Assembly (NCBI RefSeq): GCF_044324875.1
Contig: NZ_CP172185.1
From: Escherichia coli
GTDB taxonomy: Bacteria > Pseudomonadota > Gammaproteobacteria > Enterobacterales > Enterobacteriaceae
Length of the DNA stretch: 64,000 nucleotides
Reading direction: 5' to 3' (one strand)
Part shown: piece by piece, positions 1 through 64,000 of the stretch
Layout of the letters: each line of letters opens with the position of its first letter
Position numbering within the stretch: position 1 is the stretch's first letter
Position numbers and translations under genes: made by a program
The notes under the pieces: generated by a model
The model's input: the letters and a program-made list of their open reading frames with translations, nothing else
Databases searched by the model: none
What the model was told of the DNA's origin: nothing

Positions 1-1
1 A

Positions 2-181
2 CTTGAATTATATTCAGTAGATGCGGAACGGGTGTCTCTGAGAGTCCGGGTGGAAGACGATATTTCTGTTCGCGTATTTATCAATAAACCCAGCGAAGAA
101 GCCTGGGGCGATGTTGTTATGCACATGAAAAAGCACATCGCTAATCACCTGAAAAAGCGAGCGCCATCAGCACTTCGTTAA
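2..181 (+). CDS. C-terminal fragment of an unidentified prophage gene (5' part outside window)
   Basis: Frame open from window edge, ...LRVRVEDDISVRVFINKPSEEAWGDVVMHMKKHIANHLKKRAPSALR, stop TAA at 179-181; convergent with Q. Confidence 0.4.
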   Translation, partial: LELYSVDAERVSLRVRVEDDISVRVFINKPSEEAWGDVVMHMKKHIANHLKKRAPSALR

Positions 182-247
182 GCAGAGCTGGAGAGTCGGG
201 GCATAAATTTTTTATGCCCCGGCGAAGCAGCAGACAAGCGAAGCGCG

Positions 248-1303
248 TCAGGATATGGGCTGGGTGTCTAACAGTGCGTAAGGGTTAAAACGGATCACCT
301 CTTCGCCCAGCCAGTCGTTGACGTGTTTCATTGCTTCCATGACGGGCATCAGTTCGTTAATGGCAAACACACGGGCTGCCTTCTCCACATCCCCGAATGA
401 CCCCTTCTCACCCGGCATGGCCCCCATCAGCTGCGGCGGTACACGGTGCACGGACAGCACATCATCACGCGATGCAGCCTTGACGTTCATGAACTCATCC
501 TTTGCGGTGATTTGCTGAAACGGCAAAATCTGTACGCCATCCTTACCACCTCCCGCCGCGTGGATGAGCAGATTTTTAAACGCCCCGCCACCACGCGCGC
601 TTTGCAGTGTTTCCCGCAGTTTTTCCATGCTTTCACGGTCAACCTGCGCCGCACCGATGTAGACAATACAGCCCGCGTGTGAGCCGTTATCGTAGTAGAG
701 CTTGCGGAAGATATCGGCGGAATGTGACAGGCTGGCAGACAGCAGGCCGCCCAGGTAATCCGGCATCCCGTAAATCTCCTGGTTGATATCAGGATTCATC
801 AGGTGGCATATCGTCCCCTCACGAAAGCGGTACTCTTCCTGTCCTTCCTGTATATACCACCATGATTTCATATCGCTGCCACGTCGCATGTATTTCGCCA
901 GCGCCCGGCGCAGGGCCAGCGGTTCGCCAAGCATGTTGCGCCGCAGCTCAAGACAGGCATTACCGAACACAAACCAGTCCATCGCCACCCCGGCGAACTC
1001 CTGGCGGGACAGCAGAGGATGTGGAATATAGCAGCCCAGCAGCACATTACGTTTGAAGCTGAGCGCCGACTGGTGCCAGGACGTCTGGCGGGCAGCCCGT
1101 GCCAGTCCGTACCAGTCAACGGGCGTTTCAAACCACCGCCCGTTGTCGGCGCAGTACATGCTGTCCAGCAGGTCGGCCCCTGACAGCCGGTAAGGTCCTT
1201 CAAACGTGAAGGCACTCAGTGTCGGGTCGCTTCGCAGGGAATCCGCAAGGCTGCCCTGCGCTGCGCGGGCGTTCGTACGTCGTTGTTTATTTTTTCTGCT
1301 CAT
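248..1303 (-). CDS. Q: Phage portal (capsid vertex) protein, P2 gpQ-like
   Basis: 351-aa ORF; size, position (divergent from capsid operon, adjacent to terminase) and sequence character as recalled for P2 Q. Confidence 0.8.
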   Translation of the reverse strand: MSRKNKQRRTNARAAQGSLADSLRSDPTLSAFTFEGPYRLSGADLLDSMYCADNGRWFETPVDWYGLARAARQTSWHQSALSFKRNVLLGCYIPHPLLSRQEFAGVAMDWFVFGNACLELRRNMLGEPLALRRALAKYMRRGSDMKSWWYIQEGQEEYRFREGTICHLMNPDINQEIYGMPDYLGGLLSASLSHSADIFRKLYYDNGSHAGCIVYIGAAQVDRESMEKLRETLQSARGGGAFKNLLIHAAGGGKDGVQILPFQQITAKDEFMNVKAASRDDVLSVHRVPPQLMGAMPGEKGSFGDVEKAARVFAINELMPVMEAMKHVNDWLGEEVIRFNPYALLDTQPIS

Positions 1304-3054
1304 CAGAACTCCGTAACACTGAAGGGGGCGGCATCATGTTCACCGCCGACAGGTTCGTTGATAACGGCCAGCATGGTGGCCCATGCAAGATCGCCATGGC
1401 TTACGCCTCTTGCGCGATCTGTTTCGTAGGTGATAAATCCGGCCTGCGTTTTTGTTTTGCGTACCGCGTTAAAGGCGCTCACCAGTTCGCGCTCGCTGCG
1501 GTCGTACTCCCACCGCCCGGCGCGCATGAGCTGCAGCATCTTCAGAACCAGCGTGCGCTTTGATGACAGGGTGAAGGTGTAGGGAATGGCTGCCGGAAAA
1601 AAGCGCTTCACAATCTGATACACCGCATCCCCGTGACCGCCGGTTACGTCAATACCGATATGCTCAACGTTATAGCGAAAGGTGAACTCTTCAATCACCT
1701 TCGCCTGCGCCTCAAACTCCAGCCCCTGCACCCGCCGCGTCTCCACGGTGCGAAAACGCCCGCCCGGTACGGCTGGCGGCACCACCACGACAACCGCCCC
1801 GCTGTCACCGTTCCCGCTACTGCCGTTGGCGTCGTACCCAATCCACACAGGGCGGTTCCCCATCGGACGCGGTGCAAACGGCTTCCAGTCCGGCCACTCG
1901 TCGTATCCGTCAACACCGCAGCCAATCAGGATATTCAGGTTAAATGCCGATTCCCCTTCGCGAGCAAATTCACACATGTAGAGATTGCGGAACTCGTCTT
2001 CAGTGTTATTGCGCCGGATTTTGTCAATGTTGGTTAACGTCCATCCCTGACTGACCACATCTTCCAGCGTCACAATTTGCCGCCAGATATAGTCAGGACA
2101 GATAAGGCCGTTATGAAGCGCATTCCAGCTCACATCAAAATGCTGACGTTTATGAGTACGAAGCCCTTCATTCCAGTGATCGCCGTTCCAGTATGCATAC
2201 GCCTCATGTGTTTCACTTGATGGCGTGGAAAAATAGGTACACCGCAAACCATCCAGCGTTGCCATAGCAGCAGCCACCTTGCGCAGCTCTGCGAAACGCC
2301 CCGTCCAGAAAAACTCATCAAAATACAGATTCCCTGTGTACGCTTGCGCGGTGGCCGCAGAAGTGCCGAGAAAATGCAGCTCTGCACCGTTGGAGAGGAT
2401 GACTTTATCGCCCCCTTTCAGTTCCACATCAACTTCAGATGCAGCCTTCTGAATAATGCTTTTAAACTGGAGCGCCTGACGACGAGACGCAGACAAAAAA
2501 ATCTGGTTACGCTGGTAAGGTTGTGCCACATCGTCACGCAGCGCCATCAGCAGCGCTTCCTGCGCAAAATACCAGGTCGCCCCAATCTGGCGGGATTTCA
2601 GGATCATCCTGTCAGTAATTCCGGCACGCTCACAGGCACCGATAGCATCAAGCCATTTGCGCTGGTGTCCGGCCAGCCTGTCGGTAATTTTTTCCCGCAG
2701 CGCCGCGATCTGTTCCGGCGTGAAATGATTTTTGCGTTTTTTCGCCCGGCCTTTCTTTCCTGTTGCCGTCTCATCCGGCAGACCGTCATGCAGCTTTTTA
2801 AGCTGACGGGTCAGCAAATCAATTTCCTTAAAGTCCCCGCCTGTTTTATTCTGTTTTTCCGTGAGCTGAATGAGTCGCGCATCCATGGACTGCGTGACAC
2901 GCTGAACCGGGGGCGTCTCATCCCACTGGTCGCGTTTTTTCCACGAATGGATCGTGTTCTGGTTGATACCCATAAGGCGGGAAATTTCCGCAACAGGGTA
3001 ACCCTGCCAGTACAGCTGGCGTGCCCGCTGGCGAACAAATGTATCCTGAATCAT
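1303..3054 (-). CDS. P: Terminase large (ATPase) subunit, P2 gpP-like
   Basis: 583-aa ORF immediately upstream of Q on the same strand, 1-nt start/stop overlap; terminase-like size and context. Confidence 0.8.
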   Translation of the reverse strand: MIQDTFVRQRARQLYWQGYPVAEISRLMGINQNTIHSWKKRDQWDETPPVQRVTQSMDARLIQLTEKQNKTGGDFKEIDLLTRQLKKLHDGLPDETATGKKGRAKKRKNHFTPEQIAALREKITDRLAGHQRKWLDAIGACERAGITDRMILKSRQIGATWYFAQEALLMALRDDVAQPYQRNQIFLSASRRQALQFKSIIQKAASEVDVELKGGDKVILSNGAELHFLGTSAATAQAYTGNLYFDEFFWTGRFAELRKVAAAMATLDGLRCTYFSTPSSETHEAYAYWNGDHWNEGLRTHKRQHFDVSWNALHNGLICPDYIWRQIVTLEDVVSQGWTLTNIDKIRRNNTEDEFRNLYMCEFAREGESAFNLNILIGCGVDGYDEWPDWKPFAPRPMGNRPVWIGYDANGSSGNGDSGAVVVVVPPAVPGGRFRTVETRRVQGLEFEAQAKVIEEFTFRYNVEHIGIDVTGGHGDAVYQIVKRFFPAAIPYTFTLSSKRTLVLKMLQLMRAGRWEYDRSERELVSAFNAVRKTKTQAGFITYETDRARGVSHGDLAWATMLAVINEPVGGEHDAAPFSVTEF

Positions 3055-3118
3055 TTCTCCCCCTCATGTGATTCAGGCAGTTTACTCACCCCTTACAGGC
3101 CTCCTGCCATGCCCGGTG

Positions 3119-3136
3119 TTGTCGGCATTCGCTTAC
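3119..3136. promoter_or_regulatory. TGT-N12-ACA box (candidate Ogr-type late-promoter activator site) in divergent P/O intergenic region
   Basis: tgtCGGCATTCGCTTaca read directly; centred ~74 bp from P start and ~82 bp from O start; P2 late promoters are known to carry TGT-N12-ACA near -55. Confidence 0.5.
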
Positions 3137-3208
3137 AACAAACGCACTTTGTCTGTCCCTGCCCCGTTTTGCCATCATGAGACAAACGATCATCACGAGG
3201 GCCCGACA

Positions 3209-4045
3209 ATGCCTGAACAGAAAAAAACATCCCGTAAAACATTCCGCGTGGCCGTTTCCGGTCCCACCGCAGACGGTCGCGAAATCAGCGCCGCAGATTT
3301 GCGCGCGGCGGCCAGTAACTTCAACCCTGAGATTTACGGCGCACGCGTGAACGTGGAGCACTGGCTTTCACCGGTTCCGTCCAGTGAATTTTCCGCCATG
3401 GGTGATGTGACGGCACTGAGCACAGAAGAAATCACCGAAGGTCCGCTGGTCGGTCGTACTGCGCTGTATGCGAAAATCGAACCCACCGACCGCATGAAAA
3501 ATCTGGTCTCCCGGGGTAAGAAAATTTACTCCAGTATTGAGCTGGCACGAAATTTCACCCCTACGGGCACCCCGTATCTTATTGGCCTTGCCATGACAGA
3601 CACCCCGGCAAGCATCGGCACGGAGCGTCTTCAGTTCGCCCTGCAGCAGCGCCGTTCGGTCATGACCTTCAATAATCAGCAGACGGAAGCACCGATGTTC
3701 TCTGACGCCATTGAGGCTGAAGTGATCGAACTGACGGAGCGCCGCAGCGAGGAAGGTGCGCAGTGGTTTAACCGCGTGATGAACATGATTGGGCGAGGAC
3801 GCAGGGCTGACGACACCCGGTTCTCCCGCATTCATGACGCCGTTGAGGGGATAGCCTCATCGCATGCCGACCTTCTCGACCGCTTCAGTGCACTGGAATC
3901 GCGCCATCAGGCAGACAGACAGAAAGTCGCCACCCTGTCCACTGAGCTGGCAGAGCTGAAAAACAGACTGCGCGGACTGGACGCTGATCAGCAAAGTCGT
4001 TTTACGGCAACCGGCGGGCAGTCCAGACAACTGGCTGACTACTGA
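3209..4045 (+). CDS. O: Capsid scaffolding protein, P2 gpO-like
   Basis: Track ORF 3068-4045; start moved to ATG 3209 (MPEQKKTSRKTFRVAVSGPTADGREISAADL...) by comparison with recalled P2 O N-terminus. Confidence 0.8.
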   Translation: MPEQKKTSRKTFRVAVSGPTADGREISAADLRAAASNFNPEIYGARVNVEHWLSPVPSSEFSAMGDVTALSTEEITEGPLVGRTALYAKIEPTDRMKNLVSRGKKIYSSIELARNFTPTGTPYLIGLAMTDTPASIGTERLQFALQQRRSVMTFNNQQTEAPMFSDAIEAEVIELTERRSEEGAQWFNRVMNMIGRGRRADDTRFSRIHDAVEGIASSHADLLDRFSALESRHQADRQKVATLSTELAELKNRLRGLDADQQSRFTATGGQSRQLADY

Positions 4046-4073
4046 CAGAAATAACCACAAGAGGTGATAACCG

Positions 4074-5213
4074 ATGAATCTGATCATGAGCGATGCCGCG
4101 CGGGCCGAGCTTTTTGCTTACCAGGCACAACAGGCGGAGATGAATAACATCACGATATCTGCGCTCTCCTCCCGCTTTTCGGTACAGCCGGCAGTGCAGC
4201 AGAGATTTGAAAACGCATCAAAGGAAAGCCATGATTTTCTTCAGAAAGCCAACAGCATTGGTGTGACAGAGCAGAAAGGTGAAAAGGTACTCCTGGACAC
4301 CACCGGGCCGGTTGCGCGCACGAACAGCAGTTATGACGGTACAAATCGTCGTAACCCGCTGAATGTGGTGGACATGAAAGCGCGACGCTATGAGTGCGAG
4401 CAGGTGAACTACGACACCTTCATCTCCTACCCTCAGCTTGACATGTGGGCCGGACACCCTGACTTCCAGCTGCGTGTGAGTCGCCAGATTGCCAGACAGG
4501 TGGCACTTGATCGCATCATGACAGGTTTTAACGGTACGCACCATGCGGAAGTCTCGGATATAAAAAAACACCCGCGACTTGAGGACGTCAATAAGGGGTG
4601 GCTGCAGGATATCAGGGACCAGGCCCCGCAACGCGTCATGAAAGACGTGATGCTGACTGCGCGCAATATGGACAATTCGGTGGCATACACAGGCAGATAC
4701 GCCAATCCCGATGCACTGGTCCAGGATGCACGCTCATCCCTGCTTGACGAATGGCACAAGGACGCAGACGACCTCGTTGTCATCATGGGGCGAAACCTCT
4801 TTAACTCCCTGCGCCTGCCGGTCCTGAACAGTATCAGCATGCAGAATGCGAATGCCGAACTGCTTGCCGGACAGCTCATTGTGTCAACGCGGACCATTGG
4901 CGGCCTTGATGTGTACCTTGCGCCATTTTTCCCGGCTCAGTCAATGCTCATCACCTCATTCAGCAACCTGTCGGTTTACTGGCAGAAGGGGTCCATGCGT
5001 CGTCTCATGAAGGATGAGCCCGAATACAACCGTATCGCCATCTATCAGTCCGTTAACGACTGCTATGTGGTTGAGGACCATGGTAAGTGCGCACTGATTG
5101 AGAATATCAGCTTTGCCGAATATGACCATGACGCGCCGGACTGGTACCGGGACGCCACAAAAGCACTGTCAGCGCAGGCTGAAGACAGGGATGCAGGGGA
5201 AGAGGAGGATTAA
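4074..5213 (+). CDS. N: Major capsid protein, P2 gpN-like
   Basis: 379-aa ORF; motifs RRYECEQVNYD, RVMKDV, LSVYWQKGSMRR parallel recalled P2 N. Confidence 0.85.
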   Translation: MNLIMSDAARAELFAYQAQQAEMNNITISALSSRFSVQPAVQQRFENASKESHDFLQKANSIGVTEQKGEKVLLDTTGPVARTNSSYDGTNRRNPLNVVDMKARRYECEQVNYDTFISYPQLDMWAGHPDFQLRVSRQIARQVALDRIMTGFNGTHHAEVSDIKKHPRLEDVNKGWLQDIRDQAPQRVMKDVMLTARNMDNSVAYTGRYANPDALVQDARSSLLDEWHKDADDLVVIMGRNLFNSLRLPVLNSISMQNANAELLAGQLIVSTRTIGGLDVYLAPFFPAQSMLITSFSNLSVYWQKGSMRRLMKDEPEYNRIAIYQSVNDCYVVEDHGKCALIENISFAEYDHDAPDWYRDATKALSAQAEDRDAGEEED

Positions 5214-5215
5214 CC

Positions 5216-5998
5216 ATGCTGACACCGGCACAGGCTCATTTCCAGCGCGTGATGGCTTTACGGGCAGGAACGGCAGCAGAAAACGAGGATATCGTGGCCC
5301 GCACGGCTCATGAGCAGGTCCTTCACCGTCTGCGCCTGGCACAGCAACGCATAAAGGGCGTCCAGGCAAAAGCGGCAAAGGCCGCGCTCAAGCGTGAAAT
5401 GCTGCCGGGTTTTGCAGGCTGGATAGACGGCACGCTGGAAGCCGACGGCGGACAGCAGGATGAGGTGATAGCCACACTCATGGTGTGGGCCGTGGACTGT
5501 GGCGACCTGGCGCTTGCACTGCGCATCGGGGATTATGTGGTTCGCCACAACCTCACGATGCCTGACAACTTCGGGCGTACGGCAGCCACGGTACTGACCG
5601 AGGAAATCTGCAACCCTGTTCTGACACAGGCCGGAACGGATGCACACGCCGATTTGTCCGGCTACATCGAACCGCTGGACACCCTCTGGCAAATTGTCGC
5701 GAACCGGGACATGCCCGATGAGGTCCGCGCCAAGCTGTGCAAGGCATGCGCCTTTGCCCGTCGTGGCCTGACCGATGCCGACAGCATGGCGGTGAGTCTG
5801 AAGCTGTTCCGTGAGGCAATGCACCTTAACCCGAATGCGGGGGTAAAACGTGAGATTGCCACGCTTTCACGGGCCCTGAAAAAGGCCGGACAGGATGAAG
5901 CCGCTGCCGCACAGGAGCCTGCGGCACAGAAAGATACAACCAGAGAACAGACCACGACGCCGAAGGCGAAAGCGAAAGCGAAGGCGAAACGTGGTTAA
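5216..5998 (+). CDS. M: Terminase small/endonuclease subunit, P2 gpM-like
   Basis: 260-aa ORF directly after N; Lys/Ala-rich C-terminus; position as in P2. Confidence 0.75.
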   Translation: MLTPAQAHFQRVMALRAGTAAENEDIVARTAHEQVLHRLRLAQQRIKGVQAKAAKAALKREMLPGFAGWIDGTLEADGGQQDEVIATLMVWAVDCGDLALALRIGDYVVRHNLTMPDNFGRTAATVLTEEICNPVLTQAGTDAHADLSGYIEPLDTLWQIVANRDMPDEVRAKLCKACAFARRGLTDADSMAVSLKLFREAMHLNPNAGVKREIATLSRALKKAGQDEAAAAQEPAAQKDTTREQTTTPKAKAKAKAKRG

Positions 5999-6100
5999 CG
6001 GCTGACCCCGTCAGAAGGCGGCGTGCCGGGCGTTCCGGTTACGGTTTTCCGTTCCCCTTACACCCGGCACCCACCGCTTTTTTTTCTGAAGGAGCGATTT

Positions 6101-6595
6101 ATGAGCATGGTCGCAAGACCGGAAGCCGCCCCTGCGCGGGACGACATCACCGACACCGACGACGGCGACGCCACCATCACCGCCGGGGCATTCTGGCCGG
6201 AGATTGTGCTGCGGGAGCTGCGCCTTGCAGTACGCCTGCCGGGCCGCATCACCTCCACACGTCTGGCGCACGTTGCCACGGGAGCCGTGGCTCACGTCAC
6301 GCGGGAGCTGGAAGAGTGGCAGCAGGCGCAAATCGCCGCAGGATTCAGCACGCTGACAGACGTACCTGCCGCCACCATCAACGGTGAGAGCGTCAACGCC
6401 TGGCATTACCGGCACGCCGTCTACAGCGCCACCCGTGCCCTGATTCTGGAACGCTGGCGGGATGTGGACACCACCGACAAGGGGGACCGCAGGGCTGACG
6501 CACTGGATGAGCAGGTGGAGGACCTGTGGCGCGACGTGCGCTGGGCGATTTCCGATATTCTCGGCTTTCCCCGTCTTTTTGTGGAGCTTGTGTGA
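6101..6595 (+). CDS. L: Head completion/stabilisation protein, P2 gpL-like
   Basis: Start set at ATG 6101 preceded by GGAG; ~164 aa; position after M. Confidence 0.7.
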   Translation: MSMVARPEAAPARDDITDTDDGDATITAGAFWPEIVLRELRLAVRLPGRITSTRLAHVATGAVAHVTRELEEWQQAQIAAGFSTLTDVPAATINGESVNAWHYRHAVYSATRALILERWRDVDTTDKGDRRADALDEQVEDLWRDVRWAISDILGFPRLFVELV

Positions 6596-6792
6596 TGAAA
6601 GTGAGGGCACTTCAGGGGGACACCGTCGATTTACTCTGTTTCCGGCACTACGGCACCACGCAGGGGGTGACCGCACAGGTACTTGATGCCAATCCCGGGC
6701 TCTGCCGCCAGGTAATTCTGGAAGCGGGACAGGAGGTGGAGATGCCGGAGCCGGAAAGGAAACAGCAACGCGAAAAGGTAAAGCTATGGTGA
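6595..6792 (+). CDS. X: Small tail protein, P2 gpX-like (65 aa)
   Basis: MKVRALQGDTVDLLCFRHYGTTQG...; ATG overlaps L stop (tgATG); position as P2 X. Confidence 0.65.
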   Translation: MKVRALQGDTVDLLCFRHYGTTQGVTAQVLDANPGLCRQVILEAGQEVEMPEPERKQQREKVKLW

Positions 6793-7076
6793 CGGGATTT
6801 TTTCAGCGCGTCAGTGACTGGATCACCTTCTGGGCGTCAGTGACGGCAACAACCATTGGTGTTATGACCATCAGCGAAAAAATTGCGCTGGCCGGGCTGC
6901 TTCTGGGGTCACTTTCCGCCATCCATGCCTGGCGCCACCGCAGGCGTACGGAGCAGGCAATGAAGCGCCGCAATGACCTTATCGCCCGCATCCTGGCACG
7001 TTCAGAAAACCGCGAGCTTCACGACGGTGAGAGACGGGCACTGGACAGCGTGAGACAGGACGGAGAAGAGCGGTGA
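6786..7076 (+). CDS. Holin (two predicted TM helices then highly charged C-tail; pinholin-like)
   Basis: WITFWASVTATTIGVMTI and IALAGLLLGSLSAIHAW hydrophobic segments followed by RHRRRTEQAMKRRND...; immediately upstream of the endolysin. Confidence 0.6.
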   Translation: MVTGFFQRVSDWITFWASVTATTIGVMTISEKIALAGLLLGSLSAIHAWRHRRRTEQAMKRRNDLIARILARSENRELHDGERRALDSVRQDGEER

Positions 7077-7618
7077 AACTGCCGGTAAAACGTTATGCGG
7101 TGGCGGCCATTGTGGCGCTGGGCGTCTCCATGGCACCCGGTGAACTGAGAACCTCACGGGAAGCACAGATAAAAATCGCCACCCGGGAAGAGTGCCGGGC
7201 GACACCGTACCGTGATATTGCAGGAGTAATGACCGTGGGATGTGGTTCAACAGGGGGCGTGGAGAACCGGGTTTACGGAGAAAAGGAGGTGGCCCGCCGC
7301 TGGGTGAATGACCTGCGGCACGCGGAAAACTGTATCAACCAGAACTTCAGCGGTGCCGCCATGCCCCAGTCCGCCTTTGAGGCGATGACCGACGCGGCGT
7401 TCAACGTCGGCTGTACCGGCCTGATGTGGTACCGGGACAGGAGCGGCAACCGGCAGCGCACCACCATCTGGAAGCACGCACAGGCGCACCGCTGGGTGGC
7501 GATGTGCGGGAGACTGACCGATTTTGTCAACAGTGGCGGACGCCGCTCACAGGGGCTGGTTAACCGCCGGGAGGAGTTCAGACAGTGGTGTCTTCGCGAC
7601 ACGGGAGGCAGCACATGA
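7073..7618 (+). CDS. SAR (signal-anchor-release) endolysin, T4-lysozyme-like muramidase
   Basis: GTG start overlapping holin stop; N-terminal weakly hydrophobic segment AVAAIVALGVSMAPG then E..TPYRD..GV.TVG.G.T catalytic-region pattern as recalled for phage P21-type endolysins. Confidence 0.8.
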   Translation: MKLPVKRYAVAAIVALGVSMAPGELRTSREAQIKIATREECRATPYRDIAGVMTVGCGSTGGVENRVYGEKEVARRWVNDLRHAENCINQNFSGAAMPQSAFEAMTDAAFNVGCTGLMWYRDRSGNRQRTTIWKHAQAHRWVAMCGRLTDFVNSGGRRSQGLVNRREEFRQWCLRDTGGST

Positions 7619-8022
7619 GACCGGTTTACGCCGTGATTGTTGCCCTCATGGTGACCGCCCTGACGGCAGTGGCCATGTGGCAGTCATACCGGCTGGGGCG
7701 TGCCGGTGAGGCACGTGACGCCGCAGAGCAGCAGCTGGGCGAATACAGCCGGGCGCTGCGTGAGTCCTCCGCCGTTATCAGCGATGCCTCCGCCGTACTG
7801 CATGAGGTGATGACGCAGCGACAGAAAAGGGCACAGGAAGGAGAAGTCAGACGTGAACAGCTTCGCGAAATTGCTGCGACGGATGAGTGCGCCGGCACTC
7901 TTCCTGACCACCGTTTTACTGACCGGCTGCGCGAACACACGGAACGCGCCACTGCCCGCGCCCTCCTTCCGGTTCATTCCGGCGGGACTGACGACGGGAA
8001 CACGGCCCCCGCCCTTCCCTGA
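7615..8022 (+). CDS. i-spanin (Rz / P2 LysB-like), N-terminal TM anchor
   Basis: ATG 7615 overlaps endolysin stop (ATGA); MRPVYAVIVALMVTALTAVAMW TM then charged coiled-coil-like region. Confidence 0.65.
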   Translation: MRPVYAVIVALMVTALTAVAMWQSYRLGRAGEARDAAEQQLGEYSRALRESSAVISDASAVLHEVMTQRQKRAQEGEVRREQLREIAATDECAGTLPDHRFTDRLREHTERATARALLPVHSGGTDDGNTAPALP

Positions 8023-8167
8023 ACACCCCACATGGGGAAATATCGGGATATGGAGCGACAGCCTCCTGGATGCACTGGAAACCTGCAACGCAGACAAACA
8101 GGCCATTGAGGCGCTGGAGCGCCGGAGACTCAACCGACAGAACGGAGGGGGACATGCTGAAAAGTAA
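7853..8167 (+). CDS. o-spanin lipoprotein (Rz1 / P2 LysC-like), in +1 frame overlapping and extending past the i-spanin gene
   Basis: Signal peptide MNSFAKLLRRMSAPALFLTTVLLTGC with lipobox LTGC; proline-rich mature part; start could alternatively be the internal Met at 7883. Confidence 0.6.
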   Translation: MNSFAKLLRRMSAPALFLTTVLLTGCANTRNAPLPAPSFRFIPAGLTTGTRPPPFPEHPTWGNIGIWSDSLLDALETCNADKQAIEALERRRLNRQNGGGHAEK

Positions 8168-8618
8168 ATCCCTGAGCACACACATGAGTACAGCGTGCCG
8201 GTGGTGCAGGGCCAACCCGGAAAAGTTCACCGTGTTCATTGAACGTGGCGGGATAGAGACCACCGGCGAGACGCCGACGTTCGTGTACAACTACCGGCTC
8301 GTGATGTTCGTCATGGACTACACGGGCGACCTGGACGACCTGACGCTTCCACTGATTGTCTGGCTGGCAGAGAACCAGCCGCAGTTGCTGCTTAATCCTG
8401 AGCGCAACGGCGATATTCAGTTCACGGCGGCCATTAACGACGACGACAGTGCGGACGTGCTTTTTGAGCTGCCGCTGCGCGAGCGCGTGCGCGTCACCCG
8501 CAGGGATGACGGCACCCTCACAACGGAACATCTGCCGGAGCCGAAATCGCGCATCCCGCAGGACGGCGACTGGTCGCACATTCTGGAGGATGTGACGTGG
8601 GAGGTGACCGGTGACTGA
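8154..8618 (+). CDS. R: Tail completion protein, P2 gpR-like
   Basis: Start set at ATG 8154 (MLKSKSL...); VMFVMDYTGDLDDLTLPLIVWLAENQP resembles recalled P2 R. Confidence 0.75.
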   Translation: MLKSKSLSTHMSTACRWCRANPEKFTVFIERGGIETTGETPTFVYNYRLVMFVMDYTGDLDDLTLPLIVWLAENQPQLLLNPERNGDIQFTAAINDDDSADVLFELPLRERVRVTRRDDGTLTTEHLPEPKSRIPQDGDWSHILEDVTWEVTGD

Positions 8619-9252
8619 CAGGGCTTTCACTGAACTGGACCGCACAATGCGGACCATCAGCAGCGGACTTTCCCCGCAGGCACTGAGCCGCATTGCCGGA
8701 CAGCTTGCCAGAGAGGTTCGCCGCAGCCAGCAACAGCGTATGCGCGCACAGAAAGCGCCGGACGGTACACAGTGGGAGCCGCGCAGACGGCGCATCAGCC
8801 GCCTGCAGCAGCGTATCCGCTTCATCCGGAACAACGAAACCCGCACGCTGAAAAACTGGCATCACGACGTGAGCAGACACGGACGCACCATCACCGGCTG
8901 GGATGAGGATAAGGGAGGCCTGCGCACCTTCTACCGGGAGGATATCACCCGTTATATTGAAATCAGCACCCGCCGCATCAGCCGCAACGCCACAAAGACC
9001 GTACCGATGTTTGCGAAGCTGCGCACGGCACGCTACCTGAAAGCCAGAGGCGATGCGGGCGGTCTGACCGTCGGTTATGACGGCGTGGCGGCACGCATTG
9101 CCCGCGTTCACCAGTTCGGGGAGCGCGACCGGGTGGCCGCAGGGGTGTATACGGATTATCCGGCCCGTGAACTTCTTGGAATAACACCGGCAGATGAACG
9201 GCTGATTGCCGACAGGCTACTGAACCGCATTGCGGGAGAAATATCATCATGA
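8611..9252 (+). CDS. S: Tail completion / virion morphogenesis protein, P2 gpS-like
   Basis: 213-aa ORF; GTG at 8611 (next in-frame ATG 8647); overlaps R stop and V start. Confidence 0.7.
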   Translation: MTDRAFTELDRTMRTISSGLSPQALSRIAGQLAREVRRSQQQRMRAQKAPDGTQWEPRRRRISRLQQRIRFIRNNETRTLKNWHHDVSRHGRTITGWDEDKGGLRTFYREDITRYIEISTRRISRNATKTVPMFAKLRTARYLKARGDAGGLTVGYDGVAARIARVHQFGERDRVAAGVYTDYPARELLGITPADERLIADRLLNRIAGEISS

Positions 9253-9830
9253 ACGCGGAGCTTATGCGCCTTATCAGCAACATTATCAGAACCGGCGTGA
9301 TTTTCGACGTGAACCCGCAGACCTGGGAGGTCCGGGTGCGCAGTGGCGGACTGGAGACAGGCTGGCTTCGCTGGAGCACCGCGCGGGCGGGCGCGTTCAG
9401 TGTCTGGGTGCCGCCAGCCACCGGTGAACAGGTGGCGTTCGTCTGTATCGGTGGTAATCCCGAAACCGCGATAATCATCGGCAGCCTCTGGAGCGATGAT
9501 ATCCCGGCACCGGGCAGCACACTGAAGGAAATCATCATGACAGCACCGGACGGTGCGGTATTCCGCTACGATGCAGACGCCGGTGCACTGGAGGTTAAGG
9601 GGATTAAAACAGCCAGCATTCAGGCCGACACGCGCATCACCCTGGACACGCCGGAGGTGGTGTGTACCCGCAAACTTATCACCGCCACCCTGGAGGTGCA
9701 GAACGGCGGCGAGATGCGCGGCAGCATATCCCACAGCGGCGGCAGCCTGACATCCAACGGTATCACCGTTCATACGCACACCCACGGTGGCGTCAGGACG
9801 GGCCCGGGCACCACGGGAGGCCCGCAATGA
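9249..9830 (+). CDS. V: Baseplate spike protein, P2 gpV-like
   Basis: 193-aa ORF, Gly-rich C-terminus; position and size as P2 V. Confidence 0.8.
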   Translation: MNAELMRLISNIIRTGVIFDVNPQTWEVRVRSGGLETGWLRWSTARAGAFSVWVPPATGEQVAFVCIGGNPETAIIIGSLWSDDIPAPGSTLKEIIMTAPDGAVFRYDADAGALEVKGIKTASIQADTRITLDTPEVVCTRKLITATLEVQNGGEMRGSISHSGGSLTSNGITVHTHTHGGVRTGPGTTGGPQ

Positions 9831-10177
9831 CCGCTGTTTACAGGGGGATGAACCCGCAGGGAACCGGCACGCTGAGCGACAGCGAACACCTGAAAAACAG
9901 CGTGCGGGATATCCTGACCACACCGCCAGGCAGCCGGGTGATGCGCCGCGAATACGGCAGCCTGTTACCGGACCTCATCGACGAGCCCATGAACGACACC
10001 ACGCGTTTACAGTGCATGAGCGCCACGGTGACTGCGCTGGCGCGCCATGAACCCCGTATAGCACTGCAGAACGTCGATGTGAACTGGCGGGCTGGCGGAC
10101 GCGCCGTGGTGACGTTATCCGGCATCATCACCGAAACCATGCAGAACATCACATTCAGTATCACCCTGAGGGAGTAA
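9827..10177 (+). CDS. W: Baseplate wedge protein (gp25/GPW family), P2 gpW-like
   Basis: Start set at ATG 9827 overlapping V stop (ATGA); MTAVYRGMNPQGTGTLSDSEHLKNSVRDILTTPPGSRVMRREYGS... typical GPW pattern. Confidence 0.8.
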   Translation: MTAVYRGMNPQGTGTLSDSEHLKNSVRDILTTPPGSRVMRREYGSLLPDLIDEPMNDTTRLQCMSATVTALARHEPRIALQNVDVNWRAGGRAVVTLSGIITETMQNITFSITLRE

Positions 10178-10180
10178 ATC

Positions 10181-11077
10181 ATGCCTTCCGTTGACCTGTC
10201 ACAGTTACCGGAACCGGCCATCATCGCGCAGCCGGATTTTGAGTCCATCCTGGCAGACATTAAAACCATGATGGTGAGCTCCTTCCCGGAAGAATACCGC
10301 GCCGCCGTCACCCGTGCCCTTACTCTGGAATCCGAGCCATTGAACATCATTTCCCAGGCCATGGCCTTTCGTGAAATGCTGCTTCGCCAGCGCATCAATG
10401 AAGCCGCCCGCGCCTGCATGCTCAGCCACAGCCGGGGCAGTGACCTGGACAATCTGGCCGCCAACAACAACACCCGCCGCCTGGTCATTCATCCGGCCAC
10501 TGATACCACGGAAGCAGTGATGGAAAGCGACACATCGCTGCGTCTGCGTGCCCAGTCAGCCTGGGACGGCCTGAGTGTGGCCGGACCGTCCGGCGCGTAT
10601 GAGTATTTTGCCCGGAGCGCAAGCGGTCTTGTCCGTGATGCGCGCGCCATCAGCCCGTCACCGGCCACAGTCACCGTCTCCATCCTGTCAGCAGACGGTG
10701 ACGGCACCGCCGGTGAGGCGTTACTGAACACGGTGCGCACCGCCCTGAATGCCGAGAACGTGCGCCCGGTTGCCGACCGCCTGACTGTGCAGAGTGCTAC
10801 CATCGTGAACTGGGTAATGGAAGCGAAGCTGTATTTTTATCCAGGGCCGGAGTCTGAACCCATGCTTGCGGCCGCTGACGCCGCTTTCCGTGCATGGCTG
10901 GCAGACCAGGGCCGTATCGGTCAGGACGTGGCCCTGTCAGCCATCACTGCAGCGCTGCATGTTCACGGTGTCCAGCGCGTTGAGGTCATAAAACCCACGC
11001 AGAACATCACCATCAGTGACACTCAGGCAGCCAGATGTACCACATTCAGCATCAGCGAAGGAGGACGCAATGAGTGA
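10181..11077 (+). CDS. J: Baseplate assembly protein, P2 gpJ-like
   Basis: 298-aa ORF following W; size and position. Confidence 0.8.
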   Translation: MPSVDLSQLPEPAIIAQPDFESILADIKTMMVSSFPEEYRAAVTRALTLESEPLNIISQAMAFREMLLRQRINEAARACMLSHSRGSDLDNLAANNNTRRLVIHPATDTTEAVMESDTSLRLRAQSAWDGLSVAGPSGAYEYFARSASGLVRDARAISPSPATVTVSILSADGDGTAGEALLNTVRTALNAENVRPVADRLTVQSATIVNWVMEAKLYFYPGPESEPMLAAADAAFRAWLADQGRIGQDVALSAITAALHVHGVQRVEVIKPTQNITISDTQAARCTTFSISEGGRNE

Positions 11078-11798
11078 CAGGAAAAAAACAGACAGCGCAC
11101 AGCACAGTACATCACTGCTTCCACCGTCCGCAGGGCCATTCATGCGCGCCACAGAGGCGACAGGAGTACGCATCAGTGCCATACCGGTGGACGCCGACAC
11201 CCTGTGGTCGCCGGACCGCTGCCCTGCTCACCTCCTGCCCTACCTTGCATGGGCATGTTCCGTTGACCGCTGGGACCGCAACTGGCCGGAAGAGACCAGA
11301 CGACAGGTGATTGGCCAGTCCTGGAAGGTACACCGCCAGAAAGGAACGGTCAGCGCACTGAGGGAAACAGCCGCAGCATTCGGTTATGAGATGACCATCA
11401 GTGAATGGTGGGAGCATGGAGGGCAGCCGGGCACCTTTACTGTGACCATCGGGGCAGACACTCAGGGCATCGGCCCTGAAACATGGCTGGAGATGGAGGA
11501 TCTGCTCAATGATGCACGTCCGGTTTCACGTCATATGACGGGGCTTTATGCCGCCCTGCGTTCTGGCGTGACGGTTTACTGCGCTGCGGGAGCAGGCTGT
11601 GATGAGCTTGTAACCATTCACCAGAAAGCTCGCGCCTCCCTGGCGGGCCAGGTGACCATCATCGCAGCAGGAGACACACACACAACCGACAGTGTGACCG
11701 TACTGCCGGGGGTTCCGTCAGGTATGTACGGGGAGATCTGTATCCGTACCGGCGCAGGTATATTCGTGAGTGAGATTGTGGAGGTTATCACCTTATGA
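11070..11798 (+). CDS. I: Tail/baseplate protein, P2 gpI-like
   Basis: Start set at ATG 11070 (MSDRKK...) overlapping J 3' end; directly precedes tail fibre gene. Confidence 0.7.
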   Translation: MSDRKKTDSAQHSTSLLPPSAGPFMRATEATGVRISAIPVDADTLWSPDRCPAHLLPYLAWACSVDRWDRNWPEETRRQVIGQSWKVHRQKGTVSALRETAAAFGYEMTISEWWEHGGQPGTFTVTIGADTQGIGPETWLEMEDLLNDARPVSRHMTGLYAALRSGVTVYCAAGAGCDELVTIHQKARASLAGQVTIIAAGDTHTTDSVTVLPGVPSGMYGEICIRTGAGIFVSEIVEVITL

Positions 11799-12910
11799 AC
11801 ACCGATTTTTATTCCGTTCTGACGGATGCCGGGCTGAAAAAACTGGCGGCAGCCGCAGCATCAGGGAATCAGATGAAAATCACCCATATGGCTGTAGGCG
11901 ACGGAAACGGAAAAGCCGTAACACCCGGCAGGGCCGACACCAGGCTTGTCAGGGAAAAATACCGTGCGCCACTGAACAGTCTGGAAGAAGACACAGAGAG
12001 ACCGGGGCATGTTATCGCAGAAATGGTGATACCTGAAAAACAGGGAGGGTGGTGGATCAGAGAATTCGGATTATTCGACGAAGACGGCGGAATGATTGTT
12101 ACAGGCAAATTTCCTGACACATGGAAGCCTGCACCTGGTCAGGGTGGAGCACGACTGATATCAGTGAAAGTGGTTGTGGCAGTATCACATACAGAAAACA
12201 TTGTGCTGAAAGTGGATCCTTCTGTTGTCATGGCAACCCGGGAATGGGTGAACACAAAAGCAGAGCAGTTAAAGAAAGAGCTCAGACAACCTGATGCAAC
12301 CACCAAAACAAAAGGCATTGTTCAGCTTAGCAGTGACATCAACAGCACCTCTGAAACGCAGGCTGCCACCCCCGGAGCGGTAAAAGCCGTGAATGATCGT
12401 GTGGACGGAAAACAGGACGCGGATCCCACGCTCACATCTCTGTCCGGGAAAAATGCACAGCAACTGAGGCAGCTTCTGGGGCTGGGCACGCTTGCCACCC
12501 TGAACAGGGGCACCGGTTCAGGGAATGTGCCGGACATGAGTCACTTTGCGAGTAAAAAAGCAGACTACGGTTACCAGTGTTTTCCTGGCGGCATAATGAT
12601 CCAGTGGCTGCGGATCCCCTCAGACCACACAGGAAGAGCTGTCAGTCAGGAAGCCCGGGTGGCACTAAGCGGCGTGCGACTGTTTTCAGTGGAGGGTAAC
12701 TGGAACGGTAATAACATGATTAAGACCCTGGCAAACTACCAGTGGCCGAGAGTTTTCGGGGCAATTTATGCGACCGTTGCAACCAGGAATCACGGATCTG
12801 CATGGCGAGTATATCCGGTGTCCGCGAACAAGGATGTGCGTGTCGTATCCATTGCCTGGGCGGGAGAAGGTACAGATGACACTTATGTGGTTGGGGTGGG
12901 AAGAGTATGA
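11795..12910 (+). CDS. H: Tail fibre protein, P2 gpH-like N-terminus with short divergent C-terminal domain
   Basis: N-terminus ...LKKLAAAAASGNQMKITHMAVGDGNG... and internal QLSSDINSTSETQAATPGAVKAVND match the recalled conserved P2 H regions; only 371 aa. Confidence 0.75.
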   Translation: MNTDFYSVLTDAGLKKLAAAAASGNQMKITHMAVGDGNGKAVTPGRADTRLVREKYRAPLNSLEEDTERPGHVIAEMVIPEKQGGWWIREFGLFDEDGGMIVTGKFPDTWKPAPGQGGARLISVKVVVAVSHTENIVLKVDPSVVMATREWVNTKAEQLKKELRQPDATTKTKGIVQLSSDINSTSETQAATPGAVKAVNDRVDGKQDADPTLTSLSGKNAQQLRQLLGLGTLATLNRGTGSGNVPDMSHFASKKADYGYQCFPGGIMIQWLRIPSDHTGRAVSQEARVALSGVRLFSVEGNWNGNNMIKTLANYQWPRVFGAIYATVATRNHGSAWRVYPVSANKDVRVVSIAWAGEGTDDTYVVGVGRV

Positions 12911-13353
12911 AAATGATGTGGTCGCCGTCTGTGGGCGGTTTTTTTGGTGAAGACAGCAGCCATATACCGGAAGATGCGGTGGAGGTTGATGAATCGATGT
13001 GGAGCAGGATGATGGAGGGACAACTTGAGGGAAAAATTATCGTTAACGGCCCTGACGACCTGCCTGTTCTGGAAGAGCGTCCGGGACCGGGGCCAGAAGA
13101 ATACCGGCATCAGGCTCGCCTTGAGCTTGCTGACCTTCGCCGACAGGGGCTGGAACACATAGAGTCGATGCGCTGGCGTGACAAAGCGGTCATGAACAGG
13201 CTGGGAGAAGAGGAGAAGCAGGAGTATAACGCCTGGCTTGACTGGCTCGACGCGCTTGACAGTACGGACATATCAGGGGCACCGGATGTGGTGTGGCCGG
13301 TGATGCCCGTCACGGTGGTTCCTGAACATCCTCAGAAAAAATTGCCGGAGTGA
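12907..13353 (+). CDS. G: Tail fibre assembly chaperone, P2 gpG-like
   Basis: 148-aa ORF overlapping H stop (ATGA); position after tail fibre gene. Confidence 0.65.
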   Translation: MKMMWSPSVGGFFGEDSSHIPEDAVEVDESMWSRMMEGQLEGKIIVNGPDDLPVLEERPGPGPEEYRHQARLELADLRRQGLEHIESMRWRDKAVMNRLGEEEKQEYNAWLDWLDALDSTDISGAPDVVWPVMPVTVVPEHPQKKLPE

Positions 13354-13360
13354 ACAGCCT

Positions 13361-13386
13361 CCGGCCTGAGACTGCACTCAGGCCGG
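13361..13386. terminator. GC-rich hairpin between convergent G and U genes (candidate terminator, weak U-tract)
   Basis: Perfect 10-bp inverted repeat ccggcctgag/ctcaggccgg with 6-nt loop; followed by aaattctgtt on plus strand. Confidence 0.4.
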
Positions 13387-13394
13387 AAATTCTG

Positions 13395-13841
13395 TTATCT
13401 GCCAGCATTGCGGATGATACCCGAAAGCATATCAGACACCGACGGCATCATTCGCTCCCGCAAATCCTCATCACAGCGTTCCATACTGACAGTGAACTCA
13501 ATTTTTTTGGCCTTACCGTGGCGGTCAAGTTCGCTTCGCGTTGTGCGGACAGCCGTTATCACATACATGCCGTATATCTGCCCCACACCGTCAATCAGCG
13601 GCCATGGGCGGCCAGTGTAAGCCTGCGTCGTTAAAAGGCTGAGGGAAACCTCACCGCCGGTAATTTCGGGATAAAGCACACCGGACAACGTGATCTGGTC
13701 GTCACCCGCCCCGATATACTGCCAGCTGGCCGAACGATTGATGCGTTCATTTTTAACGTGGCGCCAGGTTTTATTATGTTGCAGTTGTTGATGAGGCAGC
13801 GTACGCAACTCAAAAACAAACATGCCGTAAATCATCATCAT
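13395..13841 (-). CDS. U: Tail protein, P2 gpU-like
   Basis: 148-aa ORF downstream of tape measure on minus strand. Confidence 0.75.
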   Translation of the reverse strand: MMMIYGMFVFELRTLPHQQLQHNKTWRHVKNERINRSASWQYIGAGDDQITLSGVLYPEITGGEVSLSLLTTQAYTGRPWPLIDGVGQIYGMYVITAVRTTRSELDRHGKAKKIEFTVSMERCDEDLRERMMPSVSDMLSGIIRNAGR

Positions 13842-13852
13842 GCGAGGTACTC

Positions 13853-16800
13853 CTAATCTCTGTCACGGAAACTACCGACTGTCTGGCGGATACGGCGTTC
13901 CATTTCCGCACGGACGGCATCACCCACCATTTTTGCCAGTTCGCGCGGGTTTTGCGTGTGAACATCATGCAGGTGAATATGCAGTTCGCCAGTTAATCCC
14001 CATGGTGCCGGATCACTCTGACGCGGTCGGGGCGATGCGGGGGATATGGGCTGGCGCACAGCCTCAACCACCGGACGGGATGTTGCCGTTACGACGGGTG
14101 TCATTACCGGCGCAATATTGCCGGACACTACCGGTTTAATTACCGGGGAGAGCGTCGGTATAACATCGCCAGCCATAACCGGTTTGATCGCTGGCGAAAT
14201 AACCGGAGCAACAGACTCAGCCATGACGGAACTGACAGGCTGAGGCGCTCTCACTATGCCAGCATCGATAACCAGCATGAGCTCGCGTACTGCCTCAAGG
14301 ACAGGACGGGATATTGCCGCCATCACTGGTGTCATTAGCGGGGAGAACGTCGGCATGACATCGTGAGTCATAACCGGTTTGATCACCGGCGAAACCACCG
14401 GCGTAATATTACCGGACAGTACCGGACGGACGACCGGAGGAATAACCGGCACATTATTCACGGACACCACCGGCTTCACGACCGGCGACACGTTCGCCGT
14501 GGTGGATATCAGCGGCGAAACACTGACAGGCGGTGGCGCTGGCAGCGGTGGCAACGAAGGCACACTGACCGACGGCACCTGCGGCAGTCTGACAGGTGGC
14601 TCACTGACACTACCCGGTAACAGGGAAGCTGCGCGGTTAAAGCGTTCCTCCTTCCACTCACCACGAACGGCCAGCGCTTCCGGCAGGTTTTTAAAGATAA
14701 TATCGCCGGGACCAGTGCGTTTTTTCGCCTGTTTCGCCTCATCCAGCAGGCCACCGGTGTTATCGACGATTTTATTCAGGCGACGCATGGTGCCGGTATT
14801 CTCCCCCGTCAGCGGAGCAGTTGCTGCAGGTGCAGGTACTGGCGGCTTTTTGTCTTTGTCATTTTGCGGCGGATTAATGACATTAACATCCGCCAGGAGC
14901 ATGGCGGCTTTCTCGTTCAGCAGCTCCTTCTGCTTCAGCTCTTCCGCCTTTTTCCGGGCGCGCTCAACCGCCGACGGAATCAGCCCGAGTTTTTCCAGCA
15001 CCCGGGTTAATGAGTCAATCAGCAGCGTAACCGGACCGGTCACCAGATTGCTGATAAACTCCCCGACCTTCTGCCCGAACGTCCGCCCGGCTTCCGTGCA
15101 CTTGTCCAGCTCATCCTTTGTTGTGCTTACCGGCGCGAACAAATCCACGAACCACTGCCACACACGCCCGATTGTCTGCCCGACATACTCAAACAATGGT
15201 CCCAGTGGTGCCACAGCCTCGCGCAGTGGCGTAAGCCCCTGCCACAGGCCGGACAAGAACCCGCCCACGACAGCCTTCAGCTGGTCCCAGTGCCGCCAGA
15301 TAAGCACTGCCGCACCGACCAGTGTCGCCACCACAAGGCCCACCGGACTTAACAGAAAACCCAGCGCCCCGCCAAGTGCGCCCACCGCACCACTCACCAT
15401 CCCCCACAGTGCGGGCAGACCTGACAGTCTGAGCGCCAGTATTCCGATACCGCGCCCCAGTGAAATCAGTGCGCCGCCAGGTGAAGTGAACGCAGCCAGC
15501 AGACCACCACGCAGCGCGCCAAGTCCCGCCTGCACACCACGAAGCCGCCCCGCAACTACGCCCAGCAGTGCAGCAAACCGTCCGGCACCGGAGGTGATAC
15601 CGACAAACAGCACGCGCCAGCCACCGATACCGCCCAGCGGACCACCGAGTACGCCGCGCAGCTGCGTCAGTAACGGCAGCGCACGACCGAGGCCGGATGT
15701 GCCGGTCAGCAGGGCAAACCCAAGACGCAGTTTTGCCAGCGGCCCCATCAACACACCAGTGGCAAGTGACAGCGCCCCCATGGCCGCAACCGCAGCCAGC
15801 AGTGCACCACCGGCAATCAGCAGTTGTTTTGTCAGTTCAGGGTGCGCCTGGGCCAGCGCGGTGACTTTCGCAATAACCCGGGTGAACGACTGCGTGACAG
15901 AACGCAGCGGCCCGTCAACGAGGTCAGCGACACGGATACGCAGCCCTTCCCATGCGCTGTTCAGTGATTTCAGGTCGCCGTCCAGGTTGTCCGCCATGAT
16001 TCTGGCGTTTTCTTCCAGTTCGCCGTTCGCTGCCTGAATCTCACGCGTCAGGCGCGGCAGGTTTTTTTCGCCTGCCTGTTCAACCAGGCTCATCAGGGAG
16101 ACATACGCCTCCTGCCCGGCAATATCTGAAAAGAACGAGACTTTTGCCGCGTTACCGTATTTACGGGTGGCCTGATACAGCTCATACAGGATATCTTCCA
16201 TCGGGCGCATGTTCCCGTAAGCATCCTGCGTTTCCACGCCCAGCTGTTTCAGCGCCTTTGCTGCCGCTTTAGGCGGGTTCACAAGGCGGGACAGACTGGA
16301 GCGCAGCGCCGTACCAGCATCACTGCCACGTATCCCCATCGACCCAAGCAACCCGGTCATGGCTGCGGTCTGTTCAAGAGACAGACCGAGTGAGGCGGCG
16401 ACCGGTCCCGTATATTTCATCGTCTCACCAAGCCCGCGCAGGTCGGTATTGGTGCGGGTGAACGTTGCGGCCAGCGTGTCACCCACGCGGTTCATCTGGT
16501 CGGCAGACAACCCGAACTGCGTAAGGATATTTGAGCTGATATCGGCCGTCTGACCGAGGTCCATGCCGCTGGCCGTTGCCAGATTCAGCACGCCGGGAAG
16601 AGCCGCCTGTATCGCCTGCGGCGTGAACCCCGCCATGGCAAGGAACGCCTGACCGCTGGCAGCATCACCTGCGGTAAACTGCGTTTCGGAGCCGAGTTTA
16701 AGCGCCTGTTCGCGCAGCGCCTTAAACTGCGGACTGTTTTTGTCAATACGGGTCAGCGCCTGGACGCGCGACATCTCCTTACCAAAACTGACCGCCGGTT

Positions 16801-17431
16801 GCAGGAAACGCCCGGCCGCATAGCCACCTGCCGCTGCCGTGCCGACTGCCGTAAATCCACCCGCTTTCAGTTTTCCCGCCATCTCCTGAGCGCGGAAATA
16901 TTGCTGGCGTGCCTGCGTGACGCGTGCCAGAGTCTGCCGTTCACGTTCCAGCTGTTCGTTGTATTGCTGTGTTCGCCGTATGGCCTGTTGAATGGTGTTG
17001 TCACTGCCGGAAAGCGCAATACCGTGACGCCGCAGCTCACCACCCAGTTCGCGCATTCGCTGAACTTCACGCGCACGGACCTCATTGAGACGCTCAAGTT
17101 TGAGGCTCAAATCGTTCATCAGCTTTTTCTGTTTGTCAGACAGCACGGTTCCGGCGCGCTGAATTTGCTGAAGTGCGCTTAACTGGCGTTGTGCCCGGGC
17201 AATGCCGTTTCCGGCCTTGTTTGCAGCCTCGCGGGCGCGATCAAATGAACGGGCGTGGCGTTCCAGGTTTTTGATCGCACCCTGCGTTCTCTGTATGGAG
17301 TCGCCAAGCTGGCCCATCATGCGACGGGCGTTTTCGGTGGGACGGGTCAGCCTGTCAACAGCGCTGAAGGCGACCCGTATATCAAGCGTTTTCATGCTCT
17401 GCGTTCCCGCTGCGAAGGGCCGCCCGCTCAC
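13853..17431 (-). CDS. T: Tail tape measure protein, P2 gpT-like (1192 aa)
   Basis: Very long ORF; coiled-coil N-terminal part, Gly/Ala-rich hydrophobic central segment, Pro/Val-rich repetitive C-terminus; follows E/E' as in P2. Track start is GTG 17431 with SD GAGGTGG; alternative ATG at 17395. Confidence 0.85.
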   Translation of the reverse strand: MSGRPFAAGTQSMKTLDIRVAFSAVDRLTRPTENARRMMGQLGDSIQRTQGAIKNLERHARSFDRAREAANKAGNGIARAQRQLSALQQIQRAGTVLSDKQKKLMNDLSLKLERLNEVRAREVQRMRELGGELRRHGIALSGSDNTIQQAIRRTQQYNEQLERERQTLARVTQARQQYFRAQEMAGKLKAGGFTAVGTAAAGGYAAGRFLQPAVSFGKEMSRVQALTRIDKNSPQFKALREQALKLGSETQFTAGDAASGQAFLAMAGFTPQAIQAALPGVLNLATASGMDLGQTADISSNILTQFGLSADQMNRVGDTLAATFTRTNTDLRGLGETMKYTGPVAASLGLSLEQTAAMTGLLGSMGIRGSDAGTALRSSLSRLVNPPKAAAKALKQLGVETQDAYGNMRPMEDILYELYQATRKYGNAAKVSFFSDIAGQEAYVSLMSLVEQAGEKNLPRLTREIQAANGELEENARIMADNLDGDLKSLNSAWEGLRIRVADLVDGPLRSVTQSFTRVIAKVTALAQAHPELTKQLLIAGGALLAAVAAMGALSLATGVLMGPLAKLRLGFALLTGTSGLGRALPLLTQLRGVLGGPLGGIGGWRVLFVGITSGAGRFAALLGVVAGRLRGVQAGLGALRGGLLAAFTSPGGALISLGRGIGILALRLSGLPALWGMVSGAVGALGGALGFLLSPVGLVVATLVGAAVLIWRHWDQLKAVVGGFLSGLWQGLTPLREAVAPLGPLFEYVGQTIGRVWQWFVDLFAPVSTTKDELDKCTEAGRTFGQKVGEFISNLVTGPVTLLIDSLTRVLEKLGLIPSAVERARKKAEELKQKELLNEKAAMLLADVNVINPPQNDKDKKPPVPAPAATAPLTGENTGTMRRLNKIVDNTGGLLDEAKQAKKRTGPGDIIFKNLPEALAVRGEWKEERFNRAASLLPGSVSEPPVRLPQVPSVSVPSLPPLPAPPPVSVSPLISTTANVSPVVKPVVSVNNVPVIPPVVRPVLSGNITPVVSPVIKPVMTHDVMPTFSPLMTPVMAAISRPVLEAVRELMLVIDAGIVRAPQPVSSVMAESVAPVISPAIKPVMAGDVIPTLSPVIKPVVSGNIAPVMTPVVTATSRPVVEAVRQPISPASPRPRQSDPAPWGLTGELHIHLHDVHTQNPRELAKMVGDAVRAEMERRIRQTVGSFRDRD
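14060..14500. repeat. Imperfect tandem duplication (~230-bp unit) inside the 3' part of the tape measure gene
   Basis: gcctcaaccaccggacgggatgttgccg...gtgtcattaccgg (14061-) vs gcctcaaggacaggacgggatattgccg...gtgtcattagcgg (14292-); encodes repeated ...PVIKPVM..DV.PT.SP...SRPV.EAVR... units. Confidence 0.6.
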
Positions 17432-17908
17432 GCCAGGCGACCACCTCGCCGGGATCCATCAGGAAGATTTCAGCGGGAGACCAGTTGAAAATAACGGCGA
17501 TATCCGCCACAAAGTCTTCAATATGCTCAAAGGGCACGACGGTTATCAGCCTGCCGTCGCCGCCACGCTCTTCCCGCCAGAGTCCTGACCGGCCAAAAAA
17601 TTAACCGCCACCCCGCACAGCTGAATAAAATCAGCGGACCCCATGCGCTTAAGCAGAACCTCGTCCAGTCGCGGCGAAGTGACGCGCGGGAGTAACTCAA
17701 ACATCGCGTCCGTTTTCATGTTCAGCACGTCAAGCAGTGACAGCCCGCGCAGTGAACCGGCCTGCTGTACAGCAGGCGTGATTTCCACATACGTGATTTT
17801 TTTGTTACCGAGCACAAGGGGCGTTTTCAGCGTCACGCCGCGCTCACTGGTCACGTCCGCCGCATCAGCACCGTCAGTAACAGGGGCAACAACCGGATTT
17901 TCTTTCAT
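17382..17908 (-). CDS. E+E' fusion product from programmed -1 ribosomal frameshift (predicted ~175 aa)
   Basis: After slipping on T TTT TTG the -1 frame stays open for 70 codons (GRSGLWREERGGDGRLITVVPFEHIEDFVADIAVIFNWSPAEIFLMDPGEVVAWRERAALRSGNAEHENA) to TGA at 17382-17384, overlapping the start of T; triplet-by-triplet manual translation. Confidence 0.6.
17546..17908 (-). CDS. E: Tail assembly chaperone, P2 gpE-like (zero-frame product)
   Basis: 120-aa ORF ending ...VNFLAGQDSGGKSVAATAG; the NFL codons are AAT TTT TTG (slippery site). Confidence 0.75.
   Translation of the reverse strand: MKENPVVAPVTDGADAADVTSERGVTLKTPLVLGNKKITYVEITPAVQQAGSLRGLSLLDVLNMKTDAMFELLPRVTSPRLDEVLLKRMGSADFIQLCGVAVNFLAGQDSGGKSVAATAG
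17594..17602 (-). other. Slippery heptanucleotide T TTT TTG (codons AAT TTT TTG) for the E/E' -1 frameshift
   Basis: Plus strand ccaaaaaatt at 17593-17602; reverse complement AATTTTTTGG in the E reading frame. Confidence 0.65.
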
Positions 17909-17958
17909 GCATAAAACCTCAAATCAGGGGGCGACGCCGCGCGCCGCCGTGGAAAACA

Positions 17959-18477
17959 TTAACCACCAAGACCAATCGCCGAGCGCACGCGGTCCGGGAA
18001 GACGCTTTTGCCGTCCTTGCGTTCGATGTGGTTCAGTAAATCAATCTCCAGCACCGGACGGTCGTTAATGCTGAGTTTGTAGTAGGTACTTTTGACCGCA
18101 TAGGTGTGAGACGTGACCTCACCCTGTTTGGCCTCCCCGGTATCAATTTCCGTCACGCGACCGCGAAGCTCAATCTCGTACAGGTCACTCTGTTCTTCAT
18201 CGTTGTAGTACTCACCGACAAAGCGCAGCAGCGTACCGTCAATCGTTCCGCCGTACTTGAGGAACAGTTCGCGGGTCGGCCCGCCCATGGTGAAACTCGC
18301 ATCCAGCGCGCCGTCATCCAGGCCAAGGTCGATATTTACTGCACCGGCCATACCACCACCGCGATAGGCTTCCGTTTTACGGGTCAGTTTGGGGGGCGTG
18401 AAGCCGGTCACCCTGCCAATCTGGTTCACCCCGTCAGTAAACAGCGTGAACACCCTGAGATTTTTTGGTACGGCCAT
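17959..18477 (-). CDS. FII: Tail tube protein, P2 gpFII-like
   Basis: 172-aa ORF downstream of sheath gene; size and context. Confidence 0.85.
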   Translation of the reverse strand: MAVPKNLRVFTLFTDGVNQIGRVTGFTPPKLTRKTEAYRGGGMAGAVNIDLGLDDGALDASFTMGGPTRELFLKYGGTIDGTLLRFVGEYYNDEEQSDLYEIELRGRVTEIDTGEAKQGEVTSHTYAVKSTYYKLSINDRPVLEIDLLNHIERKDGKSVFPDRVRSAIGLGG

Positions 18478-18779
18478 TAAGCACCTCCAAGCGTCGCAAA
18501 TGCAGGACCAAAGAATTCATCAGTAAACGTCTGGTAAAGTTCCATATCCTCAAGCGGCGGAACGGGCGTGTACTTGTAGCGGATACGCACGCGTCCCTGA
18601 CGAAGTTCCGTGGTGCTGTTATCCACCACGTCATACCAGCACTCCGCACCAACGAGACGTCCTGACGTAACCAGCGCATCCAGTTTTGCGCGAATTGCGC
18701 TTAACACGTCTTTCACATTAGCAGGGGTCAGCGGGGCATCAATCGTTTCAAACTGCGCTTCCGCAACAGAATCAGCCAG

Positions 18780-18786
18780 CACCTGA
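18780..18786. repeat. Target-site duplication CACCTGA (left copy) of the IS21-family element
   Basis: Identical 7-mer at 21426-21432; reconstructed FI reading frame needs exactly one copy. Confidence 0.7.
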
Positions 18787-18988
18787 TGCAAAATGGCATC
18801 TGAATCGATCGCAGTTTGGCATTCGAATCGATCATGATTTGGCATCCATCTCCGATCACAGTTTGGCATCACAATCGATCACGATTTGGCATGCTTCCGA
18901 TCATTGATTGGCATCCTGCCAGTCACTCCGGGAATTAACTCTTTTCACCACAGTCTCCATTGCCGTGTTTAAACCAGTGGAGACGTCA

Positions 18989-20554
18989 ATGTCCAGAAAG
19001 AGAAAATCCAGGAGCACTATGGAAACCTGTTTTAAGATCCTTCAGCTCAAGTTCGACAAGAAGCTGACTAACCGTTGTATCGGACTGACGTTACACATCA
19101 GCGCCTCAACCGTTTTTGAGGTTCTTGCCCGCTTCAAAGCCTCTTCTCTGTCATGGCCATTACCTGCTGATATATCCCATGACACGCTGGAGAAACTCAT
19201 TTTTCCGCCCAAAGACACCTTTGCATCAGAGCTTGTAATGCCTGACATGTTGTACTTCGATACGGAAATGAGAAAACCAGGTGTGACGCGGCAACTGTTG
19301 TGGATGGAATACAAGGCACAGGCGGGTAACAAAGCGATGGGATACTCGCACTTCTGCCGTTGCTACCGGGAGTGGAAAAAAACGCGACGTCTCTCCATGC
19401 GCCAGGAGCATCGTGCCGGCGAAAAGCTTTTTATCGACTTCTGTGGTCCTACGGTTCCTGTTATTAATCCGGACACCGGTGAGATACGCCGCGTGGCAAT
19501 CTTCGTGGCCGTAATGGGGGCGTCCAACTATACCTACGTTGAAGCGTGCGAAGGTCAGGACATGATGTCATGGTTAAATGCCCACAGCCGTTGCCTGACC
19601 TTCCTGGGCGGCGTACCGAAGCTGCTCATCCCCGATAACCTCAGAAGCGCAGTGAAAAAGGCCGATCGATATGAGCCTGTCATCAACGACAGTTATCAGG
19701 CACTGGCTGAGCACTATGGCACGGTTATCATCCCGGCCCGACCACGCAAACCTAAAGATAAACCAAAAGCAGAAAACGGCGTCCTCATCGTTGAACGATG
19801 GCTTCTTGCCCGCATCCGTAATGAAACCTTCCACACGCTCAGGGCGCTGAATGCGCGCCTTAGGGAGTTACTGACAGACATGAATAACCGGCCAATGAAG
19901 GGGTACGGCAATCAAACCCGTGCAGAACGCTTCCGCATACTGGATGCGCCAGCACTCTCTCCGCTGCCTCTGGCACCTTATGAATACACGGAATACAAAG
20001 CTGTGAAGGTTGGCCCTGACTACCACGTTGAATATGCCCGTCACTGGTACTCCGTTCCACACGAACTGGTCGGTCAGCGTCTGTCACTGAAGGCGGGGCA
20101 GTCGGTGGTACAGCTCTGGCACAAGGGGCAGTGTGTGGCGCAACATCCGCGCAGCACACATGAATATAAACACACAACCAATCCGCTTCACATGCCAGAG
20201 CGCCACCGGCAGCACGGGACATGGACACCGGAACGCCTGATCGAGCAGGGAAAACGTACGGGCCCGTCCACAGGCCGGGTGGTTGAATCCATGCTGAAGG
20301 CAAAACCCCATCCGGAACTGGCTTATCGTGCAGTTCTGGGGCTGCTGGCACTTCAGAAAAAATACGGCCCGGAACGGCTGGAAAAGGCCTGTTACGTTGC
20401 CCTGCACTATAACGCCCCTGACAGACGCTTTATCGACAATCTGCTGCGTCACCATCGGGAGAACCTGGAGCTTCCATTATCCCGCCAGGGCGAACAACAT
20501 CCGGCATATGCTTCAGAGCATGAAAACCTGCGTGGTCCGGGCTACTACCACTGA
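18989..20554 (+). CDS. istA: IS21-family transposase IstA
   Basis: Start set at ATG 18989 after GGAG (track begins at a TTG at 18908); N-terminal HTH-like segment, ~520 aa; immediately followed by istB. Confidence 0.8.
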   Translation: MSRKRKSRSTMETCFKILQLKFDKKLTNRCIGLTLHISASTVFEVLARFKASSLSWPLPADISHDTLEKLIFPPKDTFASELVMPDMLYFDTEMRKPGVTRQLLWMEYKAQAGNKAMGYSHFCRCYREWKKTRRLSMRQEHRAGEKLFIDFCGPTVPVINPDTGEIRRVAIFVAVMGASNYTYVEACEGQDMMSWLNAHSRCLTFLGGVPKLLIPDNLRSAVKKADRYEPVINDSYQALAEHYGTVIIPARPRKPKDKPKAENGVLIVERWLLARIRNETFHTLRALNARLRELLTDMNNRPMKGYGNQTRAERFRILDAPALSPLPLAPYEYTEYKAVKVGPDYHVEYARHWYSVPHELVGQRLSLKAGQSVVQLWHKGQCVAQHPRSTHEYKHTTNPLHMPERHRQHGTWTPERLIEQGKRTGPSTGRVVESMLKAKPHPELAYRAVLGLLALQKKYGPERLEKACYVALHYNAPDRRFIDNLLRHHRENLELPLSRQGEQHPAYASEHENLRGPGYYH

Positions 20555-20570
20555 CAGAAGGAACAACAGT

Positions 20571-21326
20571 ATGAGTGATAACCTGTTAAACAAACTGACC
20601 CAACTGAAACTCCCGGCGATGGCCGGGAGCCTGATACGGCAGCGGGAAACGCCTCAGACCTACGACGAACTGTCGTTCGAGGAAAGGCTGACGCTGCTGG
20701 TTGATGACGAGCTTCTGAGCAGGGAAAACAGCCGTGTGGCACGGTTGAGAAAAAATGCCGGCCTGAAATACCAGGCAACACCGGAAGGGCTGCGCTATCC
20801 GGCCTCAAGAGGTCTGCGGGCTGAACAGATGAGAGAACTGCTGAACGGCCACTACATAACCCACAGGAAAAACCTGCTGATAACCGGTCCGACAGGATGT
20901 GGCAAGAGCTGGATAGCCAATGCGCTGGGCGAACAGGCATGTCGACAGAAACACAGCGTCCGGTACTGTAGAACCGGGCGATTACTGGAACAACTGGCTC
21001 AGGGACGTGTTGATGGCAGCTGGCTGAAATATCTGAAACAGTTGCAAAAAATACAGGTTCTAATCCTGGACGATCTGGGGCTGGAACAGTTAAGTAACGC
21101 CCAGTGTAATGACCTTCTGGAGCTCATAGAGGATCGTTACGGACAAAGCAGCACGATAGTGGTAAGCCAGTTCCCGGTAGATAAATGGCATGGTCTGATG
21201 GAGAACCCAACAACAGCAGATGCCATCCTGGACAGACTGGTACATAACTCACACCGAGTGGTCCTTCAGGGAGAGTCACTGAGGAAAAATCCCCCGGTAG
21301 TGGAAAGCAGCGAAAAAACGCGTTAA
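20571..21326 (+). CDS. istB: IS21-family ATP-binding helper protein IstB
   Basis: Start set at ATG 20571 after AAGGAA; Walker A GPTGCGKS and Walker B ILDDLG motifs, 251 aa. Confidence 0.85.
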   Translation: MSDNLLNKLTQLKLPAMAGSLIRQRETPQTYDELSFEERLTLLVDDELLSRENSRVARLRKNAGLKYQATPEGLRYPASRGLRAEQMRELLNGHYITHRKNLLITGPTGCGKSWIANALGEQACRQKHSVRYCRTGRLLEQLAQGRVDGSWLKYLKQLQKIQVLILDDLGLEQLSNAQCNDLLELIEDRYGQSSTIVVSQFPVDKWHGLMENPTTADAILDRLVHNSHRVVLQGESLRKNPPVVESSEKTR

Positions 21327-21425
21327 AAAGCGGTAGAAAAAGTTAAGTTCCCGGTTGATCGAATGGATGCGAATCGCTGATCGGACTTCGATGCCAATCC
21401 GTGATCGAATAGAGCGGAATACGCA

Positions 21426-21432
21426 CACCTGA
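21426..21432. repeat. Target-site duplication CACCTGA (right copy) of the IS21-family element
   Basis: See left copy at 18780-18786. Confidence 0.7.
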
Positions 21433-22482
21433 GCGGTTCGCGTGTACACCTCAAAGATATACGCCTTCGTTTCCGGCGTACGGTTGCCCCAGAAGCGGAA
21501 ACCGTTACGGCGAATGATGGTGGTGATTTCCTTGTTGTTGAGATTGTTGGCATCGCTGTCTTCGGACTGAAGGGACCAGAACACCGGGCTGGAAATACCC
21601 AGCACATTTCTTACCGGCACGTTGGACAGCGATTTATGCCAGCCCTGTTCGTGGTCAATACGTGCACGTAAACCGCAGGCGTACGCCGCAGCCGGGAAGA
21701 CCTCATTAGCGCCGGATTTCGGGTTATGGGCGATGAAGTCAGGCCAGAGCAGCATAAGTTCGCGCTCGTTAAATCTGGCGCGGTAGCTGATTGCATCAGC
21801 GGGCTTCTTGCAGTTGTGACAGCCCGCGTAGACAAATGCGCGAAGTTTTTCTGCAATTACACACAGGGATTTTGTGACAGCTTCAGTATCCAGTCCGGGC
21901 GCTGCGATGATGCGCGGACGGTAACCGATGGCATCATCCTGTTCAGCTATCAGAAGTGCATACATACCGGTATAATTACCGTCGCCATCCGTGCCACCAA
22001 TGACATACTGGTCCTGCGTTTTGTGTGGGTATACAGGATGTGCATCTTCAGACTCATCAATACCAAAAAATGCCCTGTCTTCAGGATCCAGATGACCGAA
22101 TGATGTAACTCCTGTATCCGGGGCGCCCTGAGAACTGGCATCAGGAACGCGCACCACAATCACCTTCGTGCTCACCTGGTCGGCGACAGCCTTAAGCGAT
22201 TTGTAAAGCGTCCCCTTTGTGCCGGCCTTACCCAGCACATCACTGACGCGGGTCAGCAGTGTGGGTTTGTTCAGCGGGAACAGAGTTTCATCCGCGTCAT
22301 CTGCCGTAGCCACAATACCAATAACACTGGAATCCACATCATTAATGGCGGTGGCAAGGCCGGTACTTTCCCTTACGCGCGCACCATGAAAGCGTGTTTC
22401 ACTCATATGTTTCACCCTTGTCTGGCTGGTTGATTTTGCGTAATCATTACCCACGATGCCGCCGGTATCATCTCCTGCCCGT

Positions 22483-22500
22483 TCTCACCGTTCGCTTACA
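22483..22500. promoter_or_regulatory. TCT-N12-ACA box (one mismatch to TGT-N12-ACA) in divergent FI/D intergenic region
   Basis: Shares the 16-mer TTCGCTTACAACAAAC with the P/O intergenic box; centred ~85 bp from FI start and ~76 bp from D start. Confidence 0.4.
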
Positions 22501-22566
22501 ACAAACAGCCGTTCACCACGGTCGCACGCCGTGAAAACATGACGGGACACACCACGAGGGCAGACC

Positions 22567-23658
22567 ATGACCGACCTGTTAATCAACGTTCCGTCACCGG
22601 ATATCGAAATCACCATCAACAACAACAGACTCCGTAACGTCACGGAGCGGCTCATGACGCTGTCACTGACCGACAACCGGGGCTTTGAGGCGGACCGCGT
22701 CACCCTGACCATTGACGACGCGGACGGGCAGCTTCAGCTGCCACAGCGCGGCGCACGCCTGAACGTGATGATTGGCTGGCGCGGGGAGGCGCTGGTTAAC
22801 AAGGGTGTCTACATCGTTGATGAAGTGACGTGGGAAGGCCCGCCGGACAAACTGACCATCACCGCCAGCAGCGCCGATTTTCGCGAAGAGTTCAACGTGA
22901 AGCGTGAAGTCTCCTGGCACGACGTGACGGTAAAACAGGTTGTGTCAGCCATCGCGCACCGCTACGGCCTGAAAGCACAGATAAGCGATATCCTCATGGA
23001 TATCGAAATTGACCACGCAGACCAGACCGAAGAGAGCGATATATCCTTCCTGACCCGCATGGCTGAAATGCTGGGTGCGATTGCCACCGTAAAAAACGGC
23101 AGCCTGTTATTCATTCTGCCGGGTGGCGGAACCGGGCCGGACGGAAAAGCCCTGCCTTCGTTCGCCATTACCCGCAGCAGCGGCGACAGTCACCGCTTTC
23201 GCATTGCTGACCGTGATGCGTATACGGGGGTCCGGGCGCACTGGCTCGATCTGAAGTTCGGGCAAAAGAAAAAAGTGAACGTGAAGCGACGCAGGGAAGC
23301 CGGGAAACAGAAACAGGAGAAGAGCAGCAGCCGGGAAGGTGATTACATGGAGGGCGCGGAAGGGAACGTCTACGTTCTGCGCAGGACTTACCAGAATGAA
23401 GAAACCGCACGACGTGCAGCAGCTGCAAAGTGGCAGGAACTACAGCGGGGCGCGGCATCATTCTCCATCACGCTGGCGCGCGGTCGTGCCGACCTGTACC
23501 CTGAAATGCACGGCAGGGTAACAGGTTTTAAAAGCGAGGTGGACAATCAGGACTGGATTATTGCCAGGGTGGAGCACAGCATAGATGAAAGCGGCTTCAC
23601 CACACAACTGGAGCTGGAAGCGAAAATCCCCGAATGGATAGCAGATTCAGGCGGATAA
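22567..23658 (+). CDS. D: Tail protein, P2 gpD-like
   Basis: 363-aa ORF; size and position before ogr; leader CACGAGGGC shared with O gene leader. Confidence 0.8.
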   Translation: MTDLLINVPSPDIEITINNNRLRNVTERLMTLSLTDNRGFEADRVTLTIDDADGQLQLPQRGARLNVMIGWRGEALVNKGVYIVDEVTWEGPPDKLTITASSADFREEFNVKREVSWHDVTVKQVVSAIAHRYGLKAQISDILMDIEIDHADQTEESDISFLTRMAEMLGAIATVKNGSLLFILPGGGTGPDGKALPSFAITRSSGDSHRFRIADRDAYTGVRAHWLDLKFGQKKKVNVKRRREAGKQKQEKSSSREGDYMEGAEGNVYVLRRTYQNEETARRAAAAKWQELQRGAASFSITLARGRADLYPEMHGRVTGFKSEVDNQDWIIARVEHSIDESGFTTQLELEAKIPEWIADSGG

Positions 23659-23701
23659 AATTAAAATGAGCCATCTCCACTCAGCCAGATAAGGAGAAGC
23701 C

Positions 23702-23953
23702 ATGTTCCGTTGTCCCCTGTGCGGTGCATCCGCACGTATCCGCACCAGTCGCAATGAAAATGATTCAGGCACAGTTCGCCTGAAGTACTACCAGTGCAAT
23801 AACCTCGAATGCGGGATCGGCTTTACCACACTGGAGGGTTTTAACAAATTCACATCAAAACGCGCCCCGTCGCCGCAGGGTACAGAGCGGATACCGTGGG
23901 AAGATTTTCCGGGATCTCACAGGGGGAATGCTCAGATGAATCTTGATATTTAA
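23702..23953 (+). CDS. ogr: Ogr/Delta-type zinc-finger late transcription activator
   Basis: MFRCPLCGASARIRTSR...YYQCNNLECG: CxxC...CxxxxC arrangement and N-terminal similarity to recalled P2 Ogr. Confidence 0.8.
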   Translation: MFRCPLCGASARIRTSRNENDSGTVRLKYYQCNNLECGIGFTTLEGFNKFTSKRAPSPQGTERIPWEDFPGSHRGNAQMNLDI

Positions 23954-24002
23954 GAACAATAATCAGGTTGAGAGGACATCATAAGGCAAGTAGATTAACG
24001 GC

Positions 24003-24097
24003 AGATACTTTCCCGCAACCACGGGCAAGTATTTAATTATCCATGATGAAATATGACCTAAATTGTTTTTTGCCCGCCGGAAAGCGGGCATTTTTTT
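24003..24097 (+). ncRNA. Candidate small RNA cassette 1 (promoter TTGAGA-17-TAGATT at 23968-23996; hairpin + U7 terminator 24072-24097)
   Basis: Exact 17-bp spacer; stem GCCCGC/GCGGGC then TTTTTTT; no convincing RBS or ORF; also serves as terminator after ogr. Confidence 0.35.
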
Positions 24098-24311
24098 ATT
24101 CTTTTGTGGTTATGGGGTCATCAGGAACCACGTGCAGATTATATTTTTGTTTTTTTGGCGTTCCTCCGGCAGCAACGAGTTCATCAATAAGACACTGACA
24201 CGCCTGAACATCCCGGGCATGTCTTAGTTTCACCTTTATTGATTTAACCTTATCCTCACCGGAGGAGAAATGCAGTTCAATCTCAATATCGTTTCTTCGG
24301 AACAATCTCAT
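24096..24311 (-). CDS. Hypothetical 71-aa protein (no family recognised)
   Basis: ATG preceded by AGGGGG; MRLFRRNDIEIELHFSSGEDKVKSIKVKLRHARDVQACQCLIDELVAAGGTPKKQKYNLHVVPDDPITTKE; AT-rich upstream region with TATAAT-like elements. Confidence 0.4.
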   Translation of the reverse strand: MRLFRRNDIEIELHFSSGEDKVKSIKVKLRHARDVQACQCLIDELVAAGGTPKKQKYNLHVVPDDPITTKE

Positions 24312-24483
24312 ACGCCCCCCTGAATATATCAGAAATGCTAGTATCGAAAAATGAGAAAACAGTTAGACAGGAGAAACATATTAACACAAATCATTTATAC
24401 CTATAGATGAAATTATAATTTCATTCATGAATATGATAGATAACTATATTGTGAACAAAATGAAAAATGGCTAAATTAAAAAT

Positions 24484-24564
24484 GGGCATGGAGGAATGCC
24501 TCGTAATCAGTAATACATGATCCATACTTCCTTGTTTTGCCCGCCGGAAAGCGGGCATTTTTTT
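24484..24564 (+). ncRNA. Candidate small RNA cassette 1b (promoter TTGTGA-17-TAAATT at 24449-24477; terminator 24539-24564)
   Basis: Same terminator sequence as cassette 1; body shares ATACATGATCCATAC-like segment with the other cassettes. Confidence 0.3.
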
Positions 24565-24668
24565 GGCGGTTACCATCGCCTCACCTTCCTGGTTCACACA
24601 AAGCAACCCTGATTTTCCATGAAAACTTCAGGGTTGAGCCAAAAGCACAAAGACAGTAGATTAACCAA

Positions 24669-24767
24669 GGGTACCCGCCACCTGCCAACAGGAACGGTAT
24701 CCAGTACGTATTAATGACTGACAATTCACATTGCTGTTTTGCCCGCCAGAAGGTGGGCATTTTTTTG
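24669..24767 (+). ncRNA. Candidate small RNA cassette 2 (promoter TTGAGC-17-TAGATT at 24634-24662; terminator 24741-24767)
   Basis: Terminator stem GCCCGCC/GGTGGGC carries substitutions relative to cassettes 1 and 1b that keep pairing; 5' body ACCAAGGGTACCCGCCACCTGCCAACAGGAA. Confidence 0.4.
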
Positions 24768-24871
24768 GCAGTTATCATGGACGCACCTTCATGACACATA
24801 TTAAGCAGACCTGATTTTTCCATGAAAAATTCATGGTTGAGACAAAAGCACAAAAACAGTAGATTAACCAC

Positions 24872-24969
24872 GGGTGCCTGCCACCTGACAACAGGAAGGG
24901 GTGTCCATTATCCATGATATACAAACGAAAAGTCTTGTCTTTTGCCCGCCGTTGCGCGGGCTTTTTTTT
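24872..24969 (+). ncRNA. Candidate small RNA cassette 3 (promoter TTGAGA-17-TAGATT at 24837-24865; terminator 24944-24969)
   Basis: Terminator stem GCCCGC/GCGGGC with different loop (CGTTGC); 5' body ACCACGGGTGCCTGCCACCTGACAACAGGAA ~85% identical to cassette 2. Confidence 0.4.
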
Positions 24970-25366
24970 ATCCAAGAACCCTGTCTGCAGCAACACGCGC
25001 CAGAAATCCAGAGCGGCTACCGTATTCAGGATGAGACTCAACGAACTGATCAATGCGACGAATAAGCAGAGATGGCAGGGTAACATTGATTTTTTCCGAT
25101 TTCCCCATCAGGCGGGACACATCCACCTCAACGAGCGCCCACACTGCATCACTGTATTCAGGATCTGATTGCCATTCATCAAGATTTGTAGCGACAGGGA
25201 TAGACTCACCAGATTCAACCAGTAATTCTACGTGTGCCTCAATGGCTTCACGGGCACTGTCTACCGCATCCTGAAAACTATCACCGCCAGAAAAACAGCC
25301 GGGCAGATCTGGGACGCGAACACCAAAAGATGAATCCCCCCGGTCAATAGCGATTGCATATAACAT
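24968..25366 (-). CDS. hicB: HicB-family antitoxin (N-terminal HicB fold plus C-terminal ribbon-helix-helix)
   Basis: 132-aa ORF MLYAIAIDRGDSSFGVRVPDLPGCFSGGDSFQDAVDSAREAIEAHVELLVESGESIP...KINVTLPSLLIRRIDQFV; GGAGG 5 nt before ATG; 22 nt downstream of hicA. Confidence 0.7.
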   Translation of the reverse strand: MLYAIAIDRGDSSFGVRVPDLPGCFSGGDSFQDAVDSAREAIEAHVELLVESGESIPVATNLDEWQSDPEYSDAVWALVEVDVSRLMGKSEKINVTLPSLLIRRIDQFVESHPEYGSRSGFLARVAADRVLG

Positions 25367-25388
25367 TGAGACCTCCAGAAGGTGGGGC

Positions 25389-25568
25389 TTACAGCCCCGC
25401 CTGTTTCTTAATACTTTTTAAAGTTGGTAAAGGTATATCTTTTTGAGGGTGTTTTACCGTTACCAGCCCCTTCTTTGTCGGATGTTTGAATTGATGATGA
25501 CTCCCCTTAACCCTAACAAGATACCATCCATCCGCCTCTATCATTGCTATTGCACTTTTGCTATCCAT
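25389..25568 (-). CDS. hicA: HicA-family mRNA-interferase toxin (59 aa; absent from ORF track because <60 aa)
   Basis: Manual translation MDSKSAIAMIEADGWYLVRVKGSHHQFKHPTKKGLVTVKHPQKDIPLPTLKSIKKQAGL; matches the recalled HicA pattern GW...GSHH.F.HP...G.VTVPHP.KDL..GTL.SI.KQAGL. Confidence 0.65.
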   Translation of the reverse strand: MDSKSAIAMIEADGWYLVRVKGSHHQFKHPTKKGLVTVKHPQKDIPLPTLKSIKKQAGL

Positions 25569-25588
25569 CCCCCCGTACTCCGTCTTTC

Positions 25589-25617
25589 GTTGTTGGAGTT
25601 ATTATAACCCCAACAAC
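25589..25617. promoter_or_regulatory. Palindrome GTTGTTGG-N13-CCAACAAC upstream of hicA (candidate operator)
   Basis: Perfect 8-bp arms read directly; GGAGTTATTA also repeated at 25595 and 25636. Confidence 0.35.
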
Positions 25618-25767
25618 TAGTCAAAGCAAGGGTTCGGAGTTATTAGAGTTATAGAATAATTGACTGCCTCCCCAAAACTGCGGCAAGAAAAAACCACTGA
25701 CCACGGTCAATTTGTGGATCATGAATTAATTTTTATTTATAAATCAATGCATTATACAAAGAAAAAA

Positions 25768-25787
25768 GGCCGCAGAGCGGCCTTTTT
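25768..25787 (-). terminator. Intrinsic terminator downstream of ihfA (bidirectional hairpin)
   Basis: ggccgcagagcggcc stem-loop flanked by A-run upstream and T-run downstream. Confidence 0.6.
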
Positions 25788-25799
25788 AGTTAGATCAGA

Positions 25800-26099
25800 T
25801 TACTCGTCTTTGGGCGAAGCGTTTTCGACCCGGCTTTTTAACTTCTGCCCGGGTCTGAAGGTCACCACGCGCCGTGCTGTAATGGGAATATCCTCGCCCG
25901 TTTTCGGGTTACGTCCCGGGCGTTGATTCTTATCACGCAGATCGAAGTTACCAAAACCAGAGAGTTTCACCTGTTCGCCGTTTTCCAGAGCGCGACGGAT
26001 CTCTTCGAAAAACAGTTCAACCAGTTCTTTGGCATCCCGCTTGCTAAGCCCAAGCTTATCAAACAGATATTCTGACATTTCAGCTTTTGTAAGCGCCAT
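25800..26099 (-). CDS. ihfA: Integration host factor alpha subunit
   Basis: 99-aa translation [92 protein letters not shown]... recognised as E. coli IHF-alpha. Confidence 0.95.
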
Positions 26100-26103
26100 A
26101 GGT

Positions 26104-28494
<2,391 letters not shown>

Positions 28495-28505
28495 CTATTC
28501 CTGCC

Positions 28506-29531
<1,026 letters not shown>

Positions 29532-29554
29532 TTAATTTTTTCAAAACGCGCATA

Positions 29555-29579
29555 CAAAAAAAGCCTCCACTGGGAGGCT
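29555..29579 (-). terminator. pheS attenuator terminator
   Basis: agcctcc-ac-tgg-gaggct hairpin followed by U-run on the minus strand, between pheM and pheS. Confidence 0.55.
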
Positions 29580-29627
29580 TTCAGGCGCTGTTTTCCGTTT
29601 CTCTTCTCACGCGCTAGCCTCCTGGAG

Positions 29628-29672
29628 TCAGGTGCTAAAGTAAAAAAAGAAGCGGAAAATAGCAGCATTCAT
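29628..29672 (-). CDS. pheM: pheST operon leader peptide (Phe-rich, 14 aa)
   Basis: Manual translation [14 protein letters not shown]; classic attenuation leader. Confidence 0.7.
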
Positions 29673-29794
29673 TGCTTGCGTTACCTTTTGGTACTTTTCA
29701 AAAGACCTTTATTGAAAAGGCTACGGCGATAAAAGTCAATGTTTTGATGGCGTTGAAACGAAAAGAGGGAGACTAGCTCCCTCTTTCAACTGGC

Positions 29795-30178
<384 letters not shown>

Positions 30179-30204
30179 TTAAAAAGTTAAAAAACGTTAA
30201 CGGC

Positions 30205-30426
<222 letters not shown>

Positions 30427-30498
30427 TTAATAAACGAAACAAAGGCGAACAAAGCCTGTGAAGCCCGAAGGCTCCACAGACAGTGCTACTTGAAGGCC

Positions 30499-31044
<546 letters not shown>

Positions 31045-64000: not shown

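Follow-up and report, generated by a model that had tools for sequence, protein, structure and literature searches.

A P2-family cos homolog upstream of a P88-like Escherichia coli prophage portal gene, and a palindromic element beside that gene at which the DNA of a sister lineage ends

The window analyzed here, 64,000 nucleotides of Escherichia coli DNA, opens inside a P88-like prophage (Xuanwuvirus, Peduoviridae), a short distance left of its portal gene. Profile and alignment comparisons show that a non-coding block upstream of the window is homologous to the cos sites of the P2 family. Within the window, next to the portal gene, is a palindromic element (Element B, positions 185–255) that is a genuine DNA-end site in a sister lineage, as shown by two adapter-ligated ends. 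The reading that we prefer, with slightly better than even confidence, is that the upstream block is the prophage's own packaging site, that Element B is a separate hairpin or a copy of the other lineage's cos, and that an accessory gene lies between the two.

Base 1 of the window corresponds to position 15001 of an identical prophage locus in E. coli TUM1886 (L001), where the prophage adjoins dmsABC. Positions 1–1400 match prophages of several complete E. coli genomes at 100% identity, and they match P88 along with other Xuanwuvirus records at ∼79%. The gene order in L001 is integrase, Cox, small early genes, replication endonuclease A, small ORFs, a “hypothetical protein” (14471–15181), and the portal. 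In the window, the portal gene (gpQ homolog) occupies 248–1303 on the minus strand, its stop codon (TCA on the plus strand, 248–250) forming the last part of Element B, and the gene for a P88-type large terminase subunit (TerL, gpP homolog) occupies 1303–3054 on the same strand. This TerL is 86% identical to that of P88, 77% and 72% to those of a Salmonella and an Edwardsiella relative, 66% to that of Klebsiella phage 3LV2017, 56% to that of SEN4, 46% to that of P2, and 36% to that of the sister lineage (L007 type). The label “P2-like,” given in an original prediction made from the letters of the window, is thus right at the family level (46% identity to P2, 86% to P88), and the portal gene annotated at 248–1303 is indeed the neighbor of the palindrome, as that prediction had it. 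Elsewhere in L001, an intact 133-aa ORF (13786–14187) that is annotated as a truncated pseudogene looks like a chimera. The matches of its product are to a common phage early protein (phrog_60, 3323, 660) in the N-terminal third and to phrog_13916 (labelled “DNA ligase”) in the C-terminal half, and SPI-7-type ICEs also have the first 140 nt of the ORF.

P2 and P4 share a cos core of 55 bp, with 19-nt 5′ cohesive ends GGCGAGGCGGGGAAAGCAC (Ziermann and Calendar 1990, as relayed in PMC9122126 and PMC3931495). In both genomes the layout consists of TGCATTAAAA, a palindrome (CCGCCC-N8-GGGCGG), the 19-nt overhang, and GCGCGC. We built a four-region profile HMM only from the cos regions of P2, P4, SEN4, and Klebsiella 3LV2017, and over its full length it matches the Salmonella locus L013 (6e-13), P88 (1.7e-9), L001 at 14236–14374 (5e-9), and L014 (1.6e-6). 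The original prediction had noted a loose resemblance of the sequence at 221–230, beside the palindrome, to the start of the P2 cos overhang, but the comparison points elsewhere: the profile has no match at Element B or in the rest of the window, and its match in L001 is 627–765 nt upstream of base 1. The matching segment holds TGCA(C/T) repeats, a palindrome, and GCGCGC, and it lies in a ∼200-bp conserved non-coding block (L001:14200–14420, 580–800 nt left of base 1) that is apparently unannotated in all records seen.

Alignment of P2, P4, SEN4, Klebsiella 3LV2017, and the P88-type loci brings out the same shared features, namely the TGCA(C/T) repeats, the palindrome, a G-rich core, and GCGCG flanks. 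In the upstream block, three TGCACAA repeats at ∼10-nt spacing are followed by GTGCGTGCAC, and an A/T palindrome co-varies between loci (GAAAAAGGCCTTTTTC versus CAAAAACGCGTTTTTG). The P88-type cos-like core reads GCGCGCA-GGTGACGGGGGAACAG-CCCGCG, which is 2 nt shorter than the canonical 19-nt overhang, and the core GCGCGCAGGTGACGGGGGA is unchanged across E. coli, Salmonella, and Edwardsiella. The homologous block of Klebsiella 3LV2017 contains a canonical P2-family cos (GCGCGCA-GGCGAGGCGGGGGAGCAAG-CGCGCGC). The sticky end of SEN4, GGCGAGGCGGGGGAACGAG, has been published (PMC5261728); the SEN4 record opens at this sequence and has the same TGCAC repeats to its left.

Nearly all P88-type loci have the upstream block, which occurs in 1,148 E. 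coli genomes, and it tracks the type of terminase, being present with TerL proteins 66–86% identical to that of the window prophage and absent from the 36%-identical L007 type. The Salmonella locus L013 (TerL 77%) keeps the block and lacks the right half of Element B. The distance from block to Element B ranges from ∼190 to 765 nt because cargo has been inserted between them. From homology and phylogenetic bracketing, we infer that the upstream block is the cos of the window prophage itself, favored because of the homology, the co-variation with the terminase, and the retention of the block in Salmonella L013, where the tail of Element B is missing. If so, the accessory gene sits between cos and portal.

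Scans of IMG/VR for adapter junctions at the upstream block and at the P88-type palindrome gave no junction for P88-type phages at either. The record of P88_4B11 (L258/L259, LR595891.1) is linearized inside the block (...GAACGAATTTT|TGCCCTTCC...), and immediately to the right of the cos-like core it lacks 6 nt (CCCGCG). We considered the opening of this record as a physical end and rejected it, as no bases are missing or duplicated there. Incidentally, at the end of one IMG/VR contig (L129, reverse strand) the end of an insertion sequence abuts CAGGTGACGGGGGAAC, indicating that, in one isolate, the insertion sequence went in exactly at the left edge of the cos-like core.

Turning to the window itself, the palindrome is CGGGGCATAAA-TTT-TTTATGCCCCG at 197–221, with 11-bp arms (197–207 and 211–221) that are 100% complementary and a 3-nt spacer; when folded as RNA, the stem extends to 195–223. 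This is the object that had been described as cggggcata-N7-tatgccccg at 197–222; its arms are longer and its loop shorter than in that description, and it ends one base earlier, at 221. The sequence GGCGAAGCAG that was reported beside it is present at 221–230 and has G221 in common with the palindrome. The segment 182–247 has a predicted folding energy of −30.7 kcal/mol (z = −5.5), and none of 200 shuffles was as stable, so there is more structure here than chance would produce.

Element B as a whole is a ∼70-bp non-coding sequence composed of GAGCTGGAGAGT, the palindrome, GCGAAGCAGCAGACAAGCGAAGCGCG, and TCAG, with flanks that vary from phage to phage on both sides. It is 95–100% identical in ∼1,170–1,182 of 5,426 complete E. 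coli genomes and in 16 phage records, and in most of these carriers the adjacent portal gene is only ∼79% identical. To its left, the neighbors differ among phages; to its right is the portal gene, an Ogr/Delta gene, or a 67-nt spacer and a 174-aa ORF.

The palindrome appears to have been longer. An ancestral form can be traced over 187–231, where the outer arms GCTG (187–190) and CAGC (228–231) still pair. Two IMG/VR variants and the copy in the ICE L010 have 21-bp arms (GCTGCTTCGCCGGGGCATAAA / TTTATGCCCCGGCGAAGCAGC), and the arms of the Edwardsiella copy, 14 bp long, differ in sequence but include GCGAGGCAG too, whereas in the common E. coli form the outer arms are reduced to GCTG/CAGC. Judged from these copies, GGCGAAGCAG forms the right-hand outer arm of a longer palindrome that has partly decayed, and since it is a palindrome arm in the variants, in the ICE copy, and in Edwardsiella, it is not the start of an overhang. 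The stem of the L007-type copy contains one compensatory change (T:A to A:T), and in Edwardsiella, Salmonella, Klebsiella, and SI7 this position is taken by hairpins of unrelated sequence.

Beyond the stem is a conserved right half (222–247) with a direct repeat, GCGAAGC, at 222–228 and 238–244, and GCGCG at 243–247. We regard it as a candidate recognition sequence. It is kept in Edwardsiella (GCAGCAGACAAGCGTAGCGCG), diverged in the ICEs, and absent from Salmonella L013, Klebsiella 3LV2017, and SI7. The palindrome at 197–221 does provide the GC-rich stem-loop of an intrinsic terminator. However, the 3′ flank of the stem is without a U-tract on the plus strand (GCGAAGCAG) as well as on the minus strand (ACTCTCCAG), so the hairpin is not a canonical intrinsic terminator, and a terminator scan does not report it. 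An Rfam search of positions 1–600 returned only sub-threshold matches (gyrA RNA at 22 bits versus a 45-bit cut-off), and literature searches for the sequence of Element B, the termini of Xuanwuvirus/P88, and the cos of K139/HP1 produced nothing usable.

Diverged copies of Element B (79–84% identical) also occur in E. coli ICEs of the SPI-7 type (L009:7001–7066 and L010:7001–7050). The ICE copy has small phage-like ORFs on one side and, on the other, the STY4528-family ICE replication gene, upstream of which it lies, and it adjoins other patches that are homologous to the P88 early region. Its stem pairs on the plus strand only via G-U.

The evidence that Element B can be a DNA end comes from the L007-type lineage, which has an Ogr/Delta–portal–terminase arrangement, is closest to Salmonella phage SI7 and Vibrio K139, and carries Element B but no P2-type cos. 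Two IMG/VR contigs (L104 and L273), from sister metagenomes of one project, have Illumina adapters joined directly to phage sequence. L104 starts with adapter and GAAGCAGCAG (GAAGCAGCAGACAAGCG...), followed by ogr, portal, and terminase; L273 holds the arm with the integrase and the early genes and closes with ...TTCTTTTTG (...GGGGCAAAAATTCTTTTTG) and adapter. The ends of L273 and L104 map with 99%–100% identity to the L007-type prophage L272, at 13740 and 13748, respectively. Expressed in window positions, these ends are at 216|217 and 223|224, a 7-nt stagger, and the sequence between them, CCCCGGC (217–223), is the predicted cohesive-end sequence, missing from both of the adapter-ligated contigs.

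Adapter read-through that is kept at the end of a contig means that no reads spanned the site, and thus that the DNA was linear there. End repair removes 3′ overhangs from both ends. Because CCCCGGC was lost from both of the repaired ends, the 7-nt overhang was probably 3′-protruding, a polarity that follows from the library chemistry. The two cuts are asymmetric about the palindrome, which argues against a fold-back artifact. There is a single observation per end, one contig each, from sister samples of one project. A metagenome scan with a loose pattern returned 120 adapter-bearing contigs, all of them unrelated. From the cut rightwards to the portal stop, the window sequence is identical to that of the sister lineage.

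No termini can be read from the SI7 record, which is circularly permuted. HP1, a member of the Peduoviridae with short cohesive ends, has its cos next to attP, and this cos is unrelated to Element B. Directly left of Element B, at L007:6960–6990, is what is left of the 3′ end of the accessory gene that is cut by the window edge (AAAGCGCCAGCCGCATTCCGTTAA versus AAAGCGAGCGCCATCAGCACTTCGTTAA in the window). The presence of this remnant suggests that the L007-type left arm was derived from a P88-type phage carrying that gene.

The accessory gene enters the window in frame from the left edge on the plus strand and contributes its last 59 codons and a TAA (179–181) to positions 1–181, just as the original prediction placed it. 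In the identical prophage, the full gene is L001:14678–15181 (167 aa). The RefSeq form is longer (236 aa, WP_223942718.1, L001:14471–15181), but the profile phrog_5091, which has no function assigned to it, covers residues 69–235 of this form (E=3.4e-52, profile positions 1–163 of 164), and nearly all homologs in a set of 5.8 billion proteins have 167 aa. Just before the internal ATG at L001:14678 stands AAGAGGA, a ribosome-binding site, so that the 167-aa gene appears to have a ribosome-binding site of its own, and this ATG is likely its true start. Comparison with P88 shows that the first 69 codons of the 236-aa form are a small ORF of the P88 backbone (L006:2867–2995). The accessory gene was inserted in the backbone between AAATTATCTGA and GCAGAGCTGGAGAG, and this insertion fused the two reading frames. 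The 236-aa annotation is therefore probably an artifactual in-frame fusion of a 42-aa backbone ORF and the 167-aa accessory gene.

In prophages of Edwardsiella tarda and Salmonella and in other E. coli prophages, too, the 167-aa gene immediately precedes the portal, and in P88-like prophages it is invariably the portal's neighbor. A TTGCAG-17-CAnAAT motif stands 5′ of it in all four loci compared (identified by eye, and below the scan threshold). The protein has no Pfam, PADLOC, or NCBIfam match, thus no known defense domain by these scans; a Pfam scan of its distant relatives and a tblastn search against phage records likewise gave no match. The gene had been called a member of an unknown family, and it does belong to one without an assigned function, phrog_5091. 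Antisense to the gene's end (window 150–174, minus strand), a hairpin with a T-run (AGTGCTGATGGCGCT + CGCTTTTTCA) forms a weak terminator-like structure, which leftward transcription would reach after Element B; it is at chance level in the terminator scan.

P2-like phages have a cos-proximal accessory hotspot (Rousset et al. 2022, PMC9122126), and the region left of the portal is this hotspot, in agreement with the original prediction, which named the region left of Q, with cos and the old/tin locus, as a hot spot for anti-phage genes. The cut gene is a widespread, uncharacterized resident of this hotspot, not a recognizable defense system. In other P88-type phages, the 174-aa ORF between Element B and the portal is also a phrog_5091 match (E=6.8e-67). 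This paralog is at L004:3139–3663, L005:3139–3663, and L008:7139–7663, 14 nt from the portal stop, and its carriers include ST131 and O111 prophages. It corresponds to WP_000236489, given as “hypothetical” in published P2-hotspot gene arrangements (Rousset et al. 2022, PMC9122126). With the 167-aa and 174-aa paralogs on opposite sides of Element B, the phrog_5091 family occupies either flank.

It is important to weigh the preferred reading against other explanations of the same features. A possible, though doubtful, one is that Element B is the cos cleavage site of the window phage too, and that the upstream block is a terminase-binding region, an accessory region, or a relic. What keeps this alive is the conservation of Element B (95%–100% in P88-type prophages with a portal only ∼79% identical), the exact lineage breakpoint (in the hybrid lineage the junction is exactly at the right border of Element B, as if arms join at a shared cos), and the shorter upstream core, with its 2-nt deletion relative to the canonical cos. 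Moreover, Element B is near-identical to the site that is physically cut in the sister lineage, and in E. coli it co-occurs almost 1:1 with the upstream block (1,182 versus 1,148 genomes). The preferred reading has points against it as well: a mere hairpin would not have to match or exceed the conservation of the upstream block, as Element B does, and next to the core that is 2 nt short, P88_4B11 has lost 6 nt. However, terminases that are 46%–66% identical (P2, SEN4, Klebsiella 3LV2017) use or retain a canonical cos in the homologous block, the core GCGCGCAGGTGACGGGGGA does not change among three genera, both Salmonella L013 and Klebsiella 3LV2017 do without the right half of Element B, and the block and the element are separated by a variable distance with cargo between. 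A reading of the L104 junction as proof that Element B is a P2-like cos of the window phage was rejected in view of the Klebsiella/SEN4 alignment and the profile search. The reading originally given, of a P2-type cos with a 19-nt 5′ overhang starting at GGCGAAGCAG (221), is very improbable. Element B is between the accessory region and the portal, as a P2-family cos should be, its palindrome extends over the putative first base in keeping with the P2/P4 CCGCCC-N8-GGGCGG layout, and GCGCG follows ∼20 nt further on. Against this, positions 221–239 match the P2 overhang, GGCG(A/T)GGCGGGG(A/G)A..., at 10 of 19 positions by eye, a search for that overhang at three or fewer mismatches did not find it, and the sequence left of 197 is coding and without TGCA(C/T) repeats, unlike the P2 layout. 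In the sister lineage, the mapped DNA stops at 216 and resumes at 224, where this reading would call for 221 and 239; the two ends are 7 nt apart rather than 19, and both are without the 7 nt. The resemblance of GGCGAAGCAG to the start of the P2 overhang is thus superficial, a matter of a palindrome arm, and there is a far better P2-family homolog upstream. What survives of the idea that the palindrome region is a cos is the DNA-end site in the sister lineage, which is not of the P2 type and is recognized for different reasons. Two findings had been named as overturning the idea, a cos at another place and an ordinary P2 gene upstream. The leftward sequence does contain a P2-type cos, outside the window, but its gene next to the portal is not an ordinary gene of P2.

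It is also rather unlikely, and less probable than a second cleavage site of the window phage, that Element B acts in transcription or as RNA and in no other way (as a bidirectional stop or a 3′-end-protecting hairpin between convergent operons, analogous in position to tQ of P2) and that the adapter ends are artifacts of the palindrome. In favor of this, the terminator tQ of P2 forms a hairpin between cos and Q, each relative examined has a strong hairpin, differing in sequence, beside the portal or ogr stop, the ICE stem keeps its pairing only through G-U on the plus strand, and a metagenome contig (L052) simply breaks in the loop. Yet no U-tract follows the stem on either strand, and the tail at 222–247, which is outside of the hairpin, is as conserved as the stem. 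Furthermore, the two junctions, each from an assembly of its own, are separated by 7 nt and asymmetric about the center of the palindrome, and L104 and L273 each continue into the expected arm of the genome.

Under the preferred reading, with the upstream block as the prophage's own packaging site, the 167-aa phrog_5091 gene would have been inserted in the P88 backbone between packaging site and portal gene, and the phage's own terminase would package from the upstream P2-family cos block. Element B would be a hairpin between the convergent early/accessory (plus strand) and portal–terminase (minus strand) transcription units. It may also be a shared cos-type module at which lineages exchange arms, and one that the terminase of the sister lineage could cleave. 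In that lineage, with its SI7/K139-like terminase and no P2-type cos, virion DNA would end at Element B with the cohesive end CCCCGGC. A more specific proposal, which we put forward only tentatively, is that P88-type prophages, which about a fifth of complete E. coli genomes contain, carry two packaging-type sites for two families of terminase, their own P2-family cos and, a few hundred bases away, a near-perfect copy of a 7-nt cos of the SI7/K139-like type. If this is true, the second site could let the other lineage's terminase cut or package P88-type DNA, or could act as a decoy. Element B could then be a joint for swapping early and late genome arms between lineages, with accessory genes such as the phrog_5091 pair inserting on either side of it, and the diverged ICE copy hints that the module spreads beyond phages.

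Cos sites set which DNA a phage or its satellites can package, and in P2-like phages they mark a hotspot for the exchange of defense genes. Locating the P2-type cos of P88-like prophages would put the cargo described here at the portal side of the end of the virion chromosome. Element B, a terminus of the sister lineage that is kept almost unchanged in more than 1,100 E. coli genomes, offers a handle on the swapping of genome arms in the Peduoviridae and on whether phages carry each other's packaging sites.

The arrangement can be compared with several known systems. Like the defense systems of the P2 old/tin hotspot (PMC9122126), the 167-aa gene is between gpA and gpQ and beside cos; unlike them, it is on the portal side of the P2-type cos rather than on the old/tin side, and it is without a known defense domain (PADLOC, Pfam, NCBIfam). 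Element B resembles the P2/P4 cos core in its location between an accessory hotspot and the portal, in having a palindrome directly left of the cut and GCGCG to the right, and in being a conserved island between elements that differ on both sides. It departs from that core in lacking significant profile similarity and, as mapped in the sister lineage, in its stagger of 7 nt and in the indication of 3′ rather than 5′ overhangs. With tQ, the rho-independent terminator of the P–Q operon between cos and Q in P2, Element B shares a stable hairpin between convergent units, a few to ∼26 nt beyond the portal stop, but tQ has a U-tract and Element B does not, and Element B has a conserved 26-nt tail and a DNA-end site in the sister lineage. 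The HK97 type reportedly comprises, in the scheme of the PhageTerm paper, cos sites with 3′-protruding ends. Such sites have been described for siphoviruses. Element B of the sister lineage is like them in its fixed ends, its short stagger, and the loss of the overhang from both ends by repair, and it differs in belonging to the Peduoviridae, with an overhang polarity that is read here from library chemistry.

Follow-up and report, generated by a model that had tools for sequence, protein, structure and literature searches.

One putative Ogr-type activator box between the divergent late genes P and O of a P2-like prophage in Escherichia coli, and a related box between FI and D

In late promoters of the P2 type, an upstream dyad is centred near -55 relative to the transcription start and is protected by Ogr or Delta. 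The activator Ogr of phage P2 requires a contact site on the alpha C-terminal domain of RNA polymerase. It reportedly acts through a contact at the alpha C-terminus (Wood et al. 1997). The late-promoter consensus, as quoted in PMC3931495, is TGT-N12-ACA. For P2 itself we rely on the annotation of the GenBank record (NC_001895), which places a single 'activator binding site; pO, pP promoters' at 3057-3087 and transcription starts at 3016 (minus strand, P operon) and 3127 (plus strand, O operon). The best TGT-N12-ACA-like 18-mer of P2 is TGTGTCAGTGATAAGCCA at 3063-3080, which carries one mismatch (TGT-N12-CCA), and its centre, at 3071.5, lies 55.5 bp from each of the two mapped starts. Those starts imply TAGCCT and GAAACT as the -10 hexamers, and the distance from the same centre to the beginning of either one is 43.5 bp. 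The genome paper on Smp131 likewise assigns the same 18-bp element, read both ways, to the two promoters PP' and PO' (PMC3931495).

The sharing of one activator site by two divergent promoters is also known outside of phages. In E. coli, a single CRP site activates divergent promoters (El-Robh and Busby 2002), and 11 natural cases of a single CRP site between divergent promoters have been listed (Shimada et al. 2011). As with the P2-type site, a symmetric activator occupies one site between divergent promoters and acts on both; CRP, however, belongs to an unrelated protein family, and the analogy is one of mechanism only.

The DNA studied here (hereafter the window, the whole stretch of 64,000 nucleotides that was analysed) contains the late region of a prophage that is P2-like and resides in an E. 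coli-type chromosome, whose flanking pheT gene is 99.3% identical to that of E. coli. Among described phages, the P88-like ones (Xuanwuvirus) come closest, with a nucleotide identity of about 77%. The gene map, drawn from protein comparison with P88, from Pfam and from the open reading frames, is as follows.

248-1303, minus strand: Q, in the leftward late operon, after P
1303-3054, minus strand: P (terminase large subunit), which opens the leftward operon; Terminase_6N, Terminase_6C and Terminase_5
3209-4045, plus strand: O (capsid scaffold/protease), which opens the rightward operon; PF05929 Phage_GPO, 294 bits
after O, plus strand: N, M, L, X, lysis genes, R, S, V, W, J, I and H
13416-22406, minus strand: U, T, E/E', FII and FI
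22567-23658, plus strand: D
23702-23953, plus strand: ogr homologue (83 amino acids, Ogr/Delta C4 zinc finger, PF04606), the presumed activator

The P protein has 86% amino-acid identity to P88 terL and the O protein 70% identity to P88 gpO; together with the Pfam matches, these comparisons agree with the initial annotation of this DNA, which had named the flanking genes as P and O. The Ogr homologue scores 52.4 bits against PF04606, for which the cut-off is 26.3, and it is 42% identical to P2 Ogr over 53 amino acids, with the four cysteines aligned. An IS21-family element occupies 18786-21425 (istA at 18908-20554, istB at about 20560-21326) and divides FI, such that residues 1-294 of P88 FI correspond to 22406-21426 and residues 293-394 to 18785-18480. 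Because the element splits the tail-sheath gene, the prophage is defective.

The far end of the prophage has features of its own. Just 3' of ogr, at 23966-24971, are three to four direct copies of a unit, about 203 bp apart, in which a hairpin of terminator type (GCCCGCCGGAAAGCGGGCATTTTTTT) occurs together with a GGTTGAG...AGTAGATTAAC segment; these look like stacked ogr-terminator/att scars left by repeated integration at one site. Between the prophage end and the genes ihfA (25800-26099) and pheT (26104-28491), the translations show by eye a HicA/HicB-like toxin-antitoxin pair of 59 and 132 amino acids (24968-25568, minus strand).

The segment 3055-3208 is exactly the gap between P and O, since the ATG of P (minus strand) ends at 3054 and that of O (plus strand) begins at 3209. 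The initial annotation had proposed that one nearly palindromic TGT-N12-ACA box in this segment, roughly 74 bp from P and 82 bp from O, might serve both divergent late promoters. An exact match, TGTCGGCATTCGCTTACA, is indeed present at 3120-3137, and there is no other within the 154-bp gap. Its distance to P is confirmed at 74.5 bp, while that to O is slightly shorter than claimed, at 80.5 bp, so that the box centre falls almost midway between the two gene starts. The claim of near-palindromy holds for the 6-bp arms but does not extend to the 12-bp spacer, which is not palindromic. The box and the core promoter elements that we assign around it are these.

3120-3137, no strand: putative Ogr-type activator box TGT-N12-ACA, exact match, centre 3128.5
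3117-3140, no strand: extended perfect dyad TGTTGT-N12-ACAACA, a 6+6 inverted repeat
3079-3084, minus strand: predicted -10 hexamer of the P promoter, TAAACT, with a predicted start near 3072
3149-3154, plus strand: putative weak -35-like element of the O promoter, TTGTCT, with an 18-bp spacer to the -10
3170-3178, plus strand: predicted extended -10 of the O promoter, TGcCATCAT, with a predicted start near 3185

Taken alone, TGT-N12-ACA shows no enrichment across the window (9 matches, compared with 15.4 expected, or about 0.04 per 154 bp), and by itself it is therefore weak evidence. Of the other matches inside the prophage, one at 8305 falls within the coding region of R and one at 19296 within the transposase gene of IS21; we judged both to be due to chance. 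The extended dyad TGTTGT-N12-ACAACA, by contrast with its expectation, is found once in the 64 kb, where only 0.17 matches would be expected even if one mismatch were allowed. The pattern T[GC]T-N12-ACAAC shows no window-wide enrichment (5 observed, 4.1 expected). Counts of these bare patterns thus carry no weight, as opposed to the position and the conservation of the box. Three features set the box apart from a chance match: the extended dyad, the conservation of its half-sites among relatives, and the mirroring of its position at a second late region. With regard to position, the exact non-coding matches to T[GC]T-N12-ACAAC in the 24-kb late region lie only in the P/O and the FI/D divergent intergenic regions. 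The second-best 18-mer in the P-O gap, at 3167-3184, has one mismatch and overlaps the O-side -10 element; a second conserved box was not found in the 154-bp gap.

The box stands upstream of morphogenetic late operons (P/Q on one side; O/N/M and onward on the other) whose promoters have a poor -35. The -10 assignments are pattern matches, drawn from conservation and from the P2 offsets. On the O side the hexamer CATCAT (3173-3178) is preceded by TG, and both -10-like hexamers, that of P as well as that of O, begin 44.5 bp from the box centre, as compared with 43.5 bp in P2. Transcription would thus be predicted to start near 3072 for P and near 3185 for O, with the box at about -56.5 for both. 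A general sigma-70 scan returned no consensus promoter in the P/O or the FI/D region, as expected if these promoters are activator-dependent.

Near the P start we also observe a perfect 9-nt inverted repeat, CCTGAATCA / TGATTCAGG, at 3045-3053 and 3069-3077. The repeat takes in the P start codon together with the 3' part of the predicted P leader, and the P mRNA could fold into a hairpin there; P88 keeps the left arm but not the right one.

In order to assess conservation we aligned eight sequences: the window, P88, phiSM, two unclassified contigs, phiT5282H, 3LV2017 and ST16-OXA48phi5.4. The set spans at least five phage lineages, including Xuanwuvirus, Novemvirus, Reginaelenavirus and Reipivirus. 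The invariant columns cluster in the P-side -10 block, in both half-sites and in the O-side block, while the 12-bp spacer and the remaining intergenic DNA drift. All eight sequences share the T.T of the left half-site and the ACAACAA of the right one. The P-side block is conserved as AG(A/T)T(T/G)A; the TTG of the O-side -35-like element never varies at its first T or its G, and seven of the eight sequences retain its middle T; and the O-side block TGCCATCATG is identical in six, with one substitution in each of the other two. Among 77 related P/O loci from IMG/VR, which represent a few sequence types, every one has ACAACAA and the same spacing, and the contrast between fixed islands and a drifting spacer and flanks is seen there too. 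A variable spacer between fixed half-sites is the footprint expected of a dimeric DNA-binding protein, and this pattern points to purifying selection on the half-sites among the relatives.

The left half-site of this clade is weaker than the textbook consensus, for most relatives carry TCT there in place of TGT (3LV2017 has TGT), and the clade consensus is T[GC]T-N12-ACAACAA. The site could therefore be functionally asymmetric, with activation unequal in the two directions. In summary, the P88-like phages (Xuanwuvirus) and the neighbouring genera Novemvirus, Reginaelenavirus and Reipivirus, at about 77% nucleotide identity to the window, have a P/O intergenic region that can be aligned with it and that agrees in the ACAACAA half-site, the T.T, both -10 blocks and the spacing; the P-O gap of P88 is 154 bp long, as here. 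We found no paper that discusses the late promoters of P88-like phages and these neighbouring genera.

Among other enterobacterial P2-like phages, SopEphi has a single perfect TGT-N12-ACA box between P and O, and the 186-like phage SW9 has a single P-O box with one mismatch, TGT-N12-CCA, as in P2. Conversely, in phiCTX, Smp131 (by its RefSeq coordinates) and a Mannheimia phage, no TGT-N12-ACA with fewer than two mismatches was found near the middle of the P-O gap. It follows that TGT-N12-ACA, as written, is the enterobacterial version of the element.

How closely does this locus resemble the PP/PO region of P2? The flanking genes and their orientation are the same; one central dyad of the TGT-N12-ACA type lies about 55-57 bp from each start, mapped in P2 or predicted in the window, and its distance to each -10 is 43.5-44.5 bp; the -35 elements are weak or absent; and an Ogr-family zinc-finger activator is encoded in the same genome. 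The two loci differ in that the intergenic sequences cannot be aligned, and the O protein of the window is only about 36% identical to that of P2-like coliphages such as Wphi and L-413C. The box in the window is a perfect TGT-N12-ACA with 6-bp arms, whereas that of P2 is TGT-N12-CCA, and the stronger half-site faces O in the window but P in P2. At the PO promoter of the window, unlike its P2 counterpart, the -10 is extended by TG and a TTG resembling a -35 is present. Finally, the starts are mapped in P2 and predicted in the window.

We propose that the box is the site of an Ogr-family activator, and that it forms one shared, bidirectional element for PP (P, Q) and PO (O, N, M and downstream genes); we would put the probability of this reading at roughly 0.8. 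Under this proposal the Ogr homologue would bind the dyad TGT(TGT)-N12-ACA(ACA) and, from about -56, would recruit RNA polymerase to the weak core promoters that flank it. Owing to its (pseudo)symmetry and its distance of about 56 bp from each predicted start, the site would present an equivalent face to polymerase on both sides. The transcription starts, the binding by the Ogr homologue and the use of the site in two directions are all inferred here from sequence. The suggestion that one site serves both late promoters is supported, at this level, by the ogr gene and by the symmetric -10-like hexamers at a P2-like offset.

It is important to weigh this proposal against the other ways in which the same sequences could arise. 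The box might activate one promoter only, most plausibly PO, leaving PP to other signals or to a degenerate site of its own. The half-sites of the relatives are indeed unequal (TCT on the left, as opposed to the invariant ACAACAA on the right), and PO has better core elements than PP, namely the adjacent ACAACAA, the TTG of its -35-like element and the extended -10. The P-side -10, however, is itself conserved and sits at the mirror-image offset of 44.5 bp, the 154-bp gap lacks a second box, and in P2, which has the same layout, both mapped starts lie 55.5 bp from the one annotated site; we therefore regard activation of a single promoter as unlikely. It is less probable still that the box is a chance match, or that it is conserved for some other function, for instance as a host nucleoid protein site or a leader RNA element. 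A tally of 9 TGT-N12-ACA matches against 15.4 expected does mean that finding one within 154 bp is in itself nothing rare, but chance would not be expected to yield a perfect 6+6 dyad, conservation confined to two half-sites around a variable spacer, or the recurrence of the same motif at the FI/D divergent late region. As for an RNA element, the box is upstream of both predicted starts, and so it would not be transcribed.

A different objection grants the shared Ogr-site architecture but holds that the site is an intact fossil, which no longer drives a productive late programme in a defective prophage. The IS21-family element in the tail-sheath gene speaks for this, as does the fact that the window begins just left of Q, with the early region outside it. 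On the other hand, the box, both -10 regions and ogr are all intact, and other E. coli genomes and IMG/VR contigs include P/O regions that are identical or differ by one base. We consider the fossil possible, with the odds leaning clearly against it; in any event it bears on the present use of the site and not on its identity.

The second divergent late region of the prophage lies between FI, which starts at 22406 on the minus strand, and D, which starts at 22567 on the plus strand. The gap of 22407-22566 contains TCTCACCGTTCGCTTACAACAAAC, in which 16 nt (TTCGCTTACAACAAAC) are common to this box and the P/O box. The elements assigned here are as follows.

22483-22500, no strand: second central box, TCT-N12-ACA, centre 22491.5, extending to ACAACAA at 22504
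22443-22448, minus strand: predicted -10 of the FI promoter, AATGAT, 43.5 bp from the second-box centre
22532-22540, plus strand: predicted extended -10 of the D promoter, TGaAAACAT, its hexamer 43.5 bp from the centre

From the centre of this box it is 85.5 bp to the start codon side of FI at 22406 and 75.5 bp to that of D at 22567. Transcription would be predicted to start near 22436 (minus strand) and near 22547 (plus strand). In 39 unique sequences of the P88 clade, TTCT and ACAACAA never vary: none of the 11 half-site columns changes, as compared with 8 of the 12 spacer columns. The more distant L126 clade keeps the geometry of the region, its FI starting 84.5 bp from the box. A sibling IMG/VR contig, 2778261463_000013 (L004, L084), has the perfect TGTTGT-N12-ACAACA in both divergent regions; its O and D genes are only about 3 kb apart, so that it is a deleted remnant.

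The P2 counterpart on the FI side is the PF promoter, whose Ogr site lies 5' of FI and works in one direction only; the second box of the window is likewise upstream of FI and has P2-like geometry. In P2, D ends the F operon and nothing corresponds to the FI/D arrangement (NC_001895), whereas in the window the block from FI to U is inverted relative to D. On this geometry, the FI/D box probably acts in both directions. We also looked for a third or fourth late promoter resembling the P2 promoter PV, and rejected the candidates: S and V overlap without a gap, and the M-L, lysB-R and H-U gaps contain no box.

Taking the two regions together, it seems to us somewhat more probable than its opposite that the late programme of this prophage and of the P88-like group (here Xuanwuvirus, Reipivirus, Novemvirus and Reginaelenavirus) runs from only two bidirectional sites, the second of which arose by way of the FI-to-U inversion. 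Site 1 would serve P/Q and the genes from O to G, and site 2 would serve FI to U as well as D(-ogr), in contrast to P2, which has one shared site and two one-direction sites. The inversion of the tail block relative to D would have brought the old PF site to serve D too. The recognition sequence of the clade would be T(C/G)T-N12-ACAACAA, its strong half invariant and its weak half tolerant. If this is true, the sites would constitute a natural test bed for an asymmetric Ogr site that activates in two directions.

The branch of the Peduoviridae represented here is common in the host species, at about 770 of 5,426 complete E. coli genomes. When the segment 2900-3400 of the window is compared with those genomes, its own lineage (at least 99% identity) accounts for only 25 records, and the P88-like version (60-80% identity) for about 735.

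The shared-site architecture is already known from P2, and so the reading offered by the initial annotation is right but is no discovery. What our analysis indicates is that a distant branch of the Peduoviridae, common in E. coli, has kept the P2 solution of one Ogr site for two divergent late promoters. The consensus T[GC]T-N12-ACAACAA, along with the fixed -10 offsets, could be used to annotate the late promoters of P88-like prophages, and beyond such annotation the significance is small. The sole mildly new point is the putative bidirectional site between FI and D, a modest addition that concerns Peduoviridae with an inverted tail block; it suggests that the inversion of an operon can be accommodated by the simple reuse of a symmetric activator site.

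Follow-up and report, generated by a model that had tools for sequence, protein, structure and literature searches.

A P2-like prophage of Escherichia coli carries an HP1-type lysis cassette with a candidate pinholin, a predicted SAR endolysin and overlapped spanins

Four tightly packed genes in an E. coli prophage raise the question of what kind of host-lysis system they encode and how far it departs from that of phage P2. They lie within a 64,000-nucleotide stretch of contig NZ_CP172185.1 (assembly GCF_044324875.1), which is called the window throughout. A first-pass annotation had described them as a cassette that differs from P2, made up of a pinholin-like holin, a SAR (signal-anchor-release) endolysin and overlapping spanins, and reading the sequence recovered every open reading frame, overlap and motif that it described. 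From sequence comparisons we consider it quite probable that the locus serves a P2-like (Peduoviridae) prophage as its host-lysis module, that it acts by ordered SAR-endolysin lysis and that its holin–endolysin pair has been swapped in.

The cassette occupies a slot between tail gene X upstream and tail-completion gene R downstream, and the neighbouring genes M, L, X, R and S are P2-type according to their Pfam family matches. Of 5,426 complete genomes of E. coli, 25 contain a near-identical copy of the region, which shares 99.6% identity with chromosomal prophages of the species. Adjacent genes share their boundaries: the tail-X stop and the holin start fall within ATGGTGA (6786–6792), GTGA at 7073–7076 is both the holin stop and the GTG start of the endolysin, as had been noted, and ATGA at 7615–7618 joins the endolysin stop to the i-spanin start. 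A scan of the plus strand of the cassette for promoters and terminators found none, and the two terminator-like matches on the minus strand are within the number expected by chance. Given a strong family match for each, the four predicted genes are not chance open reading frames. Their features are as follows.

6775–6778, plus strand: Shine–Dalgarno sequence AAGG of the holin gene
6786–7076, plus strand: holin gene, ATG start, 96 amino acids
7062–7065, plus strand: Shine–Dalgarno sequence GGAG of the endolysin gene, 7 nt before GTG 7073
7073–7618, plus strand: endolysin gene, GTG start, 181 amino acids
7094–7141, plus strand: predicted SAR domain, residues 8–23, YAVAAIVALGVSMAPG, preceded by the basic n-region MKLPVKR
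7187–7234, plus strand: catalytic triad region, E39-x8-D48-x5-T54 (located by regular expression), flanked by Cys41 and Cys57
7603–7608, plus strand: Shine–Dalgarno sequence GGGAGG of the i-spanin gene, 6 nt before ATG 7615
7615–8022, plus strand: i-spanin gene, ATG start, 135 amino acids (the open reading frame itself opens at GTG 7585)
7840–7843, plus strand: Shine–Dalgarno sequence GGAG of the o-spanin gene
7853–8167, plus strand: o-spanin gene, GTG start, precursor of 104 and mature protein of 79 amino acids
7919–7930, plus strand: lipobox L-T-G-C (Cys26) of the o-spanin, from sequence reading, with Ala at position +2

By sequence, the endolysin is a SAR-type, GH24/T4-lysozyme-type muramidase of the P1 Lyz family. 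It matches PF00959 (E 1.4e-21) in a Pfam search and phrog_7, endolysin (E 9e-48), in a PHROG search, and it aligns with P1 Lyz (PDB 1XJT) from residue 12 onward with an E-value of 6.9e-36. The top PDB match of its AF2 model (pLDDT 86) is active P1 Lyz, 1XJT, with a TM score of 0.84 over 179 columns that include the N-terminal helix, whereas the score against inactive P1 Lyz, 1XJU, is lower (0.64). The triad E39/D48/T54 aligns with E42/C51/T57 of P1 Lyz, E39 and T54 being the positions that are invariant across the family, and a consensus of E-8aa-D/C-5aa-T has been cited for the enzymes of P1, 21, phiKMV, ERA103 and T4 (PMC4640515). The T4-lysozyme-type motifs proposed earlier are borne out by this spacing and by the PF00959 match.

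The N-terminal signal-anchor-release segment proposed in the same annotation is likewise upheld, both by P1 Lyz homology and by composition: after K2, K6 and R7 come 16 uncharged residues, eight of which are Gly, Ala or Ser. Conservation of this N-terminus extends to 44 full-length homologues, mostly ~180 amino acids long, and tblastn alignments to phiT5282H and Klebsiella phages begin at residue 1. In the AF2 model, helix 10–20 has pLDDT values of 86–94 and the N-terminal extension packs on the enzyme body, as in 1XJT. SAR and transmembrane domain (TMD) assignments were made from composition and homology instead of hydrophobicity sums. A hydrophobicity metric for separating SAR domains from stable TMDs (Hessa-scale sum and Kyte–Doolittle mean in 17- and 19-residue windows) was dropped because it ranked the genuine SAR domains of P1 Lyz and R21 above the holin TMDs in hydrophobicity.

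The cysteines set the window endolysin apart from P1 Lyz. Tyr8 and Asp48 stand at the positions of C13 and C51, only the equivalent of C44 (Cys41) is retained, and Cys57 is a new cysteine. The pairing that marks the P1 Lyz subtype, a SAR-domain cysteine and a disulfide-caged catalytic cysteine, is absent from the window endolysin. Because D48 replaces the catalytic cysteine and the SAR domain has none, the thiol–disulfide isomerization of P1 Lyz would be impossible. All three P1 Lyz cysteines (C13, C44 and C51) are kept in 28 related sequences; the sub-clade of the window endolysin comprises 16 database representatives that are 70–99% identical. We suggest tentatively, with doubt somewhat outweighing confidence, that these 16 members are monophyletic and arose from within the P1 Lyz type by coordinated replacement of the SAR cysteine by Tyr8, of the catalytic cysteine by Asp48 and of Ile, Met or Leu by Cys57, with Cys41 kept. 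This pattern of cysteine loss and gain was new to us. A permanent Cys41–Cys57 disulfide is a conjecture, the strand register being ambiguous from the DSSP string of the model. Control modes of SAR endolysins are said to have been classified by Kuty et al. in 2010 and by Sun et al. in 2009. Such a disulfide, together with purely conformational activation, would amount to a natural conversion of one control mode into the other, and the sub-clade would then offer a ready set of reciprocal mutants relating the two modes of activation.

The product of the first gene is probably a class II holin and a candidate pinholin. It matches phrog_1350, holin, in a PHROG search (E 7e-23), and pairwise BLAST aligns it with HP1 Hol at 31% identity over 72 amino acids (E 5e-6). 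Its match to PF16080, the HP1 holin family, has an E-value of 1.2e-4 and a score of 22.5 bits, under the Pfam gathering cut-off of 28.8; 6 of the 11 members of its own family match PF16080 at E ≤ 0.01, the best at 3e-6. By these scores the protein is a distant relative of the HP1 holin family (PF16080, TCDB 1.E.7) and not a curated member. The family is narrow at single-sequence sensitivity, as phmmer with the holin retrieved only nine cluster representatives from the full library. NCBIfam has no model that matches the holin, and it yielded nothing useful for any of the four cassette proteins; Foldseek of the holin model against BFVD returned nothing at E ≤ 0.001.

The two transmembrane segments predicted earlier are evident as hydrophobic stretches at residues ~12–29 and ~33–49, joined by the three-residue loop S-E-K. 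The tail had also been called very basic, which holds for its proximal, juxtamembrane half following TMD2 (net +7); the distal half is net −3, and the 47-residue tail as a whole (residues 50–96; 14 Lys or Arg and 10 Asp or Glu) is better described as highly charged, at net +4. This charged C-terminal part is predicted to be a cytoplasmic helix, and the AF2 model (pLDDT 72) has helices at 3–26, 29–75 and 80–94. Both TMDs and the basic juxtamembrane segment are conserved in the family alignment. Gly, Ala, Ser and Thr make up 9 of 17 residues in TMD1 and 8 of 17 in TMD2, and both give the same hydrophobicity sum on a scale that does not discriminate known SAR domains. The holin gene contains no dual-start motif.

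HMM searches thus support only part of the family picture first drawn: the endolysin matches PF00959, whereas the holin has no match to the S21 pinholin family PF04971, which S21 itself, used as a control, matches at E 8.6e-36. Kinship with the S21 pinholin was rejected after hhalign of the holin family against S21 gave a probability of 1.4%. Features of the pinholin class that are present are two predicted TMDs in an N-in/C-in arrangement, a basic segment after TMD2 and a gene that overlaps a SAR endolysin gene. The term pinholin-like, as used here for a predicted protein, draws on just the two predicted TMDs, the presence of a SAR endolysin as partner and the ~31% identity to HP1 Hol.

The remaining two genes encode a predicted spanin pair. 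The i-spanin matches phrog_214, Rz-like spanin, in a PHROG search (E 3.5e-26) and weakly matches TIGR03495 (phage_LysB); no segment of the cassette is more hydrophobic than its TMD at residues 4–22, and its nearest relative is the P88 i-spanin (43% identity). The o-spanin is a predicted outer-membrane lipoprotein of the LysC family, with a match to PF23793 (E 2.1e-13; 50.4 bits, over the cut-off of 27) and membership of phrog_456, which it has in common with P2 LysC. An unannotated P88 open reading frame is its nearest relative (67% identity, aligned from residue 1). The lipobox LTGC reported earlier is present, and the Ala at +2 points to outer-membrane sorting; the signal peptide, MNSFAKLLRRMSAPALFLTTVLLTG, has its basic n-region only with the start at GTG 7853. 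The gene lies, as had been stated, in the +1 frame relative to that of the i-spanin, sharing 170 nt with it and continuing for 145 nt beyond its stop, and its last 14 nt overlap tail gene R, which starts at 8154. The architecture of overlapped two-component spanins has been defined previously (PMC6139136), and the hallmarks found here are an i-spanin with an N-terminal TMD, an o-spanin lipobox without Asp at +2, and an offset reading frame.

These components can be placed in an order of events, in which the steps for holin, endolysin and spanins are modelled on homologues. The overlapping stop and start codons in a long late operon would couple translation of the cassette genes. The 96-amino-acid holin would build up as a two-helix hairpin inserted in the inner membrane, from which its charged C-terminal helix extends into the cytoplasm, while the endolysin would be exported by Sec and held at the membrane, inactive, by its weakly hydrophobic, uncleaved SAR domain. 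At a programmed time the holin would trigger and collapse the membrane potential, most likely through small, pinholin-type lesions given its homology to the HP1 holin. The SAR domain would then exit the bilayer and fold back against the enzyme body, the state seen in active P1 Lyz, a presumably conformational activation as in R21, so that the E39/D48/T54 muramidase becomes active. Once peptidoglycan is degraded, the i-spanin in the inner membrane and the o-spanin lipoprotein in the outer membrane would together destroy the outer membrane. The cassette brings no new kind of lysis component, and the pathway is assumed from its homologues.

Two alternatives concern the first gene. The holin might be of the canonical, large-hole type, in which case depolarization would still free the SAR endolysin, as LydA of P1 does for P1 Lyz. 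The closest solved relative of the endolysin, P1 Lyz, is indeed partnered by a canonical holin (PMC6116005), the holin has no similarity to the S21 family PF04971, its TMDs are alike enough in composition that TMD1 is not obviously an S21-type SAR-like helix, and at 96 amino acids with a 47-residue cytoplasmic domain it exceeds the known pinholins (60–78 amino acids). However, the only characterized relative, HP1 Hol, kept β-galactosidase inside cells and killed without lysis (PMC7312051), SAR endolysins are in most phages accompanied by pinholins (PMC9239132), and the holin and SAR endolysin move as one module; a large-hole holin strikes us as possible but rather unlikely. It is far less probable that the protein is no holin at all, being instead a tail protein or a regulator of the releasin or antiholin kind that acts on the basic N-terminus of the endolysin, as does Mu gp25. 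NCBI sources do call the family 'phage tail protein', no NCBIfam model matches the protein, and its long charged cytoplasmic domain together with K2, K6 and R7 of the endolysin recalls the dependence of Mu gp22 K6/K7 on gp25 (PMC9239132). Yet the protein matches phrog_1350 and the HP1 holin family, sits in the canonical holin slot directly upstream of the endolysin, whose start its gene overlaps, and is the only holin candidate in the cassette; the tail-protein name has most likely spread from gene X, as the database member P0013 is a fusion with PF05489. Identity as a releasin (DUF2730) was rejected, there being no Pfam match to that domain and two predicted TMDs as opposed to the single N-terminal TMD of releasins.

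A further alternative, which we regard as improbable although slightly less so than a non-holin, is that the endolysin is not tethered to the membrane, either as a soluble enzyme that begins at Met20 (ATG 7130) and needs a large-hole holin, or through a cleaved Sec signal peptide, as in Lys44 of fOg44. The PGAP product does begin at Met20 (162 amino acids), and the 16-residue stretch has an n-region/h-region layout and a possible cleavage site with the small residues S19 at −3 and A21 at −1. The hydrophobic core is short (~13 helical residues before A-P-G), so sequence alone leaves room for a cleaved signal peptide, and T4 RI, long deemed a SAR protein, turned out to have a cleavable one (PMC8385771). 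Against a start at Met20, residues 1–19 are conserved as protein in the 44 homologues, most of which have an ATG at the equivalent position of the upstream start, GGAG precedes GTG 7073 whereas no Shine–Dalgarno motif is found ahead of ATG 7130, and the GTGA overlap suggests translational coupling. Proline at +1 blocks signal peptidase I (LepB specificity), and Pro22, invariant in 31 of 31 endolysin homologues, occupies +1 of the only A-x-A-like site. P1 Lyz retains a SAR helix to which the N-terminal helix of the window enzyme is homologous, and the model packs the latter on the body; HP1 Lys, with an uncharged stretch of equal length, behaves as a SAR endolysin (PMC7312051).

The main use of the cassette may be in correcting RefSeq annotation. 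In the RefSeq prophage copies the holin goes under the name 'phage tail protein', the endolysin (RefSeq/PGAP) begins at Met20 and so leaves out the SAR domain, the i-spanin is labelled 'hypothetical' and the o-spanin, annotated as lysC, is given a CTG start codon that falls within its signal peptide. No o-spanin gene is annotated in P88, phiT5282H or HP1, and in phiT5282H and ST16-OXA48phi5.4 some of the o-spanin and holin genes lack an annotation or bear a wrong name. An endolysin cloned from the database entry for expression or antimicrobial use would be a truncated protein.

Comparison with P2 upholds the claimed difference for the holin and endolysin, but not for the spanins. P2 fills the same slot between X and R, and its lysB and lysC are a textbook overlapped spanin pair (PMC6139136); lysC also lies in the +1 frame, begins inside lysB, runs 145 nt past it and overlaps R, and both LysC and the window o-spanin belong to PF23793 and phrog_456. 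P2 Y, in contrast, is a three-TMD class I holin (PF04550, phrog_175) to which the window holin is unrelated. P2 K is, as had been stated, a different type of enzyme: it is a soluble, λ R-type enzyme (1AM7, E 4.6e-44) that lacks a signal-anchor, a PF00959 match and BLAST similarity to the window endolysin. P2 LysB belongs to phrog_89 and the window i-spanin to phrog_214. P2 also carries the antiholin-like lysA, which the window cassette lacks, the overlap of endolysin stop and i-spanin start leaving no room for it; the first-pass annotation overlooked this absence, as it did the HP1-type match of the cassette. BLAST of the window lysis proteins against those of P2 (Y, K and LysA included) found no similarity for any.

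The surrounding genes are closest to those of Escherichia phage P88 (Xuanwuvirus), with amino acid identities of 78% for L, 77% for X, 43% for the i-spanin, 67% for the o-spanin and 71% for R, and ~77% nucleotide identity across the structural genes. P88 has another holin/antiholin and a peptidase M15 endolysin in the same slot, however, and the window holin and endolysin have no counterpart there. Their closest relatives among sequenced phages are in Enterobacter phage phiT5282H (Novemvirus; holin 52%, endolysin 68%), with Klebsiella phage ST16-OXA48phi5.4 (Reipivirus; 51% and 66%) also among the closest. Both phages have the four-gene layout between X and R seen in the window, but their spanins are only 29–41% identical to those of the window, and the phiT5282H endolysin, read directly, is of the P1 subtype with SAR and catalytic cysteines. 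By sequence, holin and endolysin form a two-gene module that has been swapped into a backbone like that of P88 (Xuanwuvirus), to which the spanins belong, indicating that in Peduoviridae holin and SAR endolysin are exchanged jointly while the spanins stay with the backbone.

Phage 21 resembles the window cassette in pairing a two-TMD holin, S21-68, with a SAR T4-type lysozyme, R21, that has E-x8-D-x5-T and no SAR cysteine. R21 activation is conformational, and since the window endolysin likewise lacks a SAR cysteine its activation is presumably of this kind. The R21 structure (3HDE) matches the window AF2 model with a TM score of 0.62, but the sequences are only ~24% identical; the window holin has no sequence relation to S21, the cassette has no dual-start antiholin, and lambdoid spanins are embedded whereas those of the window are overlapped. 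P1 Lyz, the archetypal SAR endolysin, is 45–50% identical to the window enzyme, aligned from inside the SAR domain, with the Cys44 equivalent (Cys41) and four later cysteines conserved. The P1 SAR domain is ~8 residues longer, its Cys13 attacks the Cys44–Cys51 bond in a disulfide isomerization (Xu et al. 2005, cited in PMC6116005), and P1 Lyz works with the canonical holin LydA (PMC6116005).

Phage P1 and the P2-like phage HP1 already provide characterized examples of this type of lysis cassette, of which the window cassette is an ordinary representative. The hol product of HP1 behaves as a pinholin and the lys product as a Sec-dependent SAR endolysin (Adamczyk-Poplawska et al. 2020, PMC7312051); Hol released no β-galactosidase and killed cells without lysis (PMC7312051), and that study describes an unusual and unresolved topology (PMC7312051). 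Likenesses extend to the P2-like host phage (Peduoviridae), to the order of holin, SAR endolysin, i-spanin (orf25/LysB-like) and overlapped o-spanin reading frame, to a small holin gene without a dual start whose end overlaps the start of the endolysin gene, and to an endolysin of the P1 Lyz family (40% identity) with a 16-residue uncharged N-terminal stretch. HP1 Hol is shorter (78 versus 96 amino acids), and HP1 Lys has the P1-type catalytic cysteine (E47-x8-C56-x5-T62) and a SAR cysteine, where the window enzyme carries Asp48 and a cysteine-free SAR domain. In HP1 the cassette comes after the tail tube gene whereas that of the window lies between X and R, and the spanins have no detectable similarity. 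The window cassette may serve as a relative of the HP1 pinholin/SAR system that is native to E. coli and lends itself readily to genetic tests.

The predicted lysis cassette lies among P2-type morphogenetic genes, which encode small terminase M, head completion protein L, tail protein X and tail completion proteins R and S (Pfam, PHROGs). An ORF listing and a reading of window positions 6500–8500 confirmed every element of the first-pass annotation's description of the four reading frames, their overlaps and their motifs:

6786–7076, + strand: holin, ATG start, 96 aa
7073–7618, + strand: endolysin, GTG start, 181 aa
7615–8022, + strand: i-spanin, ATG start, 135 aa
7853–8167, + strand: o-spanin, GTG start, 104 aa

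The genes are linked stop-to-start (tail-X/holin ATGGTGA, holin/endolysin GTGA and endolysin/i-spanin ATGA), and a Shine-Dalgarno motif is located 6–9 nt upstream of each of the four starts (AAGG 6775, GGAG 7062, GGGAGG 7603 and GGAG 7840). A promoter and terminator scan found no sigma-70-like promoter and no + strand terminator inside the cassette, which fits a location within a long late operon. The minus strand carries a terminator-like hairpin within the endolysin gene (7177–7204; a 10-bp stem followed by a T-run), although this is probably meaningless because the scanned region contains two such matches against 2.9 expected by chance.

Chromosomal prophages at least 95% identical over the 1.8-kb region are present in 25 of 5,426 complete E. 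coli genomes, with a top match of 99.6%. No close relative of the prophage was found among sequenced phages, where P88-like Xuanwuvirus members come nearest in the structural genes, at roughly 77% nucleotide identity. A near-identical region, equivalent to window 6786–8167, occupies positions 9287–10668 of the prophage extracted from E. coli TUM9803 (L001; NZ_CP135671.1). Outside the window, that prophage also carries toxin-antitoxin-like cargo adjoining the 5′ side of its portal gene (L001 82–1574), comprising a TumE-family protein, an HVO_A0114-family DNA-binding protein and a RelE-family toxin with a helix-turn-helix partner.

The endolysin is of the T4-lysozyme type, as the first-pass annotation had proposed. 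It matches PF00959 (E = 1.4e-21), and its triad, E39-x8-D48-x5-T54, is an instance of the E-8aa-D/C-5aa-T consensus common to the P1, 21, phiKMV, ERA103 and T4 enzymes (PMC4640515). The best match of known structure is active phage P1 Lyz (1XJT, E = 6.9e-36), in an alignment that begins at residue 12, within the N-terminal hydrophobic segment. An AlphaFold2 model built with 31 homologues as input (pLDDT 86, pTM 0.84) superimposes on active P1 Lyz with a TM score of 0.84 over 179 columns, and fits the inactive form, 1XJU, more poorly (TM 0.64). Residues 10–20 (pLDDT 86–94) form an N-terminal helix within the modelled fold, like the released signal-anchor-release (SAR) helix of P1 Lyz.

The SAR assignment depends on which start codon is used and on the fate of the N-terminus. 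Translation from Met20 (ATG 7130), the RefSeq/PGAP choice in TUM9803, would remove the hydrophobic segment and with it the SAR domain. However, ATG 7130 lacks a Shine-Dalgarno motif, whereas GTG 7073 has a good one and overlaps the holin stop. In 44 full-length homologues, which are about 180 aa long, residues 1–19 are conserved; homologues in phages align by tblastn from residue 1 onward, and Enterobacter phage phiT5282H has an ATG start at the codon equivalent to GTG 7073. From this upstream start, the N-terminus reads MKLPVKR-YAVAAIVALGVSMAPG-E, in which three basic residues precede 16 uncharged ones, half of them Gly, Ala or Ser. Such a segment could instead be a cleaved signal peptide, but its sole small-x-small site has Pro22 at +1, invariant in 31 of 31 sequences, and proline at this position blocks signal peptidase I. 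The N-terminus agrees in length and layout with that reported for the experimentally studied SAR endolysin of HP1, a P2-like Haemophilus phage (PMC7312051).

The window endolysin nevertheless differs from P1 Lyz at the cysteines that control the latter. We aligned 44 full-length homologues, adding phiT5282H and P1 Lyz as references, and compared three switch sites together with Cys41, which is kept in both states:

Codon 8, 7094–7096, + strand: Tyr in the window endolysin
Codon 41, 7193–7195, + strand: Cys in both states
Codon 48, 7214–7216, + strand: Asp in the window endolysin
Codon 57, 7241–7243, + strand: Cys in the window endolysin

The P1-type state (a SAR-domain Cys, Cys41, catalytic Cys48 and Ile, Met or Leu at 57) occurs in 28 homologues and both references. 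The other 16 have Tyr8, Cys41, Asp48 and Cys57, as does the window endolysin, and none of the 44 sequences is mixed or intermediate at these sites. In a neighbour-joining tree built from columns excluding the switch sites, the 16 sequences group as a single clade inside the P1-type sequences, a pattern indicating that the second state arose by a single evolutionary switch rather than by repeated covariation. Because Tyr8 and Asp48 replace the P1-type cysteines, the window endolysin cannot use P1 thiol-disulfide isomerisation, which implies that this form of control would have been lost in its clade. Conformational activation of the kind used by R21, the SAR endolysin of phage 21, is the likely alternative. 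The clade may also possess a new Cys41–Cys57 disulfide, which is plausible since these are consecutive cysteines.

The holin has hydrophobic segments at residues 12–29 and 33–49 separated by S-E-K, and a charged tail of 47 residues with 14 K/R and 10 D/E (net +4; proximal half +7, distal half −3). AlphaFold2 predicts helices at 3–26, 29–75 and 80–94 (pLDDT 72). Its PHROG match is phrog_1350 'holin' (E = 7e-23), in contrast to P2 Y, which belongs to phrog_175/PF04550. The window holin's family is small, with 13 homologues in a word-index search and 9 when all 1.84 billion representatives were scanned; they come from E. coli, Klebsiella, Enterobacter and Edwardsiella, and most named members are labelled 'phage tail protein'. 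The match to PF16080, the HP1 holin family, scores 22.5 bits, below the 28.8-bit threshold, although 6 of 11 family members match this profile. In a direct BLAST comparison, the window holin and HP1 Hol share 31% identity across 72 residues (E = 5e-6). HP1 Hol kills cells without lysis or beta-galactosidase release, is needed for phage release, and was named a pinholin by its authors, its partner being a Sec-dependent SAR endolysin (PMC7312051). Thus, distant homology and a SAR partner make the proposed label 'pinholin-like' a reasonable inference, although no relation to the phage 21 pinholin S21 is detectable, the holin lacks a dual-start motif, and in P1 a SAR endolysin can also pair with a canonical holin (PMC6116005).

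A strongly hydrophobic transmembrane domain lies at the N-terminus of the i-spanin, which matches phrog_214 'Rz-like spanin'. The o-spanin clears the Pfam cut-off for PF23793 'Rz1-like lysis system protein LysC' and shares both this family and phrog_456 with P2 LysC. Only a start at GTG 7853 gives its signal peptide a basic n-region. Ala occupies position +2 after the lipobox, L-T-G-C26, and the mature protein of 79 aa contains nine prolines. The gene is read in the +1 frame with respect to that of the i-spanin; the two have 170 nt in common, and the o-spanin gene continues for another 145 nt, its last 14 nt covering the start of gene R (8154). This overlapped architecture, whose archetype is P2 lysB/lysC, is the commonest among two-component systems (228 of 528; PMC6139136). 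In P2, too, lysC begins within lysB in the +1 frame (PMC3091744), reaches 145 nt past the end of that gene and overlaps R, so the spanin layout is a likeness to P2 rather than a difference. The 145-nt extension is identical in P2 lysC (L003 3203–3493) and in window 7853–8167. P2 LysC and the window o-spanin nevertheless show no BLAST-level similarity, and the equal length is probably fortuitous or imposed by the junction with gene R that both have in common.

Protein-by-protein comparison with P88 and phiT5282H divides the cassette.

Protein identity of window genes to two phages
L: 78% to P88, 55% to phiT5282H
X: 77% to P88, 72% to phiT5282H
Holin: no match in P88, 52% to phiT5282H
Endolysin: no match in P88, 68% to phiT5282H
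I-spanin: 43% to P88, 29% to phiT5282H
O-spanin: 67% to P88, 38% to phiT5282H
R: 71% to P88, 64% to phiT5282H

P88 is nearest for L, X, both spanins and R, whereas its holin-endolysin slot is filled by another holin and a peptidase-M15 endolysin. For the window holin and endolysin, the nearest relatives are phiT5282H and, at 51% and 66% respectively, Reipivirus prophages of Klebsiella. This distribution identifies the exchanged unit as a two-gene holin-endolysin module (6786–7618), with mosaic joints exactly at gene boundaries (6786–7618 versus 7615–8167). Judged by these identities, the spanins belong to the P88-like backbone, to which only the holin-endolysin pair is foreign.

The RefSeq/PGAP annotation of the TUM9803 prophage is at fault in four places. 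Besides starting the endolysin at Met20, it labels the holin 'phage tail protein' and the i-spanin 'hypothetical', and it places the lysC start at a CTG within the signal peptide, although the GTG with a good Shine-Dalgarno motif lies 51 nt upstream. Overlapped o-spanin ORFs with lipoboxes are unannotated in P88 (L005 1821–2135; detected by tblastn, 67% identity), phiT5282H (L002 3776–4144; SVTAC) and HP1 (L006 7917–8183; LLAC), and the HP1 spanin pair was likewise unrecognised in the study of that phage (PMC7312051). The practical value of the cassette lies in corrected annotation and in the opportunity to test holins of the HP1 family in a system native to E. coli.

The proposed contrast with P2 is borne out by the holin, the endolysin and the lack of lysA, but not by the spanins. 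P2 K is indeed a different enzyme type: it matches lambda lysozyme R (1AM7, E = 4.6e-44), lacks a hydrophobic N-terminus, and shows neither a PF00959 match nor BLAST similarity to the window endolysin. Dissimilar lysis modules in P2-like phages were noted earlier (PMC3091744), as was the presence, in a P2-like element of Klebsiella, of a SAR endolysin resembling P1 Lyz (PMC9902359), and the Peduoviridae X-to-R slot holds at least three cassette types, those of P2, P88 and the HP1-like type of the window. On sequence grounds, the functional reading of all four genes in the first-pass annotation appears right, and the cassette is best described as belonging to a type already known and studied by experiment, in which an HP1/P1-like pinholin-SAR system is combined with LysB/LysC-type spanins.

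Follow-up and report, generated by a model that had tools for sequence, protein, structure and literature searches.

The window, a 64,000 nucleotide stretch of Escherichia coli DNA, contains a run of tail genes in the order V, W, J, I, H and G, all on the plus strand (starts at 9249, 9827, 10181, 11070, 11795 and 12907, respectively), and this order is common to the window and phage P2. As is typical of a P2 gpH-type arrangement, the tail-fibre gene H lies directly downstream of the baseplate genes V-W-J-I and is followed by a gene for a Tfa-type tail-fibre assembly chaperone, G (12907–13353; 148 aa). H occupies exactly 11795–12910 and encodes 371 aa, the short length called in the first-pass annotation, and its N-terminal 217 residues have Pfam and PHROG tail-fibre matches. 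The gene upstream, I (11070–11798; 242 aa from its ATG), encodes a baseplate protein (PF09684 Tail_P2_I, E 1.9e-44; TIGR01634, E 1.3e-44) that is 46% identical to P2 I and 40% identical over 200 aa to I of phage Cartapus. The I stop and the H start overlap in an ATGA (11795–11798), and the H stop overlaps the G start (12907–12910). In a sister strain, NCBI's pipeline marks genes I and T, which neighbour H and G, as incomplete. A pseudogene reading of I, suggested by that annotation, was rejected because residues 14–213 of the 242 align with essentially the whole 201-aa Cartapus I protein. G ends at 13353 and the convergent gene U at 13395, and the 41 bases between their stops are occupied by a GC-rich hairpin (13360–13387, no strand assigned; 11 pairs, 8 of them G-C, by terminator scan) that is probably a two-way terminator. 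A tandem repeat finder found no repeats between 11000 and 17500.

GC content is 0.534 across H and G versus 0.57–0.61 in the flanks, and is lowest (0.498) in the segment that encodes H residues 1–149. The identical H protein is present on 240 contigs, where its only name is "phage tail protein", and the identical G protein on 462; all are from E. coli, and the listed members of the H protein cluster are almost all 371 aa long. By megablast the H-G module is found in 2 of 5426 complete E. coli genomes, and its DNA has no match among 50,697 phage records. An NCBIfam search returned no family for H and none for G.

Protein identities to phage P88 evidently make this a P88-like (Xuanwuvirus) E. 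coli prophage of the P2 family: identity is 69% for V, 73% for W, 80% for J, 85% for U and 78% for both FII and D. P88 is the nearest cultured relative of the backbone and shares with the window an inverted FI-to-U block and a divergent D gene. In P2 the FI-to-U tail genes lie on the same strand as H, unlike in the window; the opposite orientation here was considered as a rearrangement beside G and rejected, because the P88-like genus is normally laid out this way. The H N-terminal part is only 47% identical to that of P88, and G has no match there. At the DNA level, P88 homology is lost from 11360 to 13453 (mid-I to U), with the sole exception of a patch at 12309–12412 in the fibre repeat of H that is 76–78% identical to both P88 repeats. 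The sheath gene in the window is split by an IS21-family element, so this copy of the prophage is defective and cannot make tails; the element is absent from strain 24A16CRGN010.

H begins with a baseplate-attachment domain, PF12571 Phage_tail_fib (residues 1–149; 11795–12241; 171 bits against a gathering cut-off of 23, E 1.9e-50), and continues with a single PF03406 tail-fibre repeat, KGIVQLSSDINSTSETQAATPGAVKAVND (residues 169–206; 12299–12412; E 2.7e-16). The N-terminal part is 41% identical to P2 H, 47% to P88 H and 51% to Cartapus H. In a PDB sequence search the fibre repeat also aligns with fibre S of phage Mu (E about 0.01); H matches nothing else in that search, and G matches nothing meaningful. 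P2 H, put at about 669 aa in the first-pass annotation, is indeed 669 aa long and carries the same N-terminal domain and repeat. That annotation had also matched the N-terminal ~200 residues of H to P2 and seen no P2 counterpart for its C-terminus, and BLASTP bears this out: H 26–218 aligns with P2 H 27–219 (41% identity, E 7e-47), while all other segments give E > 0.4 against P2 H. Judged by their E-values, the domain matches of H and G and the similarity of H to P2 H are far beyond chance. P2 H further has a long shaft, which includes a Gp34_trimer domain, and a tip unrelated to that of the window, and BLASTP found no full-length similarity of the kind expected of an orthologue with the same specificity.

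Downstream of the repeat, H residues 207–258 (12413–12568) form a linker with the motif GKQ.D.TLT.LSGK...LGLG...GTG..VPDM, which is conserved in a 60-sequence alignment (A2), and residues 259–371 (12569–12907) form a divergent putative receptor-binding tip that resembles Gp53-like_C domains and the "foot" of R-pyocin fibres and is predicted to have a lectin fold. Pfam matches nothing in residues 218–371, even at E ≤ 1, and PF21882 Gp53-like_C (gathering cut-off 24.9 bits) does not recognise the tip at that threshold either; Cartapus-type tips reach 15–17 bits at most against this family. The tip opens with the family's entry hairpin, GYQxLPGGxIxQWG, present here as GYQCFPGGIMIQWL, whose P, G and Q-W are conserved in alignment A2 and which matches Gp53-like_C with an hhalign probability of 96.5% over 19 columns (GYQ.FPGG.I.QW). 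Over the roughly 100 residues past the QW motif hhalign gives no Gp53-like_C profile signal (probability 0.15%). In alignment A2 the tip is nevertheless collinear with Gp53-like_C tips up to the last strand, and it keeps a counterpart of FPxxFP (WPRVFG) and the terminal G-x motif. Compared with canonical Gp53-like_C tips it carries a lineage-specific insertion of about 28 columns, and its excess over the Cartapus type is about 17 columns. The core of this insertion (H residues 287–306, 12653–12712) is poorly predicted (tip residues 83–102, pLDDT < 50) and is a candidate specificity loop.

Relatives of the tip are few. HMMER against 1.84 billion representatives gave 88 matches at E ≤ 1e-3, nearly all restricted to the linker and entry hairpin, and in a tblastn search of phages Cartapus alone covers the tip, the remaining matches being linker stretches of 30–60 residues. 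A word-indexed protein search with the tip returned a single fragment (P0001) and missed the full-length cluster, which was found by another search. Detectable relatives of the last ~100 residues of H are found only in a small E. coli lineage, plus the Cartapus type at 32% identity. Remote homologues of the tip match PF21882 with E-values down to 1.5e-14, and an independent fibre of equally short architecture (P0019; 377 aa) combines PF12571, PF03406 and PF21882.

The published structural neighbours of the lipopolysaccharide (LPS)-binding pyocin foot (PMC6363177) and of gp53 (bioRxiv 10.1101/518761) are the same as those of the tip. The R-type pyocin foot (PA0620 / PALES_06171; PDB 6CL5, 6CL6 and 6CXB) is part of a P2/CTX-type contractile tail whose fibre depends on a downstream Tfa chaperone, PA0621, and the foot domain is the proposed binding site for LPS core. 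Its sequence identity to the tip is only 10–17%, so that the likeness rests on the predicted model, and pyocin fibres, at about 700 aa and with knob domains, are unlike H. Gp53 of Acinetobacter phage AP22 (PDB 4MTM), the founder of PF21882, has a lectin-type beta-barrel head at the C-terminal end of a trimeric fibre; its demonstrable homology to the tip is limited to the entry hairpin, and the function of gp53 is itself unproven.

G matches PF02413 Caudo_TAP over residues 19–134 (57.4 bits against a cut-off of 22.1, E 2.1e-15) and phrog_188 (E 3.7e-33). At first annotation it looked unrelated to P2 G; this holds pairwise (E 0.96, and G has no similarity to P88 G either) but not at the family level, as P2 G also matches PF02413 (E 5e-38) and the two are diverged Tfa proteins. 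Full-length likeness is limited to the Cartapus Tfa (47% identity), which is encoded beside a homologous tip; likeness to other Tfa families is confined to G residues 64–134. PMC9608196, citing North et al. 2019, describes Tfa proteins as having a variable fibre-binding N-terminal domain and a conserved C-terminal domain, and G fits this pattern: its N-terminal half varies together with the fibre tip, and its C-terminal half is conserved. Soluble expression of R-pyocin fibre fragments required their own Tfa (PMC6363177).

The only cultured phage with a recognisable homologue of the tip is Cartapus (Elveevirus; gp19 and gp20), with 32% identity over 127 aa. The N-terminal domain, linker motif and C-terminal ending of its H protein are as in the window, but it is 473 aa long, with about 100 extra shaft residues, and its tip insertion is shorter. 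Its backbone proteins are 40–54% identical to those of the window (25–54% counting the tape-measure protein). The Cartapus fibre, unlike that of the window, is part of an invertible segment that carries a Gin-like invertase, and P88, whose 764-aa H has a P2-like tip and whose H C-terminus determines host range experimentally (PMC5285337), has, between G and U, an inverted alternative G'/H' pair together with a DNA invertase. Neither an invertase nor an invertible segment had been seen at first annotation, and our searches agree: tblastn of the 64-kb window with the Cartapus invertase gave nothing at E ≤ 10, the Gin-type crossover core AAACCNNGGTTT is absent near H and G with one mismatch allowed, and no inverted alternative tip or chaperone lies beside G. 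An invertible segment in the window is therefore rejected, since there is neither an invertase nor a crossover core, and in lacking an invertase the window truly differs from its nearest phages, P88 and Cartapus, which both have one at this position.

Homology with an otherwise unrelated prophage of E. coli LR-31 locates a 1.0-kb cassette at 12309–13307 (plus strand) that spans the fibre repeat, linker and tip of H plus roughly the first 134 residues of G and is 98.9% identical by megablast. The alignment is sharp-edged, beginning at 12309 (H residue 172) and ending near G residue 134. The LR-31 fibre ORF is 329 aa long and has a different N-terminus that lacks PF12571, and its prophage differs from that of the window in tail-gene order. 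The fibre repeat at 12299–12412 is the left recombination joint of a mobile cassette. The Cartapus-type tip, moreover, sits behind at least four N-terminal attachment types (those of Cartapus, P0003, P0005 and P0007), and at one locus (L006) a Caudo_TAP gene follows it within a myovirus-type baseplate gene cluster of different organisation. The first-pass suggestion of a swapped host-range module had rested on dissimilarity; it is now supported by direct evidence, because the cassette is nearly identical to that of LR-31 in another context, because it contrasts with the backbone, and because the tip and chaperone occur behind differing N-termini. The suggestion was too narrow in extent, in that the exchanged stretch is larger than the H C-terminus and runs from mid-I through all of H and G.

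We consider it about 80% probable that H and G serve a P88-like prophage as its host-recognition module, horizontally acquired in place of an invertase-switched system. H would be a compact trimeric tail fibre whose residues 1–149 dock to the I/J baseplate and are followed by the one fibre repeat and the short linker, and residues 259–371 would form a small lectin-like beta-sandwich tip that binds a host surface saccharide, most likely in LPS. G is probably the dedicated Tfa-type chaperone of H: the variable N-terminal half would fit the tip of this fibre, and the conserved C-terminal half would drive trimerisation from the fibre C-terminus. The module probably arrived by horizontal exchange, through recombination in two conserved stretches, the fibre repeat as left joint and the end of the Tfa gene as right joint, and its single fixed specificity may have taken over from the longer invertase-switched H/G of P88-like relatives.

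One rival reading concerns the fold of the tip. The C-terminal 110 residues of H might be a domain of another kind (a new fold, for instance, or an adhesin for a protein receptor) that has kept the entry hairpin, and the loss of Gp53-like_C profile similarity past the QW motif and the Pfam and NCBIfam blanks would fit such a domain, as would the unpredictable 20-residue insertion core. A single-sequence AlphaFold model of whole H was unusable (pLDDT 37), and the tip model has pLDDT 80–93 for most predicted strands but relies on an input alignment dominated by canonical Gp53-like_C sequences, so the lectin-fold call is partly circular. Against another domain stand those strand scores, the collinearity with the family, which reaches the final strand and takes in WPRVFG and the terminal G-x, and the 37 viral models, several with a gp53-like annotation, that match the tip model at E ≤ 1e-3; we regard it as unlikely. 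A phase-variable tip, switched in trans by a serine invertase encoded elsewhere, is suggested by the invertase and inverted H'/G' directly after G in P88 and Cartapus, by the many tip homologues that are alternative segments starting within crossover sites (for example P0008, P0010 and P0016), and by the LGLG of the linker, the position at which the Cartapus crossover cores lie (13044 and 14575 of L003). The window DNA at the LGLG codons, CTGGGGCTGGGC, bears no resemblance to those cores, however. The 64 kb contain no invertase homologue (tblastn, E ≤ 10), crossover cores are absent around H and G, and the 41-base gap to U holds just the terminator hairpin, with neither an inverted tip nor chaperone; such a switch is extremely improbable.

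The short length of H could also be that of a decayed remnant, a P88- or Cartapus-type fibre that lost its shaft by deletion between repeats and no longer works. H has about 100 fewer internal residues than Cartapus H, although its N-terminus and tip still align, and repeat number falls from several in P88 H to two in LR-31 and one in the window; the prophage is already defective through the IS21-family element, and I and T carry the incomplete flags mentioned above in the sister strain. The H part of the cassette differs from LR-31 by 6 nonsynonymous changes and 1 synonymous, a pattern that would be compatible with relaxed constraint as well as with diversifying selection, and the numbers are tiny. 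The H ORF is intact, however, with start and stop overlaps with both neighbours, and retains all the needed elements, namely attachment domain, repeat, linker, tip and cognate chaperone; the same 371-aa protein recurs on the 240 contigs and across nearly all listed cluster members, the independent 377-aa fibre shows that so short an architecture is known, 24A16CRGN010 lacks the IS element, and I aligns with essentially complete Cartapus I. A remnant is therefore quite improbable, and a compact host-recognition module remains the preferred reading.

That tail fibres are mosaics whose tip and chaperone cassettes can be exchanged has been in the textbooks since P2, Mu and P1 were compared in the early 1990s, so the H-G finding alters no concept; it is an ordinary mosaic tail fibre with its chaperone, and its value is modest and practical. 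The exchange boundaries, resolved to the base pair, show the cut-and-paste points, namely the fibre repeat (left) and the conserved end of the Tfa gene (right). At 371 aa plus 148 aa the pair is among the more compact P2-type host-range modules, and its tip is a rare, sequence-divergent variant. On hundreds of E. coli contigs, entries now named "phage tail protein" could become "tail fibre with gp53-like tip". We suggest, tentatively and with the odds somewhat against it, that the last ~100 residues of H and the ~28-residue insertion define a new receptor-binding specificity that moves as a self-contained repeat-linker-tip-chaperone unit between at least two unrelated baseplate types. If true, this compact, portable cassette could be used to redirect phages or pyocins to an uncharacterised glycan on the E. 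coli surface.

The tail-fibre gene H (11795–12910) and the gene for its assembly chaperone (Tfa), G (12907–13353), are plus-strand open reading frames encoding 371 and 148 amino acids, and the first-pass annotation had located and named both correctly. The H start and the stop of gene I overlap in an ATGA at 11795–11798, and the H stop in turn overlaps the G start. P2-type V, W, J and I genes (Pfam Baseplate_J and Tail_P2_I) lie 5' of H, and U (Phage_P2_GpU) lies 3' of G on the opposite strand. A prophage of E. coli 24A16CRGN010 matches the region at 99.7% identity, and the nearest cultured relatives of the region are the P88-like phages of the genus Xuanwuvirus; the V, W, J, U, FII and D proteins are 69, 73, 80, 85, 78 and 78% identical to those of P88, respectively, I and the N-terminal part of H are 59% and 47% identical, and G has no match in P88 by protein comparison. 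DNA homology to P88 ends midway through I, at 11360, and restarts at 13453 within U, and the fibre repeat at 12309–12412 is its lone island in between. The GC content is 0.534 for H–G and 0.498 for the part that codes for the H N-terminus, and that of the flanking tail genes is 0.57–0.61. The U-T-E-FII-FI tail block (13395–22454) is on the minus strand, opposite to V-W-J-I-H-G, and a divergent FI/D intergenic region (22455–22566) separates it from the plus-strand D and ogr genes (22567–23953); this is unlike P2 but is the usual arrangement in P88-like phages, and a rearrangement was dropped as an explanation since the P88 map has the same normal Xuanwuvirus layout.

P2 H and G are 669 and 175 amino acids long. 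The only segment of H that aligns with P2 H by BLASTP is residues 26–218 (P2 residues 27–219; 41% identity, E 7e-47); the remaining segments gave only noise, so the resemblance is limited to the N-terminal part, as had been proposed, and does not extend along the full protein. Pfam places PF12571 on residues 1–149 (E 1.9e-50) and a single PF03406 fibre repeat on residues 169–206, the PHROG tail-fibre profiles all end at about residue 217, and residues 218–371 have no Pfam match even at E≤1. The earlier impression that G is unrelated to P2 G stands for pairwise similarity (E 0.96, not significant) but not for family membership, as both clearly match PF02413 Caudo_TAP (2.1e-15 and 5e-38, respectively); judged by these profiles, the two are members of one family that lack pairwise similarity.

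The H–G DNA is matched in two of 5426 complete E. coli genomes. In the second of these, LR-31, the match is confined to query positions 515–1513; that is, the window from 12309 to ~13307 is ~99% identical to LR-31 and the similarity drops abruptly at both edges. Position 12309 corresponds to H residue 172 at the start of the fibre repeat, and 13307 to about residue 134 of G. The LR-31 copy of the cassette finishes a 329-aa fibre ORF whose N-terminus has two fibre repeats and no PF12571, in a prophage with a gene order (tube, tape measure, X, D, V, W, J, I, fibre, Tfa) different from that of the window. These findings support the earlier proposal of a swapped host-range module and give it sharper limits. 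The left junction coincides with the one stretch over which the compared fibres are conserved in DNA sequence, and the right junction lies where the end of the Tfa gene is conserved, which suggests exchange by homologous recombination at these two conserved patches. A related tip and Tfa, those of the Elveevirus phage Cartapus (32% and 47% identical, respectively), are found behind four different N-terminal parts; one of these four, in locus L006, belongs to a myovirus-type baseplate gene cluster whose organisation differs, and a Caudo_TAP gene again comes after it. We note that NCBI annotates the LR-31 fibre (L002, the LR-31 locus, 9613–10602) as two "incomplete" pseudogene fragments. One continuous 329-aa ORF, starting at a TTG or at an ATG two codons on, bridges both and has the same tip at its end, so this gene is probably intact and mis-annotated.

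P88, whose H is 764 amino acids long, has, in the interval from G to U, a DNA invertase and G'/H' genes in inverted orientation, and Cartapus has an equivalent of this invertible segment and an invertase. The H/G module of the window has no such switch: the G–U gap is 41 bases and holds a GC-rich hairpin (13360–13387), no invertase homologue is present in the window and no crossover core was found near H/G, in agreement with the first-pass annotation. The inverted crossover cores of Cartapus (13044 and 14575 in locus L003) lie exactly on the codons of the LGLG linker motif, and many tip-homologous database "proteins" therefore start with odd N-termini such as MMPVSRYLCIFINVGLG; these are alternative segments read from within the crossover site.

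Several points favour a functional module. The H and G ORFs are intact, with overlapping start and stop codons and a complete domain set, fibres with this short architecture exist elsewhere (for example, a 377-aa database protein, P0019), and the exact H and G proteins occur in 240 and 462 contigs, respectively, all of E. coli. Against function, for this copy, the sheath gene FI is split into an N-terminal (21276–22454) and a C-terminal part (18477–18872) by an IS21-family element (18787–21425) with IstA (18908–20554; 1.1e-84) and IstB (20328–21326; 2.2e-76) ORFs and a 7-bp target duplication, CACCTGA; the otherwise 99.7% identical 24A16CRGN010 prophage is without it. Relative to LR-31 the cassette has six nonsynonymous and one synonymous differences in H and one and two in G, counts that are too small to interpret.

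Other features of this prophage were also observed. Baseplate protein I (11070–11798) has 242 amino acids versus 176 in P2 and 201 in Cartapus, its final ~30 residues have a counterpart in neither, and it is annotated as a partial pseudogene in 24A16CRGN010. The tape-measure protein (13853–17431, minus strand) has 1192 amino acids versus ~935 in P88, and Pro/Val-rich motifs (PVVSP, VIKPV and similar) recur in its C-terminal third, especially at about 13900–14700; a tandem repeat finder detected no DNA repeats in the gene. The NCBI pipeline calls this gene "incomplete" in 24A16CRGN010, yet substitutions are the sole difference between the sequences. The match to that prophage stops at 24969, where a HicB-like antitoxin gene (24968–25366, minus strand; PF15919, 8.6e-46) adjoins the end of the element, and beyond it are ORFs that by eye resemble ihfA and pheT. 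In 24A16CRGN010 the prophage adjoins copA, and the same prophage is thus at different chromosomal sites; its left end is outside the window.

The tip corresponds to H residues 259–371. No more than 88 relatives at E≤1e-3 came out of an exhaustive HMMER search against 1.84 billion representatives, most of them aligned only over the linker and first hairpin. PF21882 Gp53-like_C matches those relatives strongly (down to 1.5e-14), Cartapus-type tips at 15–17 bits, under the cut-off, and the window tip not at all. In an alignment of 60 sequences, collinearity starts at the linker motif LGLG...GTG..VPDM, continues across GYQ.FPGG.I.QW and reaches the last strand, with a ~28-column insertion in the window tip. 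AlphaFold with this alignment gave a model with pLDDT 74.9 and pTM 0.63, in which the insertion core (residues 287–306) is unpredictable. The neighbour list of the tip is that published for the lectin-fold pyocin foot domain, which has a proposed LPS-binding site (PMC6363177), and the list published for gp53 is likewise the same. Profile–profile comparison of the tip subfamily with canonical members supports the first 19 columns (96.5%) and nothing beyond the QW motif, so that the assigned fold is in part a product of the alignment supplied. The modelled tip fold is probably lectin-like, and its receptor may well be a saccharide.

By analogy with P2, Mu and the R-pyocins, H would trimerise, dock onto the I/J baseplate by its N-terminal domain and bind the host surface by its tip, and G would be its Tfa chaperone. 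In Tfa proteins the variable N-terminal domain is stated to bind the fibre tip and the conserved C-terminal domain to drive trimerisation (PMC9608196, citing North et al. 2019). G fits this pattern, because residues 64–134 are the sole part that resembles other Tfa families and over its full length G shows similarity to no Tfa other than that of Cartapus, whose tip is the homologous one. Tfa is needed for soluble expression of R-pyocin fibre fragments (PMC6363177), and exchanges of residues in the C-terminus of P88 H altered host range (PMC5285337). As a mosaic host-range module of the P2 family H/G is typical; its gp53-like tip is rare and divergent, its chaperone is matched to that tip, and the module was apparently gained through recombination at conserved patches. 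It already has database entries, under generic names.

Follow-up and report, generated by a model that had tools for sequence, protein, structure and literature searches.

The 64,000-nucleotide stretch of Escherichia coli DNA analysed here (the window) carries part of a P2-family (Peduoviridae) prophage that belongs to the P88-like branch and is integrated adjoining hicB-ihfA-pheT on the chromosome. Its set of Peduoviridae contractile-tail late genes is complete (FI, FII, E, T, U and D; PHROG E values 1e-31 to 1e-186). The tail-fibre assembly gene G (12907-13353, plus strand; phrog_188, E 3.7e-33) is the final gene of the rightward O-to-G late unit and is followed on the minus strand by U, a tail protein (13395-13841; phrog_76, E 1.5e-67); the tape measure T (13853-17431; phrog_28, E 4.8e-186; open frame of 1192 aa); the tail assembly chaperone E (17546-17908; phrog_103, E 4e-31); the tail tube FII (17959-18477; phrog_55, E 1e-54); and the sheath FI (phrog_23), which lies in two pieces (18477-18786 and 21426-22406). 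The plus strand resumes with D, late control D or tail protein (22567-23658; phrog_52, E 2.3e-152), and an ogr-like gene for an Ogr/Delta-type zinc-finger late activator (23702-23953; phrog_603). The identities and strands given in the initial annotation are confirmed; it placed FI-FII-E/E'-T-U on the minus strand, convergent with G and divergent from D.

A twin prophage, 99.7% identical and located at another E. coli chromosomal site (the copA site), has the same gene order; its counterpart of the ogr-like gene is annotated 'Ogr/Delta-like zinc finger protein', and its T start in the RefSeq annotation equals position 17395 of the window. T contains an internal 195-nt duplication within its Pro/Val-rich C-terminal part. 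As in P2, E and E' are predicted to be expressed through a -1 frameshift at TTTTTTG: the heptamer (17600-17594, minus strand) has the X XXY YYZ phasing, the -1 frame that encodes the E' extension (17382-17600, minus strand) stays open to 17382, overlapping the T start, and at the corresponding location the twin has a 'GpE family' CDS. For the tandem terminator-bearing units 3' of ogr, an Rfam scan returned no family above threshold.

The hairpin reported between the convergent genes G and U is real (13360-13387; 11-bp stem, dG -27.7 kcal/mol, z -5.2), and none of 200 shuffled sequences folded as well. A second hairpin on the minus strand (13365-13344) overlaps the first and is followed by the T run AATTTTTT, so that 13344-13387 is a candidate bidirectional terminator region for both strands. 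Only 41 bp separate the G stop from the U stop, and the junction therefore holds no Z/fun-type gene, in agreement with the absence of that slot first proposed. Relatives carry variable cargo at the G/U junction: an invertase and an alternative fibre in P88, and a DUF262 protein in Klebsiella phage ST16-OXA48phi5.4.

An IS21-family element in the sheath gene

The initial annotation treated FI as intact and missed an ISSso4-like insertion sequence of the IS21 family that splits it (18787-21425, plus strand; 2,639 bp, with boundaries taken from the IS-free twin). The element encodes the IstA transposase (open frame 18908-20554, plus strand; likely ATG at 18989; NF033546, 284 bits against a cut-off of 160) followed by the IstB helper ATPase (20571-21326, plus strand; NF038214, 257 bits against a cut-off of 200); it has TG...CA ends (TGCAAAATGGCAT... 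and ...GGAATACGCA), repeated TGGCAT-type motifs and, according to TRF, 23-nt terminal repeats. Defined against the empty site, the 7-bp direct target duplication CACCTGA is present at 18780-18786 and 21426-21432. The 3' fragment of FI (18477-18786, minus strand; about codons 325-427; phrog_23) ends at one copy of the duplication, and the 5' fragment (21426-22406, minus strand; about codons 1-327, with the ATG at 22406; phrog_23, E 8e-84) includes the other. Removal of the element and one copy of the duplication in silico restores a 427-aa FI frame that differs from the sheath of the twin at 5 residues.

In its istA and istB genes, TG/CA ends and 7-bp duplication, the element resembles other ISSso4-like IS21 elements of E. 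coli and differs only in its insertion site; full-length copies that are 100% identical occur in other E. coli chromosomes and plasmids. It is absent from FI in all five near-identical prophages examined in complete E. coli genomes (four at the same ihfA-side site and the twin at the copA site), and no complete RefSeq E. coli genome carries it in this sheath gene. Its insertion after about codon 325 is recent and peculiar to the copy in the window. Because the sheath gene is split, the prophage is probably tail-defective: a truncated sheath, with a probable polar effect on FII through U, would leave it unable to build contractile tails.

The FI/D spacer as a probable divergent late control region

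The 160-bp spacer between FI and D (22407-22566) contains the box GTTCTCACCGTTCGCTTACAACAAAC at 22481-22506. The late-promoter-type box that had been pointed out halfway from the start of FI (22406) to that of D (22567) is borne out as TCTCACCGTTCGCTTACA at 22483-22500. A second box, GTTGTCGGCATTCGCTTACAACAAAC (3118-3143, plus strand), occupies the P/O spacer; from its centre, P starts about 74 bp away and O about 80 bp away. The P/O box is an exact TGT-N12-ACA match (3120-3137) and the FI/D box, TCT-N12-ACA, has one mismatch; the two share the exact 16-mer TTCGCTTACAACAAAC, which was found nowhere else in the 64 kb even when 3 mismatches were allowed. A bare TGT-N12-ACA is not evidence by itself, because the window contains fewer instances (9) than expected by chance (15); the only other one in the prophage, at 8305, is inside an ORF. 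Given the -10-like hexamers AATGAT (minus strand, 22449-22444) and AAACAT (plus strand, 22535-22540), the centre of the FI/D box falls near -55 of both predicted starts, so that one T(G/C)T-N12-ACAACAAA box would lie some 55 bp from each. Across 69 distinct FI/D spacers the box T[GC]T-N12-ACAACAAA is kept, and the P/O spacers of both the window and P88 have the same box type and spacing. In box type, spacing and the shared 16-mer, the FI/D spacer indeed mirrors the divergent P/O unit, as had been suggested.

The P2 record (NC_001895) provides a precedent, in that a single activator site (3057-3087) serves both pP and pO, whose transcription starts are 111 bp apart. The window has the same gene set as the P2 F operon (FI FII E E' T U D), with D likewise followed by an Ogr-type activator gene, and it has predicted counterparts of the TGT-N12-ACA-type box about 55 bp upstream of late starts and of the divergent promoter pair sharing one activator site. 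In P2, however, the six genes form one co-directional operon transcribed from pF, with Z/fun between G and FI, whereas in the window FI through U are inverted and D is a separate rightward unit; D itself is 50% identical to that of P2. No separate pV-type box was recognisable inside the O-to-G unit of the window. By analogy with P2, and from the conservation of the box, the model in which one Ogr-type box in the middle of the FI/D spacer drives two divergent late promoters is the most likely one, although the TCT of this box, in place of TGT, counts against it. The leftward transcript would run from FI through U and end at the hairpin region that is common to convergent G, the rightward transcript would cover D, and two bidirectional control regions, P/O and FI/D, would organise the late genes.

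Distribution and origin of the inverted order

P88 (Peduoviridae, Xuanwuvirus; NC_026014) and the related phages 500465-2, P884B11 and Citrobacter phiSM have the gene order of the window: Q,P / O...H,G / U,T,E',E,FII,FI on the opposite strand / D, ogr. Their FI/D spacers (about 157-160 bp) contain the same box type at the same spacing. The proteins of the window are 78% (D), 85% (U) and 74% (N-terminal part of FI) identical to those of P88; the differences are that the G/U junction of the window has no invertase and alternative-fibre cassette, H is shorter, T is longer (1192 versus 935 aa) and the sheath gene is split by the insertion sequence. Membership of Xuanwuvirus requires at least 70% nucleotide identity over genome length to type members; for the part of the prophage that the window holds, megablast gives about 77% identity over just 11% of a 12-kb query, and blastn on the junction gives about 72%. 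Similarity of about 72-77% over less than half of the region does not establish that the prophage belongs to the genus of P88; its lineage is probably sister to Xuanwuvirus.

The inversion relative to P2 stands, since P2 FI-FII-E-T-U-D are co-directional and FI-U of the window oppose D; the implication that it marks a notable rearrangement of this prophage does not, the order being common in relatives and inherited. It was found in four ICTV genera, Xuanwuvirus (P88), Reginaelenavirus (Klebsiella phage 3LV2017), Reipivirus (ST16-OXA48phi5.4) and Senquatrovirus (Salmonella phage SEN4), of which the last three have FI-U opposite D and the conserved spacer box, as the window does, and are more distant, with other hosts and other G/U cargo. 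All 80 IMG/VR viral contigs retrieved through the D protein, a sample made up of the best matches to it (68-100% identical), have it as well; those that cluster with the two Klebsiella phages have D proteins 68-70% identical to that of the window. At least 651 of 5,426 complete E. coli genomes (about one in eight) contain the inverted order, and the inverted junction occurs in phages of Escherichia, Citrobacter, Enterobacter, Serratia and Klebsiella. Because related phages commonly share this orientation, the inverted order is a lineage trait. The window shows the arrangement typical of the P88-like clade, with FI-U opposite D and divergent from it across a spacer (about 160-220 bp in the clade) bearing one conserved box. 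It does not have the canonical P2 order, with FI through U co-directional with G and D, which is found in P2, 186 and phiCTX and defines genomes of that type rather than the whole family.

In neighbour-joining trees of D and FI rooted on phiCTX (computed without bootstrap, with three genomes on the canonical side), all 85 inverted loci form one clade that is sister to P2 plus 186; SEN4 is its deepest branch, and both proteins of the window fall within it. A single old inversion is the parsimonious explanation of all the inverted genomes and is not proven by these trees, because they have no bootstrap values and only three canonical genomes and because the loci were best D matches. That the layout is functional rather than accidental, as initially supposed, is supported by its presence in P88 and phiSM, which are viable phages, inducible or spontaneously active (PMC5285337, PMC6456863). 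We hold with high confidence the joint reading of a P88-like prophage with an ancestral block inversion, a shared FI/D box and a recent insertion in FI. In this reading, the ancestor of the P88-like branch would have fixed one ancient inversion, broken at G|FI and U|D, which left the five-gene block FI-FII-E/E'-T-U opposite D throughout the branch.

The presence of an insertion sequence inside the block, and the different order of the textbook reference P2, might instead suggest a recent inversion specific to this genome, for example an IS-mediated one, or an assembly artefact. Either is very improbable, given that IS-free near-identical prophages in five complete genomes, the 80 viral contigs and the four ICTV genera share the order; independent assemblies showing it exclude an artefact. 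IS-mediated inversion was rejected, as the element is a simple insertion with a 7-bp direct duplication, present as a single copy inside FI, and the block borders have no IS. Scarcely any probability attaches, likewise, to a programmed switch in which a Gin/Cin-type invertase flips the FI-U block. P88-like phages do carry a DNA invertase exactly at the G/U junction, and reversible inversions are reported in P88-like prophages, but these concern tail-fibre segments (bioRxiv 10.1101/2022.05.07.487787). A Gin/Cin/Hin-type invertible segment was rejected because the junction in the window has no invertase gene, the block borders share no inverted repeats (longest match 9 nt, versus 10 in shuffled sequences) and 85 of 85 clade members have a single orientation.

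How the spacer acquired its present form is a separate matter. The asymmetric ACAACAAA half of the box faces O and D in the window, in P88 and across the clade. The flank of the P2 pF box resembles the O-facing side of pP/pO, so that a plain flip of a P2-type pF would put that side by FI, not by D; the spacer has therefore probably been remodelled since the inversion. One possible, though doubtful, account accepts the lineage trait and holds that FI/D derives from the P/O region of the same phage, by copying or gene conversion, rather than from a flipped pF, so that D would receive a pO-type promoter and FI a pP-type promoter. The exact 16-mer and the polarity of the boxes agree with it, as does the full-length alignment of the FI/D spacer with the P/O spacer, which scores 107 in the same polarity and 71 in reverse (shuffled sequences 64 +/- 7). 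Against it, P2 late promoters also resemble each other, and because all bind the same activator, similarity between spacers can reflect shared function; moreover, the 12-bp cores of the two boxes of P88 differ substantially. Similarly tentative is the broader proposal that the inversion was accompanied by a second bidirectional Ogr-dependent hub at FI/D, modelled on or copied from P/O, FI and D taking the roles of P and O, respectively.

Consequences for Peduoviridae prophages

Literature searches (Xuanwuvirus, P88, Peduoviridae, P2-like phages) found no explicit description of the FI-U inversion, on whose orientation the P88 paper is silent, nor of a two-hub arrangement in the P88-like clade. 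The inverted order is nonetheless an ordinary observation, already represented in public records, and has little import beyond correct annotation. 'Canonical P2 order' is just one of two widespread Peduoviridae layouts, and scans referenced to P2 will report a rearrangement wherever a P88-like prophage is present, as it is in about one in eight complete E. coli genomes. For the prophage of the window, the probable tail defect affects predictions of inducibility or phage production. For the family, the P88-like clade is a naturally occurring setting in which to examine how a single activator box may serve two divergent late promoters; if the two-hub proposal were true, all late genes would run from two symmetric divergent hubs, as against the three promoter sites of P2.

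Gene order of the late region and its distribution

In the window, the leftmost 25 kb hold the late region of an Escherichia coli prophage of the P2 family; from 24968 host genes follow (hicB, ihfA, pheT, pheS and thrS), with an ihfA-pheT flank matched in 5,425 of 5,426 complete E. coli genomes. Strong PHROG matches identify all of the phage genes: Q and P on the minus strand; O through H and G on the plus strand, up to 13353; U (13395-13841), the tape-measure gene T (13853-17431), E (17546-17908), the tail-tube gene FII (17959-18477) and the tail-sheath gene FI (ATG at 22406) on the minus strand; and D (22567-23658, ATG at 22567) and an ogr-like gene (23702-23953) on the plus strand. In the P2 record, by contrast, FI, FII, E, E', T, U and D form a single co-directional operon transcribed from pF, which confirms the inversion of the FI-U block relative to P2 proposed in the initial annotation. 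As in P2, there is a TTTTTTG signal for an E/E' frameshift, with a -1 frame that stays open as far as 17382 and overlaps the start of T. The tape-measure protein is 1192 aa long, versus 935 aa in P88 and 815 aa in P2, with an internal 195-nt duplication in its Pro/Val-rich C-terminal region (repeat at 14130-14245 and 14325-14440); RefSeq labels the identical gene of the near-identical prophage in E. coli 24A16CRGN010 'incomplete', though its frame is open. Rfam matches in the host part include two expected elements, the STnc540 sRNA overlapping the ihfA 3' region (25703-25858) and the Phe leader upstream of pheS (29554-29678). An ALIL pseudoknot there (47590-47706; 116 bits), a frameshift element of IS3-family transposases, marks another insertion sequence.

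Phage P88 (Xuanwuvirus) has exactly this gene order, as do Klebsiella phages 3LV2017 (Reginaelenavirus) and ST16-OXA48phi5.4 (Reipivirus) and Salmonella phage SEN4 (Senquatrovirus), and a DNA search matched the FI/D junction in phages of Escherichia, Citrobacter, Enterobacter, Serratia and Klebsiella. On 80 viral contigs fetched by D protein (68-100% identity), with genes placed by tblastn, FI and the other block genes, wherever they lie on the stretch examined, are always on the strand opposite to D; in at least 651 of the 5,426 complete E. coli genomes, 80% or more of the divergent junction is matched at one place. P2, 186 and phiCTX differ in having a co-directional block. With phiCTX as root, neighbour-joining trees of the D and FI proteins, built without bootstrap and with the canonical-order side thinly sampled, unite the 85 inverted loci in one clade, sister to P2 plus 186. 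The order, initially implied to be a notable rearrangement, is a lineage trait common among related phages, the outcome that the initial annotation itself had named as refuting a rearrangement; it is most economically read as a single old inversion with breakpoints G|FI and U|D. The layout is a working one, since both P88 and phiSM are viable (PMC5285337, PMC6456863), as the initial annotation had supposed in calling it functional rather than accidental.

Other origins of the order were considered. Independent assemblies with the same order exclude both a recent inversion and an assembly artefact at the block. IS-mediated inversion is excluded, the sole insertion sequence there being a simple insertion inside the block, and so is a programmed invertible segment: the block borders have no inverted repeats, there is no invertase at the window junction, and all clade members show one orientation. 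No comment on the inversion was found in the literature searched.

The convergent G and U genes are separated, as first noted, by a hairpin (13360-13387; 11-bp stem, dG -27.7 kcal/mol, z -5.2), overlapped by a minus-strand hairpin (13365-13344) followed by a T run; the pair is plausibly a two-way terminator. In the clade the G/U junction serves as a slot for variable cargo (window 13354-13394; relative loci L001 25388-27599 and L085 10013-12978), holding an invertase and alternative tail-fibre genes in P88, a DUF262 protein in ST16-OXA48phi5.4 and almost nothing in 3LV2017, SEN4 and the window.

Proposed divergent late control at FI/D

The FI/D spacer holds GTTCTCACCGTTCGCTTACAACAAAC at 22481-22506 and the P/O spacer GTTGTCGGCATTCGCTTACAACAAAC at 3118-3143; their common 16-mer occurs at these two places only in 64 kb, even at three mismatches. 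Motif count is no evidence for the box, since bare TGT-N12-ACA shows no enrichment in the window (9 found versus 15 expected); the evidence is position, extended identity and conservation. From the centre of the FI/D box, near 22491.5, it is 85 bp to the start codon of FI and 75 bp to that of D; the P/O box lies 74 bp from P and 80 bp from O, and P88 has the same geometry. A comparison of 69 distinct FI/D spacers from the clade shows T[GC]T-N12-ACAACAAA and the flanking -10-like elements kept while the remainder varies. These observations uphold the late-promoter-type box initially annotated between FI and D. In P2 a single activator site (3057-3087) is annotated for both pP and pO, with transcription starts at 3016 and 3127 that place its centre about 55 bp from each; the -10-like hexamers read off the FI/D spacer (AATGAT, minus strand, 22449-22444; AAACAT, plus strand, 22535-22540) are positioned as a box at -55 would require. 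We infer that one predicted Ogr-bound box activates two divergent promoters here; the leftward unit would comprise FI-FII-E/E'-T-U, ending at the G/U hairpins, and the rightward unit D.

The box is asymmetric: throughout the clade, P88 and the window included, its ACAACAAA half faces D in FI/D and O in P/O. Aligned over their full length, the two spacers match in the same polarity with a score of 107 (reverse, 71; shuffles, 64 +/- 7). With the same box type and spacing, FI/D mirrors the P/O unit, as initially proposed. The flank of the P2 pF box resembles the O-facing side of pP/pO, and a simple inversion carrying pF would therefore place that side beside FI; the box polarity does not fit a plain flip of the block. 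The FI/D region might instead be a copy of the P/O region or have been reshaped on its model, as the shared polarity and the same-polarity alignment suggest, but function in common could also account for the resemblance, and we hold this origin to be possible but rather doubtful.

Sheath-gene insertion and prophage right end

FI, initially treated as intact, is split by an insertion sequence that had been overlooked. The window and the near-identical prophage at the copA locus of E. coli 24A16CRGN010 (99.7% identical) align without gaps in two segments, 1-18786 and 21426-24969, with an overlap of 7 bp. Between these segments lie 2,639 bp (18787-21425) that encode IS21-family IstA and IstB, both over NCBIfam cut-offs. 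The element has TG...CA ends with repeated terminal motifs, is flanked by a 7-bp target duplication (CACCTGA) and matches ISSso4-like copies elsewhere in E. coli at 100% identity. With the element and one copy of the duplication taken out, the sheath frame is restored at 427 aa and differs from that of the copA-site prophage at five residues. In four complete genomes this prophage occupies the same ihfA-side site but lacks the element, and the insertion was seen in no complete E. coli genome and in none of the near-identical prophages whose FI region was examined; it is therefore recent and specific to this strain. Sheath production should be abolished by it and FII-U expression is probably reduced, probably leaving the prophage tail-defective.

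The stretch from ogr to the prophage right end (23960-24971) contains four units, every one of which closes with the same strong terminator hairpin, GCCCGCC...GCGGGC followed by a T run (24063-24099, 24530-24566, 24732-24768 and 24935-24971). Three have, some 100 nt upstream, a promoter-like TTGAGN-17-TAGATT site, and positions 24533-24950 are covered by a tandem repeat of 203 bp. The units match no Rfam family, are present only in the closest relatives (L002, the copA-site prophage, and loci L004 and L005), and could represent either small-RNA genes in tandem or scars of attachment sites. The same prophage occupies two E. coli sites, hicB-ihfA (window 24968-25366) and copA (L002 26524); homology stops at the last terminator unit, so the attachment core may lie within that hairpin.

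The inverted arrangement is already in many deposited, classified and publicly annotated phage genomes. Only two points are worth recording: the proposed two-hub late-promoter layout and the IS-disrupted sheath gene.

Follow-up and report, generated by a model that had tools for sequence, protein, structure and literature searches.

A Pro/Val-rich tandem-repeat linker of variable copy number in the tail tape measure gene of a P2-like Escherichia coli prophage

The tail tape measure gene of a P2-like prophage, located within the 64,000-nt stretch of an Escherichia coli genome that was analysed here (contig NZ_CP172185.1, hereafter the window), encodes a Pro/Val-rich linker ahead of its C-terminal domain that differs in length among related E. 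coli alleles by whole repeat blocks. The reading that we favour, and that we hold to be moderately probable as a whole, is that this linker has grown by hierarchical duplication, that its copy number is still changing and that it counts towards the ruler that sets the length of the tail.

The gene (13853-17395, minus strand) is an intact tail tape measure gene, a homologue of gpT in a P88-related, P2-like prophage of the Peduoviridae in E. coli. Its ATG at 17395 is the RefSeq start for the identical allele, while a GTG further upstream, at 17431, gives a mechanical ORF of 1192 aa (13853..17431, minus strand). The identification as a tape measure, already made in an earlier note from the sequence, is borne out by the matches to TIGR01760 (293.4 bits versus a cut-off of 28.8), PF10145 (197.3 bits versus a cut-off of 33.2; aa 240-439 in the 1192-aa numbering) and phrog_28, "tail length tape measure protein" (E=9e-185). 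The closest isolated phages, P88 and its close relatives, share ~66-67% amino acid identity with this protein (67% in the case of P88). The gene order gpE/E', tape measure and gpU, all on the minus strand, is identical to that of P2 and P88, and the E / E+E' layout agrees with P2. The gpE ORF occupies 17546..17908 and the E' ORF 17382..17537 (both minus strand), the latter labelled by RefSeq as "GpE family phage tail protein" in an identical prophage. The parts of this region are the following:

17382..17908, minus strand: gpE and the E' frameshift-extension ORF (tape-measure chaperone pair), directly upstream of the tape measure gene
13853..17395, minus strand: tape measure gene, 1180 aa from the ATG, with the stop codon at 13853-13855
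15788..16825, minus strand: conserved tape-measure core domain, aa 191-536 of the 1180-aa protein (TIGR01760 span)
15296..15838, minus strand: Gly/Ala/Leu-rich hydrophobic central region, aa ~520-700, from the alignment with P88 and P0079-P0083
14648..14713, minus strand: conserved box GPGDIIFKNLPEALAVRGEWKE, aa 895-916, upstream edge of the variable linker
14489..14647, minus strand: Pro-rich leader of the linker, ERFNRAASLLPGSVSEPPVRLPQVPSVSVPSLPPLPAPPPVSVSPLISTTANV, aa 917-969
14393..14488, minus strand: two 16-aa (48-nt) Pro/Val units, SPVVKPVVSVNNVPVI and PPVVRPVLSGNITPVV, aa 970-1001, family D1
14285..14392, minus strand: copy A of the higher-order duplication, SPVIKPVMTHDVMPTF SPLMTPVMAAISRPVLEAVR, aa 1002-1037
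14198..14284, minus strand: 29-aa spacer between copies A and B, ELMLVIDAGIVRAPQPVSSVMAESVAPVI
14054..14197, minus strand: copy B, SPAIKPVMAGDVIPTL SPVIKPVVSGNIAPVM TPVVTATSRPVVEAVR, aa 1067-1114
13856..13990, minus strand: conserved C-terminal domain, aa 1136-1180 (GELHIHLHDV...GSFRDRD)
13395..13841, minus strand: gpU homologue (PF06995 Phage_P2_GpU, E=6.7e-41), directly downstream of the tape measure gene

The core domain is the sole part with a relative in a PDB sequence search (9g8s chain w), in which a short hydrophobic stretch also matched 9m8o and no match was found for the linker or the C-terminus. The hydrophobic central region is ~72 aa longer than in P88; since the extra stretch is common to phiT5282H and the other relatives of ~1000 aa, the difference is best explained by a deletion in P88 and not by an insertion in the window. 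The box at the upstream edge of the linker (GPGDIIFKNLP..GEWKE) is kept in P88, phiT5282H and P0079-P0098, and the C-terminal domain in P88, phiT5282H and the distant representatives. PHROG profiles 5431 and 17114 span only the last 96 aa of a 265-aa C-terminal fragment. In an AlphaFold2 prediction from the single C-terminal sequence (mean pLDDT 45.6), the C-terminal domain is a helix and the sole stretch of moderate confidence (pLDDT 67-84). By comparison with diffocin (PMC11329794), this domain is presumed to be the baseplate or spike anchor. An antisense ORF of 552 aa (14379-16037, plus strand) was discarded as a gene, having no Pfam match and a low-complexity translation, and is treated here as a by-product of the G+C-rich coding strand.

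The tape measure of the window is long for the family, albeit not unique: the family has a median length of 901 aa and 2 of its 78 representatives have at least 1180 aa. The earlier note had set it against P2 gpT, than which it is indeed much longer (1180 or 1192 versus 815 aa, the latter encoded by 2448 nt). However, P2 is the wrong yardstick: among isolated phages the two nearest, P88 and phiT5282H, reach 935 and 988 aa, respectively, and the closest family representatives 995-1043 aa. Measured against these nearest relatives (935-1043 aa), the clade-specific excess is ~140-245 aa and falls nearly all within the Pro-rich linker, which in P88 (51 aa) and in six nearer family representatives has 35-51 aa, and in the alleles of the E. 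coli clade 129, 206 (the window allele) and 271 aa. The duplication by itself accounts for 65-77 aa, and the remainder consists of the 53-aa Pro-rich leader, with no equivalent in P88 or phiT5282H in the alignment, and of further 16-aa units. The same note had reasoned that related functional phages with a tape measure of this length would speak against a peculiarity of this gene, an objection that does not arise since neither such a length nor such a segment is carried by any isolated phage of a 50,697-record collection. A tblastn search of those records with the Pro/Val segment alone gave no match, to which the BLAST low-complexity filter may have contributed.

The repetitive segment lies at the 3' end of the gene (~14054-14647) and encodes ~20% Pro and 21% Val, residues whose propensities favour an extended and stiff conformation. 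It is built of 16-aa (48-nt) units on which a higher-order, imperfect duplication is superimposed, with offsets of 195 and 231 nt, so that the 48-nt sub-period is nested within the longer one. The direct-repeat search recovered a 65-nt pair 231 nt apart (14046-14110 and 14277-14341, 78% identity), a 116-nt pair 195 nt apart (14130-14245 and 14325-14440, 72% identity) and a 32-nt core present in six copies with a spacing of 48 nt (family D1). Once a 12-codon indel is allowed for, copies A and B are 81.5% identical over 108 aligned nt; copy B has the 12 extra codons, and the spacer that follows copy A is without counterpart after copy B. At the protein level the self-comparison gave peaks at offsets of 65, 77, 81, 97, 113 and 16 aa, all within aa 980-1130. 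The best 20-aa self-diagonal scored 75, and none of 1000 composition-preserving shuffles matched it (mean 37.5, maximum 64); among nucleotide offsets from 6 to 400, the diagonals at 195 and 231 were the two best. The imperfect ~230-bp tandem repeat of Pro/Val-rich units described in the earlier note is thus confirmed by alignment, diagonals and shuffles alike, and the self-comparison proposed there as a check recovers its units. The copies have diverged and differ by an indel, and therefore "~230 bp" translates into two values, 231 nt in the 3' portion of the unit and 195 nt in its 5' portion. Tandem Repeats Finder reported neither the 195 nor the 231-nt period in the region, only short arrays of 6-12 nt (for example a 12-nt micro-array at 14463-14492), and missed the long one because of the 36-nt indel between the copies and their identity of ~72-85%.

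The strongest confirmation of the repeat comes from natural alleles that differ by exactly these units, apparently through a gain of 195 nt and a loss of 231 nt. Related E. coli alleles contain one, two or three copies (1103, 1173/1180 and 1238 aa, respectively). The two segments whose number changes are located in the window as follows:

14189..14383, minus strand: 195-nt (65-aa) unit, present twice and perfectly identical in strain Br_112_kylling
14087..14317, minus strand: 231-nt (77-aa) segment that the one-copy allele (DG341-1 type, 1103 aa) does not have

The allele of Br_112_kylling (NZ_CP182371) is the three-copy one (1238 aa), and we infer that the crossover behind its 195-nt gain took place at GATCAAACCGGTTATG, a stretch of 16 nt with which both copy A and copy B begin. 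A two-copy allele is carried by strain F374 (NZ_OY754371) and the one-copy allele of DG341-1 lies on NZ_CM144243. In the one-copy allele of DG341-1 the 5' part of copy A is fused to the 3' part of copy B, the join being a 6-nt identity (CGGCAA); such an exact A/B hybrid is as expected from a secondary deletion. Among the 30 records listed, spans of 3579 nt (n=2) and 3558 nt (n=6) correspond to two copies, 3753 nt (n=1) to three and 3348 nt (n=16) to one, and IMG/VR contributed one two-copy and one one-copy locus. A protein homologue search with the 320-aa C-terminus as query, which returned mostly partial proteins, found the Pro/Val array confined to two E. coli clusters (162 and 164 members), the other matches covering the flanks only. 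The ORF is uninterrupted in the four alleles (1180, 1238, 1103 and 1173 aa from the ATG) and they share the same C-terminus; the length changes of 195, 231 and 21 nt are all multiples of 3 and keep the C-terminal domain in frame. A phase-variable contingency locus, characterized by shifts of frame or promoter spacing, was considered and rejected because all the variants are in frame.

Divergence values give some indication of the timing. Synonymous divergence (dS) is 0.36 between copies A and B, 0.03-0.19 between alleles and 1.5 to P88, although the value between copies was obtained from only 36 codons, and gene conversion could have distorted it. As the copies differ more than the alleles do, the duplication probably predates the split of the alleles. 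The dN/dS of the whole gene (0.17-0.25) points to purifying selection on the gene as a whole, and between the copies it is 0.46. The linker of the E. coli clade has reached its 129-271 aa through hierarchical tandem duplication of Pro/Val-rich units, with the 16-aa units appearing first and the 65/77-aa block, built from such units, afterwards. The array is still changing its copy number, by events at the 16-nt and 6-nt identities between repeats that have given rise to the one-, two- and three-block alleles.

How these blocks could bear on the tail is suggested by other contractile systems. By analogy with them, the tape measure would be anchored by its C-terminal domain at the hub or spike of the baseplate, and its N-terminus would mark the stop of tube and sheath polymerisation. 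The linker would then occupy the baseplate-proximal stretch of the tube lumen. Since its prolines recur every 4-8 residues and many of its residues are beta-branched, the linker would be extended rather than coiled-coil. AlphaFold2 gave a pLDDT of 30-40 across the repeat, so the conformation of the segment is not predicted, and the "helices" drawn there at such values are not credible. For the same reason of proline spacing, the helical conversion of 1.5 A per residue cannot be assumed; each 65-77-aa block might add ~10 nm at that value and up to ~20-24 nm if fully extended, that is ~2.5-6 tube rings of ~4 nm. On balance, then, the linker would count towards the ruler, with the scales tipped only somewhat to that side, and a longer tail as a result of the repeat expansion, as the earlier note had proposed, is plausible.

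Experimental precedents are available for the principle. The tail of TP901-1 becomes proportionally shorter when its tape measure carries a deletion, whether within the repeat region or elsewhere (PMC5099701), the length of a contractile injection system can be tuned through an engineered tape measure (bioRxiv 10.64898/2026.05.27.728243), and the diffocin tape measure is a trimer that runs along the whole tube with its C-terminus (residues 795-817) on the spike (PMC11329794). The ruler experiments cited, engineered and natural, changed helical regions and not Pro-rich ones (PMC5099701; bioRxiv 10.64898/2026.05.27.728243). Closer to our case, one study gives tails of 137-140 nm for P88 and 130-131 nm for pro147 (PMC5285337), with tape measures of 935 and 815 aa, a difference whose direction fits the ruler principle. 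The slope, from single estimates without error bars, amounts to 0.5-0.8 A for each additional residue, less than in a helix (1.5 A), and therefore some of the extra residues may contribute little. Usable tail-length values for other Peduoviridae with long tape measures, such as phiT5282H, were not found in the literature.

This low slope is one of the arguments for a different role of the linker, namely a tolerated neutral spacer, a disordered array that is mere slack in the hub cavity or the tube lumen and whose copy number drifts by slippage while tail length and infectivity stay unchanged. We regard this as possible but rather doubtful. In its favour, a strong repeat signal is present in the 285 aa preceding the C-terminal 45 aa in 16 of the 78 family representatives, as opposed to 4 of 78 in the rest of the protein. 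In the gpT family, repeats appear to have expanded in this linker repeatedly, and the fact that distant members have tandem repeats there, Pro-rich or otherwise and unrelated in sequence, suggests a permissive site. The dN/dS between copies likewise indicates weaker constraint than in the whole gene (0.46 versus 0.17), and yet, being below 1, it still indicates some constraint on the peptide. Moreover, internal deletions of any kind in the tape measure altered tail length in the systems tested (PMC5099701), and a trimer of 206-aa chains would be a large mass for the hub cavity.

The linker could also act after ejection, as a rigid Pro-rich rod that extends across the periplasm or the peptidoglycan in the manner ascribed to the Pro-rich spacer of TonB, its copy number tuning the reach into the envelope instead of, or besides, tail length. 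The stiffness favoured by its composition agrees with such a role, a part in forming the DNA conduit has been proposed for tape measures, which are ejected (PMC5099701), and the segment would adjoin the cell-facing end of the protein if the arrangement of diffocin holds (PMC11329794). Nevertheless, Pfam, PHROG and PDB sequence searches found no recognisable domain or motif in the segment, and close relatives whose linker has only ~50 aa infect the same species, which makes this role unlikely.

Far less probable is that the repeat expanded, or that the gene is degenerating, after the prophage lost its function, as the earlier note had also entertained. The prophage of the window is certainly defective: an IS21-family element splits the sheath gene, for which reason no such tail can come from this prophage alone, and the segment from gpI to the tail fibre has been replaced with loss of the gpI C-terminus. 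In addition, RefSeq flags these tape measure genes as partial pseudogenes "missing C-terminus". Against this, a 100% identical allele is present in a prophage copy that does not have the IS21 insertion, and the two- and three-copy alleles sit in prophages whose sheath, tube, gpE, gpU, gpI and tail-fibre genes are unflagged. ORFs of 1103-1238 codons kept open by indels that are all multiples of 3, a dN/dS of 0.17-0.25 and copies that are more diverged than the alleles point in the same direction. Decay is thus largely refuted, and the RefSeq flag is most simply read as an annotation artefact, the ORF being intact in every allele examined. A mis-assembly, for which repeats are a classic source, has a negligible chance of explaining the duplication, given that IMG/VR and independent complete genomes from several countries show the same structure and that copies ~72-85% identical cannot be collapsed or expanded by an assembler.

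We come back to a linker that expands by duplication and probably contributes to the ruler. Since the evolution of tape measures by internal tandem duplication and loss is already established, the finding adds an example and not a principle: repeat variation of this sort is ordinary in the evolution of ruler genes, and it may make the tail longer. Its interest lies rather in the natural allelic series (1103, 1173/1180 and 1238 aa), in which a defined Pro/Val-rich block of 65/77 aa is nearly the sole difference; the E. coli prophages that carry these alleles have otherwise apparently intact tail genes. With such a series it could be tested cleanly whether, in a contractile tail, a non-helical segment beside the baseplate anchor acts as a ruler, and with what length per residue. 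On the practical side, the label of truncated pseudogene on intact genes would mislead assessments of prophage completeness. A more speculative and fairly improbable extension is that the array works as a natural length "dial", in which block recombination generates subpopulations with tails that differ by a few tube rings, or with a different ejected reach. If true, P2-like phages could adapt in this way to hosts with surface layers of different thickness, the independent Pro-rich expansions of distant gpT proteins would be convergent uses of one permissive ruler site, and a non-helical segment could act as a ruler with its own value of nm per residue.

Among known phages the nearest system is P88 (Xuanwuvirus, Peduoviridae; YP_009113088, 935 aa), which has the same flanking genes and conserved boxes and, at the same place, a single short Pro/Val module (SKPAPAINITPVVP...VPVVAASSRPVAEAIRSP). 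Unlike the element of the window, known only as a prophage, P88 is inducible and plaque-forming, with a measured tail of 137-140 nm (PMC5285337). Membership of our element in Xuanwuvirus is uncertain because of its divergence from P88 (67% amino acid identity, dS 1.5), as seen in the tape measure and the local gene order only. P2 gpT (NP_046782, 815 aa) shares the TIGR01760/PF10145 core, the position after E/E' and before U and the presumed role of ruler, but it is 365 aa shorter, has no Pro-rich linker and its C-terminal end aligns weakly.

Tape measures with a variable number of 11-aa, aromatic-marked repeats have been described (Belcaid et al., 2011; PMC3271669), and the repeats were proposed as facilitators of changes in tape measure length (PMC3271669; PMC5099701). 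The window resembles these proteins, among them that of TP901-1 (PMC3271669; Mahony et al., 2016, PMC5099701), in the tandem duplication and loss of units whose number varies among relatives. However, their units are of 11 (or 18) aa, marked by Trp/Phe, predicted to be helical and located in the body of the protein in non-contractile phages, whereas ours are of 16 aa plus a 65/77-aa block, Pro/Val-rich and placed before the C-terminal anchor in a contractile-tailed phage. The six 16-aa units contain a single Phe and no Trp, with a period of 16 aa and a super-period of 65/77 aa, so that the variation in unit number is shared with the 11-aa class and the Trp/Phe-marked 11-aa period is not.

Within the gpT family itself, the distant members P0226 (1319 aa), P0204 (1143 aa), P0125 (1094 aa) and P0161 (1096 aa) have tandem, often Pro-rich repeats at the same position, and it is these repeats before the C-terminal domain that make them the longest of the family. 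Their repeats (for example ELPAMRVAAEAPALPELGTLRAPG or PAPAPVPVAMAAPQLPVLP) are unrelated in sequence to the Pro/Val units, which suggests independent expansions. Beyond phages, the Pro-rich segment of TonB is thought to act as an extended, non-globular spacer across the periplasm; it differs from the linker of the window in having no sequence relationship to it, in being made of Glu-Pro and Lys-Pro instead of Pro-Val and in not belonging to a virion protein.

The window is a segment of an E. coli chromosome with a P2-like prophage. A repeat lies at the 3' end of the region's longest ORF, which runs over 13853..17431 on the minus strand and encodes 1192 aa when started at a GTG. The ATG at 17395, which RefSeq uses as the start of the identical allele (MKTLDIRV...), gives a protein of 1180 aa, and residues are numbered on this form unless stated otherwise. 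The product of 13853-17395 is the tail tape measure protein, scoring 293 bits against TIGR01760 (cut-off 28.8) and 197 bits against PF10145 (cut-off 33.2) and matching phrog_28 (E=9e-185). The gene order (tube gene, gpE, E', tape measure, gpU) is of the P2 type:

17959-18477: tube gene, upstream of the tape measure gene
17546-17908: gpE, upstream
17382-17537: E' extension ORF, upstream
13395-13841: gpU homologue (PF06995), downstream

The gene is 100% identical to that of strain 24A16CRGN010, and a related one is present in 36 of 5426 complete E. coli genomes. By tape measure, P88 and its relatives (genus Xuanwuvirus, ~67% amino-acid identity) come closest among isolated phages. Opposite the gene lies an antisense ORF of 552 aa (14379-16037, plus strand), whose low-complexity translation (Ser/Pro/Ala/Thr-rich) has no Pfam match and which is most likely a side effect of the high G+C content of the coding strand.

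The earlier note described an imperfect ~230-bp tandem repeat of Pro/Val-rich units, and this is borne out by periods of 195 and 231 nt, by shuffling and by natural alleles that differ by the same units. The nucleotide repeat search found a 65-nt direct repeat pair 231 nt apart (78% identity), a 116-nt pair 195 nt apart (72% identity) and a 32-nt core occurring six times with 48-nt spacing. A 12-codon indel accounts for the two periods, 195 nt on the 5' side of the unit and 231 nt on its 3' side. In a protein self-comparison, the strongest diagonals (offsets of 65, 77, 81, 97, 113 and 16 aa) all fall inside aa 980-1130 (1192-aa numbering). Pro and Val make up 20% and 21% of the 200-aa repeat region, against 3.7% and 5.7% of the remaining protein, and the repeat is more than an effect of this composition: the best 20-aa self-diagonal scores 75, a value reached by 0 of 1000 shuffles (mean 37.5, maximum 64). 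Tandem Repeats Finder did not report the long period (195/231 nt), as expected since the copies are so diverged and differ by an indel. Copies A and B, the two halves of the higher-order duplication, share 81.5% identity across 108 aligned nucleotides, and lie in a linker running from a conserved box to the C-terminal domain (all on the minus strand):

14648-14713: conserved box GPGDIIFKNLPEALAVRGEWKE, aa 895-916
14489-14647: Pro-rich leader of 53 aa, aa 917-969
14393-14488: two 16-aa units, SPVVKPVVSVNNVPVI and PPVVRPVLSGNITPVV, aa 970-1001
14285-14392: copy A, aa 1002-1037
14198-14284: 29-aa spacer, aa 1038-1066
14054-14197: copy B, with 12 extra codons, aa 1067-1114
13991-14053: Pro-rich tail of 21 aa, aa 1115-1135
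13856-13990: conserved C-terminal domain GELHIHLH...GSFRDRD, aa 1136-1180

A Gly/Ala/Leu-rich hydrophobic region (~15296-15838; aa 520-700) also varies in length, with a 7-aa (21-nt) deletion in the F374 and Br_112 alleles and a deletion of ~72 aa at the matching place in P88; its internal self-similarity is weak (offsets 35-132 aa, scores 35-36).

We have extracted the tape measure gene from four E. coli genomes and aligned it. The ORF is uninterrupted in all four alleles and their length differences are all multiples of three. Br_112_kylling has one more 195-nt copy, perfectly identical, giving a three-copy allele of 1238 aa; the ends of the extra copy coincide with a 16-nt identity, GATCAAACCGGTTATG, found at the start of both copy A and copy B. 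DG341-1 and about fifteen further records are missing 231 nt (one-copy allele, 1103 aa), and in what is left the 5' part of A runs into the 3' part of B across a 6-nt identity (CGGCAA). The two-copy alleles are of 3579 nt (the window, 24A16CRGN010 and CM2) or of 3558 nt (F374-type records, in which the hydrophobic region has also lost 21 nt). IMG/VR contains two loci only, one two-copy and one one-copy.

Spans of the tape measure gene among the 30 records listed; the 3579-, 3558-, 3753- and 3348-nt classes are represented by one aligned record apiece, and the other records were classed by span alone.
3753 nt: 1 record, three-copy
3579 nt: 2 records, two-copy
3558 nt: 6 records, two-copy
3348 nt: 16 records, one-copy (evidently including several same or clonal strains)
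3338 nt: 1 record, one-copy type by span, 10 nt shorter

This prophage type sits at differing chromosomal sites: it adjoins copA in 24A16CRGN010 and ihfA/pheT in Br_112_kylling, and in DG341-1 it lies near serS. Past the prophage end in the window (24969 onward), the match to the Br_112 locus runs on to 28079.

The tape measure gene is under purifying selection, with a whole-gene dN/dS of 0.17-0.25 (dS 0.03-0.19) when the window allele is compared with the others. Copies A and B differ with a dS of 0.36 and a dN/dS of 0.46, over 36 codons only, and the dS to P88 is 1.5. This order places the duplication after the split from P88-like phages and before the divergence of the E. coli alleles. The one-copy allele is precisely a hybrid of A and B, for which a secondary deletion, not the ancestral state, is the best reading.

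The unusual length noticed earlier stands, at 1180 (or 1192) aa against 815 aa in P2 gpT. Other phages have 815 aa (pro147), 935 aa (P88) and 988 aa (phiT5282H). A HMMER search run exhaustively over 1.84 billion representatives gave 78 full-length-looking proteins among the best 150 hits; their median is 901 aa and their maximum 1319 aa, and only two reach at least 1180 aa. The protein is thus long among its relatives without being unique: the linker is far longer than the 35-51 aa of P88 and six nearer representatives (129, 206 and 271 aa in the one-, two- and three-copy alleles), but the distant relative P0226 has 1319 aa. The nearest representatives (995-1043 aa) have the same extra hydrophobic stretch, which P88 is without, so that the clade-specific excess is essentially the linker. 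In the longest of the distant relatives (e.g., P0226, P0204, P0125 and P0161), the equivalent position is occupied by tandem repeats that are unrelated to these and often Pro-rich, and a strong repeat signal was found within the 285 aa preceding the C-terminal 45 aa in 16 of the 78 representatives, against 4 of 78 elsewhere in the protein. From these sequences, the segment before the C-terminal domain thus appears to be a recurrent site of repeat expansion in the gpT family. The distant members P0226, P0204, P0125, P0136, P0161 and P0174 all have striking tandem repeats, several being Pro-rich arrays before the C-terminal domain; P0174 (1424 aa) has many copies of a ~40-aa unit, 'W.SLKS.FTWSPLASIAGAF..A..WL.NLWP.INTTA'.

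The linker has a proline every 4-8 residues and is rich in Val and Ile. By residue propensities, such spacing and composition are incompatible with a continuous helix, and the linker is therefore not one continuous helix; AlphaFold2 was uninformative on it. Among contractile systems, the tape measure has been traced in full only in diffocin, where it forms a coiled-coil trimer along the tube, with the last ~23 residues on the spike and the N-terminus at the collar (PMC11329794). By analogy, the hub or spike would anchor the conserved 45-aa C-terminal domain, and the Pro/Val linker would lie in the tube lumen on the baseplate side. In TP901-1, internal deletions within or outside the repeats shorten the tail proportionally (PMC5099701), and in eCIS lengthening or shortening the helical region tunes particle length (bioRxiv 10.64898/2026.05.27.728243). 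On these grounds we judge it somewhat more probable that the linker counts towards the ruler than that it does not. Each block (65/77 aa) would then add ~10-12 nm at 1.5 A per residue, or ~20-24 nm if extended (~3 A per residue), and simple scaling at the 1.5-1.6 A per residue of P2 and P88 would predict a tail of ~177-190 nm for 1180 aa. The longer tail proposed in the earlier note is, on the ruler principle, plausible. The serious rival is a neutral spacer that leaves tail length unchanged. Measured in the same laboratory, P88 (935 aa) has a tail of 137-140 nm and pro147 (815 aa) one of 130-131 nm (PMC5285337); the direction fits a ruler, but the slope is only 0.5-0.8 A per extra residue, which keeps the neutral spacer in contention.

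The prophage in the window is defective. An IS21-family element with a 7-bp target duplication (CACCTGA at 18780-18786 and 21426-21432) splits the sheath gene into an N-terminal part (21276-22454) and a C-terminal part (18477-18872), and 11360-13416, which does not align with related prophages, stands in for the C-terminal part of gpI and the tail-fibre genes:

18787-21425: IS21-family element, 2639 bp, in the tail sheath gene
18908-20554: IstA (rve and Mu-transposase C-terminal domains)
20328-21326: IstB (PF01695)
11795-12910: short tail-fibre ORF, 371 aa, inside 11360-13416
12907-13353: assembly-like ORF, 148 aa, inside 11360-13416

Relatives have at this site a long tail-fibre gene (about 750 aa) and its assembly gene. 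On its right side, the 11360-13416 segment cuts off the 3' end of gpU (148 aa against 162 aa in relatives, with a differing C-terminus), and gpI of the identical prophage is flagged incomplete in RefSeq. The 24A16CRGN010 prophage is without the IS21-family element and otherwise 99.7% identical. The suggestion that the repeat expanded after inactivation is not supported, since the identical allele exists in this copy without the element, two- and three-copy alleles occur in prophages whose sheath, tube, gpE, gpU, gpI and tail-fibre genes, as annotated, carry no flag, and copies A and B arose before the alleles separated; the inactivation is unrelated to the repeat. RefSeq (PGAP) labels the tape measure a pseudogene in each of the four related genomes that were examined ('incomplete; partial in the middle of a contig; missing C-terminus'; loci L001 21348-23543, L002 9942-11717, L003 9117-11312 and L007 4747-6522), and in some others an additional 'hypothetical protein' lies beneath the match in the hit table. 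The label conflicts with the uninterrupted ORFs (1103-1238 aa when started at the ATG, all ending in a conserved C-terminus) and is most likely an annotation artefact, the reference alignment stopping short of the divergent C-terminal half.

Tape measures are known to evolve as internal units are tandemly duplicated or lost (Belcaid et al., 2011, PMC3271669; Mahony et al., 2016, PMC5099701), and in a limited literature collection we found no publication on this Pro/Val array. The main value of these genes is as a ready natural allelic series for asking whether a non-helical segment serves as a ruler. The tape measures of those studies are built of 11-aa units, predicted to be helical and marked by aromatic residues, whereas here a 16-aa Pro/Val unit and a 65/77-aa block are found, in the linker before the C-terminal anchor and in a contractile P2-like tail. 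These departures are matters of detail within an established kind of repeat-built tape measure.

What the first reader, a model, noticed from the sequence alone, without database searches (positions are those of the whole stretch)
17382..17908. Conserved E/E' programmed -1 frameshift with slippery site T TTT TTG
The E ORF ends ...VNFLAGQ...; the NFL codons are AAT TTT TTG, identical in form to the P2 E/E' slip site. Manual translation of the -1 frame from this point gives a 70-codon extension ending at TGA 17382-17384, overlapping the start of the tape-measure gene. This is the expected tail-chaperone arrangement and is not represented in the ORF track.
Basis: partly seen in the sequence, partly recalled or inferred. 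Interest (0 to 1): 0.4.

Follow-up and report, generated by a model that had tools for sequence, protein, structure and literature searches.

The report
P2-type tail chaperone frameshift site
This is the well-known programmed -1 ribosomal frameshift that lets P2-like phages make two tail-assembly chaperones (E and E+E') from one start codon; it is really in the sequence, but it is an ordinary member of a described system that automatic annotation splits into two genes.

Summary
Every detail of the observation checks out. On the minus strand a 120-codon E-like ORF (17908..17546) contains AAT TTT TTG, so the heptamer T_TTT_TTG lies at 17600..17594 in the phase needed for slippage. The -1 frame from G17594 runs 70 codons to TGA 17384..17382 and overlaps the tape-measure ATG (17395) by 14 nt.

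The motif and the layout alone are not rare: the heptamer occurs 38 times in the window, and 6 heptamer-plus-extension candidates were found. Homology and comparison carry the case:
- The extension matches Pfam PF06528 (P2 GpE, 8e-13).
- The conceptual fusion aligns with P2 E+E' straight through the slip site (36% identity, 2e-27).
- A 17-sequence panel (at least 15 genera, almost all Peduoviridae) keeps an in-phase slippery heptamer at the homologous F-L position.
- Substitutions against P88-like phages move from 0-frame to -1-frame third positions exactly at the heptamer.

No stimulatory RNA structure was found, as reported for P2. Public annotation gives two separate CDSs, and the fusion is absent from a 15-billion-protein collection. 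The host prophage (P88/Xuanwuvirus-like) has an IS21-family element in its sheath gene, so expression here is doubtful.

Verdict: interpretation supported, already known, low interest.

The parts
17546..17908 (-). Gene E (0 frame): tail assembly chaperone, 120 aa, ATG 17908 to TGA 17546. A GAGG Shine-Dalgarno sequence lies at 17920..17917.
   Evidence: It matches phrog_103 'tail protein' at 4e-31. BLASTP against P2 gpE gives 35% identity, E 2e-14. RefSeq calls it 'phage tail protein' in a 99.9% identical copy.
17594..17600 (-). Slippery heptamer T TTT TTG. The P-site codon is TTT (Phe) and the A-site codon is TTG (Leu) of N-F-L.
   Evidence: It is the same heptamer, in the same phase and the same alignment column, as the annotated P2 frameshift site.
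17601..17603 (-). A TAA stop in the -1 frame directly 5' of the heptamer. It closes the -1 frame upstream, so any productive shift must occur between 17600 and the E stop (a window of about 52 nt).
   Evidence: sequence GT TAA TTT TTT G. In one search the -1 open region begins exactly at the heptamer.
17382..17594 (-). E' extension in the -1 frame: 70 codons plus TGA 17384..17382. It contains the conserved motif D-x-x-A-D-I-A-V-I-F-x-W-x-P-x-E...W-R-E-R-A.
   Evidence: It matches Pfam PF06528 at 7.9e-13 and phrog_1756 at 1e-32. Substitutions show a third-position bias in the -1 frame.
17382..17908 (-). Conceptual E+E' fusion, 175 aa (...AVNFL|GRSGLW...), joined as 17908..17594 plus 17594..17382.
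   Evidence: BLASTP against P2 E+E' gives 2e-27. tblastn finds two-frame matches in 396 phage records. AlphaFold gives pLDDT 85 with the junction inside a confident helix.
17382..17537 (-). The 51-aa GTG-initiated ORF that RefSeq/PGAP annotates as a stand-alone 'GpE family phage tail protein'. I read it as the 3' part of E', not as an independent gene.
   Evidence: Conservation and codon-position bias in the -1 frame extend 56 nt upstream of this GTG, back to the heptamer.
13853..17395 (-). Tape-measure gene T (1180 aa from ATG 17395). Its start overlaps the E' stop by 14 nt (ATGAAAACGCTTGA).
   Evidence: It matches PF10145 PhageMin_Tail at 3e-58. Its anti-SD pairing is weak, -4.3 kcal/mol, about the background median.
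17959..18477 (-). Tail tube gene FII, directly upstream of E.
   Evidence: It matches PF04985 Phage_tube at 1.7e-44.

Best explanation
The locus is the E/E+E' tail-assembly-chaperone pair of a P2-like (P88/Xuanwuvirus-like, Peduoviridae) prophage.

Most ribosomes starting at ATG 17908 read E to its stop at 17546 and make a 120-aa chaperone. A minority slip back one nucleotide on T TTT TTG (17600..17594). In this step the P-site tRNA-Phe re-pairs from UUU to UUU, and the A-site tRNA-Leu re-pairs from UUG to UUU. These ribosomes then read GGC CGG TCA... in the -1 frame for 70 codons to TGA 17382. The product is a 175-aa E+E' protein with the same N-terminal domain and a GpE-family (PF06528) C-terminal domain.

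Function is inferred by analogy with lambda G/GT and P2 E/E+E'. The shared E domain would coat the tape-measure protein encoded immediately downstream, and the E' domain would recruit the tail tube protein. The fixed low frameshift rate would set the ratio of the two products.

What is shown here:
- the anatomy of the locus;
- homology of both parts to P2 E and E';
- conservation of an in-phase slippery heptamer;
- the switch of purifying selection to the -1 frame at the heptamer.

What is inferred:
- that the slip actually happens, and at what rate;
- the tRNA re-pairing details;
- the protein-protein contacts.
For: 1. Anatomy. The heptamer is in phase. The -1 frame is closed by TAA immediately upstream and open for 70 codons downstream.

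2. Homology.
- The extension matches PF06528 at 7.9e-13 and phrog_1756 at 1e-32.
- The E part against P2 gpE gives 2e-14.
- The fusion against P2 E+E' gives 36% identity, 2e-27, aligned continuously through the junction.

3. Synteny is FII (tube), E, E', T (tape measure), as in the P2 record. That record annotates E+E' as a -1 frameshift product with a join at the same heptamer.

4. Comparative evidence.
- tblastn with the fusion finds 396 phage records. Every listed hit that covers both halves matches as two pieces, consistent with a change of frame between them.
- In a 17-sequence panel (at least 15 genera, almost all Peduoviridae, plus a Vhmlvirus), 13 carry T TTT TTG and 2 carry T TTT TT(T/C), all in phase at the same F-L/F-F alignment column.
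- The rest carry other X XXY YYZ heptamers: A AAT TTT, C CCT TTC, G GGA AAG.

5. Selection, against P88, Chuche and P88_4B11.
- Upstream of the heptamer, substitutions peak at 0-frame position 3 (49 of 96).
- In the E/E' overlap they peak at -1-frame position 3 (7 of 11, against 1 of 11 at 0-frame position 3).
- In the E'-only part they also peak there (16 of 26).

6. AlphaFold models the fusion as one confident fold (pLDDT 85, pTM 0.74). The junction lies inside helix 91-107, and a hairpin at 112-124 is encoded by the overlap read in the -1 frame.

7. Literature. P2 makes the 91-aa E and the 142-aa E+E' by a -1 shift at TTTTTTG. The site is conserved in P2-like Burkholderia phages and no downstream hairpin is present (PMC3091744, citing Christie 2002 and Xu 2004). 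The lambda G/GT mechanism is described in PMC5009743.
Against:
- No stimulatory element was found. The downstream fold has z = 0.08 and -0.37, and there is no Rfam hit. An upstream anti-SD-like GGGGTGG (-10.3 kcal/mol, 5th percentile) is not conserved in P88. This matches what is reported for P2.
- The E part does not reach any Pfam or NCBIfam model, including PF10109, which P2 gpE hits.
- The heptamer-plus-extension layout alone is not statistically unusual.
- This prophage copy has a 2.6-kb IS21-family element in the sheath gene upstream in the same transcription direction. The site may therefore not be expressed, or not matter, in this strain.
Confidence: 0.93

Rival explanations
1. E' is an independent small gene translated from GTG 17537 (51 aa), as RefSeq/PGAP and most phage records annotate it. 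On this reading no frameshift is needed.
For: The ORF exists with a GTG start. It is annotated as 'GpE family phage tail protein' in near-identical E. coli genomes and in P88. The 51-aa sequence is in databases on at least 999 contigs. A modest, interrupted anti-SD match lies upstream (-9.2 kcal/mol, 9th percentile).
Against: - The -1-frame peptide is conserved for 19 codons upstream of the GTG, back to the heptamer: GRSGLWREERGGDGRLITV here against ERCGLWREERTGDGSLITV in P88.
- Substitutions in that stretch fall on -1-frame third positions (7 of 11).
- The P2 E+E' alignment is continuous through this stretch.
- AlphaFold places a confident hairpin there.
- P2 and 186 records themselves annotate a frameshift product.
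- The in-phase slippery heptamer is conserved across at least 15 genera, which independent initiation would not require.
Confidence: 0.04
2. The frame change is made at the RNA level. RNA polymerase slips on the T6 run and adds one U, so a subset of mRNAs encodes ...NFFGRSG... in a single frame.
For: The site is a homopolymeric run of six T. Transcriptional slippage is a documented alternative route to the same two-product outcome in some phage and bacterial genes (review PMC5009743).
Against: Six residues is short for efficient slippage (my knowledge of the literature, not tested here). Homologues keep the function with heteropolymeric tandem-slippage heptamers that cannot support polymerase stuttering: A AAT TTT in P88_4B11, where the T6 run is broken; C CCT TTC in Kp4861-1; G GGA AAG in Mannheimia. 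The strict codon phase of the heptamer matters for ribosomes, not for polymerase.
Confidence: 0.02
3. The arrangement is a decaying pseudogene or chance juxtaposition in a defective prophage, with no functional recoding.
For: The prophage carries an IS21-family insertion in its sheath gene. Heptamer-plus-extension layouts arise by chance several times in the window.
Against: The same arrangement is present, with intact frames, in viable sequenced phages (P88, Chuche, P2, 186 and others). Both frames show purifying selection. The site is 99.6-99.9% identical in at least 24 E. coli genomes, including copies with an intact sheath gene.
Confidence: 0.01

Closest known systems
Bacteriophage P2 gpE / gpE+E' (FETUD tail operon; Christie et al. 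2002, cited in PMC3091744; RefSeq NC_001895 P2p25/P2p26)
   Same: - The heptamer T TTT TTG is identical, in the same codon phase and the same alignment column (V-G-F-L in P2, V-N-F-L here).
- The shift is in the same -1 direction.
- The gene order is the same: FII, E, E', T.
- The E' stop overlaps the T start.
- Both halves are homologous (E 2e-14; fusion 2e-27, 36% identity).
- No downstream RNA structure is present.

   Different: - E is 120 aa here against 91 aa in P2. The extra part is a roughly 20-residue N-terminal extension that is predicted disordered.
- The distance from heptamer to E stop is 48 nt against 21 nt.
- E' is 70 codons against 57. The extra segment, LWREERGGDGRLIT, is predicted to form a beta-hairpin.
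- The E part misses Pfam PF10109, which P2 gpE hits.
- A -1-frame TAA abuts the heptamer.
- The overlap with T is 14 nt against 8 nt.

Escherichia phage P88 / Chuche / P88_4B11 (Peduoviridae, Xuanwuvirus), the nearest sequenced phages
   Same: The fusion is about 66-70% identical at the protein level. The architecture, the 48-nt heptamer-to-stop distance, the 70-codon E' and the 14-nt overlap with T are all the same. They are likewise annotated as two separate 'tail protein' CDSs.
   Different: P88 and Chuche have the extended run A AAT TTT TTG, giving two overlapping slippery heptamers. P88_4B11 has lost T6G and keeps only A AAT TTT. The window has only T TTT TTG, because GTT AAT puts a TAA in the -1 frame.
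Phage lambda gpG / gpGT tail assembly chaperones (Levin 1993; Xu, Hendrix, Duda 2004, 2013, 2014; reviewed in PMC5009743)
   Same: The logic is the same. [quoted passage not shown] Neither product is expected in the virion.
   Different: No detectable sequence relationship was sought or found. The lambda heptamer is G GGA AAG. Lambda has a non-contractile tail. The Mannheimia member of the panel uses the lambda-type heptamer.

Membership tests
P2-type E / E+E' frameshifted tail assembly chaperone pair | The gene pair lies between the tail tube gene (FII) and the tape-measure gene (T), on the same strand. | tested here: met
   FII is at 17959..18477 (PF04985, 1.7e-44). T is at 13853..17395 (PF10145, 3e-58). 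Both are on the minus strand.
P2-type E / E+E' frameshifted tail assembly chaperone pair | A second reading frame, -1 relative to E, overlaps the 3' end of E and extends beyond its stop. | tested here: met
   The -1 frame is open from 17600 to 17385 and overlaps E by 48 nt after the heptamer.
P2-type E / E+E' frameshifted tail assembly chaperone pair | An in-phase X XXY YYZ slippery heptamer (T TTT TTG in P2) lies within the overlap. | tested here: met
   T TTT TTG at 17600..17594 is in phase. It is the only such heptamer in the overlap.
P2-type E / E+E' frameshifted tail assembly chaperone pair | The -1 product is homologous to P2 E' (Pfam PF06528 Phage_P2_GpE). | tested here: met
   The extension matches PF06528 at E 7.9e-13, 48.1 bits against a cutoff of 23. 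It matches phrog_1756 at 1e-32.
P2-type E / E+E' frameshifted tail assembly chaperone pair | The 0-frame product is homologous to P2 gpE. | tested here: met
   BLASTP against P2 gpE gives 35% identity over 88 aa, E 2e-14, and phrog_103 matches at 4e-31. Caveat: the Pfam model PF10109 (Phage_TAC_7), which P2 gpE hits at 1.5e-12, gives no hit here even at E up to 10, and NCBIfam gives none.
P2-type E / E+E' frameshifted tail assembly chaperone pair | The slip site is conserved in position and phase among homologues. | tested here: met
   Of 17 panel sequences, 15 have T TTT TT(G/T/C) in phase, all in the same F-L/F-F column. One of these, Kp4861-1, has C CCT TTC. Two differ: P88_4B11 has A AAT TTT three nt upstream, and Mannheimia has G GGA AAG displaced downstream.
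P2-type E / E+E' frameshifted tail assembly chaperone pair | Purifying selection acts on the -1 frame from the slip site onward. | tested here: met
   The third-position excess moves from the 0 frame (49 of 96 upstream) to the -1 frame (7 of 11 in the overlap, 16 of 26 beyond it). The number of substitutions in the overlap is small.
P2-type E / E+E' frameshifted tail assembly chaperone pair | Both E and the E+E' fusion are produced in vivo, and the fusion is required for tail assembly. | not testable with these tools
   This needs protein detection and genetics. It is established for P2 only through the literature (PMC3091744; the P2 record notes).
Tail assembly chaperone fold (lambda gpG-like / TAC superfamily) | Structural similarity of the E domain to solved or predicted tail assembly chaperones. 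| tested here: inconclusive
   The AlphaFold model is confident. There is no PDB match by Foldseek (best E 0.37) and none by sequence. In BFVD the best matches are unnamed E-sized viral proteins (TMt 0.80-0.85, E 3e-4). Proteins named 'tail assembly chaperone' appear only weakly (E 0.016).

The most novel reading that the evidence does not exclude
Translation of the tape-measure gene may be coupled to the frameshift. The T start codon (17395) lies inside the last codons of E', with a 14-nt overlap, and has no better anti-SD pairing than random positions. The same overlap of 4-14 nt is seen in 13 of 15 panel genomes, and a weak SD in about 10 of 15.

If T is initiated mainly by ribosomes terminating at the E' stop, the rare frameshift would meter both E+E' and the tape measure. 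The two low-copy partners would then be tied at roughly 1:1, while E is made in excess. My evidence neither shows nor excludes this.
Probability: 0.15. Interest if true: 0.4.

Novelty: already known. Interest (0 to 1): 0.1.

Why it matters
It matters mainly for annotation. The 175-aa E+E' product of this P88-like lineage is missing from public protein sets. Its C-terminal part is instead recorded as a stand-alone 51-aa 'GpE family' protein on at least 999 contigs, so proteomic and comparative analyses will miss the real product.

Biologically it is one more instance of the conserved tail-chaperone frameshift. The natural heptamer variants found in the panel (T TTT TTG, A AAT TTT, C CCT TTC, G GGA AAG) illustrate that slipperiness, not the encoded residues, is what is conserved. 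Nothing here would surprise a phage specialist.

Tried and rejected
- **Downstream stimulatory RNA structure.** The 94-nt and 60-nt folds after the heptamer are no better than shuffles (z 0.08 and -0.37). The same holds in P88, P2, P88_4B11, phiT5282H and 186. Rejected as a feature, in line with PMC3091744.
- **Rfam.** A scan of 17200..18100 at E up to 1 found nothing.
- **Upstream SD-like stimulator, as in dnaX.** GGGGTGG, 7 nt upstream, pairs with the anti-SD at -10.3 kcal/mol (5th percentile). It is not conserved in P88-like relatives. Not claimed.
- **Pfam and NCBIfam on the E part.** No hit. Homology had to be shown pairwise and by PHROG.
- **PDB by sequence and by fold.** No relative was found.
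- **The search for related loci with the single E protein.** Only two near-identical viral contigs were returned. The comparative panel was built from tblastn hits instead.
- **Christie et al. 2002 (PMC135442).** The paper is not held in the library, so P2 facts are taken from the RefSeq record and from PMC3091744.
- **Chance estimate.** The heptamer and the layout alone are not significant, so I did not rest the case on them.
- **Other heptamer-plus-extension candidates in the window** (for example GGGCCCG at 9800 +, TTTTTTC at 21318 -). By position, these look like ordinary neighbouring-gene overlaps or the IS junction, not recoding sites. They were not studied further.
Full report
**1. What is in the sequence**

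The feature is on the minus strand. An ORF of 120 codons runs from ATG 17908 to TGA 17546. It is preceded by GAGG 8 nt upstream and ends ...SADFIQLCGVAVNFLAGQDSGGKSVAATAG*. The codons for N-F-L are AAT TTT TTG (17602..17594), so the heptamer T TTT TTG occupies 17600..17594 in the X_XXY_YYZ phase.

Reading from G17594 in the -1 frame gives 70 sense codons (GRSGLWREERGGDGRLITVVPFEHIEDFVADIAVIFNWSPAEIFLMDPGEVVAWRERAALRSGNAEHENA) and then TGA 17384..17382. The -1 frame has a TAA (17603..17601) directly 5' of the heptamer. Any productive change of frame must therefore happen between 17600 and the E stop.

The tape-measure gene starts at ATG 17395, as annotated in a 99.9% identical E. coli copy. It matches PF10145 at 3e-58 and overlaps the end of the extension by 14 nt. 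The tail tube gene FII (PF04985, 1.7e-44) lies just upstream at 17959..18477. Every statement in the finding is therefore correct. The only imprecision is that E does not end at VNFLAGQ but 12 codons further on.

**2. Is it more than chance?**

Not on motif or layout alone.
- TTTTTTG occurs 38 times in the window.
- Among all stop-to-stop ORFs of at least 100 codons, I found six cases of an in-phase slippery heptamer within 30 codons of the stop with a -1 extension of at least 50 codons.

The case rests on homology and comparison.

**3. Homology**

- The -1 extension matches Pfam PF06528 (Phage_P2_GpE; 7.9e-13, 48 bits against a cutoff of 23) and phrog_1756 (1e-32).
- The 0-frame product matches phrog_103 (4e-31) and P2 gpE by BLASTP (35% identity, 2e-14).
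- It does not reach PF10109, the Pfam model that P2 gpE hits, nor any NCBIfam model.
- The conceptual 175-aa fusion aligns with P2 E+E' continuously through the junction (36% identity, 2e-27), with F-L on F-L.
- The P2 RefSeq record annotates E (91 aa) and E+E' (join at the same GGT TTT TTG, "-1 frameshift; essential tail protein") between FII and T.

**4. Comparative evidence**

tblastn with the fusion finds 396 phage records. Every listed hit that covers both halves matches as two pieces, which is what a conserved change of frame would give. The nearest phages are the Xuanwuvirus group (P88, Chuche, P88_4B11) at about 66-70% protein identity.

I fetched a 17-sequence panel spanning at least 15 genera. 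Almost all are Peduoviridae, plus a Vhmlvirus and a Zymomonas plasmid-borne prophage. Results:
- Thirteen have T TTT TTG and two have T TTT TT(T/C), all in phase and in the same alignment column. F104 is at least 90% conserved.
- The others have different tandem-slippage heptamers: A AAT TTT in P88_4B11, where the T6G run is broken; C CCT TTC in Kp4861-1; G GGA AAG in Mannheimia, displaced downstream.
- Slipperiness in the right phase is conserved, not a particular peptide. This also argues against RNA-polymerase stuttering.

**5. Selection**

In nucleotide alignments with P88, Chuche and P88_4B11:
- Upstream of the heptamer, substitutions concentrate at 0-frame third positions (49 of 96 against P88).
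- In the 48-nt E/E' overlap they concentrate at -1-frame third positions (7 of 11), with only 1 of 11 at 0-frame third positions.
- In the E'-only part they also do so (16 of 26).

Purifying selection therefore changes frame at the heptamer. That is 56 nt upstream of GTG 17537, the start that RefSeq uses for a stand-alone 51-aa "GpE family phage tail protein". The counts in the overlap are small, and the three relatives are not independent.

An AlphaFold model of the fusion, built on the 17-sequence alignment, is confident (pLDDT 85, pTM 0.74). The junction lies inside helix 91-107, and a hairpin at 112-124 is encoded by the overlap read in the -1 frame.

**6. Mechanism**

The best-supported reading is classical tandem -1 ribosomal slippage on U UUU UUG.
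- Most ribosomes make E.
- A minority make E+E' (...AVNFL-GRSGLW...).

I found no stimulator:
- Downstream folds are no better than shuffles here and in five relatives.
- There is no Rfam match.
- A G-rich anti-SD-like stretch upstream is not conserved.

This agrees with the report that P2 and P2-like Burkholderia phages lack a downstream hairpin (PMC3091744). The roles of the two products are inferred from lambda G/GT (PMC5009743) and were not tested. In that model, E coats the tape measure and E' recruits the tube protein.

**7. Rival explanations**

- Independent initiation of E' at GTG 17537 is contradicted by sections 4 and 5, although a trace of such initiation cannot be excluded.
- Transcriptional slippage is disfavoured by the heteropolymeric variants.
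- Decay or chance is contradicted by intact copies in viable phages and by selection in both frames.

**8. State of annotation**

Near-identical E. coli genomes (24 at 99% or more), P88 and Chuche all list two separate CDSs. An exact look-up shows E on 198 contigs and the 51-aa piece on at least 999 contigs. Neither possible fusion sequence is in a collection of about 15 billion proteins.

**9. Context**

The prophage copy in this window is probably defective. Compared with the intact LH50-c copy, a 2639-bp IS21-family element is inserted in the sheath gene FI at 18787..21425.
- It encodes an IstA-like protein with rve and Mu-transposase C domains, and an IstB protein (PF01695, 2.4e-60).
- It is flanked by a 7-bp direct repeat, CACCTGA.

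FI lies upstream of FII-E-E'-T on the same strand. None of 5,426 complete E. coli genomes has this junction. The frameshift site is thus inherited intact but may not be expressed or useful here.

**10. Verdict**

This is an orthologue of the P2 E/E+E' recoding site in a P88-like prophage. It is already known as a kind and of low interest beyond correcting annotation.

The only less conventional idea the data leave open is that tape-measure translation is coupled to termination of the frameshifted ribosomes. The E' stop overlaps the T start in 13 of 15 genomes, and the SD is weak in about 10 of 15. I rate that at about 15%.

Noticed in passing
window 18787..21425 (flanking repeats 18780..18786 and 21426..21432): A 2639-bp IS21-family element (IstA-like ORF 18908..20554, IstB ORF 20328..21326) is inserted in the tail sheath gene FI of the same prophage. 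It is flanked by the 7-bp direct repeat CACCTGA. The sheath gene is split into 21276..22454 (N part) and 18477..18872 (C part). The junction is absent from 5,426 complete E. coli genomes, although the IS itself is in 2,217 of them.
   Followed up: yes
window 17382..17537 (-): Public annotation (PGAP/RefSeq, P88, Chuche) records the 3' part of E' as an independent 51-aa 'GpE family phage tail protein' starting at GTG. The fusion is in no record examined and is not in the 15-billion-protein collection.
   Followed up: yes
window 17393..17395 and 17382..17384 (-); panel loci L002-L021: The E' stop overlaps the tape-measure start by 4-14 nt in 13 of 15 genomes. The T start has only background-level anti-SD pairing in about 10 of 15. 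This suggests translational coupling of T to frameshifted ribosomes. Untested.
   Followed up: partly
window 17432..17450 (-), upstream of GTG 17431: A strong anti-SD match, GGCGAGGTGGTC (-16.7 kcal/mol), lies inside the E' coding sequence and precedes an in-frame GTG (17431) of the tape-measure ORF. This could be an alternative upstream T start (MSGRPFAAGTQSMKTL...) or just the codons for the conserved G-E-V-V motif.
   Followed up: no
window 13853..14700 (-), C-terminal third of the tape-measure protein: The tape measure is long (1180 aa, against a 2808-nt gene in P88). Its translation shows degenerate Pro/Val-rich repeats (...PVVSPVIKPVM......PVISPAIKPVM...). Tandem Repeats Finder sees no DNA-level repeat. 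The near-identical LH50-c copy has its T gene flagged as a truncated pseudogene.
   Followed up: partly
window 17798..17804 (-) inside E: There is a run of seven A (GGT AAC AAA AAA ATC) in the E gene, partly conserved in P88-like phages (six A). It is not in slippery phase and no open alternative frame was noted.
   Followed up: no
L008 894..900; L009 831..837; L019 888..894: Relatives carry natural slip-site variants: A AAT TTT in P88_4B11 (T6G lost), C CCT TTC in Klebsiella phage Kp4861-1, and the lambda-type G GGA AAG in Mannheimia phage 587AP1, placed after an acidic insertion.
   Followed up: partly
window 9800 (+), 580 (-), 22367 (+), 21318 (-): Other in-phase slippery heptamers lie near ORF ends with long -1 extensions. 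By position they look like ordinary overlaps with the next gene, spurious ORFs, or the IS/sheath junction. They were not examined individually.
   Followed up: no

Follow-up and report, generated by a model that had tools for sequence, protein, structure and literature searches.

Members of the IS21 family of insertion sequences duplicate 4–8 bp of their target according to ISfinder descriptions, and under the ISfinder naming convention an element takes the name of a reference to which it is at least 95% identical in nucleotide sequence. In IS21 and IS5376, the transposase binds repeated sites at the ends of the element (L1/L2 and R1/R2), drawn as two per end for the prototypical members, and a target duplication of 5 bp is quoted for IS5376 (PMC10122671). 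An element of this kind on plasmid pCT (NC_014477.1) carries the name ISSso4 (PMC6361801). Insertions that disable morphogenesis or packaging genes of prophages are documented as well, for example in nu1, the terminase small-subunit gene, of prophage Sp4 of O157 Sakai, where one essential virion or packaging gene is knocked out and the prophage remains otherwise recognisable (PMC2669165). Complementation between prophages is also known, with defective prophages being rescued by co-resident ones (PMC2669165). In the extended state of contractile tails, the sheath subunits are linked only via a C-terminal beta-turn and the N- and C-terminal arms (PMC10329688).

Here, we analyzed a 64-kb stretch of Escherichia coli DNA (hereafter the window), in which an IS21-family element interrupts the tail sheath gene of a P2-family prophage. 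We put the probability at about 90% that a full-length ISSso4 recently transposed into codons 326–327 of the sheath gene, and that sheath assembly and functional tails should be lost as a result, with a possible additional contribution of polarity. An ISSso4 insertion in a prophage sheath gene is an instance of a known phenomenon involving a known IS, and an ordinary kind of event.

A complete ISSso4-type element

The element occupies positions 18787–21425 (+ strand) and is a complete ISSso4-type member of the IS21 family, 2,639 bp long, with ends TGC...GCA (TGCAAAAT to ATACGCA). We found the same ends in nine copies (the window copy and eight others that we examined). They are IS21-type termini of the form 5'-TG...CA-3' with imperfect inverted repeats, which are weak past the first 3 bases in an ungapped alignment. 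The left end (18787–18922, + strand) consists of six units of about 23 bp with a consensus of about CGATCAnnrTTTGGCAT. Each of these units contains the core TGGCAT, and the cores begin at 18794, 18817, 18840, 18864, 18887, and 18909, that is, 22–24 bp apart within the left 135 bp, where only about 0.03 such cores would be expected by chance. The right end (21355–21425, - strand) carries a degenerate terminal unit and two clear sub-terminal units, with cores, read on the - strand, of TGGCAT at 21391–21396 and TCGCAT at 21367–21372. The multiple sub-terminal repeats that the initial annotation had reported are thus present at both ends (six on the left, two to three on the right). By analogy with L1/L2 and R1/R2 of IS21 and IS5376, we presume these units to be IstA binding sites (PMC10122671). 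The left array adjoins istA on its upstream side.

The two genes expected of the family follow one another within the element, and both are intact. The first, istA (19019–20554, + strand), encodes a DDE transposase of 511 aa that matches the IS21 transposase model NCBIfam NF033546 at 284.7 bits (cut-off 160). Its start at 19019 is the one chosen by PGAP in identical copies; a second possible start, the in-frame ATG at 18989, has a Shine-Dalgarno sequence of its own and would give a product of 521 aa, and in this longer form Pfam places the rve domain at residues 141–255 and Mu-transpos_C_2 at 326–397. The second gene, istB (20571–21326, + strand), encodes an AAA+/DnaC-like helper ATPase of 251 aa that matches NCBIfam NF038214 (IS21 helper ATPase) at 257.8 bits (cut-off 200), contains Walker A (GPTGCGKS) and Walker B (LILDDLG) motifs in its translation, and matches the solved IstB structures of IS5376 (8Q3W, 8Q4D, and 5BQ5; E 4e-24). 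The proposed IS21-family membership is therefore borne out by both NCBIfam cut-offs and by the ends, the sub-terminal repeats, and the target duplication.

In its general organization the element resembles IS21 and IS5376: it has the istA-istB pair, an IstA with rve and a Mu-transposase-like C-terminal domain, an AAA+ IstB homologous to that of IS5376, repeated units like transposase sites at each end, and short target duplications. Moreover, the two in-frame istA starts, 10 codons apart, may parallel the transposase/cointegrase pair of IS21. The element differs from these relatives in its very imperfect terminal inverted repeat, in having six left-end units whereas two per end are drawn for prototypical members, and in the length of its duplications, which are mostly 7 bp compared with the 5 bp quoted for IS5376 (PMC10122671).

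An end-to-end comparison of the window copy with the pCT copy of ISSso4 (NC_014477.1) shows 7 mismatches and no gaps (99.7% identity). The two have the same 2,639-bp length, the same ends, and the same IstB (WP_001282653.1), and in these respects the insertion site alone differs. This IstB accession is also the one found in the copies that are 100% identical to the window copy, where PGAP names it 'ISSso4 family'; the name ISSso4 as we apply it follows the published name of the pCT element (PMC6361801) and this PGAP label. Many plasmids and chromosomes of E. coli and E. fergusonii carry full-length copies of 100% identity, and many strains have several, in up to 23 places per genome. These many identical copies lie at different sites, and each copy that we examined is flanked by a target duplication (5, 6, 5, 7, 4, 7, 7, and 7 bp for the eight other copies, against 7 bp here), which suggests that the window copy is apparently active.

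An empty site and a restored sheath gene

To the base, the element spans 18787–21425 and is flanked by the 7-mer CACCTGA, as first proposed: one copy lies at 18780–18786 on the left and one at 21426–21432 on the right, forming a perfect 7-bp target-site duplication. The flanks differ at base 8, so the repeat is no longer than 7 bp; two fixed positions would match over this length by chance with a probability of about 6e-5. We compared the flanks to L011, an E. coli prophage whose sheath gene is uninterrupted. Window positions 1–18786 (99.7%) and 21426–24969 (99.6%) align to it collinearly and without gaps, and they share exactly 7 subject bases, L011 36444–36450, which match both insertion flanks. 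The alignment to a second intact allele, F374, gave the same empty-site outcome, and intact sheath alleles in other E. coli are 99.6–99.8% identical to the window. WP_097680251.1 is an example of an intact sheath protein.

Removing the element together with one copy of the repeat (18787–21432) yields a single open frame reading ...AYIFEVYTRTAQVLADSVAEAQFETIDAPL..., as the initial annotation had predicted. The restored ORF (- strand) starts with MSETRFHG and encodes 427 aa, and the intact orthologues, at 1,284 nt, are equal to it in length. It is a tail sheath gene. Its match to phrog_23 spans residues 1–425, it aligns with the R-pyocin sheath 3J9Q over residues 130–417 (E 5e-42), and Pfam assigns it PF22671 (Gp18_domIII_N, 28–87), PF04984 (Phage_sheath_1, 159–310), and PF17482 (Phage_sheath_1C, 314–408). 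The restored protein therefore has both the core and the C-terminal domain of a full-length sheath, whereas the gene as it stands ends at residue 327, inside Phage_sheath_1C. The initial annotation had called this frame FI; the sheath identity stands, but FI is P2 nomenclature and the prophage layout is of the P88/Xuanwuvirus type.

Two fragments of the gene remain. The 5' fragment (21426–22406, - strand) comprises codons 1–327 with Gp18_domIII_N and Phage_sheath_1, and as it stands reads into the IS, giving 327 native and 49 IS-encoded residues (376 aa). The 3' fragment (18477–18786, - strand) retains the last ~100 codons and the stop, including most of Phage_sheath_1C, and is separated from the promoter and start codon.

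The surrounding prophage and its operon

The prophage has the structural gene set and order of the P2 family (Peduoviridae), with an Ogr/Delta zinc-finger late activator and gene D. For gene names we relied on the PGAP annotation of prophages that are 99.5–99.7% identical, with which PHROG matches agree. The layout is that of P88/Xuanwuvirus-type phages: portal, terminase, GPO scaffold, P2-family capsid, gpM, X, lysis genes, R, S, V, W, J, I, and fibre are followed by U, T, E, tube, and sheath on the opposite strand, and then by D and ogr. Relative to the P2 map, the block from sheath to U is inverted. P88, P884B11, and phiSM are 78–79% identical to the window in nucleotide sequence over the sheath/tube region; no sequenced phage in the searched collection is closer than ~79%, and the closest relatives are prophages only.

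We compared 26 other prophage genes in the window (portal to ogr, plus one small ORF) with those of a relative whose sheath is intact. All 26 are open, with 0–5 aa differences, which agrees with the earlier impression that the late genes are largely intact. The short tail-fibre module (11360–13416) had been considered as a second lesion and was rejected, as an identical module with the same open frames is present in the intact-sheath relative.

Downstream of the sheath, all operon genes (13395–18477, - strand), named from PHROG matches, are open, with ORFs 0–1 aa from the relative: tube (17959–18477), E-like chaperone (17546–17908), E+E' part (17382–17537), tape measure (13853–17431), and U-like tail protein (13395–13841). 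A bidirectional terminator-like hairpin at 13344–13387 closes this sheath-tube-chaperone-tape-measure-U operon, in whose first gene the IS lies antisense. Upstream of the sheath gene, we found no P2-type late-promoter dyad TGT-N12-ACA in 22407–22566; a shared 16-mer serves + strand genes only. Scans for sigma-70 promoters and for terminators told us little about the region: promoter-like sites were less frequent than in shuffled sequences, and consensus scans are weak evidence.

Age of the insertion

The insertion had been described as recent, and our comparisons support this, because the duplication is perfect, IS copies elsewhere are 100% identical, the sheath gene has acquired no substitution of its own, and the junction appears to be private. 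Specifically, the restored sheath gene contains zero substitutions private to the window. Five amino acid differences from the closest relative were considered as decay after inactivation and rejected, as all five are common to the intact F374 allele. When we searched 5,426 complete E. coli genomes with the 600-mer at the left junction, no locus reached 80% coverage of the query, and the exact 28-mer junction had 0 matches in metagenome contigs and 0 in genome contigs of two large collections.

Proposed mechanism and alternative explanations

We propose that a copy of ISSso4, using its IstA DDE transposase and IstB AAA+ helper, transposed into sheath codons 326–327 of a P2-family, P88/Xuanwuvirus-like prophage whose integration site in E. 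coli lies between btuC and ihfA, and that a staggered cut by IstA/IstB produced the 7-bp duplication. The remaining sheath protein would have 327 native residues and would be without most of the C-terminal domain, the region expected, from characterised contractile tails, to supply the beta-strands that tie the sheath subunits into a lattice. Sheath polymerisation would then be lost, and functional tails should therefore be lost as well. These comparisons make a good case for a recent knockout of tail assembly; the tail-defective phenotype itself, suspected from the start, is what we infer from the sequence.

It could be argued that the junctions are an assembly artefact, in which the assembler put a repeated IS in the wrong place and the strain's actual sheath gene is unbroken. 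The multi-copy nature of the IS and the absence of the junction from every other searched genome and contig would fit such an error. However, the two junctions coincide precisely with the canonical IS ends of eight independent copies, and the 7 bp that are perfectly duplicated occur only once in the intact allele. Transposition leaves such a pattern, whereas a chimeric join would not be expected to produce it. We consider an artefact extremely improbable. A real insertion could also have been inconsequential, if the prophage was already dead through an early-region or hidden lesion, or if a second P2-like prophage masks the sheath defect. The early region (integrase, repressor, and replication), cos, and attL lie outside the window, with the early region upstream of base 1, and inducibility may already have been lost for unrelated reasons. 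In F374 the early genes (integrase, repressor, and replication endonuclease) are at L010 6640–18900. In addition, one relative is near-identical across gpI and the tape measure (0–1 aa differences), and PGAP annotates both of its genes as partial; another relative has an internal stop in baseplate J, and some related genomes have 2–3 sheath homologues; sheath protein might be provided in trans by another P2-like prophage of the same cell, in line with the rescue already described for defective prophages (PMC2669165). Against this, every other visible gene is open and close to its counterpart in the relative, gpI and the tape measure each form one uninterrupted ORF in the window and in that relative and have full PHROG coverage in the window, no second sheath gene is present within the 64-kb window, and the sheath gene shows no private change from before or after the insertion. 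We therefore regard an inconsequential insertion as unlikely, though worth keeping in mind.

A different emphasis is that the main effect is polar or regulatory and goes beyond loss of the sheath, with the insert abolishing transcription of the tube, chaperones, tape measure, and U, or with an outward IS promoter re-expressing them. The interrupted gene is the first of five or six in a - strand operon with the hairpin at its end, and a 2.6-kb antisense element in this position may therefore lower downstream expression by polarity; several terminator-like sites on the - strand within the IS, found by consensus scan and thus weak evidence, point in the same direction. The same kind of scan found no outward-reading promoter in the IS, and any polar effect would add to the sheath knockout and not replace it. 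A predominantly polar effect is thus conceivable, but we would not bet on it, and prefer transposition of ISSso4 with loss of the sheath as the principal consequence. More speculative still, and in our view doubtful, are two separate ideas: that six IstA-bound left repeats could give an asymmetric or autoregulated transpososome, with the transposase sitting over its own promoter, unlike the solved IS5376 tetramer; and that a tail-less prophage could package heads that are rescued by the tails of a co-resident P2-like phage.

Significance

The split sheath gene is best annotated as one ISSso4-interrupted pseudogene and not as two hypothetical ORFs. Despite its complete-looking gene set, the prophage is probably unable to make infectious particles alone. 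The locus is similar to Sp4 of O157 Sakai in that an IS knocks out one essential gene of an otherwise recognisable prophage, and differs from it in the IS family, the phage type (P2-like here, lambdoid there), and the target gene, while nothing else that is visible here is degraded (PMC2669165). The insertion raises no new biological question; its value is as a clean and datable case of how prophage decay begins, and the IS responsible is one that circulates among E. coli plasmids associated with poultry.

An IS21-family insertion in the prophage tail sheath gene

In this stretch of E. coli chromosome, bases 1 to ~25780 make up the late half of a P2-family prophage located between btuC and ihfA, with the early region upstream of base 1. 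Its att core, the 25-bp AAAGAAAAAAGGCCGCAGAGCGGCC at ~25758-25782, is the ihfA terminator hairpin, and an Rfam match to the STnc540 sRNA (25703-25858, - strand) overlaps the att/ihfA junction. The genes run from portal and large terminase (- strand) through scaffold, capsid, gpM, head completion, X and lysis genes and then R, S, V, W, J, I, fibre and fibre assembly (all + strand) to U, tape measure, E+E', E, tube and sheath (- strand), and end with D and ogr (+ strand). The nearest sequenced phages, P88, P884B11 and phiSM (Xuanwuvirus type), reach only 78-79% identity in the sheath/tube region, and uninterrupted sheath alleles with 99.6-99.8% identity are found in several E. coli chromosomes.

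We found that the sheath gene (FI in P2) is split by a 2,639-bp element at 18787-21425, which runs from TGCAAAAT to ATACGCA. As claimed in the initial annotation, it is flanked by CACCTGA (18780-18786 and 21426-21432), and the eighth base differs, so that the repeat is exactly 7 bp. When the element and one CACCTGA copy are removed, the two - strand fragments fuse in a single frame (...AYIFEVYTRTAQVLADSVAEAQFETIDAPL...) encoding a continuous 427-aa product from MSETRFHG, with the length of annotated intact orthologues (1,284 nt), so the proposed frame restoration holds. The proposed ends are the true ones, because eight copies of the element fetched from different contexts begin and finish at exactly the same bases. 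Misassembly is an unlikely source of the insertion, since it would leave no target duplication next to the canonical ends of an IS.

The restored protein is indeed a tail sheath: it matches the PHROG tail-sheath family across residues 1-425, contains the Pfam domains Gp18_domIII_N (28-87), Phage_sheath_1 (159-310) and Phage_sheath_1C (314-408), and aligns over residues 130-417 with the R-type pyocin sheath PA0622 (3J9Q; E 5e-42). The closest relative, the prophage of strain 24A16CRGN010, matches the window at 1-18786 (99.72%) and 21426-24969 (99.63%) with zero gaps; the two flank alignments share exactly 7 subject bases, and the IS is the sole structural difference across 22.3 kb. The late genes had been described as largely intact apart from the insertion, and this was borne out when the window counterpart of every gene of this relative that falls within the window (27 in all, portal through ogr and one small ORF) was translated, with no internal stops and 0-5 amino acid differences each. 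All five differences in the sheath also occur in the intact allele of strain F374, and the restored gene has no site that is unique to the window.

Identity and ends of the element

The element encodes istA (19019-20554, + strand, 511 aa, with the start chosen by PGAP in identical copies; an alternative in-frame ATG, at 18989, comes with a Shine-Dalgarno sequence of its own) and istB (20571-21326, + strand, 251 aa). Both proteins exceed the NCBIfam cut-offs, IstA for 'IS21 family transposase' (284.7 bits, cut-off 160) and IstB for 'IS21-like element helper ATPase IstB' (257.8 bits, cut-off 200), which confirms the IS21-type assignment. By Pfam, IstA has an rve DDE core and a Mu-transposase-type C-terminal domain; IstB has Walker A (GPTGCGKS) and Walker B (LILDDLG) motifs and matches the solved IstB structures of the IS21-family member IS5376. 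PGAP names IstB 'ISSso4 family', and the element differs by 7 mismatches and 0 gaps from the IS21-type element of plasmid pCT, which corresponds to ISSso4 among the three ISs listed for that plasmid in a published comparison (ISKox3, ISCro1 and ISSso4; PMC6361801). From the PGAP name and the pCT comparison, the element is most probably ISSso4, a known IS of the IS21 family that here occupies a new site.

The sub-terminal repeats noted previously are present at both ends: six ~23-bp units, each with a TGGCAT core and spaced by 22-24 bp, lie in the left 135 bp, and two clear units plus a degenerate terminal unit lie at the right end. They match the repeats L1/L2 and R1/R2 that are engaged by IstA at IS21-family ends (PMC10122671), although the left end of ISSso4 has more units. 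This six-unit array is mildly unusual and is a property of ISSso4 generally, not of this locus.

Other ISSso4 copies (L002-L007 and hits H38, H39, H40 and H47) interrupt accessory genes. Among those disrupted are a dynamin-family gene, hit at two separate positions, terminase genes in other prophages, a nuclease/DEAD-box helicase pair, an ImcF-related (T6SS) gene and a TOTE conflict-system primase.

Probable recency and predicted consequences of the insertion

By megablast, many plasmids and chromosomes of E. coli and E. fergusonii, many of them of poultry origin, carry the full 2,639 bp with 100% identity. Among 5,426 complete E. coli genomes, 225 have a copy that spans 80% or more of the element. 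The junction itself was found in none of these 5,426 genomes, nor in the metagenome or species-representative contig collections. The private junction, the perfect duplication and the identity of the IS to copies elsewhere support a recent, strain-specific event, in line with the recent inactivation suggested before. The direct repeats flanking the eight fetched copies (5, 6, 5, 7, 4, 7, 7 and 7 bp) show no evident consensus and indicate that a 7-bp duplication is the usual footprint of ISSso4. In IS21-family transposition, IstA catalyses strand transfer. The AAA+ ATPase IstB bends the target DNA, presents it, and is required for correct target duplications (PMC11208146; PMC10122671). ISSso4 would thus have entered the sheath gene by IstA strand transfer, with IstB presenting the target and the 7-bp duplication left behind.

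In P2, mutants of the sheath gene (FI) are not known to form functional tails. The insertion lies after sheath residue 327, and the interrupted gene has a predicted product of 327 native and 49 IS-encoded residues, with the last 100 sheath residues (most of the C-terminal domain) detached from any start codon. In the extended contractile-tail sheath, subunits are joined only via a C-terminal beta-turn and the N- and C-terminal arms (PMC10329688); because the last 100 residues are lost, the truncated sheath should fail to polymerise. The IS also lies antisense within the first gene of an operon (sheath, tube, chaperones, tape measure and U, closed by a hairpin at 13344-13387), making polar loss of the tube, chaperone, tape measure and U products plausible. 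Since the lysis, head and packaging genes are unaffected, induction is predicted to give lysis and filled heads with no infectious particles. Alternatively, sheath could be supplied by a co-resident P2-like prophage, given that related genomes have up to three sheath homologues each and that documented cases exist of defective prophages rescuing one another (PMC2669165). The same phenomenon, inactivation of a morphogenesis gene by an IS, is known in the O157 Sakai prophages (PMC2669165). Both the IS and the type of event are therefore already known, and only the particular allele is new.

Other features of the prophage and its surroundings

Late regions near-identical to window 1-25780 (99.5-99.7%; F374, CM2 and 24A16CRGN010) occur with different integrases at two chromosomal sites, btuC|ihfA (F374 and the right end of the window) and glsA|copA (24A16CRGN010, and also CM2, for which just the copA side is seen). 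Right-end cargo differs by site, with hicAB at the ihfA site only. Near the right end of the prophage, ogr is separated from the hicAB-like genes by a stretch that contains two ~175-bp direct repeats (24533-24706 and 24735-24910) with 83% identity to each other, which also occur in related prophages.

The tape measure gene (13853-17431, - strand) is one continuous ORF of 1,192 aa with a Pro/Val repeat-rich C-terminal half. PGAP marks its orthologue in three related genomes as a pseudogene 'missing C-terminus', probably an annotation artefact of the unusual C-terminal extension; in 24A16CRGN010 the ORF is likewise continuous and the protein identical. The tail-fibre module at 11360-13416, which covers the gpI C-terminus, a short 371-aa fibre, a 148-aa fibre-assembly protein and the U C-terminus, has been exchanged in comparison with the prophages of F374 and CM2. 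We considered this module as a lesion and rejected it, as it looks like a mosaic host-range exchange and is 100% identical in 24A16CRGN010, whose gpI PGAP marks as partial.

The same 16-mer, TTCGCTTACAACAAAC, is found on the + strand ~60-80 nt before both the scaffold gene (3128-3143, inside a TGT-N12-ACA dyad) and gene D (22491-22506), and may be an activator site of Ogr type for late promoters; we looked for an equivalent for the - strand sheath operon and found none.

A second IS, a 1,310-bp IS3-family element at 47255-48564 (+ strand), carries orfA (47309-47635, + strand), orfB (47632-48522, + strand) and an ALIL frameshift pseudoknot (47590-47706). The inverted repeats start with TGAACCGCCCCGGG... 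and resemble those of IS629/IS3411, and a 3-bp duplication, GGC, flanks the element. The gene that it interrupts is chbG, for chitin disaccharide deacetylase (- strand, with flanks at 46568-47254 and from 48565 to ~48680); when the element is removed, a chbG frame beginning MERLLIVNADDFG is restored.

Follow-up and report, generated by a model that had tools for sequence, protein, structure and literature searches.

The left 26 kb of the window, by which we mean the whole analysed stretch of 64,000 nucleotides, represent a P2-like prophage, and the chromosome in which it resides is that of E. coli, to which katE (44260-46521) shows 99.9% identity. In P2, the promoter PF is unidirectional and FI-FII-E-T-U-D constitute one operon, in which D comes last, lacks a separate promoter and overlaps with the end of U. 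In the window, where the prophage genes were named by Pfam and PHROG matches and FI, FII, T, D, O, P and an Ogr_Delta protein were identified (Table 1), the block from FI to U is inverted relative to the P2 order and D-ogr is located across the activator site. Because of this inversion, FI and D diverge from a gap of 160 bp (22407-22566). A Pfam-supported ogr gene follows directly downstream of D, 43 nt after the D stop codon, and its product contains four cysteines and is 42% identical to P2 Ogr. The linkage of D and ogr holds in phage P88 too, where the ogr homologue (NC_026014 5183-5443, 86 aa, MFRCPLCGASARIRTSR...) starts 42 nt after D but is left without annotation in the RefSeq record. 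The closest named phages with the same gene order are P88 and other Xuanwuvirus (about 75% DNA identity), phiT5282H, KSP20 and Klebsiella Reipivirus phages. Matches to FI/D-divergent prophages were found in about a quarter of the complete E. coli genomes (approximately 1400 of 5426), and the arrangement was also seen in phages of Klebsiella, Enterobacter, Serratia and Citrobacter. As judged from ORF lengths and synteny with the annotated locus of E. coli 23CRST011, a hicA/hicB toxin-antitoxin pair, ihfA and pheT are located beyond the right prophage end (24581-28491), and there are no early or integration genes on the ogr side of the prophage.

Table 1. Features of the prophage late region discussed in the text (window coordinates; a dot marks features without strand).
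Feature	Position	Strand	Basis and details
Terminase P	1303-3054	-	Pfam/PHROG
Scaffold O	3209-4045	+	Pfam/PHROG
Tail genes R, S, V, W, J		+	Pfam/PHROG
U, tape measure T, E, tube FII	T 13853-17431; FII 17959-18477	-	Pfam/PHROG
FI, tail sheath, N-terminal ~327 codons	21425-22406	-	Pfam Phage_sheath_1; start codon at 22406
Gene D, tail/baseplate hub, 363 aa	22567-23658	+	Pfam Phage_GPD; first possible start in ORF
ogr homologue, 83 aa, C4 zinc finger	23702-23953	+	Pfam Ogr_Delta, E 4.9e-14
P/O bidirectional late promoter (comparator)	3079-3178	.	PP -10 TAAACT (reverse complement of 3079-3084), dyad 3118-3139 (centre 3128.5), PO TGc-CATCAT 3170-3178
Predicted Ogr-binding dyad GTTCT-N12-ACAAC	22481-22502	.	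Core TCT 22483-22485, ACA 22498-22500; centre 22491.5
16-mer TTCGCTTACAACAAAC	22491-22506	+	3' 7 nt of spacer, right half-site ACAAC, AAAC
Predicted PF -10 AATGAT (reverse complement of ATCATT)	22443-22448	-	Centre 46 bp left of dyad centre
Weak -35-like element for PF, ATGATA	22466-22471	-	17-bp spacer; TG invariant (22469-22470, CA on +)
Predicted PF start	22436 (±2 nt)	-	55.5 bp from dyad centre; 30-nt leader to FI ATG 22406; transferred from P2 (P start 3016)
Predicted extended -10 of the D promoter (PD)	22532-22540	+	TG 22532-22533, a, AAACAT 22535-22540; hexamer centre 46 bp right of dyad centre
Predicted PD start, A	22547 (±2 nt)	+	55.5 bp from dyad centre; 20-nt leader; geometry transferred from P2 (O start 3127, site centre 3071.5)
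D ribosome-binding region	22553-22566	+	CACGAGGGC, Shine-Dalgarno GAGGG 22556-22560, AGACC before ATG 22567; resembles O leader 3194-3208
Terminator-like hairpin and T-run, predicted D-ogr transcript end	24071-24097	+	Terminator scan; intrinsic type
Mosaic patch, ~540 bp	22455-22990	.	Activator site, PD and first 430 nt of D; 8-45% divergent from sister prophage

The initial annotation had drawn attention to a 16-nt motif (TTCGCTTACAACAAAC) which recurs upstream of O and between FI and D. The window contains exactly two copies of it, one in the P/O gap (3128-3143) and one in the FI/D gap (22491-22506), both on the plus strand, and the FI/D gap also contains the TCT-N12-ACA element described together with it (TCT 22483-22485, ACA 22498-22500). 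The distances of about 85 and 76 bp claimed for the centre of this dyad are correct, as it lies at 22491.5, i.e., 85.5 bp from the FI start codon (22406, minus strand) and 75.5 bp from that of D (22567). The complete site reads GTTCT-CACCGTTCGCTT-ACAAC (22481-22502), and the P/O gap carries the perfect extended dyad GTTGT-CGGCATTCGCTT-ACAAC at 3118-3139. With TCT rather than TGT as its left half-site, the element at 22483-22500 fits five of the six core bases of TGT-N12-ACA and nine of ten in the extended form, and P2's own sites likewise fit five of six (TGT-N12-CCA). After aligning the two gaps, as had been proposed for checking the repeat, we obtained a local alignment better than 1998 of 2000 shuffles, and this signal comes from the activator site; the upstream part of the alignment (P-side versus FI-side) was without significance in 2000 shuffles. 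The proposed close match between the D and O leaders turned out to be weak evidence: CACGAGGGC is common to the two and found nowhere else in the window (3194-3202, 6 nt before the O start codon, and 22553-22561, 5 nt before that of D), but the overall similarity of the leaders was reached by 136 of 2000 shuffles (p of about 0.07).

Because the window contains nine maximal exact repeats of at least 16 nt, a repeat of this length is unremarkable by itself, and chance alone should give about two matches to GTTGT-N12-ACAAC if one mismatch is allowed. Both values would suit a coincidental repeat in a gap that contains no activator site at all. However, the matches to this pattern in the window are solely those in the two divergent late-gene gaps, and the placement of the 16-mer in both of them is not due to chance. 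Since the half-sites and both -10 elements are, moreover, invariant at fixed spacing in all relatives, we consider a mere coincidence extremely improbable.

To calibrate the expected geometry, we used the annotation and sequence of the P2 RefSeq record NC_001895. It lists one 'activator binding site; pO, pP promoters' at 3057-3087, with the transcripts of P and O starting at 3016 (minus strand) and 3127 (plus strand), respectively. The dyad TGT-N12-CCA is centred at 3071.5, so that both mapped starts are 55.5 bp away from it, and the hexamers TAGCCT and GAAACT flank it with their centres 46 bp away. Within the FI/D gap there is a single dyad, and the conserved -10 hexamers around it are separated by 92 bp between centres (46 + 46), which is identical to P2 (3025.5 to 3117.5). 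As in PP/PO of P2, one partly symmetric site is thus located midway between two divergent late operons with -10 centres 46 bp to each side, and the geometry is repeated to the base pair, with starts about 111 bp from each other that are mapped in P2 and predicted here. Both systems also have in common that the promoters are weak and lack a consensus -35 element, and that an Ogr-family activator is encoded by the same phage, the dependence on which is a prediction for the FI/D gap. They differ in location (between P and O in P2, between FI and D here), in their half-sites (TGT...CCA versus TCT...ACA) and in the conserved TGn extension of the rightward FI/D promoter. In the P/O gap of the window itself, the hexamer centres are 47 bp to each side of the dyad, and this plan is kept in relatives.

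The FI/D hexamers AATGAT and AAACAT are weak and keep only A2 and T6 (plus A5). Scanning 22350-22620 for sigma-70 consensus promoters yielded none in the FI/D gap, as expected for activator-dependent promoters, and the element ATGATA may serve as a poor -35 region of PF. The composite pattern of a leftward -10, the dyad and a TGn-extended -10 matches the 64 kb only at 3079-3178 and 22443-22540 with 0.05 matches expected, although this pattern was derived after the fact from these same sequences, which makes the test partly circular and an illustration rather than a proof. We consider it likely that the FI/D gap represents a bidirectional pair of Ogr-dependent late promoters, consisting of PF leftward and a D-ogr promoter rightward, which would share one common site. 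The initial annotation had overlooked the mirror position of the dyad, 46 bp from the conserved leftward -10 element of FI, and the site most likely belongs to both PF and the D promoter. In its dyad, its weak -10 elements and its association with an Ogr-family gene, the gap corresponds to the P2-type late promoters that depend on Ogr, and specifically to the PP/PO kind with one shared site.

The conservation of these elements was analysed with the upstream regions of 80 IMG/VR loci encoding D relatives, which were aligned with those of P88 and the window. This resulted in 82 sequences, 58 of them unique, which are mostly near-identical P88-type sequences and correspond to an effective sample of about 12 lineages. 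All 82 gaps are FI/D-divergent and contain T[C/G]T-N12-ACAAC, with the T.T and ACAAC positions invariant in the relatives and the 12-nt spacer present in 19 forms. The leftward hexamer is located exactly 46 bp from the dyad (centre to centre) in every sequence and keeps A2, A5 and T6, occurring as AATGAT in the window and as GATGAT, GATTAT or AAAGAT in relatives. Likewise, a rightward TG-n-hexamer is present 46 or 47 bp from the dyad in all 82 sequences with TG, A2 and T6 retained, while the hexamer itself varies from AAACAT behind TGa in the window to GACCAT, AACCAT, GATCCT, GATGAT and AACTGT. By contrast, the distance from the dyad to the FI start codon drifts between 82.5 and 88.5 bp across the aligned loci, and the stretch from the D -10 hexamer to its ATG between 19 and 26 nt.

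The same picture emerged from nine diverged lineages with a mean column identity of 54%, in which all 19 invariant columns fall inside 22434-22540 and include the TG as well as A2 and T6 of the rightward -10 element; the invariant column at 22434 is close to the predicted PF start. Serratia phage KSP20, Klebsiella phage Kp4845-1 (Reipivirus) and Enterobacter phage phiT5282H contain the same dyad and both -10 elements at the same 46-bp spacings, with GAATAT or GATTAT at the leftward position. Regarding the 16-mer, relatives keep ACAAC without exception and AAA with few exceptions, so that allele specificity is confined to TTCGCTT and the final C. The identity of the 16-mer is apparently not what matters, because the half-sites and the TGn-extended -10 at 46-47 bp are kept in the sister prophage and in all other relatives without it.

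We also looked for other kinds of elements in the gap. A conserved hairpin or operator between the dyad and either -10 element was rejected, as the best inverted repeats in the nine lineages were no better than those of shuffles, and an Rfam scan of 22000-24700 for known RNA elements returned only a sub-threshold Trp_leader match on the terminator. A protein-coding ORF in the gap (22394-22534 in the window; gp50 of P88) was judged unlikely because of indels of 1-4 nt there among relatives. The 43-aa hypothetical ORF gp50, which is annotated at 3862-3993 of the P88 RefSeq record (NC_026014) across the FI/D promoter region, is probably spurious.

The dyad might alternatively serve PF only, while D-ogr is transcribed from a nearby activator-independent extended -10 promoter of a middle or constitutive type, similar to the ogr promoter of P2. 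TGn-extended -10 elements can function without a -35 element or an activator, and the P2 record annotates a separate, Ogr-independent promoter for ogr. The polarity of the site also conforms to that of P2 PF, which shares with the promoter predicted here its position before the tail sheath operon, a similar distance from the site to the FI start codon (82.5 bp in P2, 85.5 bp here) and the combination of a perfect distal half GTTGT with an imperfect proximal one (GTTGT-N12-CCAAC in P2; GTTGT-N12-AGAAC here, read in the direction of FI). However, the spacing between the dyad and PD is fixed at 46-47 bp although the intervening 30 nt are unconserved and the leader length drifts, and it equals the spacing of PO both in P2 and in the prophage of the window. 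Moreover, D is a late structural gene, and early Ogr could be provided by separate hexamers before ogr: two adjoining TAAAAT -10-like sequences at 23656-23667 overlap the stop codon of D, precede the ogr ATG by 35-46 nt and constitute a candidate ogr promoter. An activator-independent origin of the D-ogr transcript consequently appears quite improbable to us.

If the shared late promoter pair is real, its function may be envisaged as follows. The prophage's Ogr-family zinc-finger activator would bind the one partly symmetric site GTTCT-N12-ACAAC and assist RNA polymerase at two weak promoters placed mirror-symmetrically around it. Ogr/delta/B-dependent late transcription of the P2 type needs the activator and its contact with the C-terminal domain of the RNA polymerase alpha subunit (and is rpoA109-sensitive), and the same contact would be expected here. 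From PF, leftward transcription starting near 22436 should cover FI-FII-E-T-U, whereas rightward transcription from PD, starting near 22547, should cover D-ogr and stop at the terminator-like hairpin behind ogr; a terminator scan detected none between D and ogr. Because ogr is located downstream of D, Ogr would reinforce its own synthesis, and the TAAAAT hexamers at the D stop codon may provide the first Ogr, like the separate ogr promoter of P2. Historically, the inversion of the FI-to-U block relative to P2 most likely brought D next to the symmetric PF site, and D afterwards required just a -10 element at the mirror position. D thus plausibly gained such an element beside an existing PF activator site and no separate activator site. 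The half-sites, perfect distally and imperfect proximally to FI as in P2 PF, give a weak hint at this history.

Predicted late promoters of other P2-like phages show related features. In Smp131, PP' and PO' were both assigned to one TGT-N12-ACA site (PMC3931495), and for the Ralstonia phages phiRSY1 and phiRSA1 a late-promoter motif TGTTGT-N13-ACAACA was proposed (PMC5694545). These systems, all of them predictions, share the extended half-sites GTTGT/ACAAC with the FI/D gap, and Smp131 also has one site for divergent P and O. They differ from it in having four sites tied to rearranged tail operons and no shared FI/D site (PMC3931495, PMC5694545), and the spacer of the Ralstonia motif has 13 nt versus 12 in the FI/D gap. 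We found no description of late promoters of P88-like phages or of a hub between FI and D in the searchable literature. The shared FI/D site is most likely a second copy of the design already known between P and O of P2, which would be a sensible but ordinary solution. It leaves the understanding of P2-type late regulation unchanged, and to those familiar with P2, who would expect some late promoter before D, this solution would be no surprise. If it exists as predicted, it accounts for the continued late control of D and ogr after the rearrangement of the operon, offers start sites that can be tested and represents a clean natural case of one activator site for two promoters. In addition, two P88 RefSeq annotations would be corrected, namely an ORF called across the promoter and the omitted ogr homologue.

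The particular FI/D allele of the window, with the 16-mer and the O-like leader, is rare and was found in eight of the 5426 complete E. coli genomes and in one IMG/VR genome. Strain 23CRST011, which is one of the eight, carries this allele with the hexamer AACCAT and an intact FI of 427 aa. A sister prophage (E. coli LH50-c and others), whose allele occurs in 22 of the same 5426 genomes, agrees with the window at 98-100% identity in FI, ogr and the 3' two-thirds of D, and this agreement is interrupted by the mosaic patch listed in Table 1. The left edge of the patch is directly after the conserved PF -10 region. Inside it, the sister has the canonical site TGT-CTCCTGACAGCG-ACA, and its P/O site is exactly that of the window. 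Because two spacer alleles thus coexist with near-identical ogr genes, the spacer is unlikely to matter for recognition, and the exact 16-mer in common with the O promoter appears to be an allele-specific oddity in a recombinant patch rather than a functional requirement. The initial proposal of a late promoter of its own for D is upheld in silico, but the 16-mer identity and the O-like leader, from which it had been drawn, are peculiar to one allele.

The 'P/O-type' site of this allele may have originated from ectopic exchange between the two hubs, from import out of an unsampled phage or by chance. The first of these origins, in which ectopic recombination or gene conversion would have transferred a part of the P/O promoter module to the FI/D gap, concerns only the history of the site and is compatible with a shared promoter. 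The FI/D spacer of the window fits all nine PO spacers at 7-9 of 12 positions, and its match to the own PO spacer (9 of 12) ranks at the top of 171 allele pairs, while 13 other pairs of PO and FI/D spacers from the same genome match at just 1-4 of 12 positions. The location of the site inside the 540-bp recombinant patch and the sister prophage, whose PO is the same while its FI/D spacer differs, also argue for copying. On the other hand, the similarity is limited to about 15 nt on either side of the dyad, with flanks, -10 regions and leader not significantly alike; the FI/D site is slightly nearer to P88-type PO sites than to its own PO, and another FI/D allele (L006) also ends with TTCTT, which makes some convergence possible. 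A donor was not found either: scanning IMG/VR with a 26-mer identified only the genome with the window allele and the PO of the sister, and a 19-mer scan of GTDB genomes gave one unrelated Hyphomicrobiales match. We regard copying from the P/O gap as a tentative option that is somewhat doubtful on this evidence. Two stronger versions were rejected, namely concerted evolution in the sense of a general likeness of PO and FI/D sites in the same genome, because of the 1-4 of 12 matching bases in the 13 other pairs, and an origin of the FI/D gap as a complete duplicate of the P/O gap, because no significant similarity extends beyond the 15 nt around the dyad. It is rather unlikely that the whole sequence of events applies, in which the inversion turned the one-way PF into a two-way hub and created a short D-ogr operon with tighter feedback than in P2, and an exchange between the hubs also replaced the site of this one by a P/O-type site in the present allele. 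If such an exchange took place, recombination is able to homogenise the late-promoter sites within a single phage.

A third late promoter corresponding to PV of P2 was also considered and rejected: the late region contains just one further TGT-N12-ACA (8305-8322), which is located inside gene R and has no -10 element at +46. Ahead of V (9249), no promoter resembling P2 PV was recognised in 8022-9252, and R, S and V are contiguous; therefore, the O operon may continue through the baseplate and fibre genes. Downstream of ogr, an exact direct repeat of 30 nt (TTTTGCCCGCCGGAAAGCGGGCATTTTTTT) was observed at 24068-24097 and 24535-24564, each copy of which forms a terminator-like hairpin, and the pair flanks about 440 bp.

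Finally, FI of the window is interrupted at about codon 327 by an IS21-family element (18783-21425), which leaves fragments in 21425-22406 and in the ORF 18477-18872 (C-terminal part), and the identity of FI to the sister prophage ends near 21425. Because FI is split by the element, the prophage is probably tail-defective, and the predicted PF would currently drive a broken operon. The element contains istA at 18908-20554, an istB gene ending at 21326 and multiple terminal repeats of 20 nt (CGATC..TTTGGCAT). An IS100 element is present in the sheath gene of phage 520873, where it was acquired independently.
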